Counted from the first letter of the stretch, positions 1 through 64,000 are shown. The stretch: DNA of 64,000 nucleotides from Gammaproteobacteria bacterium (GCA_015487785.1 WFPC01000004.1:18336-82335), one strand, 5' to 3'. Notes: generated by a model from the sequence alone, not told the origin. Made by a program: numbers and translations.

Positions 1-586
1 TGCGGTACATGGCGAAGGCATTGGCGCGAAAACGGCTTTCGATGGGCCCGGGCTCGATCAGCGATACATGGATGCCCGTGCCGCGCAATTCCAGGCGCAG
101 GGTGTCGCTCAAGCCTTCCAGGGCGTACTTGGTGGCGTTGTAGGCGCCGCGATAGGGCAGGGCGACGAAGCCCAGTACCGAGCTGTTCTGTACGATGCGG
201 CCATGTCCCTGGCGTCGCATCACCGGGATGATGCGGCAGGTGAGTTCGTGCCAGCCGAACAGGTTGGTCTCGAAGCTGGCGCGCAGGACGTCCCGGCTCA
301 AGTCTTCCACTGCTCCCGGTTGGCCATAGGCGCCGTTGTTGAACAGGGCATCGAGGTGTCCCCCGGTGCGCCGCAGCACCTCGTCCACAGCGGAGTGGAT
401 GGAATCGGAGTGATCCAGGTCCAGCGGCAGGCTTTCCAGTCCCAGTTGTTGCAGGCGTGCCACGTCTGCGGGTTTGCGCGCGGTGGCGAATACCCGGTAG
501 CCCCGTTGTTGCAGCCCCCGGGCGCAGCACAGGCCGATGCCGCTGGAGCAGCCGGTGATCAGGATGGTCCTGGAGGGCGTGTTCAT
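1..586 (-). CDS. SDR family oxidoreductase (YbbO-like), truncated by window edge
   Basis: Manual translation MNTPSRTILITGCSSGIG (TGxxxGIG), LFNNGAYG, YRGAYNATKYALE (YxxxK); ATG overlaps upstream TGA (ATGA). Confidence 0.9.
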   Translation of the reverse strand, partial: MNTPSRTILITGCSSGIGLCCARGLQQRGYRVFATARKPADVARLQQLGLESLPLDLDHSDSIHSAVDEVLRRTGGHLDALFNNGAYGQPGAVEDLSRDVLRASFETNLFGWHELTCRIIPVMRRQGHGRIVQNSSVLGFVALPYRGAYNATKYALEGLSDTLRLELRGTGIHVSLIEPGPIESRFRANAFAMYR

Positions 587-1239
587 GCGAGCAAGACTGC
601 CACGATGCCGGTGATGAAAATGCCGTCGAAGGTGCCGGCACCGCCGATGGAGGCAATGGGAGTGCCCATGCGGCGAATGTCCTTGAGGCGCAGCAGGTCG
701 GCCCCGACCAGTACGCCCACGGTGCCGCTGATGTAGGCCAGGGCGGGGCTGTTTTCCGGTGCCAGCCAGATGGCTACCAGGGCGGCGGCCAGGGGAGCCA
801 CGAACACCGGCATGCCGATGCCCAGTCCCGGCAGGGGGCGGCTGAAGGCGTAGCCGATGGCGGTGGTGACCAGGCAGGCCAGCGCCACGGTGTCCAGGGG
901 AAGCTGGCTGAATTGGACGAGATAGATGGAGAACCCCAACGGCAACAGGCAGCCTCCCAGGTTGACGGCGATCACCGTCTTGCCTTCGAAGGGCGGCAGG
1001 TTGCGGCCCAGCATGCCCTTGAGCCAGGGGGGGATGGGTTGGGGTTCGCTGGCCTCGGCGCGGATGGTGAACAGGGGCAGGTTGATCAGGCTGCCCACGA
1101 AGGAGCTGATGAGTAGCAGCATGGCCGAGTGCTGCGACAGGCCGAGCTTGTCGAAGGCCAGCGACAGGGCGCCCACCTGGATCACCGCCACCAGCAGCAG
1201 GCCGAAGAGGAAGAAGAAAATGAGCTGGCCGGGGTTCAT
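583..1239 (-). CDS. DUF1614-family multi-pass membrane protein
   Basis: Hydrophobic; motifs GSLINLPL, IAVNLGGCLLP, LVGADLL, SIGGAGTFDGIFITGI. Confidence 0.8.
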   Translation of the reverse strand: MNPGQLIFFFLFGLLLVAVIQVGALSLAFDKLGLSQHSAMLLLISSFVGSLINLPLFTIRAEASEPQPIPPWLKGMLGRNLPPFEGKTVIAVNLGGCLLPLGFSIYLVQFSQLPLDTVALACLVTTAIGYAFSRPLPGLGIGMPVFVAPLAAALVAIWLAPENSPALAYISGTVGVLVGADLLRLKDIRRMGTPIASIGGAGTFDGIFITGIVAVLLA

Positions 1240-1240
1240 C

Positions 1241-2128
1241 TCAGTCCAGGCTGCGCACGCCTTCGGCCAGCAGGGGCGCCAGGGTGATCACATTGCTGGG
1301 GTGGCTGACGCTGTCGCTGCTCCACAGAGTGTGGATGCCACCGGCCTGCAGGGTGCGGCTGGTGTTGGGGTTGACCACCGCGTGGGTCACCATGGCATAG
1401 ACTTGCCGGGCGCCGGCCTGGCGGGCCTGGCGGGCGGCCTGGGCCAGGGTGTGGCCGGTGCTGGCCACGTCGTCCACCAGTACCACGATCTGGTCTTGCA
1501 GGTCGTGCCGGCCCAGTTCGATGGAGACGTGTTCGTCGCCATGGCGCAGCTTGCTGGCCACTTGGTGTTGAAAACCGCTCAGTTGTGCCACCTGGGCGAC
1601 CCACTGTTCGGATTCGCTGTCGGGGCCCAGTAGTATGGCGTGCTGGAACTGCTGGCGCAGGAATTCGGCCATGGGTCTGGCGGCGGTGAGGCAGATGGCG
1701 CGTTCCCCCAGGGGCACCGCTTGTTGCAGGCGCTCGATGCGGTGCAGATGGGGGTCCACGGTGACCAGGGCATCGAAGTGCTCTGCCAGCAGTTGCCCGA
1801 TGATGCGTTGGCTTACCGCCTCGCCAGGGTGGTTTTCGGCGTCCTGACGCATGTAGCAGAGGTAGGGCGCCACAAGGGTGAGGCGGCGGGCGCCATAGCG
1901 GCGCGCCACTGCGCAGGCCAGCAGCAGTTCGATCAACTTGTCGTTGGGATGGTCCAGGCTGCGGCAGAAGATCACGTGGGGTGGCAGCTCGGTGGGCAGG
2001 CGCACCAAGCTTTCACCATCGGGGAAATGATGAATTTCCGCTTGCCGGTAGTCGATGCCCAGGGCCCGGGCCAGGTTCTGGGCCTGGGCTTGATAGTCGG
2101 GGAAACCGAGTAGCAGGCTGTCAGTCAT
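1241..2128 (-). CDS. prs: Ribose-phosphate pyrophosphokinase-like protein
   Basis: FPDGE, APYLCYMRQD, VDPHLH, GPD, VLVDDVASTGHTL (PRPP loop); start set at MTDSLLL, 2 bp after upstream stop. Confidence 0.85.
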   Translation of the reverse strand: MTDSLLLGFPDYQAQAQNLARALGIDYRQAEIHHFPDGESLVRLPTELPPHVIFCRSLDHPNDKLIELLLACAVARRYGARRLTLVAPYLCYMRQDAENHPGEAVSQRIIGQLLAEHFDALVTVDPHLHRIERLQQAVPLGERAICLTAARPMAEFLRQQFQHAILLGPDSESEQWVAQVAQLSGFQHQVASKLRHGDEHVSIELGRHDLQDQIVVLVDDVASTGHTLAQAARQARQAGARQVYAMVTHAVVNPNTSRTLQAGGIHTLWSSDSVSHPSNVITLAPLLAEGVRSLD

Positions 2129-2130
2129 AT

Positions 2131-3660
2131 TCAAAAGGCCACGAAGGGTTGGGGGATCTGTTCGGGCTGGCCGATCCGGTAGCCACTGGCCTTGCGGCAC
2201 AGGTTGTGGGCGAAGTCGAAATCCTGCTGGAATTCCGCGTGCACCCGGTAGAGAGGCTCGCCCCGTTGGACGGGATCGCCCAGTTTCTTGAGCAGGTCGA
2301 CGCCGGCGCGCTTGTCCATGGGGGCGCCGGCGATGCGGGCCAGCCTGGCCAGATGATAGTTGTCGATGGCGGTGACCACGCCGTCGTGATCGGCGGCCAC
2401 TTCGAAGCTCAGCGGGCCGGGTTCCAGCACGGCCTCGTTGCGCCCCTGGGCATCGATGATGTCGTTCATCTTGGCGATGGCGCGCCCGGAGTCGAGGATG
2501 TCGCGGGCGATGGCATAGCCCTGGCCGCCGCGCACGTCGGGATCGAACTCGATCACCCGCCCGGCCAGTTGCAGGGCCTTCTGGCGCAGGTCGGCGGGGG
2601 CCTCGGGGTCGTTGCTCAGCACCTGCATCACGTCGCGCGCCTCCAGCACCGGGCCGATGCCGCGGCCGATGGGCTGGCGGCCGTCGGTGATGACCACTTC
2701 CAGATGAATGTCCAGATGGTCGCCGACGAATTCGAACAGCTTGCGCAGGGCCAGGGCCTGACGCATGTGGCGCACCTTGGCGGTGGGGCCCACGGGAATG
2801 TCGATCAGCAGGTGGGTGGAGCCGGCGGCCAGCTTTTTGGCCAGGATGGAGGCGATCATCTGTCCCGGCGAGTCGATGCCCAGGGGGCGCTCCACCGAGA
2901 TGAGGATGTCGTCCACCGGCGCCAGGCGGGCGGTGCCGCCCCAGGCCAGGCAGCCGCGCTGATGACGCACGATGCCCAGCAGCTCGCCAGGATCGAGGTT
3001 GACCTTGGCCAGTACTTCCATGGTGTCGGCGGTGCCGGCCGGAGAGGTGATGGCACGCGAGGAGGTCTTGGGGATGAGCATGCCGTGGGCGGCGACGATG
3101 GGTACTACCAGCATGGACGTGCGGTTGCCGGGAATGCCGCCGATGCAGTGCTTGTCGGCCACCAGGGGTTCCTGCCAGTCCAGTCGCTCGCCGGTGTTGA
3201 TCATGGCGCGGGTGAGATAGAGGATCTCGTCGCGGTCCAGGCTGTTGCCCGAGGCCACCAGGAAGGCGGCCATTTCCATCTTGGAATAGCGATTGTCGGC
3301 GATATCGCGGGCGATCTGATCGAAGTCGTGCTGGTCCAGTCGCTCGCCATCGATCTTGCGCCGTACCGCTTCCATGGAGGCCGGTGGTTCGGCGTGGGCC
3401 ACGCTCACCAGGCTGCCTTCTGCCACGCCGAGCTGGGCGAAGGCCTGTTGTGACAGGCCCAGTTCGCCGGGATTGACGATGTTGGCGTCGTCGACGACAT
3501 TGAGCACGGCCAGGATGCGGCCGCCGTCACTGCCGATTTCGATCTTGGACAGGGCCTGGAAGCCTTCCGCCCGGTAGGTTTCACACTCCCGGTGCATGTA
3601 GGCCACGTTTTCGTGGTAGGTGTCTATGCCAACCTGGCGCAGGTGCAGTTGATCAGCCAT
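2131..3660 (-). CDS. AMP phosphorylase / thymidine phosphorylase family (archaeal-type long form)
   Basis: [54 protein letters not shown]; extra ~80-aa N-terminal domain. Confidence 0.9.
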
Positions 3661-3672
3661 GGGGCGAGTGTA

Positions 3673-5451
3673 TCACTTTTCCTGCTGTTGCAGGGCCCAC
3701 ATGCGGGCATAGGCACCGCCGCGAGCGAGTAGTTCGGCGTGTCCGCCGGCCTCGATGATGCGACCGTGTGCCATCACCAGGATGCGGTCGGCGTCGACGA
3801 TGGTGGACAGACGGTGGGCGATCACCAGGGTGGTGCGTCGGTGGGCGATTTCCGCCAGCGCCTGCAGGATGGCCTGTTCGGCATGGGAGTCCAGCGCCGA
3901 GGTGGCCTCGTCGAAGATCAGGATCCTGGGGTCCTTGAGAATGGCGCGGGCGATGGCCACCCGTTGTTTTTCGCCCCCCGAGAGCTTCAGGCCGCGCTCG
4001 CCCACCTCGGTCTGGTAGCCTTCGGGCAAGGAGAGGATGAAGTCGTGGATGTGGGCCAGGCGGGCGGCCCGGTAGACTTCCTCGGGATCGGCCTCGGGCT
4101 TGGCATAGCTGATGTTGTAATAGAGGGTGTCGTTGAACAGCACGGTGTCCTGGGGCACGATGCCGATGGCCGCGCGCAGGGAGCGCTGCTGGACCTGGCG
4201 AATATCCTGGTCGTCGATGAGGATGCGGCCGCCGTCCACGTCGTAGAAGCGGAACAGCAGCCGGGCCAGGGTGGATTTGCCGGCGCCGCTATGGCCCACC
4301 ACGGCCACTTTTTGTCCGGGGGGGATCTCGAAGTCCACCTGATGCAGGATGGGGCGCTCGGGGTGGTAGCCGAAGTCCACTCGCTCGAAACGCACCCGGC
4401 CCTGGCTGACTTGCAACGGCCTGGCGCCGGGGGCATCGGCAATCTCGGCGTGCTTGTCCAGCAGGCTGAACATTTTTTCCATGTCGGCCAGGGAATGCTT
4501 GATCTCCCGGTAGACGAAACCCAGGAAGCCCAGTGGCATGTAGAGCTGAAGCAAGTAAGCGTTCACCAACACCAGGTCGCCGATGGTCATTTTCTGCTCC
4601 ACCACCTGCTGGGCGGCCAGGATCAACAACAGGGTCATGCCCACGGCGATGATGCTGCCCTGGCCCAGGTTGAGCAGCGACAGCGAGGTCTGGTTCTTGA
4701 TCGCGGCGCGTTCCCAGCGCGCCAGGTTGGCATCGTAACGGCGGGCCTCGAAGTCCTCGTTGCCGAAGTATTTCACCGTCTCGTAGTTGAGCAGGCTGTC
4801 GATGGCGCGGGTGTTGGCGCGCGAGTCCAGTTCGTTCATCTGGCGGCGGTACTTCATGCGCCACTCGGTGACCACCAGGGTGTAGGCGATGTAGACCACG
4901 ATGGTGCCCACGGTGACGAGGGCAAACCGGGCATCGTAGTTGAGCAGCAGGATCAGTGCCACCAGGGCGATTTCCGCCAACGTCGGCAAGATGTTGAACA
5001 GCATGAAGCTGAGCAGGAAGCTGATGCCCCGGGTGCCGCGTTCGATGTCGCGCGAGATGCCACCGGTCTGGCGTTCCAGGTGGAAGCGCAGCGACAGGGC
5101 ATGCAGGTGGCGGAATACCTTGAGCGCCACCCGGCGAATGGCGCGCTGGGTGACCTTGGCGAAGACCACGTCGCGCAGTTCGCCGAAGGCGCTGCTGGCC
5201 AGGCGCAGCAGGCCGTAGGCCAGCAGCAGGCCCAGCGGCAGGGCGATCACGCTGACCTGGCTGCGGTCCAGGGCATCGACGATGTCCTTGAGCACCAGCG
5301 GCACCCATACCGTGGCCACCTTGGCGATGCCCAGGCAAAGGAGAGCAATGATCACCCGGCCCTTGAATTCCCACAAATAAGGCAACAGGGTGGCAATGGT
5401 GCGCCAATCGCCGGGGCGGGCTGGTGTGGTATCGTCGTGCGCTGGGCTCAT
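3673..5451 (-). CDS. ATM1/ABCB7-type ABC exporter (TMD+NBD)
   Basis: LSLRFHLERQTG, DSLLNYETVKYF, Walker A GHSGAGKS, LSGGEKQRVAIAR, DEATSALD; start set at MSPAHDD. Confidence 0.92.
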   Translation of the reverse strand: MSPAHDDTTPARPGDWRTIATLLPYLWEFKGRVIIALLCLGIAKVATVWVPLVLKDIVDALDRSQVSVIALPLGLLLAYGLLRLASSAFGELRDVVFAKVTQRAIRRVALKVFRHLHALSLRFHLERQTGGISRDIERGTRGISFLLSFMLFNILPTLAEIALVALILLLNYDARFALVTVGTIVVYIAYTLVVTEWRMKYRRQMNELDSRANTRAIDSLLNYETVKYFGNEDFEARRYDANLARWERAAIKNQTSLSLLNLGQGSIIAVGMTLLLILAAQQVVEQKMTIGDLVLVNAYLLQLYMPLGFLGFVYREIKHSLADMEKMFSLLDKHAEIADAPGARPLQVSQGRVRFERVDFGYHPERPILHQVDFEIPPGQKVAVVGHSGAGKSTLARLLFRFYDVDGGRILIDDQDIRQVQQRSLRAAIGIVPQDTVLFNDTLYYNISYAKPEADPEEVYRAARLAHIHDFILSLPEGYQTEVGERGLKLSGGEKQRVAIARAILKDPRILIFDEATSALDSHAEQAILQALAEIAHRRTTLVIAHRLSTIVDADRILVMAHGRIIEAGGHAELLARGGAYARMWALQQQEK

Positions 5452-5609
5452 GGGCTTGTATTCCTGGTTTCTGCCCCTAGTTATAGGCTTGGCCCGCGGG
5501 CCGGCGCGATTATTGTATAATGCGCGCCAATTGATTGTCGGTTTGGGGCAAGCTGCGAATTGTACCGGAAACGCGGCCCCCGGCAGCAAGAAATCGAGGA
5601 GAGCAGGAC

Positions 5610-5876
5610 ATGCCTATCTATGAATACCGTTGTGAACGCTGTGGTCACGAACTGGAAGCTATTCAGAAAATGAGCGACGAGCCCCTGCGGGATTGTCCGG
5701 CCTGTGGCGAGGCGGGACTGAAAAAACTGATCTCGGCCGCCGGTTTTCGGCTCAAGGGTGGCGGTTGGTACGAGACCGACTTCAAGAGCGGCAAGAAAAA
5801 GAACCTGGCCGGCGACGGTGATACTCAGAGCGCTGGCAGCGACAAGAAGGCCGCCAGCGGCGACAACGCCGGCTGA
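5610..5876 (+). CDS. FmdB-family zinc-ribbon protein
   Basis: MPIYEYRCERCG...CPACG...GFRLKGGGWYETDFK; usual position upstream of aspS. Confidence 0.9.
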   Translation: MPIYEYRCERCGHELEAIQKMSDEPLRDCPACGEAGLKKLISAAGFRLKGGGWYETDFKSGKKKNLAGDGDTQSAGSDKKAASGDNAG

Positions 5877-5947
5877 GAATTGTAATTTCACCCTGAAACG
5901 GGCACACTTGCCGCTTTTTCGCACCGAGACAAGAGGAATTCGAGTTC

Positions 5948-7726
5948 ATGCGCAGCCATTACTGTGGCCAGATCAACGAGAGCCTGGCGGGAGAAGTCGT
6001 CGAAATCGCGGCCTGGGTGCACCGGCGCCGGGATCATGGCGGGGTGATTTTTCTGGACATGCGCGATCGCGAGGGCTTGGTGCAGGTGGTGTTCGACCCC
6101 GACACCCCGGCCACCTTCGCTCTGGCGGAGCGAGTCCGGAGTGAGTACGTACTTCGTATAAAGGGCTTGGTGCGTCTTCGCCCGGAGGGCACGGAAAATG
6201 AGAATCTGGCCAGCGGCAAGGTGGAGATCCTGGGCCAGGAACTGGAGATCCTCAACCGCGCGGCCACGCCGCCGTTCCAGATTGAGGACGAGGACGTGTC
6301 CGAGGAACACCGGCTGCGCTATCGCTACATCGACCTGCGCCGTCCCGAGATGTTCCAGCGCCTGAAGCTGCGCGCCGAAATCACCCGCCAGATGCGTGCC
6401 TTCCTGGATCGGCACGGTTTTCTCGATATCGAGACCCCCATGCTGACCAAGGCCACGCCGGAGGGCGCGCGCGACTATCTGGTGCCCAGTCGCACCCACG
6501 AAGGCAGTTTTTTCGCCTTGCCGCAGTCGCCGCAATTGTTCAAGCAATTGCTGATGATGTCGGGGATGGATCGCTATTACCAGGTGGTGCGCTGTTTCCG
6601 TGATGAAGACCTGCGCGCCGACCGCCAGCCCGAGTTCACCCAGCTCGATGTGGAGACCTCGTTTCTCGACGAGGAGCAGATCATCGACCTGATGGAGGCC
6701 ATGTTGCGCGAAGTGTTCGCCGAGGTGCTGGATGTGACCCTGCCCGATCCCTTCCCGCGCATGAGCTATGTCGAGGCCATGGCGCGTTACGGCAGCGACA
6801 AGCCCGATCTGCGCATTCCCCTGGAACTGGTGGATCTCAAGGACGTGATGGCCGGGGTGGAGTTCAAGGTATTCTCCGGTCCGGCCAAGGATCCCAAGGG
6901 CCGGGTGGCGGCCCTGCGCCTGCCCTCCGGCGGTGAGCTGAGCCGCAAGGAAATCGACGACTACACCGCCTTCGTGGGTATCTATGGCGCCAAGGGGCTG
7001 GCCTATATCAAGGTCAACGACCCGGCCCGGGGGCGTGAGGGCTTGCAGTCGCCCATTCTCAAGTTTTTGCCCGACGAGGTCGTGGCGGCCATCATCCAGC
7101 GTACCGGCGCCGAGGCGGGCGACCTGATCTTTTTCGGCGCGGACAAGGCCAGCGTGGTCAACGAATCGCTGGGCGCGCTGAGGGTCAGGCTGGGGCACGA
7201 CCGTGGCTTGCTGGAGCCCGGCTGGCGACCATTGTGGGTGGTGGATTTCCCCATGTTCGAATGGGACGACAAGACCGGCCGCTGGACGCCCCTGCACCAC
7301 CCCTTCACTGCGCCGGCCGAGGGCGATGTGGACAAGCTGGAGAGCGATCCCGGTGCCTGTCATTCACGCGCCTACGACATCGTGCTCAACGGCACCGAGA
7401 TCGGCGGTGGCTCCATGCGTATCCACCGGGAAGAGGTACAGGAGAAGGTCTTCCGCGCCTTGGGCATCGGTGAGCAGGAAGCGCGCGACAAATTCGGTTT
7501 CTTGCTCGATGCGCTCAAATACGGTTGTCCGCCCCACGGCGGCCTGGCCTTTGGGCTGGATCGCCTGGTGATGCTGATGAGCGGTGCCTCGTCCATTCGT
7601 GAAGTGATGGCCTTCCCCAAGACCCAGACTGCCGCTTGTCTGCTTACCGGCGCGCCATCACCGGTTTCCTTCGAGCAACTGCGCGAGGTGGGTATCCGCC
7701 TCGCCAAGTCGGCCAAGGCCGGTTGA
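5948..7726 (+). CDS. aspS: Aspartate-tRNA ligase, probably non-discriminating Asp/Asn type
   Basis: [64 protein letters not shown]. Confidence 0.97.
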
Positions 7727-7748
7727 ATCAACCCGTGGAGATGAGGAC

Positions 7749-8855
7749 ATGGCAGTAGAGTCCGTCGCCATTCAGAATTTCATGCAACTGGACGATCCCC
7801 AGTGCGAGGAACGCATACGTCGCGCCAAGGCCAAACTGGGTGAACGGGTGGTGGTGCTGGGGCATCACTACCAGCGCGAGGAAGTATTCCGGCATGCCGA
7901 TTTCGTCGGCGACTCCCTCAAGTTGTCACGCCTGGCGGCGGGCTCCCGTGCCGATTACATCGTGTTCTGTGGGGTGCATTTCATGGCCGAGGTGGCGGAT
8001 ATTCTGTCCGGGCCACAGCAGGTGGCCATCCTGCCCGACCTGGCCGCCGGCTGCTCCATGGCCGACATGGCCGACCAGGCCAGGGTGGAGCGGGCCTGGC
8101 GCGAGCTGGACGAAATGCTCGGTGGCGAGGTGGAACAAGGAGTCACCCCGGTCACCTACATCAATTCCGCCGCCGACCTCAAGGCCTTCTGCGGTCGCCA
8201 CGGTGGCATCGTGTGCACGTCCACCAATGCCCGCAACGTGCTGGACTGGGCCTTCGGCCAGCGTGAGAAGGTATTGTTCTTTCCCGATCAGCACCTGGGT
8301 CGCAATACCGCTTATGCCATGGGTATTCCACTGGAAGACATGGTGGTATGGGATTTCGACCAACCCCATGGCGGGCTCACGCCGGAACAGGTGCGACGGG
8401 CCAGGATGATACTGTGGAAGGGCTTTTGTTCGGTGCATCAGATGTTTCGCCCCGAGCACGTCGACGCCTTCCGGGCCAAGTACCCCGAGGGGAAGGTGAT
8501 CTCACATCCCGAGAGTGCCTTCGAGGTGTGTCAGAAGTCCGACTACGTGGGTTCCACCGAATACATCATCAAGACCATCGCCGAGTCCGCCCCGGGCACC
8601 CGCTGGCTGGTGGGCACCGAGCTGAACCTGGTCAACCGCCTGCACCAGCAGTTCAAGGACGAGGGCAAGTCGGTGCACTTCATGTCGCCCACGGTGTGCA
8701 TGTGTTCCACCATGTTCCGCATCAGCCCGCAGCATCTGGCCTGGACCCTGGAAAACCTGGTCCAGGGGCAGGTGGTCAACCGTATCAGCGTGCCGGCCGC
8801 GGAGGCCGAGCAGGCGCTCAGGGCGTTGAATCGCATGCTGGAGGTTTCGCCTTGA
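7749..8855 (+). CDS. nadA: Quinolinate synthase A
   Basis: LGHHYQR, FCGVHFMAE, AGCSMADM, GFCSVH, HPE, CSTM (three Fe-S cysteines). Confidence 0.95.
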   Translation: MAVESVAIQNFMQLDDPQCEERIRRAKAKLGERVVVLGHHYQREEVFRHADFVGDSLKLSRLAAGSRADYIVFCGVHFMAEVADILSGPQQVAILPDLAAGCSMADMADQARVERAWRELDEMLGGEVEQGVTPVTYINSAADLKAFCGRHGGIVCTSTNARNVLDWAFGQREKVLFFPDQHLGRNTAYAMGIPLEDMVVWDFDQPHGGLTPEQVRRARMILWKGFCSVHQMFRPEHVDAFRAKYPEGKVISHPESAFEVCQKSDYVGSTEYIIKTIAESAPGTRWLVGTELNLVNRLHQQFKDEGKSVHFMSPTVCMCSTMFRISPQHLAWTLENLVQGQVVNRISVPAAEAEQALRALNRMLEVSP

Positions 8856-8971
8856 TCCGTCGAGGTGGCGGAATTCGCGGCCGCGGCGGGCGAGGAAATT
8901 TCGTGATCAGGCTGGAATCGTGATGGCCGTTTCCCGTAATCTCAAAGCCTTACTCTGAGTATTCGGGTGGT

Positions 8972-10030
8972 TCAGGCCTGTCGCAGGGCGTTGCCCAACG
9001 CCTCGAAATCCAGTGGCTTTGCTTGTTGGGGGTGATTCAGGGCCAGGGTCTGTTGCAGGGCCTCGCGGGCCGCTTGTTCGGGTTGCTGCAAGGGTAGCTT
9101 GCCGGTCAGCTCTTCGAGAAGGGATTTCAGCTCCTGGGCCAGCCTGGCCACCGGGGTGGGCAGGCTGCGGCTTTCCTGTAGGGCCTGGATACTGCGGTAT
9201 TCTTCCACACTGCGCAGATTGACGTTGAAACTCTGCAGTTCATTGCCGTCCAGGCTCAGCATCGCGGCCTGCTCGGTCACCTCCTGCAGGCTGCCGTTCT
9301 GGAAGGCATCGGCCAGTTCGGCCACCTGTTGCATGAATTGCTCGATGGCCTTGCGCTCGCCCTCGTCCAGTTGACCTTTCACCCGAATACGCATCTGTTG
9401 TGACAGGCTGGCTTCCTGGCCATTGGCCTGGAAACGGGTGTTGGCGTCGGCATAGTCCATGGCCGTGCGGGTCTGTTGCCACTGGCGGCTGAGTTCGATG
9501 GTCACGATGTCGCCGTCGCGGGTCTTCAGTTGCAGCGAGAGACTGTTTTCACTGCGGTATTGTTCCAGGCTGGCACTGCTGCGCTGGCTGCTCAACTCGT
9601 CTTGCAAGCGTTGCTGCAGGGTGTCGATGTCCTGTGTCACGACGTCGTTGAGCATCCCGGCACGGGCCAGGTCTTCGCGGCCACTGCGCAGACCACTGTC
9701 GATACTCCGGGCAAGCTGCTCCCGACCGGCCTGGCCGCTGCGCAGCAGTTGTTGAGCCATGGCCATGACCCGCCTGGCAGTGGCCTCGGGGCCATTGTCC
9801 ACGTTGTTATAGGGTGTACTTGGAGGGGGCGTGAGCTGGCCCAGGCGGCCGAGGTGTTCGCCGATGCGGCGGGCGAGGAACTCGCGTGCCTGTTCGGGAC
9901 GAATCTGGTTGAGTATCACGGGCTGGGCGTTTGCTGGACGCACGCTGCCGGGTCTTGCCCAGGGGCTGGGAAAGTCCGTGGCTAGGTTGGGCGCAAGACT
10001 CGTTGCCGCGAGACTGGTGGTGCTGTTCAT
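8972..10030 (-). CDS. Hypothetical protein, DUF5610-like
   Basis: PEATARR, LQLKTRDGDIVTIEL, VKGQLDEGERKAIEQFMQQVAELADAF recalled as typical of this family; preceded by a sigma28-like promoter. Confidence 0.65.
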   Translation of the reverse strand: MNSTTSLAATSLAPNLATDFPSPWARPGSVRPANAQPVILNQIRPEQAREFLARRIGEHLGRLGQLTPPPSTPYNNVDNGPEATARRVMAMAQQLLRSGQAGREQLARSIDSGLRSGREDLARAGMLNDVVTQDIDTLQQRLQDELSSQRSSASLEQYRSENSLSLQLKTRDGDIVTIELSRQWQQTRTAMDYADANTRFQANGQEASLSQQMRIRVKGQLDEGERKAIEQFMQQVAELADAFQNGSLQEVTEQAAMLSLDGNELQSFNVNLRSVEEYRSIQALQESRSLPTPVARLAQELKSLLEELTGKLPLQQPEQAAREALQQTLALNHPQQAKPLDFEALGNALRQA

Positions 10031-10060
10031 GTGCCGCTTCTCCGCGTCCTCTCAATTGCC

Positions 10061-10087
10061 CTGTCGGACGGCGTGGCGATAACTTTA
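10061..10087 (-). promoter_or_regulatory. sigma28 (FliA)-like promoter
   Basis: TAAA(GTT)-N15-TCCGACAG on minus strand, 30 nt upstream of the ATG at 10030. Confidence 0.6.
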
Positions 10088-10141
10088 GTGTTTTTTTTGC
10101 TGTCCGGGTCACGGCTTTGTCGTGCCGTGAGGCTTGACAAC

Positions 10142-10498
10142 TCAGCGCAGGAGGGATTGCTGGCGGCGTTTCTCCATTTCCTCCAAGGCTTGCTGGGGGC
10201 TGAGTTCCAGATCGTCGGGCTCGGCGAATTCCAGCAGCTTGCGGGCGCGCTCGTCGTTGCGCACCTGGAAGCGCACCAGCATCAGGGCCAGGCGGGTGTT
10301 GAAGGCCAGCGCCAGGATGGCGAACATGCTCAGCAACAGGCCCGCCTGCAGCAGTTCCCGCGGCAGATTGTCGAGCTGGGTGACGTAGACCACGGGAAAG
10401 AGCAGGATATAGGCCAGCAAGGGAGGCTTGAGTCGCTTGCGCAGCTCGAGCTGGCGTTGGCGATAGTGTTCCAGTAGCTGAATGTCATCTTGGGCCAT
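10142..10498 (-). CDS. Small hypothetical two-TM membrane protein
   Basis: 118 aa, two hydrophobic segments, GGAAG upstream of ATG. Confidence 0.65.
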   Translation of the reverse strand: MAQDDIQLLEHYRQRQLELRKRLKPPLLAYILLFPVVYVTQLDNLPRELLQAGLLLSMFAILALAFNTRLALMLVRFQVRNDERARKLLEFAEPDDLELSPQQALEEMEKRRQQSLLR

Positions 10499-10637
10499 GA
10501 GCTTCCCTGGGGCTGAGGAAAAAGCGGCATTCTAGGGGCCTGGCGGGCTTAGGGCAAGGTCCGCTGCGGTGGCGGGAAGAGATCCCGGTTTCTGCCCGCC
10601 TCGCTGCGACAGCCCGAGGCGGTTGGTGGCGATGGCG

Positions 10638-11627
10638 TCAGTGGCCAGCCGGGGTGGCCCCCAGCACCAGCTCCAGGTTGATGCTGAACGACGGGCTGGG
10701 CCGGAAGCCCTGGCTGCGTTGCCACAGCATCAGGGGCACGATATCGAGGAAAATCCAGTCCTTATACAGCATCTTGCGAAAATAAATGTGGGCCGTGTAG
10801 CGGCTGGTGTGGAGTCGGGGGCGGTTTTCGCCCTCGGCGCTGAGCTGGTAGGCCAGGTAGCGCCCGGCACCGAGTTGCTGGAATACGGTGAGATATTGAC
10901 TCAGTTCGAAGGTGTCGAGGCGCTGGCGCCAGGTGACGTGACTGCTGGCGCGAAACAGATGTTGTTCACCCAGCGGATGCTCCAGCTCCAGGCGGGTGGT
11001 CTCGCCCAGTCTGGTACTGGAATACCAGAAGATCATCTGTGACAGGCGTAGCTGCCAGTGCCCCCGTTGCATTTGATGGCGGGCCTTGAGGCGGGTGACG
11101 ACTTCGGGACGGCGGGTCAGGCGCAGGCCGGCGCTGGCGCGCACGTTCCAGCGGGTCGACTGGCGCAGCAGGTATTGCAGGCTGGAGGTGATGGCGGTTT
11201 CGCCCTCGCTGCGTTGCGGCAAGACGTTGCTCTGGTCGATATCCTTTTCCTTGTCGGCCTCCTGTTGCAGGGAATTGCTCTCGATCACCAGCGACAGGCG
11301 TTCGTTGGTGCGTGGCAGGTCCAGCTTGACATGGGTCTTGAGAGTACTGGCAGGGCGGCTGCCGTAAACCAGGGTGTTGCTGTTGTAGAAACGCAGCTGG
11401 GTGCGATTGGTACGTTCGATCTCGCGGTTGGCACCGAAAAAACGATCGATGCTGTCGGACAACATCACGATGCCCGTGGAGAGCCTGTCGCGGGTTTGTT
11501 CGGCCAGGCGCAGGGATTGCTGCAACAGGTCGGGAGAGCTTGTCGGTGTGTCACTGGGTGTTTCCGTGGCGCCCAGCGGGACGCTGGAGCAGATGAGGCA
11601 CAGGCCCAACAGTGGACTAAGGCGCAT
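10638..11627 (-). CDS. Hypothetical exported protein, probable outer-membrane beta-barrel
   Basis: Signal peptide MRLSPLLGLCLICSSVPLGA; SIDRFFG motif; alternating aromatic/basic beta strands. Confidence 0.65.
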   Translation of the reverse strand: MRLSPLLGLCLICSSVPLGATETPSDTPTSSPDLLQQSLRLAEQTRDRLSTGIVMLSDSIDRFFGANREIERTNRTQLRFYNSNTLVYGSRPASTLKTHVKLDLPRTNERLSLVIESNSLQQEADKEKDIDQSNVLPQRSEGETAITSSLQYLLRQSTRWNVRASAGLRLTRRPEVVTRLKARHQMQRGHWQLRLSQMIFWYSSTRLGETTRLELEHPLGEQHLFRASSHVTWRQRLDTFELSQYLTVFQQLGAGRYLAYQLSAEGENRPRLHTSRYTAHIYFRKMLYKDWIFLDIVPLMLWQRSQGFRPSPSFSINLELVLGATPAGH

Positions 11628-12546
11628 CGTCCCATAGCCAGGCAGCACCGCGCACGCCGCTGGCATCGCCGTGTCGCGGGGGAACCAGGTGGGTGTCCAC
11701 CCGATCGGAGAAGATATAGTCTTGCCACAGGCGGGGGACGTTGTGATACCAGCGAGACACCTGGGACAGCCCGCCGCCCAGCACGATGACCTCCGGGTCG
11801 AGGATGTTGATTACATGGGCCAGGCCGCGGGCCAGGCGATGCTCGTAGCGTTGCAGGGTCTGTTCGCAGGCCACGTCGCCCGCCGCGGCGGCGGCGACGA
11901 TCTGGCGGCTGTCCAGGCTGTCGCCGGTGACGGCGCGGTGTTCGGCGGCCAGCCCCGGGCCGGAGAGATAGGTTTCCAGGCAGCCGTGGCGACCACAGTA
12001 GCAGGCTGGGCCAGGGAGTTCGTGTGCGTCGGGCCAGGGCAGGGGATTGTGGCCCCATTCGCCGGCGATGGCATTGACGCCGGTGAGCAGGCGGCCGTTG
12101 GCCACGATACCGGCGCCGGTGCCGGTGCCGATGATCACCCCGAACACCAGTGAGGCCCCCGCCGCGGCACCATCGGTGGCCTCCGACAGGGCGAAGCAAT
12201 TGGCATCATTGGCCAGGCGTACCGGTCGTTGCAGGCGATCTTCCAGGTCTTCGCGCAGGGGACGGTCATTGAGCCAGGTGGAATTGGCGTTCTTGATACG
12301 CCCGGTCTGCCGCGAGAGGGCGCCAGGGGTGCCTATGCCCACGCTGGCGCGGCAGTGGAGCTGGGCTTCGGCTTCGCGTACCAGGCGGTGGATGCAGTCC
12401 AGGGTGGCGTGGTAGTCGTTTCGGGGCGTGGCGACCCGGCGTTGCAGGCAGGTCCGGCCCTGGGCATCGAGCACGATGATTTCGGTCTTGGTGCCGCCCA
12501 GGTCGATGCCGATGCGGAACCGGGAGTGGTGTTTTGACGTGTTCAT
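11617..12546 (-). CDS. mak: ROK-family sugar kinase (fructokinase/Mak-like)
   Basis: IGIDLGGTK, ANDANCFALSE, GTGTGAG, GEWGH...CYCG..GCLE, IVLGGGLS. Confidence 0.88.
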   Translation of the reverse strand: MNTSKHHSRFRIGIDLGGTKTEIIVLDAQGRTCLQRRVATPRNDYHATLDCIHRLVREAEAQLHCRASVGIGTPGALSRQTGRIKNANSTWLNDRPLREDLEDRLQRPVRLANDANCFALSEATDGAAAGASLVFGVIIGTGTGAGIVANGRLLTGVNAIAGEWGHNPLPWPDAHELPGPACYCGRHGCLETYLSGPGLAAEHRAVTGDSLDSRQIVAAAAAGDVACEQTLQRYEHRLARGLAHVINILDPEVIVLGGGLSQVSRWYHNVPRLWQDYIFSDRVDTHLVPPRHGDASGVRGAAWLWDDAP

Positions 12547-12654
12547 TCTCGTTCGGGCATGGATATTTGGTTCGGCATGCTTTCTCGTCCGGCGGCATGG
12601 CACAAAGTGTCGCCAGGATATGGTGTAGCGTATGCGGCGCTGACGCAAGTCCGC

Positions 12655-12681
12655 TCAAACTACCTGGGCTGGCGCCGATAC
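12655..12681 (+). promoter_or_regulatory. sigma28 (FliA)-like promoter
   Basis: TCAA-N15-GCCGATAC, 30 nt upstream of GTG start at 12711. Confidence 0.65.
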
Positions 12682-12710
12682 AAGGCAAGACAGGCGATGG
12701 AGAGGTTCGA

Positions 12711-13175
12711 GTGCGCAGAGGTGTTCTCTTTTTTCTATTGATGATGCTGGCGTGCGGGCCGACGATGGCCAAGCCGGCCTCGCCCCTGTTGCTCGATGTC
12801 CGCCTGCAGGGCCCCTGGCTGGCGGGCGAGGTGGTGGGGGTGGAGGTGCAGGTGGCCAGTCGCCTCGATCTGGATGACGTGGAGTTGCGTCTGGTGGCCG
12901 AGGATGGCGTGCAGCTGCTCGATGGCTCTGCCGTCTGGCGGGGCGCACTGGTTGTGGGTGAGCCGCGGGTGTCGCGCTTTCAGGCGCGGGTTCCCGTGAA
13001 CGGTGGCGGGCGGCTGCGGGTGGAGCTGGTCACCGGGCACGATGGCCAGCCTCGTTACCTGGCCCGCCGGATCGTGCCGTTGCCGGAGGGACGGGGCAAG
13101 CCCGGTCCGGAAACGGTGCGCGGCCGCTGGATCGAGCGTCAGGGTCGCGGCGTGAGGGAATATCGCCTGCCATGA
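12711..13175 (+). CDS. Small exported beta-rich hypothetical protein (module 1 partner)
   Basis: GGAGAG RBS, signal peptide ending TMA-KPASPL, C-terminus GRGVREYRLP; paralogous to 15162..15632. Confidence 0.75.
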   Translation: MRRGVLFFLLMMLACGPTMAKPASPLLLDVRLQGPWLAGEVVGVEVQVASRLDLDDVELRLVAEDGVQLLDGSAVWRGALVVGEPRVSRFQARVPVNGGGRLRVELVTGHDGQPRYLARRIVPLPEGRGKPGPETVRGRWIERQGRGVREYRLP

Positions 13176-15067
13176 ACTTGCGTTTTCTGCTGTTGTTGCC
13201 GATTCTGGGGCTCAGCGCCTGTATCGACGAAACCCTGCCCCGTGGTGACGATCCCAATCCGCCGCAATCGCAGGAGACACCCGTGGCCGAGGGGGTGTCC
13301 ATAGCCCCCGAGCGGGAGCGGCTCACCCTGTGGCGTCTGGACGAGCCCGTGGGCCTGGCGGTGACCGTGTACGATGGCCAGGGCAAGGCCCTGGAGCCCA
13401 CGCCAGAACTCACTTGGTTGTCCAGTGACGAGTCGGTGGTGCGAGTGGATGCCTTGGGGCGGCTGGTGGCCGTGGCCGAGGGGGAAGCGGTGGTGACGGT
13501 CAGCACCAAGGGCGTCAGCCGTCGTATCACGGTGGTGGTGGACACCTCGGTGAGCGAGATTGGCGGCGTGGTGAGCTACCAGGACAGGCGCTACGACGAG
13601 CGCGGCTTTCTGTCGCTCACCGCATACAATCCCCTGCGTTATGCCGCCTACGACATCCTCGACGCGGACGACGAGTCGCTGGTGGCCAGCGGCTATACCG
13701 ATGCCCAGGGGCGCTACCGCTTTACCGGCTCGCCTGGCGGTCGTTACCGCATACGGTTGTTGAGCAGAAGCGACCCGGCCGGAGGACATGAGGTGGAGGT
13801 CACGGATCTGGCCGGTGATCTCTACGCGGTGAGTCTCGGCCTGGATCCGGCCGCGCCCGATATCCGCATTCCCCTTGCCAGCGGCCTGGCCGGGGTGTTC
13901 AACATCTTCGACGTGATGCTCACCGGCATGGAGTTCTTCGCCGAACTCGGCGAGGCCAGCCTGCCCGATCTCAAGGTATTCTGGGCCCGGGGCAATAGCC
14001 TGGGCACCTATTATTGCACCGGCTTCGATGCCACCAATTGTCCCGGTGGTGCCGGTGTCTACGTGTACGACGAGACGGGGTATGGTGGCGATACCGATGA
14101 GTTCGACGACGACGTGTTGTGGCACGAATTCGGTCATTTCATCGTTGATCGCCTGTCGGCCGACGACTCCGAGGGCGGTTGCCATCTGCTGGAGAGCCCA
14201 GATCTGGATTTGCGCCTGGCCTGGAGCGAAGGCTGGGGTGATTTCCTGCCCACGGCCATCAAGCGTTGGCTGGCCGCCGATGCGGCGCGTCGGGCGCGCC
14301 TGTCGCAGAGTACGGACAAGCCGCTTACTCTCTATGTGGACACCGCCGGCGACCAGGCCCGTATCAGCGCCGACATGAACGACGCCAGCTCACGCTATTG
14401 GTATGCCAGCAACGAGGTGGCCGTGGCGCGCATTCTCTGGCGCCTGAGTGATGCCTTTGGCATGGACAAAGTATGGACGGTGATGACGGATTATTTTCCC
14501 AGCCTGCCCACGCCCACCAATCTGGAGGGGTTCTGGGACGGCTGGCTGGCCCTGCACGGCGCCGGTGGCGAGACCGCGCAGCGCGGCCGGCAGATATTGG
14601 CCGAGCAGCATGTGTACTACCAGCCCGACGGCCTGGAGCCCAACGACGACCAGCCTGCCAGTCAAGCCTATGCGCTGGACGGCACGGGCGGGTTGTTGCA
14701 CCTGTATCGCGAAGACGGAGTCGTTGATCGCGATGTCATCGCCTTTTCGGTAGTGGCCGGGCGACGCTACCTGGTGGAGACCCGTGATCTCATCAATGGT
14801 GCCGATACCTTTCTAAGGATACGCGATGCCGCCGGGGTGACCATTGCCAGCAACGACGATGTGGACGGCAGGAGCTATTACCGCTACGACGGCACCTGTG
14901 GCGAGATCCGTGCCCGCAACGATGCCACCTCCCTGGCTTCGAGGGTGGAATTCACCGCTACCAGCAGCGGCACCTACCAGGCCGTGGTCAGCACCACGCC
15001 GGATCCCGATCCCTATCCCGAGGCCGGCCGCTATGGCAGTTATCGCCTGGTGGTGGAAGAGCAATAA
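13172..15067 (+). CDS. Lipoprotein: Ig-like (Big_2) + putative zinc metallopeptidase + PPC-like domain
   Basis: Lipobox LSAC; TWLSSDESVVRVD (Big_2); DDDVLWHEFGH...AWSEGWG (HExxH + distal E); GADTFLRI..IASNDD (PPC-like). Confidence 0.8.
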   Translation: MNLRFLLLLPILGLSACIDETLPRGDDPNPPQSQETPVAEGVSIAPERERLTLWRLDEPVGLAVTVYDGQGKALEPTPELTWLSSDESVVRVDALGRLVAVAEGEAVVTVSTKGVSRRITVVVDTSVSEIGGVVSYQDRRYDERGFLSLTAYNPLRYAAYDILDADDESLVASGYTDAQGRYRFTGSPGGRYRIRLLSRSDPAGGHEVEVTDLAGDLYAVSLGLDPAAPDIRIPLASGLAGVFNIFDVMLTGMEFFAELGEASLPDLKVFWARGNSLGTYYCTGFDATNCPGGAGVYVYDETGYGGDTDEFDDDVLWHEFGHFIVDRLSADDSEGGCHLLESPDLDLRLAWSEGWGDFLPTAIKRWLAADAARRARLSQSTDKPLTLYVDTAGDQARISADMNDASSRYWYASNEVAVARILWRLSDAFGMDKVWTVMTDYFPSLPTPTNLEGFWDGWLALHGAGGETAQRGRQILAEQHVYYQPDGLEPNDDQPASQAYALDGTGGLLHLYREDGVVDRDVIAFSVVAGRRYLVETRDLINGADTFLRIRDAAGVTIASNDDVDGRSYYRYDGTCGEIRARNDATSLASRVEFTATSSGTYQAVVSTTPDPDPYPEAGRYGSYRLVVEEQ

Positions 15068-15161
15068 CAAAAGGCTTGGCAAGCGTCGCCGCAGGGGGTA
15101 GAAGAGGAGGATGGGGACGAGGGGCGGCGTTGCCGCTTCGCGCAGAGCACCGGGGGAGATC

Positions 15162-15632
15162 ATGTCACCTGAAAATCGCATCATCTGCGGGATATTGTTG
15201 GGGCTGGTGCTCGTCGCGACGGCCTGGGCCAAGCCCATGATGCCCCTGAGTCTGGTACTGGAGGCCAGGCAGGTGCCGGTGGCGGGGAACATCCTGGACC
15301 TGGTAGTGCGGGTTCGCTCCCACCTGGACACCGACCGACTGGAATTGCGCGTGAGCTTGCCGCCCGGTGCCCAGTTGCTGGCCGGCGAGCAGGAACAGAC
15401 GCTGAGCGTGCGGGCCCACCAGTGGCAGAGGGTGGACCTGCGTATTCGCCTGCCCGATCCCCTGGAGGGGTACATCGACGCGGTGGCACGCATTCGCCAG
15501 GGCGAGGAGACCCGCTATACTGCCGGCGCCCGTTTCGCCCTGGAACCCACCCGCAGCAAGCAGCACATCGCGCCGCCGGCGCTTCGGCGCCAGCGCGATG
15601 GCCAGGGCATCAGGGAGTTCGTGCTTCCTTGA
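15162..15632 (+). CDS. Small exported beta-rich hypothetical protein (module 2 partner)
   Basis: GGAG RBS, signal peptide ending AWA-KPMMPL, C-terminus GQGIREFVLP. Confidence 0.75.
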   Translation: MSPENRIICGILLGLVLVATAWAKPMMPLSLVLEARQVPVAGNILDLVVRVRSHLDTDRLELRVSLPPGAQLLAGEQEQTLSVRAHQWQRVDLRIRLPDPLEGYIDAVARIRQGEETRYTAGARFALEPTRSKQHIAPPALRRQRDGQGIREFVLP

Positions 15633-17233
15633 AATCGCGCTGGATCGTCCTGCTGCCCTGCCTGTGCGCGTTGATGGCCTGTGACGGGCGCCGGAACAGC
15701 CTCGTCGGCCAGATCCACTACCAGGACTGGCTCTACGATCAGACCGGCCTGACACGGCGCCAAGCCAAGCCGGTGCGCTTTGCCCTGGTGGATCTGCTGG
15801 ATGCTGACGGTCGGCGCCTGGCCAGCACCCATACCGACGGTGCCGGCCGTTACCGCTTCGAGGGCGACATTCCCTTGCGTTTTTCCCTGCGCGTGCTCGC
15901 CCGCCAGGATGGCAGTATGGCTCCGGCGGTGACGGTGCAGGATCTGCGCGGCGATGTCTATGCGGTGACCAGGAACGTGGACCGCTTCGAGCCGGTGATC
16001 GACATCGCCCTGCCGGCGGAGGCCTCGGCGGCGTTCAACCTGTTCGATGTCTACCAGGCTGCCGGGGCCTATTTCAGCGAGCTGAGCGGTCGCCCGCCAC
16101 AGCCCCTGATGGTGTTCTGGCAGCCGGGCAACGTCGATGGCACCTATTATTGCTCCGCCTTTGCCAACCCTGGCTGCGTGGGCGGGGCGGGCATCTACGT
16201 GCTCAGCGAGCGCAACGGTGAGAGCAGCCTGTATGACGATCGCGACGAATACGATGACGACGTTCTGCTGCATGAATACGGTCATTTCCTGTTCGCGCGC
16301 TATTCTCGCGACGACTCCCCCGGTGGCTGCCACAGCCTGGAGGCCAACGACCAGGACCTCACCCTCGCCTGGAGCGAGGGCTGGGGCAATTTTTTTTCCG
16401 CTGCGGTCAAATCGTGGATGCGTGCACGGGGAGACTCGGCCCTGTCCAGCAGTCTGCCCGCCAGTCACTACATCGATACCGTGCAATCCGCCAGCGGCAG
16501 CGACATCGGCATTTCCTTCGACTTCGCCGATCCCGAGCGCAATCTCGTCCAGGCCTCCGACAGATACTTCTACGCCGGCAGCGAAGTGGCCGTGGCCAAT
16601 GTGCTGTGGCGCCTGTTTGAACAGCAAAACACTCTGGCCGGGTTGTGGCGCATCTTCACCGCCCCGGCATGGCGGGAACGCAGCGCGCCCATCACCGTAG
16701 AGGCGCTGTGGGACGGACTGCGCGATCCCTACCTCGGGCACGGTTACAGCACGGCGGCCGTACTGCCGATATTCCAGGCGCGTGGACTGGACTACACGGA
16801 GGACGGCTACGAGCCGGACGACAGCGCCTCATCCGACAGACTGTTGCAGTTGCAACAAATTGAGTCGCATACCCTGTACAGGGAGGCCGGCGCCGATCGT
16901 GACATATTTGCCATTCCGGTGAGCGCCAACGTGCGTTACCGGGTAGCCACCGGCAAGCTCAGGAATGGAGCCGATACCCAGATGTGGTTGTACGAAAATC
17001 CGGGCCTGGAACGGGTGCTGGCCACAAACGACAACCTTGGCAATGACAACATGCTGGTGGACGAACGCTGCGGCAGGCGTCTGGCCACCACCGATGCCCT
17101 GGCCTCGGCAATTGAATTCACAGCCTTTCAGGATGGTCTGTATTACATCGCGGTGGCCACCAGCACACAGCCGTTCGGCTTTACCGGACGCTATGGCGGC
17201 TACCAGATCAGTCTCACCCGACTGGGCCCCTGA
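15629..17233 (+). CDS. Lipoprotein: putative zinc metallopeptidase + PPC-like domain (no Big_2)
   Basis: TTG start overlapping upstream TGA; lipobox LMAC; DDDVLLHEYGH, DDSPGGCH, AWSEGWG, GADTQMWLY..ATNDN. Confidence 0.8.
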   Translation: MKSRWIVLLPCLCALMACDGRRNSLVGQIHYQDWLYDQTGLTRRQAKPVRFALVDLLDADGRRLASTHTDGAGRYRFEGDIPLRFSLRVLARQDGSMAPAVTVQDLRGDVYAVTRNVDRFEPVIDIALPAEASAAFNLFDVYQAAGAYFSELSGRPPQPLMVFWQPGNVDGTYYCSAFANPGCVGGAGIYVLSERNGESSLYDDRDEYDDDVLLHEYGHFLFARYSRDDSPGGCHSLEANDQDLTLAWSEGWGNFFSAAVKSWMRARGDSALSSSLPASHYIDTVQSASGSDIGISFDFADPERNLVQASDRYFYAGSEVAVANVLWRLFEQQNTLAGLWRIFTAPAWRERSAPITVEALWDGLRDPYLGHGYSTAAVLPIFQARGLDYTEDGYEPDDSASSDRLLQLQQIESHTLYREAGADRDIFAIPVSANVRYRVATGKLRNGADTQMWLYENPGLERVLATNDNLGNDNMLVDERCGRRLATTDALASAIEFTAFQDGLYYIAVATSTQPFGFTGRYGGYQISLTRLGP

Positions 17234-17325
17234 ACCGGAATGTGTTTTGCTCCGTCAGAGGGTTGCCGGCGCATGCCCGGCCCGGTATTTCCGGTATACT
17301 GCACACGAACAGCGCTTTTCGATAC

Positions 17326-18243
17326 ATGATGCAAAAACTGACAACGACAATGAGCGGGTTCGACTGGGCTGGCAAGGTGCCGGTACTGGTCAATCTGCTT
17401 CTGGTGCTGGCTCTGGCCCAGGTCCTGGCCAGCCTGAGCTGGCGTCTGCTGCCATTGCCGGAGCCGCTTGTGCCCCCGCCCGAGGTGGTGCAGGGCAGCG
17501 CGCCGGCAGCGGCGCCGGTGCCCGGTGATCTGGGTGGACAAATCGCCGCCTGGCACCTGTTCGGCCGGGTGCAAAAGGAAAAGCGCGTGGCGCCTGCGGC
17601 ACCTCCACCGAGAGCCGAGGCGGCGCCGGATACCAGCCTGCGGCTGAGTCTGAGGGGCGTGTTCGTGTCCGATCAGGCCGACGATGCCTGGGTCATCGTC
17701 GCCGACCACCGTGGCAAGGAGGAGACCTACCGCCCCGGTGACACCCTGCCCGGTGGCGCCACCTTGCTGGAGGTCTACGCCGACCGCATCATCCTGCAGC
17801 ACAATGGCCGGCGCGAGACATTGCGCCTGCCCGCCAGCAACATGGATAATACATCCACCAAGTCACGCGCTGGCGCGCGCAGCCGCCCGCGTGGTCCGGC
17901 GCAGTCGGTCACCACGCTGTCCAGCGAGGCCAGTCAGGTATTGAGCGAGTACCGGCAGAAACTGCTCACCGATCCGCAGTCGGTGATGAGCGCGGTGCGC
18001 GCCGAACCCTATCGCAAGGGCGGGCGTCTGATGGGTTACCGGGTATTCCCCGGCGCCGATCGCAAACTGATGCAGAAGATTGGCCTGCGTCCGGGCGACG
18101 TGGTGACCCGTATCAATGGCATCGTGCTGGACAGTCCGCTCAAGGGGCTGGAAGTGATGCAGAAGATCAGCGATGCCAGCGAGATCACGGTGGACGTGTT
18201 GCGCGATGGTGTCAACCAGACCTTCGTGGTGCCGATTAACTAG
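17326..18243 (+). CDS. gspC: Type II secretion protein C with PDZ domain
   Basis: Single TM, WHLFG, APDTSLRLSLRG, NGRRETLRL, GLRPGDVVTRING. Confidence 0.9.
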   Translation: MMQKLTTTMSGFDWAGKVPVLVNLLLVLALAQVLASLSWRLLPLPEPLVPPPEVVQGSAPAAAPVPGDLGGQIAAWHLFGRVQKEKRVAPAAPPPRAEAAPDTSLRLSLRGVFVSDQADDAWVIVADHRGKEETYRPGDTLPGGATLLEVYADRIILQHNGRRETLRLPASNMDNTSTKSRAGARSRPRGPAQSVTTLSSEASQVLSEYRQKLLTDPQSVMSAVRAEPYRKGGRLMGYRVFPGADRKLMQKIGLRPGDVVTRINGIVLDSPLKGLEVMQKISDASEITVDVLRDGVNQTFVVPIN

Positions 18244-18269
18244 ATCATAAGCATTCAAGGAGCACGAAC

Positions 18270-20249
18270 TTGTCGTCCTTCACCGCTCATTCATGGCCCC
18301 TGCGCCTGTTGCTGGGTTTGCTGCTGCTGATGTCGGGCGCGCTGGCACAGGCCAAGTCCATCACCCTCAACATGAAGAATGCCGACATCAACGCGGTGAT
18401 CGGCACCGTCGCCGAAGTGACCGGCAAGAACTTCATCATCGATCCGCGGGTGAAGGGCAAGGTCACCATCATCTCCTCGCGGCCGCTGGATGCCGACCAG
18501 GTCTACCAGGTGTTTCTGGCCATGCTCGACGTGCACGGTTATGCCGCGGTGCCCGCCGGCGAGGTGATCAAGATTCTGCCCGATGCCGACGCCAAGCATG
18601 CCGGCATGCCCGCGCGCGGCAAGGGCGAGGAGATCGTCACCCAGGTGATCGCGGTCAAGCACGTGTCGGCGGCACAACTGGTGCCCATCCTGCGCCCCCT
18701 GGTGCCGCCCCAGGGACACCTGGCGGCCCATGCGCAGACCAACACCTTGATCGTCGCCGACCGGGTGAGCAATATTCGTCGCCTGCTGCGCATCGTGCAG
18801 AAGATCGACGAACCCAGCAGCAGCGAGATCGAGGTGGTGCCCCTGCAACATGCCTCGGCCACCGAGGTGGTACGCATTCTCACCACCCTGCGCCAGCAGA
18901 AAAAGAAAAAGGACCCCAAGTCCTCGACGCCCACCCTGGTGGCCGACGAACGCACCAACAGCATCCTGCTCGGCGGCGAGAAGAGCGAGCGATTGCAGAT
19001 CAAGGCCATCATCGCGCATCTCGACACCCCCTCCGAGACCAGCGGCAACACCCATGTGGTCTACCTGCGTTATGCCAAGGCCAAGGACATGGTGACGGTG
19101 CTCACCGGCGTGGGCAAGGTCAAGGCCAAGGACAAGAAGGGTGGTGGCGCGTCCCGGCGTCAGCAGAACTTCGACATCCAGGCCGACGAGAGCGCCAATG
19201 CCCTGGTGATCACCGCCTCGCCGGACGTATATCGCTCGTTGGAGTCGGTGATTCGCAAGCTCGACGTGCGCCGGGCCCAGGTGCTGGTGGAGGCCATTAT
19301 CGCCGAGGTCTCCCTGAACCAGACCAGCGAGCTGGGCATCCAGTGGTTCGCCGGTAGTGAAAACCCGGGTTCCAACCCGGTGGGCGTGACCAACTTCGGT
19401 TCCAACAGCATCGTGCAGATGGGGGCGGCAGCCAATTCACTGTCCCGCGGACAGCCGCCCACCTCGCTGCCCATAGGCAATGGGCTGACCATGGCCGTGG
19501 GCAGTATCACCAGCGGGCGCTACAGCTTCGGCGCCTTGATCAATGCCCTGGCCGGCGACGGCCGGGCCAACCTGCTGTCCACCCCCAATATCGTCACCAT
19601 GGACAACGAGGAAGCCGAGATCTTCGTGGGCAAGGAAGTCTCCATCCCCAGTGGTGCCTACAGCGTCACCGGCACCGTGGGCAGTATCAACAACCCCTTC
19701 ACCACCTTCAAGGCCAAGCAGGTGGGGATTCGGTTGAAGGTGAAACCGCAGATCAACGAAGGGGATGCCATAAAGCTGGATATCGACCAGAACGTGGACG
19801 CCATCACTGCCGGCAACGCCGGCGAGGCCAACCTGGTGACCAGCCAGCGCAGCATCAAGACCAGCGTGATGGTGGACGACGGCCAGATCGTGGTGCTGGG
19901 CGGCCTGATCACCAACGACGAGAACCAGAGCGTGCAGAAGGTGCCCCTGCTGGGGGATATCCCGCTACTCGGCGCCCTGTTCCGCTACAAGCGCAACAAC
20001 ACCGACAAGACCAATCTGATGGTTTTCCTGCGCCCGCAGATCCTGCGTGATGCGGCGGTGGCGGCGGCGGTGACCGGTGAGAAATACAACTACATGCGGG
20101 CCAAGCAACTGGAGGTCACCCGCGGTCAACCCTTCCTGCAACAGACCCCGGCCATGCGTTTTCCGCCGTTGAGCAGCTTTCTGCCGCCGCCCAAGACCAA
20201 GACAGGGCAGGAAAACAGTCGCCTGCCCGAGGAGCTGGAGGATGAATAG
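18270..20249 (+). CDS. gspD: Type II secretion secretin
   Basis: N0-N3 domains, QVLVEAIIAEV, LSTPNIVTMDNEEA, KVPLLGDIPLLGALF. Confidence 0.96.
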   Translation: MSSFTAHSWPLRLLLGLLLLMSGALAQAKSITLNMKNADINAVIGTVAEVTGKNFIIDPRVKGKVTIISSRPLDADQVYQVFLAMLDVHGYAAVPAGEVIKILPDADAKHAGMPARGKGEEIVTQVIAVKHVSAAQLVPILRPLVPPQGHLAAHAQTNTLIVADRVSNIRRLLRIVQKIDEPSSSEIEVVPLQHASATEVVRILTTLRQQKKKKDPKSSTPTLVADERTNSILLGGEKSERLQIKAIIAHLDTPSETSGNTHVVYLRYAKAKDMVTVLTGVGKVKAKDKKGGGASRRQQNFDIQADESANALVITASPDVYRSLESVIRKLDVRRAQVLVEAIIAEVSLNQTSELGIQWFAGSENPGSNPVGVTNFGSNSIVQMGAAANSLSRGQPPTSLPIGNGLTMAVGSITSGRYSFGALINALAGDGRANLLSTPNIVTMDNEEAEIFVGKEVSIPSGAYSVTGTVGSINNPFTTFKAKQVGIRLKVKPQINEGDAIKLDIDQNVDAITAGNAGEANLVTSQRSIKTSVMVDDGQIVVLGGLITNDENQSVQKVPLLGDIPLLGALFRYKRNNTDKTNLMVFLRPQILRDAAVAAAVTGEKYNYMRAKQLEVTRGQPFLQQTPAMRFPPLSSFLPPPKTKTGQENSRLPEELEDE

Positions 20250-20252
20250 GTC

Positions 20253-21770
20253 ATGAGTCAGCCCGACGGTGGTGCCGTGGCACTCCAGGAGCAGGCATCT
20301 GCCGCCAGGGACCTGCCCTTCGCCTTTGCCAAGCGTCACCGCATCCTGCTGGATGGGCTGGACGAGCGCCAGGCAAGGGTGCTCGCCGCGCCGGCGGCCC
20401 ACCTGGCCAGTTTCACCGAACTGCGCCGGGCCCTGGGCCGTCCGCTGCAGGTTCTGTGGGTGAGCGATGAGGAATTCGAGCGTCGCCTGCAGCAGAGTTA
20501 TGAAGGCGGTTCCTCCGAGGCCATGCAAATGGCCGACGAGCTGGGGGAGGAGCTGGATCTCAGCAGCGTGGCGCAGGAACTGGCCGAACCCGAAGACCTG
20601 CTGGAGACCCAGGACGACGCGCCCATCATACGTCTGATCAATGCCTTGCTCACCGAGGCCATCAAGGCTGACGCCTCCGACATCCACATCGAACCCTTCG
20701 AGAACCGCCTGGTGGTGCGCATGCGGGTGGACGGCGTGCTGCGGGAGGTGCTGGAACAGAAAAAGGCCGTGACGCCGCTGATCGTATCCCGCATCAAGGT
20801 CATGGCCAAGCTCGATATCGCCGAGAAGCGCCTGCCCCAAGACGGTCGCATTTCCCTGCGGGTGGCCGGGCGGGCGGTGGACGTGCGGGTATCCACCCTG
20901 CCTTCCGGGCATGGCGAGCGGGTGGTGCTGCGCCTGCTGGACAAACAGGCCGGACGGCTGGATCTGGAACAACTGGGCATGGATGCACCGGAGCTGGGCG
21001 CCATGACCCGGCTGATCCAAAAACCCCACGGCATCATCCTGGTCACTGGTCCCACCGGCTCGGGCAAGACCACCACACTCTACGCCGTGCTCAGCCGGCT
21101 CAACGACAAGCGGCGCAATATCATGACGGTGGAAGATCCCATCGAATACTATCTCGACGGCATCGGTCAGACCCAGGTCAACCCCAAGGTGGACATGAGC
21201 TTCGCTCGTGGCCTGCGTGCCATCCTGCGCCAGGATCCCGACGTGGTGATGGTGGGGGAGATCCGCGACCTGGAAACCGCCGAGATCGCGGTGCAGGCCT
21301 CGCTCACCGGTCACCTGGTGTTGTCTACCCTGCACACCAATACCGCGGTGGGCGCGGTGACCCGCCTGCGCGACATGGGGGTGGAACCGTTCCTGCTCTC
21401 CTCCAGCCTGCTCGGGGTGGTGGCCCAGCGCCTGGTGCGCCTGCTGTGTCCCCATTGCAAGAGTCCGCAGCCGGCCAGTGCCGCCGACTGCGCCTTGCTG
21501 GGGGTGTCGCCGGCAAACCCGCCCACCCTGTATGTGCCGGTGGGCTGTGCCGAGTGCAACCAGCTTGGCTATCGCGGGCGTACCGGTATCTACGAGGTGA
21601 TCGAGGTAGATGCCGAGATGCGCGAGATGATCCACGAACAGGCCGGCGAACAACAGCTTGAGATCCAGGCCCGCAAACATTCCCGCGGCATTCGCCAGGA
21701 CGGCATGCGCCGGGTTTTGGCCGGTGACACCTCGCTGGAGGAAGTGCTGCGGGTGACCCGGGAAGACTGA
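20253..21770 (+). CDS. gspE: Type II secretion ATPase
   Basis: [33 protein letters not shown], tetra-Cys motif. Confidence 0.96.
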
Positions 21771-21772
21771 GC

Positions 21773-22987
21773 ATGGGCGCCTTCGAATACACCGCGCTCG
21801 ATGCTCGCGGCAAGGAAACCAAGGGTGTGCTGGAGGGCGACACCCCGCGCCAGGTCCGCGCCATGCTGCGCGAGCGGGGCTGGGTGCCGCTGACGGTGGA
21901 AGAAGTACGTCAGCGCGAACAGCGCAAGCAGCGCCGTTTCGTCCTGTTCCAGCGCATCGGGGCCACCGACCTGGCCCTGATCACCCGCCAGCTCGCCACC
22001 CTGGTAGGCTCGGGCCTGCCGGTGGAAGAGGCCCTGCGGGCGGTGTCCCAGCAAACCGAAAAGCCGCGCCTCAAGAGCATGATCATGGGTGTGCGCTCGC
22101 GGGTGCTGGAAGGGCATTCCCTGGCCACTGCCCTGGCCGACTATCCCCATGTGTTCTCCGAACTCTACCGCAGCACGGTGGAGGCCGGCGAGCAGTCAGG
22201 CTACATCAACGTGGTGCTTGAGCGTCTGGCCGATTACACCGAAAGCCGGCAACAACTCCAGCACAAACTGATGCTGGCCCTGCTCTATCCCGTGCTGGTC
22301 TCACTGGTGGCCATTGCCGTGGTCCTGTTGCTGCTGGCCTATGTGGTGCCCCAGGTGGTGCAGATGTTCGAACACACCGGTCAGCAACTGCCGCTGCTCA
22401 CCCGGCTGCTGATCGGGGTGAGCGACTTCGTGGCCGCCTATGGCCTGATCATGGGGCTGGCACTGGCCTTGCTCGGCCTGGGCTTCGCTTATCTCATGCG
22501 CTATCCGGGTTTTCGGCGGCGTTTCCATGCCCTGTTGCTGAAACTGCCCCTGATCGCCAAACTGGTGCGAGGTATGAACACCGCCCGCTTCGCGCGCACC
22601 TTCAGCATTCTCACCGCCAGTGGGGTACCGGTGCTGGAAGCCATGCGCATCTCCGCCCAGGTGATGGTCAACCTGCCCATGCGTGAAGCGGTGGAGGAAG
22701 CCGCCATGCGGGTGCGCGAGGGGGCCAGCATCCATGAGGCCCTGGCCGCCAGTGGCTATTTTCCGCCCATGACCGTGCAACTCATCGGCAGCGGCGAGGC
22801 CAGCGGCGACCTCGAAACCATGCTGGATCGCGCCGCCGACAACCAGGAGCGCGAGATGGAAACCTTTCTCTCCGCCGCCATGGGCCTGTTCGAGCCGGTG
22901 ATGATCCTGTTCATGGGCGGTGCCGTGCTGGTGATCGTGCTGGCCATCATGCTTCCCATACTGGACATGAACAGCCTGATTCGCTGA
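21773..22987 (+). CDS. gspF: Type II secretion inner-membrane platform protein
   Basis: TRQLATLVGSGLP, AGEQSG, LYP, GEASGDL, FEP. Confidence 0.95.
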   Translation: MGAFEYTALDARGKETKGVLEGDTPRQVRAMLRERGWVPLTVEEVRQREQRKQRRFVLFQRIGATDLALITRQLATLVGSGLPVEEALRAVSQQTEKPRLKSMIMGVRSRVLEGHSLATALADYPHVFSELYRSTVEAGEQSGYINVVLERLADYTESRQQLQHKLMLALLYPVLVSLVAIAVVLLLLAYVVPQVVQMFEHTGQQLPLLTRLLIGVSDFVAAYGLIMGLALALLGLGFAYLMRYPGFRRRFHALLLKLPLIAKLVRGMNTARFARTFSILTASGVPVLEAMRISAQVMVNLPMREAVEEAAMRVREGASIHEALAASGYFPPMTVQLIGSGEASGDLETMLDRAADNQEREMETFLSAAMGLFEPVMILFMGGAVLVIVLAIMLPILDMNSLIR

Positions 22988-23019
22988 ACGCCGATCTTGC
23001 CGGTGCTCGCGCACATTCC

Positions 23020-23046
23020 TTAAGAATCTCCTGCAAGCCACGATAA
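23020..23046 (+). promoter_or_regulatory. sigma28-like promoter for the MCP gene
   Basis: TTAAG-N14-CACGATAA between gspF stop and MCP start. Confidence 0.55.
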
Positions 23047-23169
23047 CACTCAATGTAGCTAATACGAAATGATTAGCGGCATATCCCGGCCGGCAAGATG
23101 GCGTCGCCGCGGCCAGGATGGAAAGGATGCCCGCCGAATGCACGGTGCTGTCTGTTGGGAGAAACGATC

Positions 23170-24771
23170 ATGATGAGAATGATGAAAATAAAAATGCCTT
23201 CCTTTTCCTTTCGTGGCAAGATCCTGCTGCTACTGGGCCTGGTCCAGCTTGGCCTGTTGGCGGCGGTGATGAGCGCGGCCTTCCTGTTCTATTATGAAGA
23301 GGAAACCGAGCATGTCAGCACGCGCCTGCAGGGCTTGGCCTCCACCCTGGCCGATGCCAGCGCCGGCGATGTGGCGCGGCGAGACTTGCCTTCCTTGCAC
23401 GCGGCCGCGCAGACCGTGCTCAAGCACAACCAGTTGGCCTATGTGCGTATCCTGGGGCGTGATGGCGCGGTGCTGGTTGCCGCCGGCGCGTCCCGCTCCG
23501 GTGTGGTCGACAGCGACTTCGATGCCGCTCTCGCCAGCGATGGCGTGTTCGACGTGGCAGCGCCGGTGTTCCACGCAGGAAAAAACCTGGGCCGGGTGGA
23601 GTTGGGGCAAGACCTGGGCGAGATCGCCGAGGAGTTGGATGGCCTGGCCTGGAGCGCGCTGCTCATGGGCGGCGGCGTGTTGCTGATCACCCTGGCTTTG
23701 CTGTATGTGAGCCTGTATTACCTCACCCGGCCGCTGGAACAATTGCGCAAGGCGTTTTACCGCCTGGTACAGGGCGAAGCCAGTTTCTCCACCCGGCTCA
23801 ATATCGAGGGTGAGCACGAATTTGCCCAGATCGGCGCCTTCTTCGACCTGTTCATGGCTGAGCTGGAGGAAATGGTGAACAAGATCATGAGCCTGGCCTC
23901 GGGTTTGTCCGAAGCCAGTCACCGGGCGCAGGACATCACCAGCAATACCAGTGCGGCGGTGGAGCAACAGGCCCAGGCCATCGCCAGTTTCACCCACAGC
24001 ATCGAGCAAATGGCCCAGGCCAGCGAGCAGGTTAGCACTCAGGTGGAGGCCACCAAGGAAAATGCCCAGCAAGCCCAGCAGCGGGCGCGCTGTGGTCTGG
24101 AAGTGGTTTCCACGGCGCGCAACGAGATGCGGCAGTTGGTGGAGAGCATGGAAGGGCTCAATACCACCGTCACCCGCCTGGCCAGTCGCCATGCCGATAT
24201 CCAGGCGGCTCTGGACATGATCGAAACCATTGCCGAGCAGACCAACCTGCTGGCGCTCAATGCCGCCATCGAGGCGGCCCGCGCCGGTGAGCACGGACGT
24301 GGCTTTGCGGTGGTGGCCGACGAGGTACGCAGCCTGTCACAGCGTACCACCCAGTCCACCGCCGAGATCGAAAAACTCATTGGTGCCATCCGCAGCGACA
24401 GTGAACAGGCAGTGGCGACCATGCAGGCCAACATGGAGCGGGCAAGACACAATATGGCCCAGGTGGACGATGCCGGCGCCAGTTTCGAGCGCATCGCCAG
24501 CGCGCTGGACGAGATCCAGCACGAGAGCCGGGAGAGCGCCGAGTTGGCGGCACAGCAACAGAATTTGGCGCGCGACATCCATCAGCAGATCAACCAGATC
24601 AACCACAACATCGCCGAGCTGGTGGCCATCGCCAAGCAGAATATCTCCGACAACAGCGACCTGGCTCAGTTCTCGGTGCAACTCGCCGCCGTGGTTGGAC
24701 AGAGCATGGAGCAGGAACTGACTGCCGGCAGCGACATGGCAGCGCTGGAAACCGACGTGGAGTTGTTTTGA
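23170..24771 (+). CDS. Methyl-accepting chemotaxis protein
   Basis: 2 TM + periplasmic sensor + HAMP; [34 protein letters not shown]; ends DVELF. Confidence 0.93.
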
Positions 24772-24778
24772 ATGTGCC

Positions 24779-25528
24779 TCAGCGGCACACCCCGATGGCG
24801 CCACGGCGGCAGCGTCTGCGATCGGACCAGATGGCGTTGCCCAGTTTGGCGCCGGTGAACACGGCGCCGGAGAGTTCCGCATCGCTCAGGTCGGCTCCTC
24901 GTAAATCGGCGTTGCTGAAATTGGCCTCGGTGAGATCGGCACCCGCCAGCTTGGCTTTGGTGAGGTCGGCACCGCTGAAGTCGGCCTGTTCCAGCAAGGC
25001 CTCCTCGAAGCGGGCCCCGCTCAGCCGGGCGCGGGAAAAGTCGGCCCTGCTTAGATCGGCCTGGTCGAAAACGGCTCGCTGGAGATCGGCCTCGCGGAGG
25101 ATGGCGCCTTGCATCAGGGCGTTGTAGAAAGTGACATTGCTGAGCCGGGCGCCGGACAGATCGGCGGCGGTGAGCCTGGCCCGGTCGAAGCGGGCGCCGC
25201 GCAACCGTCCCCGTACCAGTTGGGCGCCGGACAGATCGGCTCCCACCAGACGCGCCTGCTTGCCCCGCGCGCTACTGAGATCGGCCTGTCTGAGCGAGCT
25301 GAAGCCCAGGTCGGCGTGAGTGATGTCGGCTCCTTGCAGATTGGCACCGTCCAAGCGGGTCTTGATCAGGACGGCCTCACGCAAGGGCGCGCGCTCCAGG
25401 CTCATGCCGGACTTGTCGCAATCGCTCCAGTTGACCCGGTTGGCAGGAGGGTCCTGACAGGCCGCCATCGCGGCACCTGACAACAACATGGCCCAAAACA
25501 CATGCACGAAACGCCTGCCTAGATACAT
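24779..25528 (-). CDS. Exported pentapeptide-repeat protein
   Basis: Signal peptide; ~35 A(D/N/R)(L/F)xx repeats; Cys pairs at both ends. Confidence 0.9.
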
Positions 25529-25588
25529 CTCAAACGACTCCTTATCGATGCCATGTTGTCAGGCTATTGCAGCACGGGCGGTTTTTTT

Positions 25589-25604
25589 TGGCAACACGAT
25601 TGCG
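25589..25604 (+). promoter_or_regulatory. Possible sigma54 -24/-12 site upstream of gspG
   Basis: TGGCAACACGATTGCG: GG-N10-GC spacing. Confidence 0.35.
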
Positions 25605-25695
25605 GCGTTCTTTGTTATCATGCCGGGGCTACGGAATGGTTCTTGCCTTTCATCGGCAACGGGGGTTCAATCTTCATCTACGGGACACGACACGC

Positions 25696-26145
25696 ATGAT
25701 CGCAATACAACCGAGACGCGCCCACGCCGGTTTCACCCTGATCGAGGTCATGGTGGTCATCGTCATTCTCGGCATCCTCGCCGCCATCGTGGTGCCACGG
25801 GTGATGGACCGACCAGACACCGCACGCATCACCAAGGCCAAGCAGGACATTCGTACCCTGGAAAGCGCGCTCAATCTCTACAAACTGGACAATTTCAGCT
25901 ATCCCAGCACCGACCAGGGGCTGGAAGCCCTGGTGCGCAAACCCTCGGGCACGCCGGAACCGCGCAACTGGAAAGAGGGTGGTTATATCGACCGCTTGCC
26001 CAAGGATCCCTGGGGTAACGACTATCAATACCTCAATCCCGGTGTGCACGGCAGCATCGATATCTATAGTCTGGGCGCCGATGGCCAGGAAGGCGGTGAA
26101 GGCATCAATGCCGACATCGGCAACTGGAACCTGAACGAGGGTTGA
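25696..26145 (+). CDS. gspG: Major pseudopilin
   Basis: [40 protein letters not shown]. Confidence 0.96.
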
Positions 26146-26187
26146 TGTTGGTGAGGTCTCCGGGCTAGGGTCCGGACGGGTTTTCCC

Positions 26188-26706
26188 ATGGACAGCAGCG
26201 GGCAGCGCGGTTTCACCCTGCTGGAGTTGCTTGTGGTGATATTGATCATCGGTCTGATCAGCAGCTTCGCCGTGCTGAGCGTGGGCGGGCGGGACGATGC
26301 CCTGCGAGAACAGAGCCGGCGCCTGGTGGCGCTGATTCGTCTGGCCGGCGAAGAGGCCATCATCAATGCCACCGACCTGGCCCTGCGTCTGCGCCGGCAA
26401 GGCTATGCCTTCGCCCAACTGGCACCCGATGGTCGCCTGCAGCCCTTGCAGGACGAAGACGGGGGCAGCCTGCGCCCACGCACCCTGCCCGAGGACATTC
26501 ATATCCGTTCGGCACGCATCAATGGCCTGGAAGCCGACCTGGAGGCTACCGAGGATGCCCAGGGAGGTGCCGTGATCTTGCTGTATGCCAGTGGCGAGAT
26601 GACTCCCTTCGAGATCGAACTGCAAGCTGCCGACGGTGGTCGTTATCGTCTGCGCGGTGAATTCAACGGCGTGGTGAGGGAACCCGAGCGTGTATCGGCG
26701 CGTTGA
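26188..26706 (+). CDS. gspH: Minor pseudopilin H
   Basis: GFTLLELLVV, ASGEMTPF; gene order. Confidence 0.9.
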   Translation: MDSSGQRGFTLLELLVVILIIGLISSFAVLSVGGRDDALREQSRRLVALIRLAGEEAIINATDLALRLRRQGYAFAQLAPDGRLQPLQDEDGGSLRPRTLPEDIHIRSARINGLEADLEATEDAQGGAVILLYASGEMTPFEIELQAADGGRYRLRGEFNGVVREPERVSAR

Positions 26707-27073
26707 CAGGCAGGCGGGCTTCACCCTGATGGAGGTGTTGGTGGCCCTGGCGGTGCTGGCCATCGCCCTGGCGGCGATCATCCAGAGCGTGGCTGCCAGC
26801 AACAACAATACCGCCTACCTGCGCGATCGCACCCTGGCCCACTGGGTGGCCATGAACCGCATCGCCGAGGTGCAGGTTCTGCACCAGTGGCCCGCCCTGG
26901 GTAGTGAGACGGGTAGTGAGGAAATGGCCAATCACGAATGGTTTTGGCGGCTGGATGTGAGCGATGCCGGCATCGAGGGCGTGCGCCGGCTGGAGGTCAG
27001 CGTGCGCCGCGAACGCGACGACCCGCAAGCACTGGCGCATCTCACCGCCCTGGTGGGACGCCCGCAACCATGA
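26690..27073 (+). CDS. gspI: Minor pseudopilin I
   Basis: GFTLMEVLVAL, LRDRTLAHWVAMN. Confidence 0.92.
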   Translation: MYRRVDRQAGFTLMEVLVALAVLAIALAAIIQSVAASNNNTAYLRDRTLAHWVAMNRIAEVQVLHQWPALGSETGSEEMANHEWFWRLDVSDAGIEGVRRLEVSVRRERDDPQALAHLTALVGRPQP

Positions 27074-27717
27074 AGTCGCCACCCAGTCAAGAGGGTTTCA
27101 CCCTGCTGGAGTTGCTGGTGGCGCTGTCCATTTTCGCCATTCTTTCGGCCATGGCCTATGGCGGCTTGCGGGTGGTGCTGGACAGCAAGCAGCGTAACGA
27201 ACAACATGCACAGCGCCTGATCGAGTTGCAGACGGCGCTGAGTTTTCTCCAGCGTGACATCGAGCAGGCGGTGGGGCGCAGCGTGCGCGATGGCTTCGGC
27301 GACGTGCAACCGGCCTGGCGTAGCGGCTTCGGCGCCCGCCTGTTCAGCCTCACCCGGGCCGGCTGGCGCAATGGCCCGGGTCTGCGCCGCAGCAACCTGC
27401 AACGGGTGAGCTATCGTTTCCAGGACGGCCGGCTGGCGCGCCAGTTCTGGCCGGTGCTGGATCGGGCCGACGACACCGAGCCACCGGAGCGGGAATTGCT
27501 GACGGGTATCGAGCAGGTGGAGCTGCGTTATCTCGATGCCCAGGGCCAGTGGCGCGACCAATGGCCGCCGCTGAATCTGGACCGGGCCGACCCGGCCCTG
27601 TTGCCGCGCGCGGTGGAGATCAGCCTCACCCTGGAGGACATGGGCAAGGTGCGCCGGGTGATGCGGGTGGCGCCGGGTGAGGCGGCGGTGGTGCAGACCT
27701 TCGCGGAGGCTTCGTGA
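27070..27717 (+). CDS. gspJ: Minor pseudopilin J
   Basis: GFTLLELLVAL, TRAGWRN, RSNLQRVSY, LPRAVEI. Confidence 0.92.
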   Translation: MKSPPSQEGFTLLELLVALSIFAILSAMAYGGLRVVLDSKQRNEQHAQRLIELQTALSFLQRDIEQAVGRSVRDGFGDVQPAWRSGFGARLFSLTRAGWRNGPGLRRSNLQRVSYRFQDGRLARQFWPVLDRADDTEPPERELLTGIEQVELRYLDAQGQWRDQWPPLNLDRADPALLPRAVEISLTLEDMGKVRRVMRVAPGEAAVVQTFAEAS

Positions 27718-28736
27718 AACGGCCCCCCGCAACACATCGTGGTGTAGCCCTGATCACCGCCATGCTGGTGACCGCGCTGGCTGCCACCACCGCGGTGGCC
27801 TTGAGTTCGCGCCAGCAGCTCGATGTGCGGCGAACCGCCAATGTCATGGCCGCCGACCAGGCTTATCTGTATGGCCTGGGCATCGAGACCGTGGCCATGG
27901 AATTGCTCGGTGCCTACAGTCGCGAATACGATTACGACGATCCCGCGGTGATATATCAGTCCTACACCTTTCCGGTGGACGGTGGCCTGGTGGAAGGTGC
28001 CCTGCAGGACATGAATGCCCGCTTCAACATCAACAACCTGGTCAAGACCGGTGGTGATGGCGAACAGCCGCCCCAGGTCAACAGCGTGCAGCGGGAGCGT
28101 TTTCGCCGTCTACTCGAACGGGTACTCAACCTCCTGGGTGACGATCCGGCGCGGGCGGAAGGCCTCACCAACGCGGTGATCGACTGGTTGGACGGGGATC
28201 AGGATGTCAGTTTCCCCGGTGGGGCCGAGGATGGCGACTACCTGGCCCAGAATCCGCCCTATCGCAGTGCCAACCGCTCCATGAGCAGTGCCAGTGAGTT
28301 GCTGCTGGTGCAGGGTTTCGACCGCACCCTGCTGTATGGCAAGACGGTGGCGGGCGAAACCGTACCGGGTTTGTTAAAGTATGTCACGGCTCTGCCCGAT
28401 GTCAGTGCACCGATCAATGTCAACACCGCCGATGCAGACCTGTTGCTGGCCTTGTCGCCCTATCTCGACGCGGCGCGCCTGGAACAGGTGCTCGCCGGCC
28501 GGCCGTTCGAGGATATCGGCGCTTTTCGCAACCACCAGGCATTCGACGACTTGAAACAACAGGACCGCCAGAAACTGCAGCAGGATCTCCAGGGGCTCAC
28601 CGTTGCCAGCCGCTTCTTTTTGGTCAAGGCCAATGTGCGCGTGGGTCGCAGCCGGTTGCGTTTCAACAGTCTGCTGCAGCGCAACGGCAGCCGCGTGGCC
28701 GTGGTCTCCCGGGCGCAGGGAACCGACGGCCTATGA
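27714..28736 (+). CDS. gspK: Minor pseudopilin K
   Basis: RGVALITAML, RFNINNL, IDWLDGD, GAEDGDY, INVNTA. Confidence 0.92.
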   Translation: MKRPPATHRGVALITAMLVTALAATTAVALSSRQQLDVRRTANVMAADQAYLYGLGIETVAMELLGAYSREYDYDDPAVIYQSYTFPVDGGLVEGALQDMNARFNINNLVKTGGDGEQPPQVNSVQRERFRRLLERVLNLLGDDPARAEGLTNAVIDWLDGDQDVSFPGGAEDGDYLAQNPPYRSANRSMSSASELLLVQGFDRTLLYGKTVAGETVPGLLKYVTALPDVSAPINVNTADADLLLALSPYLDAARLEQVLAGRPFEDIGAFRNHQAFDDLKQQDRQKLQQDLQGLTVASRFFLVKANVRVGRSRLRFNSLLQRNGSRVAVVSRAQGTDGL

Positions 28737-29944
28737 GGCGTGAGCGCATCGTGTTGCGGTTGCCGGCGGATGCCGGGGCGCCGGTGCAGTGGCGCCGTTT
28801 CGACGAAACGGCGTCGGTCATCGTGGGCCAGGGCAGCCTGGAGGAACTGGCCGCGGACATCGGCAATACCCCGGTGCAGGCTCTGATACCCGGTGAGCAG
28901 GTTTTTGTCACCCGGGTGAATATTCCCACCCAGAACCGCCAACGCCTGCGCAAGGCCATCCCCTTTGCCCTGGAAGACCAGTTGCTAGACGAGGTGGAGA
29001 CCCTGCATTTTGCCCTGGGCCAGCGTCGTGGCGACAGTATCGAAGTGGCGGTGGTGGCGCGCCGGCTGCTGGACGGCTGGCTCGAGCGCCTGCGCCAGGC
29101 TGGCCTGGTGGTGGAGCGCCTGTTGCCCGATGTCTACGCGCTGGCGCCGCAGGCCGACTGCTGGGTGGCACTGTGGGAAGATACGCGCCTGTTGCTGCGC
29201 CCGTCGCGCGCGGCGCCGCTGGTGCTGGACAACGACAGCCTTGGCGAGTTGTTGCCCCTGGTGCTGGACGAGGCCGGTGACGACCGACCCGAGCGGATTT
29301 GCCTGTGGGATGCCCGTGATGGTGCCGTGGGCAGTCTTCCGCTGGACGGTGTGGAGCTGAAACGCCGGAGCAGCGAAGGCCTGTTGCAATGCCTGTCCGT
29401 GGAGGGTCTGCCCGCCGATGCTATCGACTTGTTGCAAGGTGACTACAGTCGCCGCGAGCAGCTGGGCAAGTTGTGGCGCCCCTGGCGCCTCACCGCGGTG
29501 CTGGCGCTGGTGGTGTTCGGTCTGCAGGTGGCGGCCACCGCCTACGACAACAGCCGTCTGCGCCAGCAGAGCCAGGCCCTGAGGGCGCAGGTGGAAACGG
29601 TCTACCGGCAGGCTTTTCCCGAGGCCCGCAAGGTGGTCAATCCCCGGGTGCAGATGCAGCGCAAGCTGGACGAACTGCGAGCCGGCGGTGATGGTCAGGG
29701 AATGCTGGAGCTGCTGGCGCGCAGCGGCAAGGTGTTGCGCAACAAGCGTGGCCTGGTGCTGCGCAGTATTCGCTACAAGCAGGGGGAGCTGGATCTCGAG
29801 GTGGAAGTGGCCAGCCTGCAGCAACTGGACGAACTGAAACAGCAACTGACCCGCGAGGCTGGCATGCAAGTGGATATTCAGTCTGCTGCCGCCAAGGGCA
29901 GCAAGGTGCGCGGTCGCCTGCGGCTCAAGGGTGATTCATCGTGA
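28733..29944 (+). CDS. gspL: Type II secretion protein L
   Basis: IPFALEDQL, LLPD, DLLQGDY, single TM, NPRVQMQ. Confidence 0.92.
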   Translation: MRRERIVLRLPADAGAPVQWRRFDETASVIVGQGSLEELAADIGNTPVQALIPGEQVFVTRVNIPTQNRQRLRKAIPFALEDQLLDEVETLHFALGQRRGDSIEVAVVARRLLDGWLERLRQAGLVVERLLPDVYALAPQADCWVALWEDTRLLLRPSRAAPLVLDNDSLGELLPLVLDEAGDDRPERICLWDARDGAVGSLPLDGVELKRRSSEGLLQCLSVEGLPADAIDLLQGDYSRREQLGKLWRPWRLTAVLALVVFGLQVAATAYDNSRLRQQSQALRAQVETVYRQAFPEARKVVNPRVQMQRKLDELRAGGDGQGMLELLARSGKVLRNKRGLVLRSIRYKQGELDLEVEVASLQQLDELKQQLTREAGMQVDIQSAAAKGSKVRGRLRLKGDSS

Positions 29945-30459
29945 AGGCTCTGGTGCAACAGGTACTCAGCTACTGGATGCAGTTGCGTCCGCGGGAGCAG
30001 GCGTTGCTCGGCGTGGCGGGCCTGGTATTGTTGCTGGCCGTGTTGTTCATGCTGGTGTGGGAACCGGTGATGCAGGAGCACCGGCGACTGCAACAGGGCC
30101 TGGTTCAGCAGCAAGAATTGCTGGCCTGGATGCAGCAGTCGGCGGCGGAAGTCAGACGCCTGCAGGCGGGCGCTGGCCAGAGCCGGCAGGCACGGGCGCG
30201 TGGTGGCCAGTCCTTGCTGGCCCTGATCGACAGCACCGCCAAGCGTGCGCGTCTGGGGGCGGCGCTGAAGCGAGTGGAGCCCGATGGCTCGGGGCGGGTG
30301 CGTGTGTGGTTGGAGCAGGCCGCCTTCGACGACCTGGTGCGCTGGCTGGGACAATTGCAGCAGCGCTATGGCGTGCGGGTGGACAGCATTGCCGTCGACC
30401 GGGACGAAAAACCCGGCCGGGTGGCGGCGCGGGTGGTCTTCGCGGGGAGCACTCCATGA
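29941..30459 (+). CDS. gspM: Type II secretion protein M
   Basis: LRPREQ + TM + VWEP, FDDLVRWL. Confidence 0.9.
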   Translation: MKALVQQVLSYWMQLRPREQALLGVAGLVLLLAVLFMLVWEPVMQEHRRLQQGLVQQQELLAWMQQSAAEVRRLQAGAGQSRQARARGGQSLLALIDSTAKRARLGAALKRVEPDGSGRVRVWLEQAAFDDLVRWLGQLQQRYGVRVDSIAVDRDEKPGRVAARVVFAGSTP

Positions 30460-31244
30460 GTCGGGCCGCGCGTCGTTATCTGCTGCTGGGGCTGCTGGCT
30501 TACCTGGTGTTCCTGGCGCAGCAAATGCCGGCCTCGCTGGCGTTGTCCTGGTTGCAATCCCGCTTTGGGGATACGTTTGTCGCCTACGGGGTTTCCGGTA
30601 CCCTCTGGCAGGGGCGGATCCAGCGCCTGGACGTGGCCGGGCGCAGCCTGCGCGATGTCGATTGGCGCTGGCTGCCGGGCGAGGCGCTGCTGGGGCGGAT
30701 CGGCGTGGCCCTGTATGCCCGCGTGGATGATGGCTATGTGCAGGCCGAACTGCTGCGCGGGCTCGACGGCGACCTGTTGTTGCGCGATGTGGACGGACGC
30801 CTGGGCATGCCCAAGTTACTGCGCTTGGTGCGGGTTCCCGGCCTCAAGCTCGGGGGCGAGCTGTTGTTGCATCTCGAGCGCCTGGAGCTGGACGATGACG
30901 GCAGGCCGGTGGCTGCGCGGGGGCGTCTGGCTTGGCTGCAGGCGGTCACTCTGTTTCCTCAACGCCTGTCGCTGGGTGACTTGCAGGCCGTGCTGAGCGA
31001 AACAGACCAGGGGTTGCGCGCCCAGCTCAGCGATGCCGGTGGCCCCCTGGTCTTGGACGGCGAGTTGTTGCTCAGTGATGCCGGTCGCTACACACTCGAA
31101 TTGCAACTGGCCGCCCGCCAGCGCAATACCCCTCTGGCGCGCGCCCTGCGCATGCTGGGGCGGCCCGACGCCAAGGGGAGGGTCAGGCTGAAACAAAGCG
31201 GCAGCCTGGCCGAGCTGGGGTTGGCGCCGCCGGGCGCGGGCTAA
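30456..31244 (+). CDS. gspN: Type II secretion protein N
   Basis: N-terminal TM, PAS, SGTLWQG, DAGGPL; ATG overlaps gspM stop. Confidence 0.85.
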   Translation: MSRAARRYLLLGLLAYLVFLAQQMPASLALSWLQSRFGDTFVAYGVSGTLWQGRIQRLDVAGRSLRDVDWRWLPGEALLGRIGVALYARVDDGYVQAELLRGLDGDLLLRDVDGRLGMPKLLRLVRVPGLKLGGELLLHLERLELDDDGRPVAARGRLAWLQAVTLFPQRLSLGDLQAVLSETDQGLRAQLSDAGGPLVLDGELLLSDAGRYTLELQLAARQRNTPLARALRMLGRPDAKGRVRLKQSGSLAELGLAPPGAG

Positions 31245-31382
31245 TGTCTTGTCGCGGCAGCCCTGTGCAGAGCGGGTCCGGAAAAGCGTTTCCTTCCTTG
31301 AGATATCCGGGCTAGACTATCGCCCGGCGTCGCCGCTCCGTAGGCGCGTCTATGCCCGTCGTTCAACTCTTCAGGAGAAGCT

Positions 31383-32885
31383 ATGGAATTCGGTGTCAAA
31401 CTGAGCGCGGCTCACAGCCTGCGCAGCCAGTGTCTGGTAGTGCCGTTGTTCGAAACCCGCAAGCTCGCCGGTGTCGTCGCCGAACTCGACGCCATTGGCG
31501 ACAAGGCCATCGGCAAGCGAATCAAACAGGGTGACTTCCGCGGCAAGCTGGGGCAGACCTTGATGCTCTATGACGTGCCGGGCATCAGCGCGCCGCGTCT
31601 GTTGTTGCTGGGATGTGGCAAGGCCCGGAAGTTCGAGGCCGGGGCCTTCGCCAAGGCGGTGGCCGAGGGGGTGAATGCCCTCAAGCAGGCCGAGGTGAGC
31701 AATGCCGCCTGGTTGATCGAGACCATGGAAGTGGAGGAGCGTGACCTGCACTGGAAGGTTTGTCAGGCGGTGCAGACGGCCGATGCCGCCTTGTATTCTT
31801 TCGATCGCCTGAAGAGCCGCGAGGACGACGATGCGCAACAGCCGGCGCTGAAAAAGATCTGGTGGGTGATTGCCGACAAGACGCACAAGAGCGAGGCCGA
31901 GCGGGCCTGTGCCGAGGGCATGGCCATTGCCAACGGAGTGCGCCTGGCGCGTGACCTGGGCAACCTGCCGGGCAACATCTGCACGCCCACCTATCTGGCC
32001 CAGCAGGCCGAAGGCTTTGCCAATCACTACGACTGCATCGAGACCGAAGTGCTGGAAGAGCACGACATGGAACAACTGGGCATGGGTGCGCTGTTATCGG
32101 TGTCCCGGGGCAGTCGCCAGCCGGCCAAGCTCATCCTCATGCATTACCGTGGCGCGCCCGACGACCAGCCGCCGGTAGTGCTGGTGGGCAAGGGGCTCAC
32201 CTTCGATGCCGGTGGTATCTCGTTGAAGCCCGCCGCCGCCATGGACGAGATGAAATACGATATGTGCGGTGGCGCCAGCGTATTCGGCACCCTGCGTGCC
32301 CTGGTGGATCTGCAACTGCCCATCAACGTGATCGGGGTGGTGCCCAGCTCGGAGAACCTGCCCGATGGCAATGCCAACAAGCCCGGCGATATCGTCACCA
32401 GTCTGTCGGGCAAGACCATCGAAATCCTCAACACCGATGCCGAGGGCCGGCTTATCTTGTGTGATGCGCTCACCTATGTGGAACGTTTCGAGCCAGCCGC
32501 GGTAATCGATGTGGCCACCCTCACCGGTGCCTGCGTTATCGCCCTGGGCAAGCATGCCAGCGGCCTGTTCAGCAACGACGAGGCCCTGGTGGGCGAGTTG
32601 GAGGCGGCCGCACAATTCACCCGTGACCGGGTCTGGCGCCTGCCCCTGTGGGACGACTACCAGGAACAACTCAAGAGCAATTTCGCCGACATGGCCAACA
32701 TCGGCGGGCGCGAGGCGGGCAGTATCACGGCCGCCTGTTTTTTGGCGCGGTTCGCGGAAAACTACCCCTGGGCCCATCTCGACATCGCTGGTACCGCCTG
32801 GCTCAGCGGCAAGGACAAGGGGGCCACCGGCCGCCCGGTACCCCTGCTCACTCGCTTGTTGATCGAGCGCAGTCGATCTGAATAG
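31383..32885 (+). CDS. pepA: Leucyl aminopeptidase (M17)
   Basis: VGKGLTFDAGG, MKYDMCG, NTDAEGRL, AHLDIAGT. Confidence 0.96.
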   Translation: MEFGVKLSAAHSLRSQCLVVPLFETRKLAGVVAELDAIGDKAIGKRIKQGDFRGKLGQTLMLYDVPGISAPRLLLLGCGKARKFEAGAFAKAVAEGVNALKQAEVSNAAWLIETMEVEERDLHWKVCQAVQTADAALYSFDRLKSREDDDAQQPALKKIWWVIADKTHKSEAERACAEGMAIANGVRLARDLGNLPGNICTPTYLAQQAEGFANHYDCIETEVLEEHDMEQLGMGALLSVSRGSRQPAKLILMHYRGAPDDQPPVVLVGKGLTFDAGGISLKPAAAMDEMKYDMCGGASVFGTLRALVDLQLPINVIGVVPSSENLPDGNANKPGDIVTSLSGKTIEILNTDAEGRLILCDALTYVERFEPAAVIDVATLTGACVIALGKHASGLFSNDEALVGELEAAAQFTRDRVWRLPLWDDYQEQLKSNFADMANIGGREAGSITAACFLARFAENYPWAHLDIAGTAWLSGKDKGATGRPVPLLTRLLIERSRSE

Positions 32886-32934
32886 GGCATGGATTTTGCT
32901 GCCTTATCTGGCGTTGCACTGAAATTTGACACCC

Positions 32935-33366
32935 ATGACGCGGGTTGATTTTTACGTGCTCCAGGACGACGCGCCGGCTGCCCGGGAGCAGTTCGCCTGC
33001 CGGTTGGCGGAAAAGGCCTTCAAGCGGGGACACCGGGTTCATCTGCGTACCCGTGATGCACAGCACAGCCAGATGCTGGACGACCTGTTGTGGAGCTTTC
33101 GTCAGGGCAGCTTCGTGCCCCACCTCCGGCTGGACGAGGGGGCGCAGCAGGCGGGGGAGGATGCGCCGGTGACCCTTGGTGCCCAAGCGCCGCCCGCGCA
33201 CAGCGATGTGCTGGTGAACCTGACCGACCAGTTGCCCGAGCTGTCCGCCGGTGTCCAGCGCATCGTCGAGGTGCTCGATGCCAGTGCGCATACGCGGGCC
33301 CAGGCGCGACAACGTTATCGCCACTATCGCGAACAGGGTTTCCGCGTCCACTCGCACACGCTATGA
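32935..33366 (+). CDS. holC: DNA polymerase III chi subunit
   Basis: MTRVDFY, ACRLAEKA, LDDLLWSF..SFVPH, ARQRYRHYR. Confidence 0.93.
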   Translation: MTRVDFYVLQDDAPAAREQFACRLAEKAFKRGHRVHLRTRDAQHSQMLDDLLWSFRQGSFVPHLRLDEGAQQAGEDAPVTLGAQAPPAHSDVLVNLTDQLPELSAGVQRIVEVLDASAHTRAQARQRYRHYREQGFRVHSHTL

Positions 33367-33385
33367 ATCACAGCAGGAAAACGCC

Positions 33386-34489
33386 ATGGCCGATTCGACC
33401 ACAAAGATCAGTTCCGAGCCCGAGGAAAAGAATACCACTCCAGCCTCGTCCGAACTCGAGGACTGGCCCTCGGTGCTGGACCAGCTCGAGCAGGGCAGCC
33501 AGGTGGCCGATGACGACGACAAGGGTGAGCTGTCCTTGCTCGACGAAGCCATAGCGGAACTGGATCAGGCATCCAAGACCATCAGCACCGTGGCCGGCGA
33601 ATTCGAATTCGATCTGCCCGAACAACAAGCGACCGAAGAAGACGACAACATCCCCGTGCTGGAGGAAGCCGTCAGCCTGCCCACCGATTCGCAGGCCGCC
33701 AATGAAGCTGCCATTCCCACTCTGGGCGAGTCCGCCATCGTCATTCATGCACAGGAACAGGCTGGAGAGACAGAGGCCGAGCCCGGCGACGAGGAACGCG
33801 AGGAGCTGCTTTCCGAGTTGGAGGTCATTGCCCAGGATCTGAGCCTGCCGGCAGAGGAGGACGCGGACGCCGGCGCGGAGCTGGTCATGCACGAACAGGA
33901 AGAAGCCCTGCTGGAGCAGGCCCTGTCCGGTGACATCGACGCGTCGTCCGGGCACCAGTCTCCTCCCTCCTCCCTGTCCGGTTTCAGTGATTCCGAGCTG
34001 GAACATTTGCCTTCCTTCGTCGAAGCTGTCAGCGAAACCGTGGAATCAGCGGACGACATGCAAGATGCCGCCTCCGACGAGTCAGTCTCCCAGATGCCGC
34101 AGCCCGATCCCGACGAGGAACAAACCCGCGAGGCTGTCGTCGGCGCAGAGCCCGGGCCGAGCCCGTCGGAGGCGCACGACGCGCCACTCGACACTCCTGG
34201 AGCCGTGGCAGCCACGGCGGGCCTGGGCAGCAGCCTGCACGACGCCCTCAGCCGCCGGCTGGAAAGCCTGGTCAGCGAGGCCATTGCCTCGCTCAACGAC
34301 GAGTTGCAGCAGCAACTGGCAGGGCGCATGGAGAGTCTGTTGCTGGAAGCAGTGGACCAGGCCATGCCCGGTCTGATGGAACAACTGGCCAGCGGCCTGC
34401 GCCAGCAGGTGCAAAGTCATGTACAGCAAGAACTGCCCCGCATCGTCGGCGACATGCTGGGCAGCATTCGCGTCGACGAGCAAACCTGA
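33386..34489 (+). CDS. Highly acidic, largely disordered hypothetical protein with C-terminal helical region
   Basis: AGGA RBS; D/E/S/P-rich; IPVLEEAV motif; fills the holC-valS gap. Confidence 0.8.
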   Translation: MADSTTKISSEPEEKNTTPASSELEDWPSVLDQLEQGSQVADDDDKGELSLLDEAIAELDQASKTISTVAGEFEFDLPEQQATEEDDNIPVLEEAVSLPTDSQAANEAAIPTLGESAIVIHAQEQAGETEAEPGDEEREELLSELEVIAQDLSLPAEEDADAGAELVMHEQEEALLEQALSGDIDASSGHQSPPSSLSGFSDSELEHLPSFVEAVSETVESADDMQDAASDESVSQMPQPDPDEEQTREAVVGAEPGPSPSEAHDAPLDTPGAVAATAGLGSSLHDALSRRLESLVSEAIASLNDELQQQLAGRMESLLLEAVDQAMPGLMEQLASGLRQQVQSHVQQELPRIVGDMLGSIRVDEQT

Positions 34490-34581
34490 CCCGGCGCCCT
34501 GTCCCTGGCGAGAGAGCACCTCTTGCCTGATCCTGCCCCCGGCTCATGTATAATACGCGCTCTTTTTCGAGCCACGACGAC

Positions 34582-37413
<2,832 letters not shown>

Positions 37414-37606
37414 GCGCGAAAGTGTATTTCGCCCACATTCCGTGAGCGGGAAATCGCCGCAATCGGGCTGGAGCTTCGTGCCCGGAGGCCGATACAAACC
37501 ATTTACAGCCGCAGTTTCTCAACACTGCACAACGGGTTATGATGAGCCCTCGCAATGGGCCGGCTCGCCTCCCGGCCCCGGGTCTACGATGATAAAAGGT
37601 GTGAGC

Positions 37607-38875
37607 ATGCAACAAAAACACAGCGACTGGTCGGTGGTCTGTCACAGTGATTTCGGCGGCAAGGGAACGGTGGCCGTGGTGGAACCCGAAGGCGAGGGAT
37701 TTCGCGTTGTCCGGCTGGAGGAAGCCGCGGCCAGCGGCGAGCCTCCCGAGCGACGGCCGGTGTTCTTCGGCGTGGACGGCGAGCACCGCGCCATTCTGAT
37801 GAACGCGGTGGACAAGACCGTGCGTCACGCGGCCGCCGTGCCGGCAGATGCCTTTCCCGCCTATGCCTATCGTGACGATGCCCACGGGCGCATCTGGTTC
37901 ATGAACGACGGTGACAAGGAAACCGGCAACGATACCCTCAACTGTGGTGACCAGGGCGCCTCGGTGACCATCGTCGAGCGGTCCTCGGCACGGGTGCTCA
38001 AAACCCTGTGCGTGGGCCGGGGCCACCACGTGACCCTGTTCTGGCAGGCCGCCGAGGGCCAGTCCTGCCAGCCGGCCAGGAAGGCCTTCGTGAGCAACCT
38101 GCTGGACGGCACGATCAGCGTGGTGGGCAACGACGCCGACGACCCCGAGACCTTCCTGCAGATCATCGACACCATCAACCTGGCCGAGGCCGAGCACGAG
38201 GACGGGCGGGCCGATGCCCTGCCCAACAAGGCCTTTCCCCACGGCATGGTGTATTCCGCCGTCAGCGGCAGGCTCTACAACCTCAACAACGGCTACGGCA
38301 CCATCGCCGTGATCGACCCGGTGAGTCACGCCATCGAGCGCCGTCTGCCGCTCAAGGGGTGCAGCAACCTGCTGGACAGCCCCGACGGACGTTTCCTCAT
38401 CGGCAAAGGGGCCGACCGCAAGTCCGACCCGGAGCACGTGATCGGCAGGCTGGTGGTGATCGATGCCGTCAGTGGCGAGCAATTGCAGAGCCTGAGCCTG
38501 CCCGACTACTATCCCAGCGTGTATCGCTTCAGCCCCGATGGCCGCCGGCTCTATCTCACCTCCGCCAGCACCGGCAAGGGCGTCCAGCGTGACAATCTGA
38601 ACAAAACTGTGGTGCAGGTCTACGACACCAGTCGCCTGCCGGAAATCAACTTGCTCGAAACCCTCGAGGTGGGTCTGGCCGACTGTGGCCGCCGGCCCAT
38701 CGCCTTCGCCCGCCGGGGCGCGGGCCTGAGCCACGTGTTCATCCCCAATCCCAGCGATGGCACTCTGAGTATCTTCGATGCCGGGCACAAGCACCTGGCC
38801 ACGCTGGAGATCAGTGCGCCGGGCAGCCAGGAAGTGTTGTTCTCCTTCTGGGGTGAGGGCATCAGCGGCGCCTGA
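37607..38875 (+). CDS. YncE/YVTN-like beta-propeller protein, no signal peptide
   Basis: Repeats such as FVSNLLDGTISVV, GTIAVID, SPDGRFL, FSPDGRRLYL, NPSDGTLSIFD. Confidence 0.75.
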   Translation: MQQKHSDWSVVCHSDFGGKGTVAVVEPEGEGFRVVRLEEAAASGEPPERRPVFFGVDGEHRAILMNAVDKTVRHAAAVPADAFPAYAYRDDAHGRIWFMNDGDKETGNDTLNCGDQGASVTIVERSSARVLKTLCVGRGHHVTLFWQAAEGQSCQPARKAFVSNLLDGTISVVGNDADDPETFLQIIDTINLAEAEHEDGRADALPNKAFPHGMVYSAVSGRLYNLNNGYGTIAVIDPVSHAIERRLPLKGCSNLLDSPDGRFLIGKGADRKSDPEHVIGRLVVIDAVSGEQLQSLSLPDYYPSVYRFSPDGRRLYLTSASTGKGVQRDNLNKTVVQVYDTSRLPEINLLETLEVGLADCGRRPIAFARRGAGLSHVFIPNPSDGTLSIFDAGHKHLATLEISAPGSQEVLFSFWGEGISGA

Positions 38876-38887
38876 GCCTTTTTCTCC

Positions 38888-38915
38888 CGGGCGCCGCCGT
38901 GGCCGGCGGCGCCCG
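38888..38915. terminator. 12-bp perfect GC hairpin after the beta-propeller gene
   Basis: CGGGCGCCGCCG-TGGC-CGGCGGCGCCCG; weak U-tail. Confidence 0.5.
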
Positions 38916-38962
38916 CACTGTTTGCCCTCCAGTACGTGTTTGGCGAGAAACGTTTAAAGCGC

Positions 38963-39056
38963 TAAAGCCTTCAGCGTCTCGTCCGCTAATGAAAGTGGTA
39001 CGGCACTGTGAAAAAACGGCAATGGGGCTAAAGCTTGACCCGAGAGTTGCCGAAAC
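38963..39056 (+). promoter_or_regulatory. Two sigma28-like promoters upstream of the aer-like gene
   Basis: TAAA-N15-TCCGCTAA (38963-38989) and TAAA-N16-GCCGAAAC (39029-39056). Confidence 0.5.
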
Positions 39057-39109
39057 CTTTTTCACAACAATGAAAACGTTTCACTTTTCAGATCGATACA
39101 GAGTGAGCC

Positions 39110-40693
39110 ATGAAAAAGAACTTTCCCATCACCGGGGTTGAAAACAATTACCCAGACGATATCCACATCGTCTCGACAACGGATTGCAAGGGTATCATCA
39201 CGTCGTTCAACGAGGACTTTCTCACGGTCAGCGGTTTCGCGCCGGAGGAATTGCTCAAGAAAAACCACAATGTGGTGCGCCATCCCGACATGCCACCGGC
39301 GGCCTTCGCCGATCTGTGGCAGGTTGCCAAGGCTGGCAAGCCCTGGATGGGAATCGTCAAGAATCGCGACAAGCAGGGCAATCACTACTGGGTGGATGCC
39401 TATGTGACGCCCATCTACGAAGGCGGGCAGGTGGTGGGCTACCAGTCGGTGCGGGTCAAGCCCGACCGCACCCACGTGAAACGGGCAGAAAAACTCTATC
39501 AGGCCCTGAACAAGGGGCTCTCACCCTGGCAGAAGCTGCGAGGCAGGCTGCAGTTCGGATTGATGGGCAAGATCGTGACCGGGTATGCCCTGGCCCTGTT
39601 GCCGGCGCTGGCCGCGCTGTGGTGGCTGGATCTGCCCCGGGAGATACTGCTGGGCGTGGTGGCGCTCACCGCCCTGGCCGGTGGCCTGGTGGCCGCCAAG
39701 CTCATCGCCCGCCCCTGGCAACAGGCCGCCGCGGCCAGCCGGGATATCTTCGCCAATGCCGTGGCGCAGCAGGTCTATACCGGGCGTGATGACGAACTGG
39801 GCCAGTTGCAACTGGTTATCCAGGCTCAGGAGGCCAAGCTGCGCACGGTGATCTGGCGGCTGGATGCTGCCGCCAGCAAGGTGGACGAGATTGCCGCCAG
39901 TACCGCCGAGGTGGTGGAGCGCACCGACCAGGGCATCCAGCAGCAGCAAGTGGAACTGGAACAAGTGGCCACGGCGATGAACGAAATGGTGGCCACGGTG
40001 CAGGAAGTGGCGCGCAATGCCGCCGACACCGCCCAGGCCACCGAAGCGGCCGACAAGGAAGTGATGCAGGGCAAGGCCGTGGTGACCCAGACCATCGACG
40101 GTATCAACCGCCTGGCCGAGGAGATCGAACGGGCCTCCGCGGCCATCAGCAAGCTCGCCCAGGACAGCGAGCAGATCGGTGGCGTGGTGGATGTGATCCG
40201 CAGTATTGCCGAGCAGACCAACCTGTTGGCGCTGAACGCGGCCATCGAGGCGGCCCGTGCCGGCGAGCAGGGACGGGGTTTCGCGGTGGTGGCCGACGAG
40301 GTGCGCACCCTGGCCAGCCGCACGCAGGAATCCACCGAGGAAATCCAGAACATGATAGAGCGCCTGCAACAGGCCTCGGGTGAGGCGGTGCAGGTGATGG
40401 AGCAGGGCCAGCGCATCAGCCAGGCCAGCGTGGAGGAAGCCCAAAATACCGGCGAGTCGCTGGATCGCATCACCCAGGCGGTGAAGAACATCTACGACAT
40501 GAGCACCCAGATCGCCTCGGCGGCGGAGGAGCAGAGCAGCGTGTCGGAGGAGATTAATCGCAATCTCACCAACATCCATCAAGTGGCCGAGAACACGGCC
40601 AGTCAGTCGGTGGAAACCGCGCGTTCCACACAGGAGCTGTTACTGGAGGCCGACCGTCTGCGCGCCATGGTGCATCAGTTCGGTTCAGGGTGA
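39110..40693 (+). CDS. aer: Aer-like PAS-domain chemoreceptor
   Basis: [43 protein letters not shown] hairpin, MCP signalling domain. Confidence 0.9.
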
Positions 40694-40717
40694 GTTTCCT
40701 CATTTTCATCGCCAAGA

Positions 40718-40747
40718 GAGCGGGCTCTTCGAGCCCGCTTTGTTTTT
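40718..40747 (+). terminator. Rho-independent terminator
   Basis: AGCGGGCTC-TTC-GAGCCCGCT followed by TTGTTTTT. Confidence 0.8.
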
Positions 40748-40859
40748 CAGGGCGTCTTTTGCGCGTAATGCCCGGTGTACCTTGGTGTAGCTCATGGCTG
40801 TCAATTTGTGTGCGCTTATAGTATGTTTCGCCAAACTTTATCGAGGGAGATCTTGTCCG

Positions 40860-41636
40860 ATGTCGAAAAAATGCGTTTCTGTACTGTTGTTGCTGTTTGG
40901 TCTGGTTCTGGCGTCCACCGCCCAGGCACGCCATTTCAAGGTCTATGGCTACAAGACACCGGAGGCCGGCGAAACCGAACTGGTCTACTGGAACGACTAC
41001 GTGGCCGGGTCGACCAAGAGCATGGCCTTCTTTGGCAAGAACGTCGATCGTGAGGGTCTGCTGATACACACCCTGGAGGTGGAGTATGGCCTCACCGATC
41101 GTCTCAAGCTGGCGGCCTACCTGGATGCCGAACAGCCCGCGGGAGAGAATCTCGAAGTGGCGCGGGCCCGCGTGGTGGCGGCGCATTACCGCTTCGGCAA
41201 TCCCGGCGAGCGTTTCTTCGATCCGGCCATCTACATCGAATACTACCTGCCCCGGCCGGCCTACCTGGGCTATGCCAAGGAGCGGGTGGAGGCGCGCATC
41301 ATCCTGGAGAAGAAACTCGGTGACATGGTGCTGAAGCTGAACCCGGTGCTGGAAAAGGTGGTCAGCGGCCCCAAGGTGGACGAAGGCATGGAACTGGCCT
41401 ATAGCGCTAGCCTCTATGGCCCGGTGTCCGACAGACTCAAGTGGGGTATCGAGTACTATGGTGGCGTGGGCGAGCTGGTGGCGGTCAAGCCGCTCGACGA
41501 ACAGAAGAACTACCTGGTGCCCGCCGTCACCTATAAGTTCAGCAAGCATCTCAAGTGGAACATCGGTGCGGCCTTCGGTATCACCAAGGCGGCCGACGAC
41601 CTGGTGATCAAGAACATCGTCGAATGGGAGTTGTAA
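40860..41636 (+). CDS. Hypothetical outer-membrane beta-barrel protein
   Basis: Signal peptide ending AQA; amphipathic strands; ends IVEWEL. Confidence 0.7.
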   Translation: MSKKCVSVLLLLFGLVLASTAQARHFKVYGYKTPEAGETELVYWNDYVAGSTKSMAFFGKNVDREGLLIHTLEVEYGLTDRLKLAAYLDAEQPAGENLEVARARVVAAHYRFGNPGERFFDPAIYIEYYLPRPAYLGYAKERVEARIILEKKLGDMVLKLNPVLEKVVSGPKVDEGMELAYSASLYGPVSDRLKWGIEYYGGVGELVAVKPLDEQKNYLVPAVTYKFSKHLKWNIGAAFGITKAADDLVIKNIVEWEL

Positions 41637-42376
41637 ACCGAATCGTTCCGTCCCTGGTATTCGGCATGCTGGTGCTGGGCGGATGTGCCCGGACCAGCAT
41701 GCCGGACGCCGATCCTGCGCACGGGGATTCGCCGGACGCGAGCATCGACAGTGCGGCCACGGCCTATGAAATCGCTGCCATCGTCTACCGTCTGGTGGCG
41801 CTGGATGTACCCTATACCGCCTCGGTATCCATGACCGCCAGTGGCGAGGTCAACCAGGCTGCTTGCAGCAGCGGGAGTATCGGGGGTGAAGGGGGCATGA
41901 TCATGGAAGGTGAACGCATGATCGGGGGCATGAACATGCGCTTCGAGTCCTGTGCGCTGGCCGGTAGCCCCAGCGGGCATGCGTTGGTTGTGGACGGCGG
42001 TTGTTTCAATCGCATGGACGATGGCGCGGAAACCGTCAGCGGCGAGGAGGTGGTTTTCACTGTGGCCGGTGTGGGCCATACCCTACATGACTTTTCCATC
42101 AGCCGGGATGGCCGGCGCATGTTCACGGCCAAGGGTTATGTGCACGGCCTGGGCGAGAATGCCGATCGAGTGGCTTCTTTTTCCACGCCCAGCCGGTTCG
42201 AGTACGACGCCAGCGGGCAACTGCTGGCGGGCAGCCTGCTGATCCGCGGCGCTCAGGGTAGTACGGTCCGTCTCACAGTGACCGATGCCAATGAGTTTGT
42301 CCTGGCCACCGACATGGATGGCGATGCTGTGGTCGACGATCAGCAAAGTTATTCCTGGGCGGGTTTCACCCCCTGA
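41624..42376 (+). CDS. Hypothetical lipoprotein
   Basis: Lipobox LGGC; overlaps the upstream gene end; Met-rich segment; DMDGDAVVD Ca-loop-like motif. Confidence 0.65.
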   Translation: MGVVNRIVPSLVFGMLVLGGCARTSMPDADPAHGDSPDASIDSAATAYEIAAIVYRLVALDVPYTASVSMTASGEVNQAACSSGSIGGEGGMIMEGERMIGGMNMRFESCALAGSPSGHALVVDGGCFNRMDDGAETVSGEEVVFTVAGVGHTLHDFSISRDGRRMFTAKGYVHGLGENADRVASFSTPSRFEYDASGQLLAGSLLIRGAQGSTVRLTVTDANEFVLATDMDGDAVVDDQQSYSWAGFTP

Positions 42377-42418
42377 GAGACCGGCTGGGCGGGGATATAC
42401 CGTAAGACGCATGCGGCC

Positions 42419-42451
42419 TTGACGCCGCAAATGATAATGATTATTATTTAC
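42419..42451 (+). promoter_or_regulatory. sigma70 promoter overlapped by Fur boxes
   Basis: TTGACG-N17-TATTAT; two 19-mers offset by 6 bp (42427-42445, 42433-42451), each 15/19 to GATAATGATAATCATTATC. Confidence 0.8.
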
Positions 42452-42453
42452 TC

Positions 42454-42556
42454 GTCTGGCTTTGCCGGCACCCGGTTTCCCGTCCCCTTTTCTCCCTCCC
42501 TCAGCGGGAAGCCGGGTCTAATTTTCTCCTTTGCGTGACCGTCTTGGGTCATTTCC
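42454..42556 (+). ncRNA. Candidate Fur-repressed small RNA
   Basis: Follows the Fur-boxed promoter; 12-bp stem CCCGGTTTCCCG/CGGGAAGCCGGG with pyrimidine loop containing CTCCCT; second TTCTCCT; no evident ORF. Confidence 0.45.
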
Positions 42557-42629
42557 CACAACAGGGTCCGGTGTTATCAAGCCGGTAACAATAGACTAGA
42601 CTGACAGCTTCACCAGGCGGGGAATTAGG

Positions 42630-43724
42630 GTGGTCGTCGATCGTTATCTGATACGGGAAATCGGTAGTGCGCTGCTGGCGGTGCTGGGAGTGTTGCTGTT
42701 GATTTTCATGAGCAAGCACTTCGTGCGCTACATGTCGGATGCCGCTGCCGGTGAGCTGCCCGCTTACCTGATTACCCAGTTGCTGGGTCTGTTCACCCTG
42801 GCATATCTGCCCCTGTTGATTCCTTTTGCGCTGTTCATCGCCGTGCTGATTGCCATGGGGCGCCTGTACAAGGACAGCGAGATGACTGCCCTGGCAGCCT
42901 GTGGCGTGGGTATTCCCCGGATTCTGCAAACGGTCCTGGGGCTGGGTTTGGTCACCGCGATAGTGGTGGGGATTATGTCCTTCTGGCTTGCGCCTTGGGC
43001 CGAGCGCGTGCAGTACGACTTGCGTGACCGCGCGGCGATGGAATCGGAGTTCAGTTTCTTGGCGCCGGGGCGGTTCCACCCGGTGCGCGGCGGCAAGGGG
43101 GTGTTCTACCTGGAGAGCATGTCGCAAGACAAGCGCCAGATGCGAGAGGTTTTCGTTTTCTTGCAGGATGAACGGGGACAAGCGGTTTTTTCCGCGGCCA
43201 GCGCCCATCAATATCTCGATCCTGACACTGGCAGCCGGTACTTGGTACTGGAAGACGGCTATCGTTTCGAGCGCCTGAGCGGCGAACAAGGGTTTCGCTT
43301 TTACCAGTATGCCGCCAGTGGCGTGCGGGTCGAGCCGCGTGTGCCGGCCACGGTGCAGCGCCCGCGCATCGCCTGGCCCGGCAGTCGTCTGCTGGAAGCA
43401 GGCGATGCCGCTTCCTGGGCCGAGTTGCACTGGCGCATCGCCATGCCGATTTCCAGTCTCTTGCTGGTGCTACTGGCGGTATTGCTGAGTCGCACCGATC
43501 CGCGGCAGGGCCGTTTCGGCAAGCTGTTTCTGGCCCTGCTGGTATACATTGCTTACTTCTATATGCTGACCCTGGGGCGGGCCTGGCTCAAGGACGGACT
43601 CATCCCCTCGTCCCTGGGCCTGTGGTGGGCCCATGGCCTGGCGCTGGGGCTGGTGGTGGTATTGCTGGGGCGCCAGCTCGGTTGGCGCAACCTGTTTGCG
43701 GGGCGCCTCGATGCGGCTGCTTGA
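42630..43724 (+). CDS. lptF: LPS export permease LptF
   Basis: DRYLIREI, GRLYKDSEMTALAACG, AELHWRIAMP, PRQGRFGKL. Confidence 0.93.
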   Translation: MVVDRYLIREIGSALLAVLGVLLLIFMSKHFVRYMSDAAAGELPAYLITQLLGLFTLAYLPLLIPFALFIAVLIAMGRLYKDSEMTALAACGVGIPRILQTVLGLGLVTAIVVGIMSFWLAPWAERVQYDLRDRAAMESEFSFLAPGRFHPVRGGKGVFYLESMSQDKRQMREVFVFLQDERGQAVFSAASAHQYLDPDTGSRYLVLEDGYRFERLSGEQGFRFYQYAASGVRVEPRVPATVQRPRIAWPGSRLLEAGDAASWAELHWRIAMPISSLLLVLLAVLLSRTDPRQGRFGKLFLALLVYIAYFYMLTLGRAWLKDGLIPSSLGLWWAHGLALGLVVVLLGRQLGWRNLFAGRLDAAA

Positions 43725-44775
43725 TCGCTACCTCATCCGTTCGATGGCCGGCGGCATCGGGGTGGTGTTGCTGGTATTGCTGGCCCTGTTCAGTTTCATT
43801 ACCTTCGCCAATGAATTGGGCCGGGTGGGGCGGGGCGACTACGGAGTGTGGGATGCGCTGGCCTATACCGTGGCCATGCTGCCGGGGCAGGCCTATCAAC
43901 TGTTTCCGGCTAGTGTGCTGATCGGCACGCTCATGGGCTTGGGAGGGCTGGCGGCGCACAGTGAACTCACCGCCATGCGTGCGGCGGGTGTGTCCCTGCA
44001 TGCCATCCTGCGTGCGCTGCTCGGCCTGGGCCTGGTTTTGATGTTGCTGATGTTCGCCCTGGGTGAATGGCTGGCGCCCCAGGCCGAACGACATGCGCAG
44101 ACCCAGCGCTCGCTGGCGCTGAACAACAAGATGTCCTTGCAGAGCGCCACCGGGCTGTGGCTGCGCGAAGGTGACGACATCATCAATATCCGGGAAATCC
44201 TGCCGGGAGGACGCCTGCGTGGTGTCACCGTGTATCACCTGGACGGGGTGCGCATCGACCAGGTGCTCAAGGCCCGCAGTGCGCGTTTCGAGCCCTCGGG
44301 GCGCTGGCGCTTGCAGCAGGTGGAGCAGGTCTGGCCGGGTACCGGCGGGATGCGAATCGAGCGGCATGCGCAACTGCTGCGCGAGGGTCTGTTGAGCCCG
44401 GAATTGCTGGGCGTGGTGAGTACCGAAGCTGGCGCAATGTCGCTGTGGGAGTTGTACCGCTACGTGGATTTTCTGCGCGCCAACGGCCTGGAGAGCGCGG
44501 CCTACCGTCAGGCCTTCTGGATGAAGCTGGTATCACCCCTATCCATCATGGTTATGGTGATCCTGGCTCTGCCATTCGTATTTGGCTCCCTGCGCACGCT
44601 GAGCGCCGGGCACCGCGTGCTCATCGGCACCCTGGTGGGCATAGGTTTCTATTTGCTCAACCAGATACTCAACTATGCCGGGCTGGTGTTCGGCCTTGCC
44701 CCGGTGGCCACGGCGCTGGCACCGTTGCTGTTGTTTCTGTTGCTGGCCATGCGCCTGTTGCGCCGGGTCTACTGA
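43711..44775 (+). CDS. lptG: LPS export permease LptG
   Basis: LLDRYL, GGLAAHSELTAMRAAG, GLWLREG, PFVFGSLR. Confidence 0.93.
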   Translation: MRLLDRYLIRSMAGGIGVVLLVLLALFSFITFANELGRVGRGDYGVWDALAYTVAMLPGQAYQLFPASVLIGTLMGLGGLAAHSELTAMRAAGVSLHAILRALLGLGLVLMLLMFALGEWLAPQAERHAQTQRSLALNNKMSLQSATGLWLREGDDIINIREILPGGRLRGVTVYHLDGVRIDQVLKARSARFEPSGRWRLQQVEQVWPGTGGMRIERHAQLLREGLLSPELLGVVSTEAGAMSLWELYRYVDFLRANGLESAAYRQAFWMKLVSPLSIMVMVILALPFVFGSLRTLSAGHRVLIGTLVGIGFYLLNQILNYAGLVFGLAPVATALAPLLLFLLLAMRLLRRVY

Positions 44776-44861
44776 GCGGAGCGGGCTGTCTGCTCCCCCG
44801 GCAGGGCGTGGCCCGCCCGGTGTCGGCAGCCCGAAAACGGGTTGACCGGGGTCCGCCCGGG

Positions 44862-46595
44862 CTAGAGCGGAGCGTAGCCGGGATTGTTGTCGACGTTTTT
44901 GATCAGCGGTGTATTGAGTTCCCGGATACGCACGGTTTTCTGGTCGCGCAGGTATTCGCTCACCACCTCCCAGATGGGCGTGGCGTCTTCCGGTTGTTGC
45001 TGAACGCTGGCCCAACCGGCCACCTTGTACTTCTTGCCCGGCTGCAGGGGCTTGCCATTGAGGGTGAGATCGCCGATGCGCTGGCCGATTTTCCGGGTGG
45101 GGTCGATGCTGTACTTGAGTCCACCCACGCGCACCATGTCGCCACCTTGTTGATAGTAGGGATCCTGGTTGAACAGATTGTCTGCCACGTCTTCCAGGAT
45201 CAGTTTGATGCGCTCGGCATCCATTTCGGTGAGGGTGGTGGCAGGGTAGGTGATGGCGGTCTGGGTCATCACGTCCTCGAAGGTGATCGTTTCGCCGGGA
45301 AGCTTGCTGACGCCCCAGCGGAAACCGGGGGAAAAGGCGATGTCGGCGCCCTGTACCGCCAGCATGGCATCCAGGATCAGCTGATCGAAGGTGCCGTTGA
45401 AGTTGCCGCGCCGGTAGAGCAGCTCATCGGTGACCGCCAGGGGTTCGGCCAGTTTGGCGGCAAAGGGAGCGCGCACCTTGTCGATGTAGGCCGCCATCTC
45501 GGCGTCGGCCGGCAGCAGGTTGGAGAAGATCGGCAACAGGCGGAAGCGGTGTCCGCGCACCTTGCCATCGCGCACGTCGAAATCCAGCACGCCGAGGAAT
45601 TTGCCGTTGGATCCCGAGTTGATTACCAGGGTGCTGCCGCCGGCGTTTTTCACTCTTACCGGTGCCGGTACCGCATCGTGGGTATGGCCGCCGAGAATGG
45701 CATCCAGTCCGCTGACACGGCTGGCCAGTTTGAGATCCACATCCATGCCATTGTGCGACAGCAAAACCACGACCTGGGCGCCCTCGGCGCGAACCTGGTC
45801 GATCAGTTGTTGCAACTCGTCGTCGCGGATCCCGAAGCTCCATTCGGGAATCAGGTGGCGGGGATTGGCGATGGGCGTGTAGGGAAAGGCCTGGCCTATG
45901 ATGGCCACCGGCACCCCGTTGATTTCCTTCAGGGTGTAGCGCTGGAATACGTGTTCCTCCCATTCGTTGTCGATCACGTTTTGCGCCACGAAGTCGATTT
46001 TGCCGTCGATATAGTCGAGGATTTCCTTCACTCGCTCGGCGCCATAGGTGAATTCCCAGTGTGCGGTCATCACATCCACGCCAAGGAGCAGGCAGGCGTC
46101 GACCATGTCCTGAGCATCGGTCCACAGGGCAGTGGCGGAGCCCTGCCAGGTATCGCCGCCATCGAGCAGCAGGGCGCCCGGGCGTTGGGCGCGCAACTTC
46201 TTGACCAGGGTGGCCAGATGGGCGAAGCCTCCGACCTTGCCGTATTGACGCGCAGCTTCCACGAAATCCAGGTAGGTGAAGGCATGGGCATCCATGCTGT
46301 GAGCGGGAATGCCATAGGCCTTGAGGAAATGTTCACCCACCAGGTGAGGCGGGCGCCCCCACATGTCGCCGACGCCGATGTTGATATTGGGCTCACGAAA
46401 CCAGATCGGCAGCAATTGGGCATGGCAGTCGGTCATGTGCAGCAGCGACACATTGCCATAGGCGGGGAGTTCGTAGAAATCCTCCGGCGCCTTTTGCCAA
46501 CGCTGGCGGGGCAGTGCCGAGCAGCCCGGCAGGGACAGGCCGGCGGCGCCGGCGATGGCGAGCATTTGGAGAAATTCACGGCGGTTCAGGTTCAT
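44862..46595 (-). CDS. soxB: Thiosulfohydrolase SoxB
   Basis: Tat NRREFL; HMTDCHAQL, GGDTWQGS, LSHNGMDVD, GGHTHD, RRGNFNG, FSPGFRWG, PYYQQGGDM. Confidence 0.96.
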   Translation of the reverse strand: MNLNRREFLQMLAIAGAAGLSLPGCSALPRQRWQKAPEDFYELPAYGNVSLLHMTDCHAQLLPIWFREPNINIGVGDMWGRPPHLVGEHFLKAYGIPAHSMDAHAFTYLDFVEAARQYGKVGGFAHLATLVKKLRAQRPGALLLDGGDTWQGSATALWTDAQDMVDACLLLGVDVMTAHWEFTYGAERVKEILDYIDGKIDFVAQNVIDNEWEEHVFQRYTLKEINGVPVAIIGQAFPYTPIANPRHLIPEWSFGIRDDELQQLIDQVRAEGAQVVVLLSHNGMDVDLKLASRVSGLDAILGGHTHDAVPAPVRVKNAGGSTLVINSGSNGKFLGVLDFDVRDGKVRGHRFRLLPIFSNLLPADAEMAAYIDKVRAPFAAKLAEPLAVTDELLYRRGNFNGTFDQLILDAMLAVQGADIAFSPGFRWGVSKLPGETITFEDVMTQTAITYPATTLTEMDAERIKLILEDVADNLFNQDPYYQQGGDMVRVGGLKYSIDPTRKIGQRIGDLTLNGKPLQPGKKYKVAGWASVQQQPEDATPIWEVVSEYLRDQKTVRIRELNTPLIKNVDNNPGYAPL

Positions 46596-46649
46596 GTTGA
46601 GGGCTCCTGCAAAACGCGCTGGGAACAAACAGGACGAATAGACGGGCTG

Positions 46650-46679
46650 AAGAAAGCCGGCCGGCAAAATGCCAGCCGG
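46650..46679 (-). terminator. Hairpin with short pyrimidine tail between soxA and soxB
   Basis: Minus strand CCGGCTGGC-ATTTT-GCCGGCCGG-CTTTCTT. Confidence 0.5.
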
Positions 46680-46690
46680 AATGCGAAAGA

Positions 46691-47524
46691 CTATTTGCGA
46701 GCGCCGGGGCCGTTGATCTCCAGGCCATTGCTCATGTAGGTGAGGAAATACTCCAGGTTGCGGTATTCCTCGCTCTGTGCCTTGAATGGTTTGGCGCGCA
46801 CCTGTTTGTTGCAGCCGGCGAAACGGCGATGCAGGGTGCCCAGTTCACCCCACTTGGAGCGGTAGACTGGAAAATGGGTGACATGCCCCAGGGCCGGGCT
46901 GAGCAGATCGGCGCGGATGCGGCGGCCGGCATTGTCCACGTGGCAGTGGGCACAGGCCATGTTCAATTGACCACGACGGGCATAATAGGATTGCTTGCCC
47001 TTTTCGTAGGCGTCGCGCGCGCTCAGACTGGGAATCTTCACGTCGATCACGTTGCCACGCGAGGTATAGACCATGTAGGCGAGGATGGATGCCAGCTTGC
47101 CTTTTTTGTAGGGCAGGGGTTTTTCACCGTTCTGCACCCGGCATTCGTTGATGGCCAGTGGCAGGGTGATGACTTCCTTGCGCTCGTCGTCGAAATAGGG
47201 ATAGTTCTGGGCGATGCCGATGCCGCCGTTCTCGAAACAGTCAGCGTAGGTCTTGCCATTCTTGAAGGGGATATTGAACAGGCGCTCACCCTCTTCGATG
47301 GCGATTTCATAGGGCGGGAACTCCTCGATGGCTTCCCACTGGGCACGGGAGGCCGGGTCGATGGCGTAGACGCCATTGGCAAAGTCCTGAAACGGAACTT
47401 CAGGAAATTTCTGTTTGAAATAGTTCTGGAAAGCCGCCAGGTCGTCGGCGGGGTCGGCCTGGGCGGGGCCCATGACGAAGCCGCCGATGGCCAGCGAGAA
47501 TGTGAGTGCAAGCAGTTTCCGCAT
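46691..47524 (-). CDS. soxA: Monoheme SoxA
   Basis: Signal peptide; RRGQLNMACAHCH, FPVYRSKW, RRFAGCNKQVRA, LEYFLTYMSNG. Confidence 0.95.
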   Translation of the reverse strand: MRKLLALTFSLAIGGFVMGPAQADPADDLAAFQNYFKQKFPEVPFQDFANGVYAIDPASRAQWEAIEEFPPYEIAIEEGERLFNIPFKNGKTYADCFENGGIGIAQNYPYFDDERKEVITLPLAINECRVQNGEKPLPYKKGKLASILAYMVYTSRGNVIDVKIPSLSARDAYEKGKQSYYARRGQLNMACAHCHVDNAGRRIRADLLSPALGHVTHFPVYRSKWGELGTLHRRFAGCNKQVRAKPFKAQSEEYRNLEYFLTYMSNGLEINGPGARK

Positions 47525-47586
47525 CGAGTTTCTCCTTAATCGAATCGCTGTTGGCGCCAAAGATCCGCAGATCCGTGACTCGCGTG

Positions 47587-47904
47587 TTATTTGATCTTGG
47601 TTTCCCGTGAGTCGCTCTCGCCCTTGTTGTCGACCCAGGCGATCTTGATGGTATCCCCCGGGCTGCCGTCTTTGAGCTTGAACGAGAGATAGGGGTTCTT
47701 TGACACGGCCACGCCCCAGTTGGCGACGAATACGACATTGCCGTTGTGACTGCAGGTCACTTCCTTGATGAAGTGGGCGGGGATCTTCTTGCCCGTTTTC
47801 TTGTTCTTTCGCAGACCGGTTTCCATGGGATGCTTGATCAGCGCCTTGACCGCGGTCACGCCATTTTTGTGTTTTGCCTTGATTTTGATGGTGTTCTTTG
47901 CCAT
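47587..47904 (-). CDS. soxZ: Sulfur carrier SoxZ
   Basis: HPMETGLRK, IPAHFI, VSKNPYLSF, WVDNKG. Confidence 0.96.
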   Translation of the reverse strand: MAKNTIKIKAKHKNGVTAVKALIKHPMETGLRKNKKTGKKIPAHFIKEVTCSHNGNVVFVANWGVAVSKNPYLSFKLKDGSPGDTIKIAWVDNKGESDSRETKIK

Positions 47905-47949
47905 GGGTATTTCCTTCGAAAACGTAAAGGATGCACATATCGGCGGTGT

Positions 47950-48417
47950 TTAGCCGCCGCACCCTCCAATGGTGACCTTGACGGTCTTCTTGCTGCTGTA
48001 GAGAGTGTCGCCCGACTTGATGACGGCGATGACATCGGATGTTTCGCCCATTTTGATGCGGGTGGAGACGAAGGTCTCGAGATCCCCCTTCATGTCGAAC
48101 GAGGCTGCCAGCGGTTGCGGGTTCTTGGCCACCAGGATGCTGATGCTGTCCACGTTGTCCAGCTTGGCCGAAACGGTGATGGGAACCACGGCGCCGTTTT
48201 CGGCGATATCGGGCGCCTTGATCTTGATGGCGCCGGGCTCGGTATTGGTGGTGCCCGTCAACGCCCGCAAGGCGTCTTCCACGGTTTTGGCCTGAAAGGC
48301 ATTGTCAGGCCAGGCGGCCAGCACCTGGGTGGGTTTCAGCAGCCCCAGGCCCGCGGCCACGCCCAGCGCGCCGGTGGCAAGGCTGCCCTTGAGAAAAGTT
48401 CTGCGGTTGATGCTCAC
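47950..48417 (-). CDS. soxY: Sulfur carrier SoxY
   Basis: Tat NRRTFL; PDIAENGAVVP; C-terminal VKVTIGGCGG. Confidence 0.97.
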   Translation of the reverse strand: MSINRRTFLKGSLATGALGVAAGLGLLKPTQVLAAWPDNAFQAKTVEDALRALTGTTNTEPGAIKIKAPDIAENGAVVPITVSAKLDNVDSISILVAKNPQPLAASFDMKGDLETFVSTRIKMGETSDVIAVIKSGDTLYSSKKTVKVTIGGCGG

Positions 48418-48445
48418 GCTCGTACTCCTGCAAAAACTATGTGAA

Positions 48446-48823
48446 CTAGAGGCTGTAGATGAACTCGACGACTTTGTCGATTTCCTGCTCGGTCAAAATG
48501 CCATGTTTGCCGAAAGGCGGCATGATGGTGTTGGGATTATTGACGGTCGCGTCCCAGATCTGGGCTCTCAGCTTGGCCTTGTCGGGGAAACGCTCCTTCA
48601 TGTTGACCAGGGGCGGGCCGATGTTGCCAGGCAGCCGGCCACCCTCGATGGCATGGCAGGCAAGGCAATTGCCCTTTTTGCGGTGAAAGGCGATCTTCTT
48701 GCCTTCCTGGATGATTCTGGCTTGATCTTCACCTTCGGCTGCTTGCGCGGCTGTCATCGAGCCGCCACCGAGCACGATGACAACCGCACTGGCGGCGCTG
48801 ATAAGGGTTTTCGGCATTCTCAT
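48446..48823 (-). CDS. soxX: c-type cytochrome SoxX
   Basis: GNCLACH, GNIGPPL, TIMPPFG; signal peptide; AGGAGG RBS. Confidence 0.94.
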   Translation of the reverse strand: MRMPKTLISAASAVVIVLGGGSMTAAQAAEGEDQARIIQEGKKIAFHRKKGNCLACHAIEGGRLPGNIGPPLVNMKERFPDKAKLRAQIWDATVNNPNTIMPPFGKHGILTEQEIDKVVEFIYSL

Positions 48824-48974
48824 GCCCACCTCCTGATTGGTCACGGATAATCGACACCGGGGCGCAGTGTGGCGTCCGGCGGGTTTGTTCAGTCTAGAAG
48901 CAAGCGATCGCGAAGCCTTCCTGGCGACCAGCATATCGAGTGCATTGCCTGGCGAGCGCGTTGCACGGCGGGTT

Positions 48975-48990
48975 TGCAAACCTTGTGCCG
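48975..48990 (-). promoter_or_regulatory. Candidate sigma54 promoter for soxXYZAB
   Basis: Minus strand CGGCAC-AAGGT-TTGCA (GG-N10-GC). Confidence 0.5.
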
Positions 48991-49144
48991 GCAGCGACGA
49001 ATCGTGGCCAATGAGCCCACGTGGCAGGTCTCTTTGCTGTCGATCGTTGCTGCCTACTATGAATAGGCCATGATTGCGAGTCAATACTTGGCGCGAGGGT
49101 CAAGCGTGGAATGCGCCAAAAAATTTTTAATTCACCCATAAGGG

Positions 49145-50587
49145 CTAACTTTCCCCGTGCTGGATGAGGCGTTTGATCTGCTGGATGCGGGCCTGGATGC
49201 TCTTGGCCTCGCTGGGTACGATGTCCGATTGTTCCAGGGCCTGTTGCAGGTGTTCCAGGGCGGTGCGCAGGTGGCCATAGCGGTAATAGTATTCGGCGAG
49301 GTATTTGTGAGCGGCGCCCGGATGACCGGAAGCGCGCTCAGCTCGGGCCAGCAGTCGCAGCAGGGAAGGACTGTGGCGCTTGTGCAGCAGGGGCAACAGG
49401 ATGTTGCGGGCCTGCTCGGCCTGACCGTTTTGCAACAGGGCACGGGCATAGCCTTGCGACAGGGCCAGGTTTTGCGGCGCCAGGTGCAGGGCCTGGGCAT
49501 AGATTGTCAGCCCGCGTTCGGTGTTGCCCAGGGCCAGTTCGCTCTCGGCCAGCACCAGGGTATAGGCGATACGTTGGCCATAACGCTCGATCAGGGCGCG
49601 GATTTCACGCAGGGCCTCGGCGGGCTTGCGGCTGGCCAGCAGAGCCAGGGCATAACCATAATGATGGGCAAAGGCGTGGGTATAGCTGCCCTGTCTCAAT
49701 TCGGTGCGGTATTTTTCCAGCAAGGCCTTGTTGTTGGTGCTGGTCAGCACCCGCAATTTTTCCTTGATCAGGTAGAACTGTTCGTTGTCCGGCAAGGGCT
49801 TGTAGTGATATTGGGCCGCACGGCTCTCGGATTCGGAAATACGGCTGGTGGTGACCGGGTGGGTGCGCAGGAATTCCGGCGCCTTGTTGTCGTAGAGTCT
49901 ATCCTTTTGTTGCAGGCGCCCGAAAAAACGAGGCATGGCGTGTGGGTCCAGCCGCGCCTGGGCCAGGATCTGCATGCCGATGTGATCGGCCTCGCGCTCG
50001 TTGGCCCGGGTGAAGTTGAGTTGGCGCTGAAGGTTGCCCGCCAGGGTGGCGGCAATGGCTGCCTCGGTGATGTTGGGGTTCTGGCTGCCCAGGATGGCTG
50101 CGGCGACCAGCGCCGCCAGCATGGGCAGGGTCATGCCTTCGGAGGCCTGATAAGCCCGTTGCAGGTGATTTTGTCCCACATGGGCGATTTCATGAGCGAT
50201 CACGGCGCTGAGTTCGCTTTCGTCGCGGGAGGCCAGGATCAGGCCGGCATTGACGCCGATATAGCCGGCGGGGCCGGCGAAGGCATTGATGGCGCGGTCG
50301 TTGACCACGAAAAAATGGAATGATCGCGTCTTGAAATCGCTGTTGGCCACCAAGCGATAACCCAGGTTCCAGATATAGTCGTCCACCTCGGGGTCGTCGA
50401 TGATCTCGAGCTGGTGACGAAGCTGGCGCATAAAGGCCTCGCCCAGCTCGCGTTCCTCTTCCGGTGACAACAGGTTACCGCTGGGCGAGAGATCGGGGAG
50501 GTCGATTTCTTCCGCCGGAGTCACCGGGGGCGTGACGCCCAGGCCGAGCCCCAGGGCGAGAGCGAGAGCGATTTTCTTGATGGGCAA
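49145..50587 (-). CDS. bepA: M48 metalloprotease with TPRs (BepA/YfgC)
   Basis: INAFAGP, AHEIAHV, FTRANEREAD, PEFLRTHP; TTG start chosen because TATAAT lies at 50630-50625. Confidence 0.88.
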   Translation of the reverse strand: MPIKKIALALALGLGLGVTPPVTPAEEIDLPDLSPSGNLLSPEEERELGEAFMRQLRHQLEIIDDPEVDDYIWNLGYRLVANSDFKTRSFHFFVVNDRAINAFAGPAGYIGVNAGLILASRDESELSAVIAHEIAHVGQNHLQRAYQASEGMTLPMLAALVAAAILGSQNPNITEAAIAATLAGNLQRQLNFTRANEREADHIGMQILAQARLDPHAMPRFFGRLQQKDRLYDNKAPEFLRTHPVTTSRISESESRAAQYHYKPLPDNEQFYLIKEKLRVLTSTNNKALLEKYRTELRQGSYTHAFAHHYGYALALLASRKPAEALREIRALIERYGQRIAYTLVLAESELALGNTERGLTIYAQALHLAPQNLALSQGYARALLQNGQAEQARNILLPLLHKRHSPSLLRLLARAERASGHPGAAHKYLAEYYYRYGHLRTALEHLQQALEQSDIVPSEAKSIQARIQQIKRLIQHGES

Positions 50588-50653
50588 GGCTGTTTCCGTA
50601 GCAGGCGGTGCGTCAATGCCCACTATTATACGGAAACAGCCCGCTTTCGCATG

Positions 50654-50959
50654 CTATTTACCCATGGCCGGAGATGAACCGTAGTGCTGGATTTCACGCC
50701 GCCCCTTCCAGTGCTGTTCGCTCAGCAGAACTTCGGGAACATAGTAGCGCTTGGCGCCCGAGGCCGGTTTGCTGGAGACAATTTTGATCACATCGTCGTA
50801 GGCGATTTTGCGCAGGATGCCCTGTTGTTCGGTCAGGCGCACGATCATGCCGTCGTCGTGCAGCTTCAGTACATAGAACTTGGCCGGGCGGTATTTGCCG
50901 TTTTCGTCCCTGAGGGTGACGACGTAGCGGGTATCTTCTTTGAAATCACTTTGTTGCAT
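50654..50959 (-). CDS. Small hypothetical cytoplasmic protein
   Basis: Strong AAGGAG RBS, biased codons, divergent from tusA. Confidence 0.75.
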   Translation of the reverse strand: MQQSDFKEDTRYVVTLRDENGKYRPAKFYVLKLHDDGMIVRLTEQQGILRKIAYDDVIKIVSSKPASGAKRYYVPEVLLSEQHWKGRREIQHYGSSPAMGK

Positions 50960-51082
50960 GATGTTCTCCTTGTTTTGTGGACCGGATCGAGGGAAATTCT
51001 TGTACGAGTCCGGGGTCGTTGCAAGCTGCGTTTTGTGATTTGGACAGTGGAAAATTCGATTTACTCGGGCTACAGTAGAGTA

Positions 51083-51155
51083 TAATATATTCGCATATAT
51101 TAATATTCAAAGATTTTGATATTGCGTTTAAGAGGGTATTAATATTATTAATTTG
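51083..51155. promoter_or_regulatory. AT-rich operator region with inverted repeats upstream of tusA-shdr
   Basis: TAATATAT-TCGC-ATATATTA perfect inverted repeat; tandem ATATTC-N8-T(A/G)ATAT boxes at 51087-51106 and 51103-51122. Confidence 0.6.
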
Positions 51156-51281
51156 CCTGGACGTGTATGGCATCATAAAACTAGCAAGTTAAGGCTGCGG
51201 GTATGTCGGTCGCTACTTGCTGATGTGTCTGTGCGTCGATCGTGCGTGCGGCTAATCAATCACAGACTTTAGGAGGAATTT

Positions 51282-51512
51282 ATGGCTGATTTCGATCAAG
51301 AGTTGGATGCGTCCGGGTTGAACTGCCCTCTGCCCATTCTGCGGGCCAAGAAGGCGTTGGCGGGCTTGTCCTCGGGTCAGGTGCTGCACGTCATTGCCAC
51401 CGATCCCGGTTCGGTGAAGGATTTCGAGGCCTTTGCCAAGCAGACCGGCAACGAGCTGATGGAGGCTCGCGAAGACGGTGGCAAGTTCTATTTCCTGATC
51501 AAGAAAGCATGA
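51282..51512 (+). CDS. tusA: Sulfur carrier TusA
   Basis: LDASGLNCPLPIL, ATDPGSVKDF. Confidence 0.95.
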   Translation: MADFDQELDASGLNCPLPILRAKKALAGLSSGQVLHVIATDPGSVKDFEAFAKQTGNELMEAREDGGKFYFLIKKA

Positions 51513-51569
51513 CGAGTTTCTGGCGAGACCGGCGTTTGGCCGGTCTTTGCTTGTGCAATGGAGGTTTCT

Positions 51570-52040
51570 ATGTCTGATGAGAAAAAGTTGGCGATCATTG
51601 CCACCAAGGGCACGCTGGACTGGGCCTATCCGCCTTTCATCCTGGCTTCGACTGCGGCTGCCCTGGGTTACCAGGTACAGATCTTTTTCACCTTTTATGG
51701 TCTACAGTTGGTAAAGAAGGACCTGGACGTCAAGCTGAGTTCGCTGGGTAATCCCGGCATGCCCATGCCCATGCCCATGCCGGTGATTCTGCAGGCCATG
51801 CCGGGCATGCAGGCCATGATGACGTCTATGATGAAGCAGAAGATGAAGAAGAAGGGTGTGGCCGACCTCGAGGAGTTGCGTGAGCTGTGCATCGAGGCGG
51901 AGGTCAAGATGATCGCCTGCCAGATGACGGTGGATCTGTTCGAGTTCTCGCACAGTGACCTGATCGACGACGTGGAATATGGCGGTGCGGCGACCTTCTT
52001 CGAGTTTGCCGGCGAGTCCGACATCAGTCTGTTCATGTGA
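51570..52040 (+). CDS. dsrE2: DsrE2-type sulfurtransferase
   Basis: KGTLDWAYPPFILAS, FFTFYGL, IACQMTVDLF. Confidence 0.88.
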   Translation: MSDEKKLAIIATKGTLDWAYPPFILASTAAALGYQVQIFFTFYGLQLVKKDLDVKLSSLGNPGMPMPMPMPVILQAMPGMQAMMTSMMKQKMKKKGVADLEELRELCIEAEVKMIACQMTVDLFEFSHSDLIDDVEYGGAATFFEFAGESDISLFM

Positions 52041-52073
52041 TCCGGTGATTTTGGCAGAAAGAGGGCAGGGCAG

Positions 52074-52766
52074 ATGGCGACATATGCGGAAATGCAGGAA
52101 ATATTCGACGATATACGCAGCGACTTTCGTTACGACCACGAGCTGAACGGTTGCCTCAATTGTGGTATTTGCACGGCGACCTGTCCTTCGGCCCAGTTCT
52201 ACGACTATAGCCCGCGTGAAATCGTGCAATTGTTGTGGACCGAGAACGTGGACCAGATCTACGATGCCATGCAGGAAAAGATCTGGGCCTGCGCCCAGTG
52301 TATGACCTGCGCCGCGCGCTGCCCGTTCAAGAATTCCCCCGGAGGGTTGGTGGCCATCATGCGCGAAGTGGCCATCAAGCATGGCATGGATTCGGCCCGT
52401 GATGTGTTGCGGCCCTTCGGGCGGGTAATGCTCAAGCTGATCACCACCGGAAACCAGTTGTCGCCCGACATGATCCAGCCTGACCACTTTCCCGACTGGG
52501 GCCCCAATATCCAGAAGGTCGAGGGTGACCTGAAGACCCTGCGCAAGGCCATACCGGTAAAGACTCTGCAAACCACGGCCACAGCCTGGGAAGTCAGTCT
52601 CAAGACCTCGGTGGAAATGTACACCATCTGGGAGATGACTGGGGTACTCGATGCGCTGGAGTTGATGGACGAGAACCTGTTCGACGTGATTGAGGATTTT
52701 ATCGACGAGAAGCGTGAGGAGTACGAGGACTGGCTGGAAGAGCAGGAAGAGGACGACGACGATTGA
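52074..52766 (+). CDS. hdrC1: Sulfur-oxidising heterodisulfide reductase-like subunit C1
   Basis: CLNCGICTATCP and CAQCMTCAARCP. Confidence 0.92.
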   Translation: MATYAEMQEIFDDIRSDFRYDHELNGCLNCGICTATCPSAQFYDYSPREIVQLLWTENVDQIYDAMQEKIWACAQCMTCAARCPFKNSPGGLVAIMREVAIKHGMDSARDVLRPFGRVMLKLITTGNQLSPDMIQPDHFPDWGPNIQKVEGDLKTLRKAIPVKTLQTTATAWEVSLKTSVEMYTIWEMTGVLDALELMDENLFDVIEDFIDEKREEYEDWLEEQEEDDDD

Positions 52767-52807
52767 GCGTCGTGTATACGAAGTTTCTCCACAGGAGGTA
52801 ATCCCTT

Positions 52808-54160
52808 ATGAGTAAGAATCAAACCCCACCGAATCCCGGTGCCGAAGGCCAGGGGATTGCCGGTCATGGCGCCTTTTTTCAGCAGACCAATCTGAGTCCG
52901 GAAGAGGCCGAGAAGGCCACCGACTGGGTGCGCAAGCATGTGGACAAGCGCAGCATGGATCTGGGCGAGCGTATGGACGACATTCGCGACCACATGTGGG
53001 AGTTGGAGAAGGAAGGCGAGATCATCGTCCACCGGATCACCGACGAGCACAAGCCGGAGACAGTGCAGACCCTGTTCGGTTGGGACAAGAAGATTCCCAC
53101 CACGCGTTTGTGGCACCACAAATCTTGTGGTCAGTGTGGCAATATCCCCGGCTACCCCACCTCGTTGCTGTGGTTCATGAACGAGTTTGGCTACCAGCCG
53201 GGGGTGGACTATCTCGATGAGACCGACCAGACTTCCTGCACCGCCTGGAACTATCACGGCTCCGGCATCGGCAACGTGGAATCACTGGCGGCGGTTTTCC
53301 TGCGCAATTTTCATCAGGCCTATGTGTCCGGCAAGCAGCATGGTCACGAGCTGGGCCACTTCTACCCGCTGGTGCATTGCGGCACCTCCTTTGGCAACTA
53401 CAAGGAAATCCGTAAATACCTGATCGAATCGGCCGACCTGCGTGAAAAGGTGAAAAAGATCCTTGGCAAGCTGGGGCGTCTGGTGGATGGCAAGCTGGTG
53501 ATCCCGGAGGAAATCGTGCACTACTCCGAGTGGGTACACGTGATGCGCCACCGCATTGCCAATGAATTGCAGAAGATCGATATCTCCAATTTGCGTGTCA
53601 CCGTGCATGCGGCGTGTCACTACTACAAGATGGTGCACGAGGACGCCATCTACGATCCCACCGTGCTGGGTGGCAATCGTGCCGCGCCTGGCACCTCCAT
53701 CGCCCAGGCCCTGGGTGCCCAGGTGATCGACTACTCCACTTGGTACGACTGCTGCGGTTTTGGCTTTCGTCACATCATTTCCGAACGGGAGTTCACCCGC
53801 TCGTTCACCATGGATCGCAAGATCCGGGTTGCCCGCGAGGAGGCCAATGCCGACGTGATGCTGGGTATCGACACCGGTTGCATCACCACCATGGACAAGA
53901 ACCAGTGGATCGGTCAGGCCCATGGTCAGAACTACAGCATGCCCATCATGGCCGATGTGCAGTTGGCGGCCCTGGCCTGTGGCGCCGACCCATTCAAGAT
54001 CGTGCAATTGCAGTGGCATGCCTCACCTTGCGAAGAGGTGGTGGAGAAAATGGGCATCAGTTGGAGTGATGCCAAGGCCAAGTTCGAGCAATATCTCAAG
54101 GAAGTCGAACAGGGCAATATCGAATACCTTTACGATCCAAAACTCGCAGTCGGGGGATAA
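52808..54160 (+). CDS. hdrB1: sHdr subunit B1
   Basis: HHKSCGQC, QTSCTAW, HAACH, DCCGFG, DTGC (degenerate CCG domains). Confidence 0.92.
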   Translation: MSKNQTPPNPGAEGQGIAGHGAFFQQTNLSPEEAEKATDWVRKHVDKRSMDLGERMDDIRDHMWELEKEGEIIVHRITDEHKPETVQTLFGWDKKIPTTRLWHHKSCGQCGNIPGYPTSLLWFMNEFGYQPGVDYLDETDQTSCTAWNYHGSGIGNVESLAAVFLRNFHQAYVSGKQHGHELGHFYPLVHCGTSFGNYKEIRKYLIESADLREKVKKILGKLGRLVDGKLVIPEEIVHYSEWVHVMRHRIANELQKIDISNLRVTVHAACHYYKMVHEDAIYDPTVLGGNRAAPGTSIAQALGAQVIDYSTWYDCCGFGFRHIISEREFTRSFTMDRKIRVAREEANADVMLGIDTGCITTMDKNQWIGQAHGQNYSMPIMADVQLAALACGADPFKIVQLQWHASPCEEVVEKMGISWSDAKAKFEQYLKEVEQGNIEYLYDPKLAVGG

Positions 54161-54166
54161 TAACTT

Positions 54167-55201
54167 ATGTCGGATACAGTACTCGTAGTTGGTGGAGGCC
54201 CGGCTGGTCTTTCGGCCGCGGCGGGGATTTCCGCGGCCGGCTTCAAGGCCGTGCTGGTGGAAAAGGAAGATCGTCTGGGCGGCGCGCCCATCCTGTCCGG
54301 CTATGCCAAGCTGGTGCCTTCCGGTGAATGGGCCAAGGATGCCATTGGCCGCATGGTGGAACAAGTGGAAGGCGACGCCAACATCCAGGTGCACAAGAGC
54401 ACCAAGGTGACCAAGCTCGATGGTGACGCCGGTAATTTCACCGCCACTTTGAGCAATGGTGACACGGTGCAGGTGGGATCGGTGGTGCTGGCTACTGGCT
54501 TCACCCATTTCGACTCCATCAACAAGCCGGAATGGGGCTTTGGCACTTTTCCCGATGTGCTTACCACCACACAGATGGAACAAATGGTCGGCTCCGGCAA
54601 GATCACCTGCCCCTCGGACGGGAGGGTGCCCGAGCGCGTGGCCATTCTGCTGTGCGTTGGTTCGCGTGATCGTCAGATCGGTCGTGAGTGGTGTTCCAAG
54701 ATATGCTGTACCGTGTCGGCCAACCTGGCCATGGAGATCAAGGAGCTTTCACCCGAAACCGAGGTGTTCATCTACTACATGGATATTCGTACCTTTGGTC
54801 TCTACGAAGACAAGTTCTACTGGAAGTCGCAAGAAGAGTTCAAGGTCAAGTACGTCAAGGCCCGCATTGCCGAAGTCACCGCTTCCGACGATGGCCGCCT
54901 GCTGGTCAAGGGTGAGGACACCCTGGTCAAGCGCCCCATCGTGATTCCTTTCGATATCGTGGTGCATGCCATAGGCATGGATCCCAACGAAGACAACCCC
55001 GAGATCGCCGAGACCTTTGGTGTGGGGCTGGAAAAGCACGGCTATATCGACAAGGCCGAAACCTACACCAATACCTGCGGCACTACCCGCAAGGGGATCT
55101 ACTCCTGTGGCGCGGCCTATGGCCCAGAGACCATCGACGACTCCATTGCCCAGGGCAAGGCCGCGGGTCTGCGGGCGGTGGCAGATCTGTCCAGGGCCTG
55201 A
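54167..55201 (+). CDS. hdrA: sHdr flavoprotein subunit A (short form)
   Basis: GGGPAG, LCVGSRD, WCSKICC, YYMDIRTFG. Confidence 0.93.
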   Translation: MSDTVLVVGGGPAGLSAAAGISAAGFKAVLVEKEDRLGGAPILSGYAKLVPSGEWAKDAIGRMVEQVEGDANIQVHKSTKVTKLDGDAGNFTATLSNGDTVQVGSVVLATGFTHFDSINKPEWGFGTFPDVLTTTQMEQMVGSGKITCPSDGRVPERVAILLCVGSRDRQIGREWCSKICCTVSANLAMEIKELSPETEVFIYYMDIRTFGLYEDKFYWKSQEEFKVKYVKARIAEVTASDDGRLLVKGEDTLVKRPIVIPFDIVVHAIGMDPNEDNPEIAETFGVGLEKHGYIDKAETYTNTCGTTRKGIYSCGAAYGPETIDDSIAQGKAAGLRAVADLSRA

Positions 55202-55230
55202 CGATCCGGCGGCGGAGAGGGGATGGCAGC

Positions 55231-56064
55231 ATGATGTGGTTCAAGAAGTCCACGCCACCCAATCCGGTCGAGGCCGTATCGCCTGTGGATCTGGCGGTGG
55301 AATTCGACGCCGGCATCTTGAGTGACAAATTACAGCAGTTGCTCGAAGCCATGAACGAGGGTGGCGGGCTGGAGCCCTTTGTGCAGGCCTTGCGCAACAA
55401 GCACACCTTGTTTGCTTCCACGCTGTCGAGCGAGCAATTGTCCGGCCTTACTCACGATGCCTTCATGTTGTTGTTGGAAACCGTGTTCCCTGCGCGTCGC
55501 AAACTGGCCGATGAGTTGCGGGCGCTACCGCAAGCGCGCCTGCAAGAGTTGACTCGGGCATTGATACATGGGCAGGGCAGCGTGGATGAACGCCTGTTGG
55601 CCTTTGTCGATGGCCTGGGCGGGCGAGAGCGCAAGACCCGGCGTGCCGCCTGGGACCTGGGCGCAGAACTGTTGCATTTTTGTGATCCCGAAGCCTATCC
55701 CCTGATGTGCCGTTGGGTGTGGGATGCGCGGGTGCAAAGCGGCGCCCTGCGTGAATTCATTCGCGCCAACGACAGCCTGCCGGAAATACCACTGGGGCAG
55801 GAGGCAGCCCAATTCGAGGCCGCGCGGCGATGGTTCGCCGAGCAGCTTGCCGAAAAGGGCTTTTATCGCGACATCCCCTACTTGCTCGACCTGGTGCTGG
55901 CGCAGGCCTATGCCGACTACGTGCTGGCCATGTCCAACGGCATGGGCATGATGGGCTCCGATTTCGGCGCCAAGATGGAGCCCATTGAATGGGTTCTCAA
56001 GCTGCTGGGCATCGAGCCCGAGCGCCCGGGCAAGTCGCGCATCAAGCGAGCAAGTGTGCACTGA
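55231..56064 (+). CDS. Conserved sHdr cluster protein (Hyp/sHdrH)
   Basis: Canonical position between hdrA and hdrC2; AELLHF..PE.YPLM.RWVWD...SGALRE. Confidence 0.8.
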   Translation: MMWFKKSTPPNPVEAVSPVDLAVEFDAGILSDKLQQLLEAMNEGGGLEPFVQALRNKHTLFASTLSSEQLSGLTHDAFMLLLETVFPARRKLADELRALPQARLQELTRALIHGQGSVDERLLAFVDGLGGRERKTRRAAWDLGAELLHFCDPEAYPLMCRWVWDARVQSGALREFIRANDSLPEIPLGQEAAQFEAARRWFAEQLAEKGFYRDIPYLLDLVLAQAYADYVLAMSNGMGMMGSDFGAKMEPIEWVLKLLGIEPERPGKSRIKRASVH

Positions 56065-56114
56065 CACCGAGCGAGGCTCTGGCCTCACAGACAAAACGAA
56101 CAACGGAGATCGAG

Positions 56115-56831
56115 ATGGCAATCCATGAAAAATCCTTGATCGAGGCGGAACGCTTGAAGACAGCCGATCACCTGGTGATCGATGGCGTCGACGTGTCCGG
56201 ACACTGGAATACCATGATCACGCCGCGCACCCTGTGCGACTACGATGAACATTTCGAAAAAACCATTCAGAAATACGGTGGTGGAGAAAACGTTCATCGT
56301 TGCTGGCAGTGTGGGTCCTGTACCAACTCCTGCACCATGTATGCGCAGAACGTAAATTTCAATCCCCGTTACTGGATCTATCTGACCCGGCTGGGTCTCA
56401 AGGACGAACTACTCAAGGACAAAGACATCATTTGGCAATGTGTGTCCTGTAATCGTTGCACCCACATTTGTCCCCGTGACGTGCGCCCCGAGGGCGTGAT
56501 GAAGGCGTTGGCGCACTGGATGGAGGAAGAAGGTATCACTGAGAAGAGCCCGGCCACCGTCTTCGACGAAGAGTTCTGGGACCAGATCGCCGAGCGTGGG
56601 CGTATAGAGGATAGCGAGGTGCTGAAAAATTTCTTCCAGAAGACCGGGCAGGAGCTGACACAGGACTGGCTGGTTGAAATGATCAAGCGCATGCTCAAGC
56701 ACTTGCCCTTCAAACACCTGTTTCGTTCTGGCAAGAACGCCGTAATGCACCCCCGCACTCAGAGCTGGGGGCGCACGGGTGAAGTGTTGAAGCAGTATGT
56801 TCAAGAACAGAAGGAGGCCATCCATGGCTAA
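56115..56831 (+). CDS. hdrC2: sHdr subunit C2
   Basis: CWQCGSCTNSC and CVSCNRCTHICP. Confidence 0.92.
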   Translation: MAIHEKSLIEAERLKTADHLVIDGVDVSGHWNTMITPRTLCDYDEHFEKTIQKYGGGENVHRCWQCGSCTNSCTMYAQNVNFNPRYWIYLTRLGLKDELLKDKDIIWQCVSCNRCTHICPRDVRPEGVMKALAHWMEEEGITEKSPATVFDEEFWDQIAERGRIEDSEVLKNFFQKTGQELTQDWLVEMIKRMLKHLPFKHLFRSGKNAVMHPRTQSWGRTGEVLKQYVQEQKEAIHG

Positions 56832-57735
56832 GGTTGCTTATTATCCCGGATGCGCGCTGGAGGGCAGCGGCGGTCCCTACGATCACTCCACCCGGGCTAT
56901 TGTCAAAAAGCTCGACCTGCAAATGGAAAAGCTGCAAGACTACAACTGCTGCGGTGCCATGGAGGTAAAGAACGTCCATCCCATGCTGCAGACCTATCTG
57001 TCCTCGCGCAATTTGGCCATCGCCGCGGAGCAGATGGGCTACGACACCGTGATGGCGCCATGTAATGGTTGTTATCACAACCTCAAAAAAGCCGAATTCG
57101 AACTGTCGACCTCCGAGGACTCCCTGAAGACAGTGCAGGATTTGGCAAAGAAAGCCGATGACCCGGTTTATCAGGGTAATGTGCGCACCGTTCATCTACT
57201 GGAGTGGTTGATGGAAGAGGTGGGCCCCGAAGGCATCAAGCAGCGTATCAATAAGAGCCTCAATGGCATCAAGGTGGCCAACTATTATGGCTGCATGTAC
57301 ACGCGGCCGCGTCAGATTTTTCCTGAGAAGGACAAGGGGCCGGGCTCCGAATCCACCTACAAGCCACATTTCATGGATGACCTTCTGGCAGCGGCGGGTG
57401 CCGAAAACGTCGACTTCCCGCTCAAGACGGCCTGTTGTGGTGGAGCGCACACCCTGTCCGATGCCGATACCTCTACCCAATTGGTGCTGAATTTGTTGCA
57501 GGCCGCGGAAGACAGTGGTGCCGAGGTCATTGCCACCGAGTGCCCCACGTGTCACTCCGGTTTGGAAATGCATCAGGTGAGAGCGGAAAAGGTTTTTGGT
57601 ATCAAGACCAATGTGAAAATTCTCTATTTCACCCAACTGCTGGGCCTGGCGCTGGGTTTGTCGCCGCGCAAATTGGGGATTCACGAAAATATCAGTGATT
57701 CCATAGATTTTCTCAAGCAAAAGGCCATAATCTGA
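56824..57735 (+). CDS. hdrB2: sHdr subunit B2
   Basis: YYPGC, NCCGA, CNGC, YYGC, ACCGG, CPTC (two CCG domains). Confidence 0.93.
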   Translation: MAKVAYYPGCALEGSGGPYDHSTRAIVKKLDLQMEKLQDYNCCGAMEVKNVHPMLQTYLSSRNLAIAAEQMGYDTVMAPCNGCYHNLKKAEFELSTSEDSLKTVQDLAKKADDPVYQGNVRTVHLLEWLMEEVGPEGIKQRINKSLNGIKVANYYGCMYTRPRQIFPEKDKGPGSESTYKPHFMDDLLAAAGAENVDFPLKTACCGGAHTLSDADTSTQLVLNLLQAAEDSGAEVIATECPTCHSGLEMHQVRAEKVFGIKTNVKILYFTQLLGLALGLSPRKLGIHENISDSIDFLKQKAII

Positions 57736-57777
57736 TCGGCGCAGGCATGTTTGGGTGCAGTGAGGGAGTCCGGTCGC

Positions 57778-58224
57778 ATGGACTGTAACCAGTGCGAGTT
57801 TCGGCCGGAACTCTATTACGATGACGAGTTCCAGATCTGGGTCTCGCGCGAGGACAATGGCGACTACCTGGTTGGTATGACCGATATATCCCAGACCATT
57901 GCGGGCCGGATTCTCCACGTTCGGGTGCGCCGTCCGGGTACCCGACGGCCCATGGGAAAGCCGGTGGCCACCCTGGAAAGTGGCAAATGGGCCGGACCGG
58001 TGCCCAATCTCATGGATTGCATCATCGTGGAAGGCAACCAGGCAGTGCTTGAGCAGCCGGGGTTACTCAACCGTGACCCCTACGGTGCCTGGATTGCACG
58101 GGTGCGCCCGATGGATGCAAACCAGGATGTGCTGGCTCCTTTCGTTACTGGCGAGCAAGCTCGCAAGGGCTATTGTGCTCGGGCCCAGGCAGAAGACATC
58201 CATTGCAAGCGGCTGAAAGACTGA
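57778..58224 (+). CDS. lbpA: Lipoate-binding protein (GcvH-like), LbpA1 type
   Basis: VGMTD, LESGKWAGP (lipoyl Lys), DPYGAWI; N- and C-terminal Cys. Confidence 0.85.
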   Translation: MDCNQCEFRPELYYDDEFQIWVSREDNGDYLVGMTDISQTIAGRILHVRVRRPGTRRPMGKPVATLESGKWAGPVPNLMDCIIVEGNQAVLEQPGLLNRDPYGAWIARVRPMDANQDVLAPFVTGEQARKGYCARAQAEDIHCKRLKD

Positions 58225-58234
58225 GCACATAACC

Positions 58235-58636
58235 ATGGGTGACACCAACTATTATCTCGACAACGACGAACAATCGGTGCTGATCATCATGACCAGTGGT
58301 CCCAGCACACCAGCACGTTGTGCCACGCCCTTCTTTCTGGGGTCCATCCTGGCGGCCATGGATGCCGAGGTGCGTATTTTCTTCACCATGGAAGGTGTGC
58401 GTCTGATGTGTCGCGGGGTGCCAGAAAACCTGGTGGCCATGGAGGGGGGCAAGAAGATCATCGAATTCGTGCGCGATGCAAAATCTGCGGGAGTCAAACT
58501 CAATGTATGTATGCCGGCTCTGCCCGGTTATGAGATAGACCCCCAGCACGACTTGATCGACGAAGTGGACGAGGTGGTAGGAGGCGGCGTATTGGCCGAC
58601 TTGATCCTGTCGGCTGATAAGGTAATATCGTTTTGA
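58235..58636 (+). CDS. DsrE3-type sulfurtransferase
   Basis: TPARCATPFF, FFTMEGV, LNVC, ADKVISF. Confidence 0.82.
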   Translation: MGDTNYYLDNDEQSVLIIMTSGPSTPARCATPFFLGSILAAMDAEVRIFFTMEGVRLMCRGVPENLVAMEGGKKIIEFVRDAKSAGVKLNVCMPALPGYEIDPQHDLIDEVDEVVGGGVLADLILSADKVISF

Positions 58637-58725
58637 GTTGAATCTGGGCGGAGCTTGGTCTCCGGTTCCCAACCAAGAATGCCGACGCATCGGCATGAAA
58701 CCATTGCAACTAGGGAGGCAATCGC

Positions 58726-59166
58726 ATGGGCACTGTTCGTGGCTGTGATATTCCAGAAGATTTGAGTTACAACGTTGAAAACAATGTGTGGGCGCGGCGG
58801 GAAGACGATGGTACCGTGACCATCGGTATGACCGCTTATGCCGCGGCGCTGGCAGGCCAGATCGTGTCCTACACGCCCAAGAAGGTCGGCAAGTCGGTAA
58901 AGAAAGACAAGTCCTGTGCCACCGTCGAGTCCGGCAAGTGGGTAGGTCCGGCCAAGTCGCCCGTGGCCGGTGAAGTGGTTGCCATCAACGATGCCGTTTC
59001 CGCCAATCCTGGCTTGATCAACGAAGATCCCTATGGTGAAGGCTGGCTGGTCAAGATTCAGCCTAGTGATTGGGATGCCGACTCCGCTGGCTTGGTGAGC
59101 GGAGCCGATGCCATTTCGGCCTTCGAAGCCAAGATGGAGGCTGATGGGTTTGACGGTTGCTCATAA
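58726..59166 (+). CDS. lbpA: Lipoate-binding protein (GcvH-like), LbpA2 type
   Basis: VRGC, VESGKWVGP, NEDPYGEGW, C-terminal GCS. Confidence 0.88.
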   Translation: MGTVRGCDIPEDLSYNVENNVWARREDDGTVTIGMTAYAAALAGQIVSYTPKKVGKSVKKDKSCATVESGKWVGPAKSPVAGEVVAINDAVSANPGLINEDPYGEGWLVKIQPSDWDADSAGLVSGADAISAFEAKMEADGFDGCS

Positions 59167-59248
59167 AACCAACATAGAGGTGGCATGGTCCTAGCCTTGC
59201 CGCCCTTTCGGTGCTTGCCCGGCCTCTTGCCGGGCTTGAGTTTTATCT

Positions 59249-60418
59249 TTGAAGGTGGATGCAATGCTCGATTGGATTGGTGCGCTTCGGCGCGTGGAAG
59301 CGCTGGAAGACGTGGACTTCGACGAAGCGCTGATCGAGAACATGGCCCGCCGCTGGGCGGCGTTGCCGCGCACCAGCAATTCCCGCATCAACTTCTATAC
59401 GCCCACATTCAAGTCCTACCAGAGTTCCGAAATCGCCAGTTGCGGAAAGAACGCTTGGCCTGCGCTGTCCATAACCGGTAGCGATTGCAAGTTGCAATGC
59501 GACCATTGCAAAGCCAAAATTCTCGAGCCCATGATCCCTGTGCGCACGCCGGAGAATCTGTGGCGTACAGTCAATCAATTGATCGAGGATGGCGCCCAGG
59601 GCATGTTGCTCACCGGGGGGTCAAACCACCGTAACGAAGTAGAATACGGCCCCTTCTACAGTACCATTCGTCGTATAAAGGATGAGTTTCCCCAGTTCAA
59701 GATAGCCTTGCATACCGCCTTGGTGGACGATGACATGGCACGAGCCATGGAGCAATCCGGTATCGACGCCGCTATGATGGACGTAATAGGTGCGCAGGAA
59801 ACCATTACTCAGGTTTACCACCTCAAGCGCAAGGTGGAAGACTTCGAGTTGACGCTGGAAAGCCTGGTCAATACATCCATGAAAGTGGTGCCGCATATTG
59901 TCATAGGCCTGCACTATGGCCACCTGCGGGGTGAGTGGACGGCGTTGGAAATGCTACAGCGTCATGTGCCCGATGCCGTGGTGCTGGTGGTGGTGATGCC
60001 CCAATATGCACCGGCAAAACGTCCCTTCGTGACGCCTGACCCCCACGAGGTAGGTCGTTTTTTCATGGATGCCCGTGAGGCTCTTCCAAATACACCCTTG
60101 TTGTTGGGCTGTGCCCGCCCTTCCGGCATGGTCAAATTGCAGATCGATAGCTATGCGGTCATGGCTGGTATCAGTGGGCTGGCGCATCCGGCCGATGGCG
60201 TGGTGGAGTTGGCGGCTCGCCTTGAACGTAGTGTCAAGATCACCCCGGCGTGTTGCTCCATTGCCGTGGGCGAGGAAGTCATGGCGCTGGACGATGCCGA
60301 CGATACCCTGGAACTGGATCTCGAGGCCATTCTGGCCCACGAGCGACAAAACCGCCGACCTGTGTTTGCCAAGCACAGTGCCCTGGCGGGTATCAAAGTG
60401 GTTGGCGACAACGCCTGA
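59249..60418 (+). CDS. lipS1: Radical SAM lipoyl synthase subunit LipS1 (start uncertain)
   Basis: SITGSDCKLQCDHC (CxxxCxxC), PHIVIGLHYG, LGCARP, ACCS. Confidence 0.82.
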   Translation: MKVDAMLDWIGALRRVEALEDVDFDEALIENMARRWAALPRTSNSRINFYTPTFKSYQSSEIASCGKNAWPALSITGSDCKLQCDHCKAKILEPMIPVRTPENLWRTVNQLIEDGAQGMLLTGGSNHRNEVEYGPFYSTIRRIKDEFPQFKIALHTALVDDDMARAMEQSGIDAAMMDVIGAQETITQVYHLKRKVEDFELTLESLVNTSMKVVPHIVIGLHYGHLRGEWTALEMLQRHVPDAVVLVVVMPQYAPAKRPFVTPDPHEVGRFFMDAREALPNTPLLLGCARPSGMVKLQIDSYAVMAGISGLAHPADGVVELAARLERSVKITPACCSIAVGEEVMALDDADDTLELDLEAILAHERQNRRPVFAKHSALAGIKVVGDNA

Positions 60419-60430
60419 GGAGGGCAGGAC

Positions 60431-61516
60431 ATGCAAACCAAGCAAACCTGGCGAGTGATAGACACCGGCTTGCGCCGTGCAGCGGAAAACATGGCGCTGA
60501 ACAAGACCTTGCTGGAAGGACACCAGCAGGGTATTACACCCCATACCCTGCGTTTTTTGCAATTCAAGCCCTCGGCCCTGCTGGGCTTTCACCAGAGCGC
60601 CGAGCAGGAGCTGCGTATCGACTATTGTGCTGAGCAAGGTATAGATATCCAGCGTCGCATCACCGGTGGCGGGGCCATCTATTTCGACGAAACCCAGATT
60701 GGCTGGGAGTTGTATCTCGACAAGCAAACCCTGGGTACGGCCGATATGAGCAAGATTGCGCGGCGTATCTGCGAAGCTGCGGCGCGAGGGATCAGCACTC
60801 TGGGTGTGGATGCCCGCTATCGGCCACGCAACGACATCGAGGTCGATGGCAGGAAAATCTCCGGTACTGGAGGTGCTTTCGATGGCGACTCCATTCTCTA
60901 CCAAGGCACGCTTCTGGTGGACTTCGATGTGGAGCGCATGTTGCGAGTATTGCGTATTCCGGCAGAAAAACTCTCCGACAAGGCTATTGCCTCGGCGCGT
61001 GAGCGGGTGGCCAATCTCAAGGATCTGCTGGGTGCTGTGCCGGATATGGTCCGGGTCAAGCAAAGCATCAGTCAGGCCTTCGCCGAAGAGTTCGGAGTTG
61101 TCTTTGAAGCTGGCGAACTCAATGAGCAGGAACAGGCGCTCTACGGGGAGTCACTGGCGGAAATCGACACCCCGGAATGGGTCTACCAGCACAATCGGCC
61201 GGCCAACGAGACGGCCGTGCTGGAAAACATCGTCAAGAGCGAGGGGGGGCTGATGCGGGTGGCCGTGTCGGTGGACCAGGCCAGGCAGCGTATCAAGCAG
61301 ATCTGGATCACCGGTGACTTTTTCGTCAACCCGCGCCGCATGGTGGCCGACCTGGAAGCTGCCCTGAAGGACACGCCTATCGCAGAAATGGCCGAGAACG
61401 TCCATCGTTTCTTCGATCATTACCCAGTGGAAATGTTGCTGCTGCGGCGAGAGGATTTCATCACGGCCATAACTGGTGCGCTCGATGGTGAACGCGAGGC
61501 CGCCGGCACCGCCTGA
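60431..61516 (+). CDS. lplA: Lipoate:protein ligase, sLpl(AB) type
   Basis: RRITGGGAIYFD, RNDIEVDGRKISGTG, ITGDFF. Confidence 0.9.
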   Translation: MQTKQTWRVIDTGLRRAAENMALNKTLLEGHQQGITPHTLRFLQFKPSALLGFHQSAEQELRIDYCAEQGIDIQRRITGGGAIYFDETQIGWELYLDKQTLGTADMSKIARRICEAAARGISTLGVDARYRPRNDIEVDGRKISGTGGAFDGDSILYQGTLLVDFDVERMLRVLRIPAEKLSDKAIASARERVANLKDLLGAVPDMVRVKQSISQAFAEEFGVVFEAGELNEQEQALYGESLAEIDTPEWVYQHNRPANETAVLENIVKSEGGLMRVAVSVDQARQRIKQIWITGDFFVNPRRMVADLEAALKDTPIAEMAENVHRFFDHYPVEMLLLRREDFITAITGALDGEREAAGTA

Positions 61517-62601
61517 TGAACATGCCACAATCCCAGCGTAAGGTCGATGTCCTGGTGGTTGGTCTGGGGCCGGGAGGCGGTAGTGCCGCCTGGAGGGCGG
61601 CCCGTGCTGGCTTGCGCGTGCTGGGGATAGACAAAAAGCGCCAAGTAGGCTTGCCGGTACAATGTGCCGAGTTCATTCCCCTGCCGTTGGGGCGCCATGC
61701 TGACAGTTCGGTGCGGGTACAGAATATTACCGGCATGAAGAGTTATTTGCCTTCGGGTTCGGTGGAAAAAAGCGACTTTCCCGGTTTAATGATAGATCGC
61801 CAGGCTTTCGATGCGGCTTTTTCAGCCAAGGCTCGATCGGCAGGTGCCGAATTACTTGTCAATACACGGCTGCGCTCCTTACGCATTGATGAACGTGTGG
61901 CGGTGATTGAAACGCCTGCGGGTATGAGCGAAATTACTTATGAACTGTTGATCGCTGCCGACGGGCCGCATTCACCCTGTGCACGATTTCTGGGCTGGCC
62001 GGAACAGCTCACTGTCAACACACGGCAATACACGGTGCCGCTCAAGCGGGCTTATAGTGACACCGATATCTGGTTGTCCGATGCCTATCCTGGAGGTTAT
62101 GCTTGGCTGTTCCCCAAGGGCAAGATGGCCAATATCGGCCTGGGAGCCGACAAGCGCTTCACTCACGATCTGAAAAAACCGCTGGATGAGTTGCATGAGC
62201 AGCTTTACAGGCAGGGTCTGGTAGGCGGAAAAATCCTTGCCCGTACCGGCGGGGCTATCCCTGTGGGTGGATTACGCGAACGCCTGAGCGATAGGAACAT
62301 CGTGTTCGTCGGTGATGCCGCCGGGCTTACCCATCCCATCACTGGAGCGGGTATTTCTGCCGCAGTGATATCGGGCGAGCGAGCCGGTCAGGCGGCTGTA
62401 GAGCTGATGGCCGGTGGCCAGGATGCCTTGGCGGACTACGAAGAAGACATCCGCGACCAGTTCGAGCATACCCTGCAACGGGCCGTGGCGCGCAGGCAAT
62501 GGCTGAGCCAGCATTGGCGCACGCCGCGTGCCCAGAAAGATGAGATCCAGCGCCGCGGCTGGATTGCTTTCGAGGAATATTTTGGCGAACCGGCTGCCTG
62601 A
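61516..62601 (+). CDS. lipT: FAD-dependent geranylgeranyl-reductase-like protein (LipT)
   Basis: VVGLGPGG, PVQCAE, AADG, GYAWLFPKG, VGDAAGLTHPITGAGI; context. Confidence 0.8.
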   Translation: MNMPQSQRKVDVLVVGLGPGGGSAAWRAARAGLRVLGIDKKRQVGLPVQCAEFIPLPLGRHADSSVRVQNITGMKSYLPSGSVEKSDFPGLMIDRQAFDAAFSAKARSAGAELLVNTRLRSLRIDERVAVIETPAGMSEITYELLIAADGPHSPCARFLGWPEQLTVNTRQYTVPLKRAYSDTDIWLSDAYPGGYAWLFPKGKMANIGLGADKRFTHDLKKPLDELHEQLYRQGLVGGKILARTGGAIPVGGLRERLSDRNIVFVGDAAGLTHPITGAGISAAVISGERAGQAAVELMAGGQDALADYEEDIRDQFEHTLQRAVARRQWLSQHWRTPRAQKDEIQRRGWIAFEEYFGEPAA

Positions 62602-62640
62602 GTCGCTGAAGCCTTGGTTTTCAAGAAGAGGAACCCCGTT

Positions 62641-63789
62641 ATGAGTGTATCGGCCGACAACATGACCGCACCCCTGAATTTCTACAAACCGGACTACTTC
62701 GTCAAGACGCCGGAAATGCGCTCGCCTGAATACGTGCAAATGTCCACGGCGGCAGCTATCAGTCTCGGTCTGATCGAAGGGCAGATGCATCGTACCTCCT
62801 GTACTCACTGTCTCAATCTTCTGGTCACTTATCCAGAAGGTTGCCGAGCCAACTGCAGCTATTGTGGCTTGGCTCGTCATCGTGAAGAGTCGCGTGATTA
62901 TGCCGACCGAAACTTTATTCGGGTCGACTGGCCCACGGCACGCTACGATGATGTCATCGAGCGCGTCAAGGCAGGGGGCGACAAGGGTGCCTTCGAGCGC
63001 ATGTGTATCTCCATGATCACTCATCCAGATTCCGATGCCGATACCCTGGTGCTGTTGCGTAAATGGGTGGAAGCCCTTCCTCATATCCCGGTCTCCATTC
63101 TCTCCAACCCCACCACCATGAGCTATCAAGACCTGGTGACCCTGCGTGATGAAGGTGCGGAAATATTCACCGTTGCCCTAGATGCCGTTACGCCAGAGAT
63201 CTTCGAGCGCACCAGGGGAAAAACCGTCGACAGTCCGCATAGTTGGGACAAATACTGGCAGGCCATTGAATGGGCAGCAGAAATTTTCGGACCTGAGAAA
63301 TTCGGGGCTCATCTCATTTGCGGCATGGGAGAAACCGAGCAGGAAATCCTCACCGTGGCCCAGCGTATTCGTGACATGGGCGGCCACAACCACATGTTCG
63401 CCTTCTTCCCCGAGCAAGGCTCCATGATGCAGGATTGGGCACCGGTTCCCCGTGATCAATGGCGACGTGTACAACTGGCCCGCTTCATCATCGACTACGC
63501 CGGTGGACACTTGCGCGACATGCGCTTCAACAGTGCCGGCCAGGTGGTAGACTTTGGCCTGAATCAGGCCGAGCTGGAAGCGCTTATCGACTCGGGTAAA
63601 CCTTTTCAGACCTCCGGCTGCCCAGGCAAGGACGACGAGATTTCTGCCTGCAATCGGCCCTATGGTGACTCCACGCCATCCGACATACTGTCCTTTCCCT
63701 TCGCCCTCAATGACAAGGACGTGAGCTTCGTTCGACGCCAGATGGCGGGCGAGGATATTGGAACGCTGGACCCCGAGGCCCTGGATTGA
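62641..63789 (+). CDS. lipS2: Radical SAM lipoyl synthase subunit LipS2
   Basis: CRANCSYCGL, FIRVDWP, HLICGMGETE, FQTSGCPG..ACNRPY. Confidence 0.82.
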   Translation: MSVSADNMTAPLNFYKPDYFVKTPEMRSPEYVQMSTAAAISLGLIEGQMHRTSCTHCLNLLVTYPEGCRANCSYCGLARHREESRDYADRNFIRVDWPTARYDDVIERVKAGGDKGAFERMCISMITHPDSDADTLVLLRKWVEALPHIPVSILSNPTTMSYQDLVTLRDEGAEIFTVALDAVTPEIFERTRGKTVDSPHSWDKYWQAIEWAAEIFGPEKFGAHLICGMGETEQEILTVAQRIRDMGGHNHMFAFFPEQGSMMQDWAPVPRDQWRRVQLARFIIDYAGGHLRDMRFNSAGQVVDFGLNQAELEALIDSGKPFQTSGCPGKDDEISACNRPYGDSTPSDILSFPFALNDKDVSFVRRQMAGEDIGTLDPEALD

Positions 63790-63797
63790 ATCTCATC

Positions 63798-64000
63798 ATG
63801 AAACAATCCATCAAACTCACCGATATCGGCTCGCTGAAAAATGAACTTCGAAAATACAAGGCGGGAAAAAAGCTCGATATTGCCCAATTCAACCAAGTTG
63901 CCCGCCTGGCTTGGCTGGGTAAGCTGGTAATCCAGCCGTTGGATCCCGCCGACCCCGAATGCAAGGCCTGGCTGGTCTTTGTTGACCACCCCGACGAGCT
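63798..64000 (+). CDS. Hypothetical protein, truncated by window edge
   Basis: Open frame MKQSIKLTDIGSLKNEL...FNQVARLAWLGKL...DHPDE beginning 8 nt after the lipS2 stop. Confidence 0.7.
   Translation, partial: MKQSIKLTDIGSLKNELRKYKAGKKLDIAQFNQVARLAWLGKLVIQPLDPADPECKAWLVFVDHPDE

What the first reader, a model, noticed from the sequence alone, without database searches (positions are those of the whole stretch)
12711..17233. Tandem-duplicated small-partner plus HExxH lipoprotein module at the head of the T2SS cluster (best candidate new system)
Seen: an A1-B1-A2-B2 arrangement. The A proteins (~155 aa, signal peptide) share a mature start KPxxPLxL and a C-terminus RxGxG(V/I)RE(Y/F)xLP. Each A stop overlaps the B start (ATGA, TTGA), indicating translational coupling. 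The B proteins are lipoproteins (LSAC, LMAC) sharing FN(I/L)FDV, GTYYC, DE(F/Y)DDDVLxHE(F/Y)GH, DDSxGGCH, LAWSEGWG, a PPC-like tail and GRYGxY; only B1 has a Big_2 stalk. gspC follows on the same strand within about 100 bp. Known: HExxH plus a distal E is a gluzincin-type zinc site, and T2SSs export surface lipoproteins such as pullulanase and SslE. Inference: two diverged surface metalloproteases, each with a dedicated trans-acting propeptide, chaperone or inhibitor, serving as cargo of this T2SS. I do not recognise this as a characterised system.
Basis: partly seen in the sequence, partly recalled or inferred. Interest (0 to 1): 0.75.

Follow-up and report, generated by a model that had tools for sequence, protein, structure and literature searches.

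The report
Lipoprotein zinc protease with small partner
Two neighbouring gene pairs each encode a membrane-anchored, thermolysin-like zinc protease and a small secreted partner predicted to sit over its active site, and this uncharacterised pairing recurs in several bacterial phyla.

Summary
A1 (12711-13175), B1 (13172-15067), A2 (15162-15632) and B2 (15629-17233) exist as described, with ATGA and TTGA overlaps, and gspC starts 92 nt downstream.

- **B:** a lipoprotein with a thermolysin fold (Z 20.3), an M36-like HExxH...EGWG motif, a C-terminal PPC domain and no propeptide.
- **A:** a signal-peptide protein with an Ig-like sandwich. The first mature residue is an invariant Lys followed by Pro, and the tail is a conserved R..G..REY.LP.
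- **A-B linkage:** A lies next to B in 30 of 39 close B loci from Gammaproteobacteria, Gallionella, Nitrospirota and Deltaproteobacteria. The order is either A-B or B-A. Two natural A-B fusions exist.
- **Predicted complex:** the A2-B2 model scores 0.83 against a best control of 0.01. Its interface includes the zinc-site residues H215, E216 and E250.

Best reading (0.55): A is a trans-acting prodomain or inhibitor that keeps B latent in the periplasm.

- **"One dedicated A per B" does not hold.** Most relatives have one A for two Bs.
- **Linkage to gsp is confined to one family.** T2SS cargo status therefore rests on synteny alone.

An ESM Atlas lead to mycolysin N and M domains (Pfam 38.1) could not be tested here.

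The parts
12711..13175 (+). A1: small secreted partner, 154 aa. Signal peptide ends ...TMA; mature N-terminus KPASP (12771-12785); C-terminal tail GVREYRLP (13149-13172).
   Evidence: AF2 model: pLDDT 86.1, seven-strand sandwich plus C-terminal hairpin.
13172..15067 (+). B1: lipoprotein zinc protease, 631 aa. Lipobox LSAC (13211-13222), Big_2-like stalk, HEFGH (14123-14137), SEGWG (14225-14239), PPC-like C-terminal domain.
   Evidence: Belongs to the family-specific B1-type clade.
15162..15632 (+). A2: small secreted partner, 156 aa. Mature N-terminus KPMMP (15231-15245); tail GIREFVLP (15606-15629).
15629..17233 (+). B2: lipoprotein zinc protease, 534 aa. Lipobox LMAC (15671-15682), thermolysin-fold domain at residues about 27-388, HEYGH (16271-16285), SEGWG with E250 (16373-16387), PPC or collagen-binding-like domain at about 392-533.
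17326..18243 (+). gspC (T2SSC plus PDZ), 92 nt after the B2 stop. No terminator-like site lies in between.
   Evidence: It follows the last A or B gene in all 12 same-family loci whose contig continues.
18270..22987 (+). gspD (18270-20249), gspE (20253-21770), gspF (21773-22987).
25567..31244 (+). gspG, H, I, J, K, L, M, N: the second half of the T2SS. It is separated from gspF by an MCP gene (23098-24771, +) and a pentapeptide-repeat gene (24779-25528, -).
11617..12531 (-). ROK-family sugar kinase, a divergent neighbour that marks the upstream edge of the locus in relatives.

Best explanation
Each pair is a two-gene protease module. B is exported by Sec, lipidated at Cys+1, and folds into a thermolysin-type zinc endopeptidase. 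Its zinc ligands are H, H of HExxH and the E of SEGWG, and it carries a C-terminal PPC domain. B has no propeptide of its own. A is exported by Sec with an ordinary signal peptide and is made in step with B through overlapping stop and start codons. A binds B 1:1 in the periplasm. In this reading its C-terminal tail adds a strand to the N-terminal beta domain of B, and the A body, together with the invariant Lys-Pro N-terminus, covers the catalytic cleft. A would thus act as a separately encoded prodomain or inhibitor, possibly also a folding aid. It would keep the protease latent until B reaches its destination, where A is shed or degraded. In this bacterial family the destination is probably the cell surface by way of the adjacent T2SS. 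Shown here: gene structure, fold, motifs, conserved adjacency and natural fusions. Predicted only: the binding. Inferred: inhibition or chaperoning, release of A, and T2SS dependence.
For: (1) Fold. The B2 model (pLDDT 84.2, pTM 0.85) aligns to thermolysin 4m65_A at Z 20.3, rmsd 3.3, 266 residues, model residues 27-388 to chain residues 6-316. It aligns to LasB at Z 17.9 and to an M36 protease (7qp3_A) at Z 14.8. Mature B2 therefore starts almost at the thermolysin mature N-terminus, with no prodomain and no FTP or PepSY hit.
(2) Active site. H215, E216, H219, H235 and E250 are invariant in 24 B sequences and in 14 more distant ones. The motif aligns with the M36 HEYTH..GC..LE..EGWGDF.
(3) Linkage. 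A is adjacent on the same strand in 30 of 39 loci with B E<1e-60. It is also adjacent in 4 of 5 further, more distant B paralogue loci. Stop and start overlap or lie within 25 nt at 11 of the 12 A/B junctions with an unambiguous start read.
(4) Co-inheritance. Five sub-clades outside the family recur in both the B tree and the A tree.
(5) Fusions. The L103 ORF has a signal peptide, an A-like domain (iE 4.7e-12), a linker and then a B-like protease. P0266 has three A-like domains followed by a B-like domain.
(6) Predicted complex of B2(20-534) with A2(24-156). The score is 0.83 and the best of 3 controls is 0.01. That mark was reached by 58 of 80 solved complexes and 2 of 110 mismatched pairs; these counts hold only roughly here because my own alignments were used. 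The runs agree in at least 89% of contacts and the partner pLDDT is at least 82. The interface includes B residues 212, 215-216, 234-239 and 250, and A residues 24-28 and 148-155.
(7) Seven of the 11 most conserved mature A positions (K24, P25, P28, R145, E152, F153, L155) lie in that interface.
(8) Precedents. Protealysin and its inhibitor emfourin share one operon and form a 1:1 complex at the active site (PMC9505478, passages read). The LasB propeptide acts as an intramolecular chaperone and is secreted (titles only, seen in the reference list of PMC4404142).
Against: - No biochemical evidence exists.
- The complex is a model. The output does not say which A residues touch the zinc site, and the lowest-error contacts put the A tail on B strand 104-116 rather than in the cleft.
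- Across all 133 mature A positions, interface residues are no more conserved than the rest (Mann-Whitney p 0.40).
- Five of the 39 close B loci lack any A. Four are one Nitrospirota sub-clade that keeps an intact active site, so B can apparently exist without A.
- Of 26 more distant B-like loci, 20 have no A.
- The A core is a generic Ig-like, MG or CARDB-type sandwich with no discriminating structural match (best Z 12.2). It does not resemble FTP or PepSY prodomains.
- Solved thermolysin-family enzyme-prodomain and enzyme-inhibitor complexes exist (3nqz and 7skl appear), so part of the high score might reflect learned cleft binding.
Confidence: 0.55

Rival explanations
1. A is a permanent, non-inhibitory subunit of the active enzyme. 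It could be a substrate-recruiting or positioning domain supplied in trans, analogous to the Ig-like accessory domains fused to many secreted proteases.
For: A is an Ig-like sandwich of the DUF11, CARDB or MG kind, a fold that usually serves as an accessory domain. Fused forms carry one to three such domains N-terminal to the protease. The best-defined contacts are a strand addition to the N-terminal beta domain of B, which is an anchoring device.
Against: The predicted interface includes H215, E216, E250 and the loop before the active-site helix. That would block substrate access. The first mature residue is invariant (K in 50 of 50 sequences), which is hard to explain for a mere accessory domain.
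Confidence: 0.2
2. A is a substrate or precursor processed by B. For example, B might trim its N-terminus or release its conserved C-terminal peptide.
For: The conserved termini are flanked by a variable, basic linker of about 25 residues. A contacts the active site in the model.
Against: The folded core of A is as conserved as the tail. The tail is modelled as a strand on the beta domain of B, not in the cleft. The fusions lack the tail altogether.
Confidence: 0.08
3. A is a secretion-specific factor that pilots or targets lipoprotein B to the adjacent T2SS.
For: In this family the A/B genes sit directly upstream of gspC in 12 of 12 loci where the contig continues.
Against: Outside this family, A-B pairs are never next to gsp genes. 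Only 5 of the 39 close loci have gsp genes in the flank, and all 5 belong to this family. The five non-family carriers tested do have a GspL-like gene, but elsewhere in the genome. A is therefore tied to B, not to gsp.
Confidence: 0.07
4. There is no physical relationship. A is an unrelated secreted protein that merely shares an operon with B.
For: None beyond the lack of experiments.
Against: Adjacency is kept across several phyla and in both gene orders, and fusions and a high-scoring complex model exist.
Confidence: 0.05

Closest known systems
Protealysin-emfourin operon of Serratia proteamaculans (thermolysin-family protease plus a co-operonic protein inhibitor)
   Same: A thermolysin-fold protease and a small protein encoded in the same operon. 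The small protein binds 1:1 at the active-site region (PMC9505478, passages read).
   Different: That paper describes protealysin as an intracellular protease. Here both proteins have export signals and B is a lipoprotein. A matched no Pfam family. No emfourin entry appears among the structural matches shown for A. I had no emfourin sequence, so homology was not tested directly.
Propeptides of M4 and M36 proteases (FTP and PepSY domains), such as the LasB propeptide
   Same: A thermolysin-fold enzyme needs or uses a separate polypeptide segment that chaperones and inhibits it. LasB is a T2SS substrate whose propeptide is also secreted (titles only, seen; the remaining detail is recalled).
   Different: Here the partner is a separate gene with its own signal peptide. 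It has an Ig-like fold rather than FTP or PepSY. It can be encoded downstream of the protease.
Fungalysin family M36
   Same: The active-site signature HExxH ... GC ... LE ... EGWG(D/N)F aligns with 7qp3_A. Fold Z is 14.8. B1 has a partial Pfam PF02128 hit of 23.9 bits.
   Different: Only 68 of 368 profile positions match. B2 is below the cut-off at 17.0 bits. The fold is closer to M4 (Z 20.3). There is no FTP propeptide. B has a lipoprotein anchor and a PPC domain.
Mycolysin (MEROPS M5; Pfam 38.1 Mycolysin_N PF27334 and Mycolysin_M PF27283)
   Same: This is an ESM Atlas lead only. A2 lies near a cluster auto-named 'Mycolysin N-terminal domain-containing protein' (score 0.93). B2 lies near a cluster in which 14% of members carry Mycolysin_M (score 0.92). 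Mycolysin belongs to clan MA(E) (table passage in PMC3268031). If the lead holds, A-B is a split mycolysin-like enzyme.
   Different: Not verified. The models are absent from the Pfam copy available here. No named mycolysin sequence could be obtained. The B profile found no catalytic-domain match in 300 other Actinomycetota genomes.
Serralysin inhibitors Inh and AprI, and TIMPs (recalled, not tested)
   Same: These are small exported proteins whose free N-terminus enters the zinc site. The invariant first mature residue of A (Lys, then Pro) and its presence in the predicted interface suggest a comparable use of the N-terminus.
   Different: The target clan differs (metzincins) and so does the inhibitor fold. 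No evidence here places the A N-terminus at the zinc.
T2SS-exported lipoproteins
   Same: A lipobox protein encoded beside a gsp cluster.
   Different: There is no sequence relationship. The linkage is seen in one family only, and export was not tested.

Membership tests
Peptidase M4 (thermolysin) | Two-lobed thermolysin fold with the HExxH helix | tested here: met
   Z 20.3, rmsd 3.3, 266 residues aligned to 4m65_A; LasB Z 17.9. Foldseek E about 1e-6.
Peptidase M4 (thermolysin) | Match to Pfam Peptidase_M4 or Peptidase_M4_C | tested here: not met
   No such hit at E<=1 for B1 or B2. No M4 chain appears in the PDB profile search at E<=1.
Peptidase M4 (thermolysin) | Third zinc ligand Glu about 20 residues after HExxH in an NExxSD motif (motif recalled) | tested here: not met
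   The conserved Glu (E250 of B2) lies 31 residues after H219, in LAWSEGWG.
Peptidase M4 / M36 | N-terminal FTP or PepSY propeptide | tested here: not met
   No FTP or PepSY hit. B2 residue 27 aligns to thermolysin residue 6.
Peptidase M36 (fungalysin) | Pfam PF02128 at or above its cut-off | tested here: inconclusive
   B1 scores 23.9 bits against a cut-off of 23.3, but over profile positions 161-228 of 368 only. B2 scores 17.0 bits, below the cut-off.
Peptidase M36 (fungalysin) | HExxH ... EGW(S/G)D active-site signature | tested here: met
   Alignment of B2 residues 198-260 to 7qp3_A residues 168-224 (E 0.16, not significant on its own).
Mycolysin M5 (Pfam 38.1 Mycolysin_N / Mycolysin_M) | Match to PF27334 (A) and PF27283 (B) | not testable with these tools
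   The models are not in the library. Only Atlas neighbour clusters carry them, in 17% and 14% of members. The B profile found no catalytic match in 300 other Actinomycetota genomes.
Emfourin-type inhibitor | Sequence or fold homology to emfourin | not tested
   No emfourin sequence was available. None appears among the rows shown, which does not exclude it.
PPC / collagen-binding domain | PPC fold at the C-terminus | tested here: met
   ColG CBD 5iku_A: Z 11.4, rmsd 2.5, 110 residues, for model residues 392-531. Also 5sv5_A, Z 10.0. Pfam PPC is below its cut-off (18.4 and 14.8 bits against 25.9).
Bacterial lipoprotein | Lipobox L-x-x-C at the end of a signal peptide | tested here: met
   LSAC (B1) and LMAC (B2) read directly from the sequence. 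The consensus of 24 homologues is L.AC. No predictor was run.
T2SS substrate | Export that depends on the Gsp machinery | not testable with these tools
   Only synteny is available: 12 of 12 continuing loci in this family and none outside it.

The most novel reading that the evidence does not exclude
A defines a new family of Ig-fold protein inhibitors, or trans-prodomains, of thermolysin-fold proteases. It would clamp onto the enzyme by donating its C-terminal strand to the protease beta domain, and plug the zinc site with its invariant free Lys-Pro N-terminus, much as TIMPs and the serralysin inhibitors use theirs. The resulting A-B latency module would be an ancient unit shared by Pseudomonadota, Nitrospirota, Myxococcota and, in fused form, Acidobacteriota. 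In one gammaproteobacterial family it would have become the dedicated, co-transcribed cargo of the T2SS.
Probability: 0.3. Interest if true: 0.7.

Novelty: new variant of a known kind. Interest (0 to 1): 0.55.

Why it matters
Thermolysin-fold proteases are normally kept latent, and helped to fold, by a covalently attached propeptide. A widespread natural version in which that role falls to a separately encoded, separately exported Ig-like protein would add a new family to the few known protein inhibitors of this clan. It would also give a clean two-component system for studying latency and folding. The A profile finds 351 clusters at E<=1e-10, all unnamed or annotated as hypothetical. In the window's family the module sits at the head of the T2SS operon. 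That position nominates a concrete, testable substrate for an otherwise uncharacterised secretion system in uncultured sulfur-cycle-type Gammaproteobacteria.

Tried and rejected
- **Family libraries.** NCBIfam gave nothing meaningful for A or B, or for seven distant or fused relatives. Pfam gave only sub-threshold accessory-domain hits for A and for the distant B-like proteins.
- **PDB by sequence.** The B profile hit only Big_2-type domains, plus 7qp3_A at E 0.62. The A profile hit nothing below E 0.08.
- **Fold searches for A.** They returned only generic Ig-like, MG or CARDB sandwiches, so the fold assigns no function.
- **A alignment against genome contigs.** The search for related loci with the 50-sequence A alignment failed for lack of a conserved stretch. 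I used the B alignment instead.
- **Word-indexed searches with the A profile.** These found few relatives: 5 proteins at similar length and, among longer proteins, only 2 DUF11 repeat proteins. They say little about fused forms.
- **Mycolysin lead.** PF27334 is not in the library. Cluster look-ups of 10 A relatives gave only 'hypothetical protein'. A scan of 301 Actinomycetota genomes with the B profile matched, apart from the seed genome, only non-catalytic profile positions. Literature searches for mycolysin and for Streptomyces cacaoi propeptide gave nothing usable.
- **Conservation against interface in A.** No overall difference (p 0.40).
- **B copies with and without A.** The strand 104-116 and the active site are kept in both groups, and only the C175..C183 loop is missing in the group without A. 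This is not informative.
- **GspL search in five non-family carriers.** All five have a match over the cut-off elsewhere in the genome. This neither supports nor excludes T2SS export there.
- **Earlier notes of this scan.** Nothing for this place or these sequences.
- **Prior description in print.** Searches for a separately encoded propeptide and for the emfourin literature found no description of this module. Only the held library was searched.


Full report
**1. What is there**

| Gene | Coordinates | Start | Length |
|---|---|---|---|
| A1 | 12711-13175 | GTG, 5 nt after GGAGAGG | 154 aa |
| B1 | 13172-15067 | ATG | 631 aa |
| A2 | 15162-15632 | ATG | 156 aa |
| B2 | 15629-17233 | TTG | 534 aa |

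- The A1 stop and B1 start overlap as ATGA. The A2 stop and B2 start overlap as TTGA.
- A1 and A2 are 28% identical, E 2e-9. B1 and B2 are 39% identical, E 8e-91.
- The genome holding the window (2.44 Mb, 63 contigs, 95% complete) has no further copy of A or B.

*Surroundings*
- Upstream lies a divergent ROK kinase gene.
- Downstream, 92 nt after the B2 stop and with no terminator-like site between, lie gspC, D, E and F.
- After an MCP gene and a pentapeptide-repeat gene come gspG to gspN. The T2SS is therefore complete and the A/B genes sit at its head.

**2. What B is**

- Pfam gives only weak hits. Peptidase_M36 around HExxH scores 23.9 bits for B1, just over the cut-off, but on 68 of 368 profile positions. 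It scores 17.0 bits for B2. CarboxypepD_reg, Big_2 (B1 only) and PPC are all below their cut-offs. NCBIfam gives nothing.
- The AlphaFold model of B2, built with 24 homologues, has pLDDT 84.2 and pTM 0.85.
- Structural matches:

| Match | Z | Notes |
|---|---|---|
| Thermolysin 4m65_A | 20.3 | rmsd 3.3, 266 residues; model 27-388 onto chain 6-316 |
| LasB | 17.9 | |
| M36 protease 7qp3_A | 14.8 | |
| ColG collagen-binding / PPC domain | 11.4 | B2 residues 392-531 |

- H215, E216, H219, H235 and E250 are invariant in 24 homologues and in 14 more distant ones.
- The stretch HEYGH..GGC..LE..SEGWGNF aligns with the M36 signature HEYTH..TGC..LE..GEGWGDF (E 0.16, so it is supportive only).
- The lipobox (LSAC, LMAC) is read from the sequence, and the family consensus is L.AC.
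- B is thus a lipoprotein gluzincin of clan MA(E). Its fold is closest to M4 and its motif closest to M36. It is a member of neither by the family models available here.
- B2 begins essentially at the thermolysin mature N-terminus, so it has no propeptide.

**3. What A is**

- A has an ordinary signal peptide followed by a core of about 105 residues. The core is modelled as a seven-strand Ig-like sandwich, pLDDT 86.1.
- After the core come a variable basic linker and a conserved tail.
- In a 50-sequence alignment the first mature residue is Lys in every sequence. Pro follows in at least 90%, and the Glu of the tail motif R..G..(I/V/L)RE(Y/F).L(P) is at least 90% conserved.
- Fold searches return only generic MG, CARDB and transglutaminase-type sandwiches, best Z 12.2.
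- No Pfam family reaches significance. The core is a distant relative of DUF11/CARDB repeats.
- A full HMMER scan of 1.84 billion representatives found 1321 proteins at E<=1e-3 and 351 at E<=1e-10. Most of the 150 listed are full-length at 150-175 aa. Of the ten looked up, three carry a name, in each case 'hypothetical protein', and seven carry none.

**4. Is A tied to B?**

*Within the window's own family*
- B is present in 14 of 15 other genomes of the family. It is present only weakly in 4 of 45 genomes from other families of the class.
- ORF-level reading shows at least one A in every locus with enough contig. The layout, however, varies:

| Layout | Loci |
|---|---|
| A-B-A-B | the window only |
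| A-B-B | L026 |
| B-A-B | L024, L028, L030, L034 |
| A-B | L025, L027, L031 |
| B-A, with no B after the A | L029, L032 |

- Junctions overlap or lie within 25 nt in 11 of the 12 with an unambiguous start.

*Across GTDB species genomes*
- The B alignment recovered 65 loci. Eight are the same family genomes as above.
- Results for the 39 loci with B E<1e-60:

| Outcome | Loci |
|---|---|
| A adjacent on the same strand | 30 |
| Unrecognised 157-aa secreted ORF in the A position (L066) | 1 |
| Cut by contig ends | 3 |
| No A (four are one Nitrospirota sub-clade) | 5 |

- Results for the 26 weaker B-like loci: 5 have B-A, 1 is a fusion and 20 have no A.
- Four of five further distant B paralogue loci also have a downstream A.
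- Carriers include Gammaproteobacteria MAGs, Saccharospirillum, Reinekea, Gallionella, Nitrospirota, Deltaproteobacteria and Myxococcota.
- Five sub-clades outside the family recur in both the A tree and the B tree.

*Natural fusions*
- One acidobacterial ORF (L103) reads signal peptide, A-like domain, about 100 residues of Pro/Ala-rich linker, B-like protease, CARDB.
- P0266 has three A-like domains before a B-like domain. Neither fusion has the A tail.

**5. Predicted complex**

- B2(20-534) with A2(24-156) scored 0.83. The three runs gave 0.79, 0.83 and 0.83, and the best of 3 controls was 0.01.
- That mark was reached by 58 of 80 solved complexes and 2 of 110 mismatched pairs. The counts hold only roughly here because my own alignments were used.
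- The runs agree in at least 89% of contacts, and the partner pLDDT is at least 82.
- On B the interface includes 104-116, 171-173, 198-206, 212, 215-216, 234-239, 250 and 283-319.
- On A it includes 24-28, several loops, and 142-155.
- The lowest-error pairs place A residues 148-154 as a strand beside B residues 104-116.
- The output does not show which part of A touches the zinc ligands.
- Seven of the 11 most conserved mature A positions lie in the interface. Over all positions, however, conservation does not differ (p 0.40).
- This is a model, not a measurement. Solved enzyme-prodomain and enzyme-inhibitor complexes of the thermolysin family exist (one search lists 3nqz and 7skl).

**6. 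Mechanism**

The best reading is that A is a separately encoded prodomain or inhibitor, and possibly also a folding aid. It would be made in step with B, bind it in the periplasm, occlude the cleft and be lost at the destination.

- This fits the absence of a propeptide in a fold that normally has one.
- It fits the fusions, which place A where a prodomain would be.
- It fits the predicted interface.
- It fits the emfourin-protealysin precedent (PMC9505478, passages read).
- The LasB precedent (propeptide as chaperone, propeptide secreted) I saw only as titles in a reference list. The rest is recalled.

The rival explanations are listed separately in the report.

**7. The T2SS link**

- In the window's family the last A or B gene is followed by gspC in all 12 loci whose contig continues.
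- The copy next to gspC is always of the B2 type. B1-type copies form a separate, family-specific clade of 14 with SH-aLRT 91. The two modules are therefore old paralogues, not a recent duplication.
- Outside the family no A-B locus has gsp genes in its flanks. The five carriers I tested do have a GspL-like gene, but elsewhere in the genome.
- Cargo status is plausible for this family and remains unproven.

**8. A lead that could change the filing**

- The ESM Atlas places A2 next to a cluster auto-named 'Mycolysin N-terminal domain-containing protein' (score 0.93).
- It places B2 next to a cluster in which 14% of members carry Pfam 38.1 Mycolysin_M (score 0.92).
- These models are not in the Pfam copy available here, and I could not obtain a named mycolysin.
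- The B profile found no catalytic-domain match in 300 other Actinomycetota genomes.
- If the lead is confirmed, A-B would be a split mycolysin-like (M5) protease, and the prodomain reading would gain support.

**9. Verdict**

- I rate it a new variant of a known kind, namely a protease with a trans prodomain or inhibitor.
- Interest 0.55.
- Supplementary files of papers were not needed and were not seen.

Noticed in passing
window 23098-25528: The T2SS cluster is split. gspCDEF and gspG-N are separated by an MCP gene (+) and a pentapeptide-repeat gene (-).
   Followed up: partly
window 46000-64000: G+C falls from about 0.62-0.66 to 0.55-0.60 in the last 18 kb of the window. This could be a region of different origin.
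   Followed up: no
window 10638-11666 (-) and 8972-10030 (-): A 342-aa ORF with an N-terminal hydrophobic stretch has no Pfam match. Next to it lies a 352-aa DUF5610 protein.
   Followed up: no
L063 2278-7260, L066 2253-7382, L069 2094-7349: In Saccharospirillum and Reinekea a giant lipoprotein of 1660-1750 aa lies immediately upstream of the A-B pair on the same strand.
   Followed up: no
L073, L074, L076, L078 (Nitrospirota): A B sub-clade without any A sits in a fixed context: rpoD, then a 242-aa zinc-ribbon-like ORF, then B, then a regulator. It lacks the C175..C183 loop of B2.
   Followed up: partly
L081 6543-9107 (Myxococcota): This B-like protease carries four or more EGF-type domains at its N-terminus and is followed by an A-like gene.
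   Followed up: no
B2 residue 19 (window 15683-15685) and L026 second B: B2 has Asp at position +2 after the lipobox Cys, and so does the second B of L026. Other copies do not. From recall, Asp+2 is the inner-membrane retention signal, also found in pullulanase.
   Followed up: no
P0130, P0160, P0161 and others: Giant proteins of 3000-4000 aa with 12-17 DUF11 or DUF7927 repeats match the core of the A profile strongly. The A core thus belongs to that repeat superfamily.
   Followed up: partly
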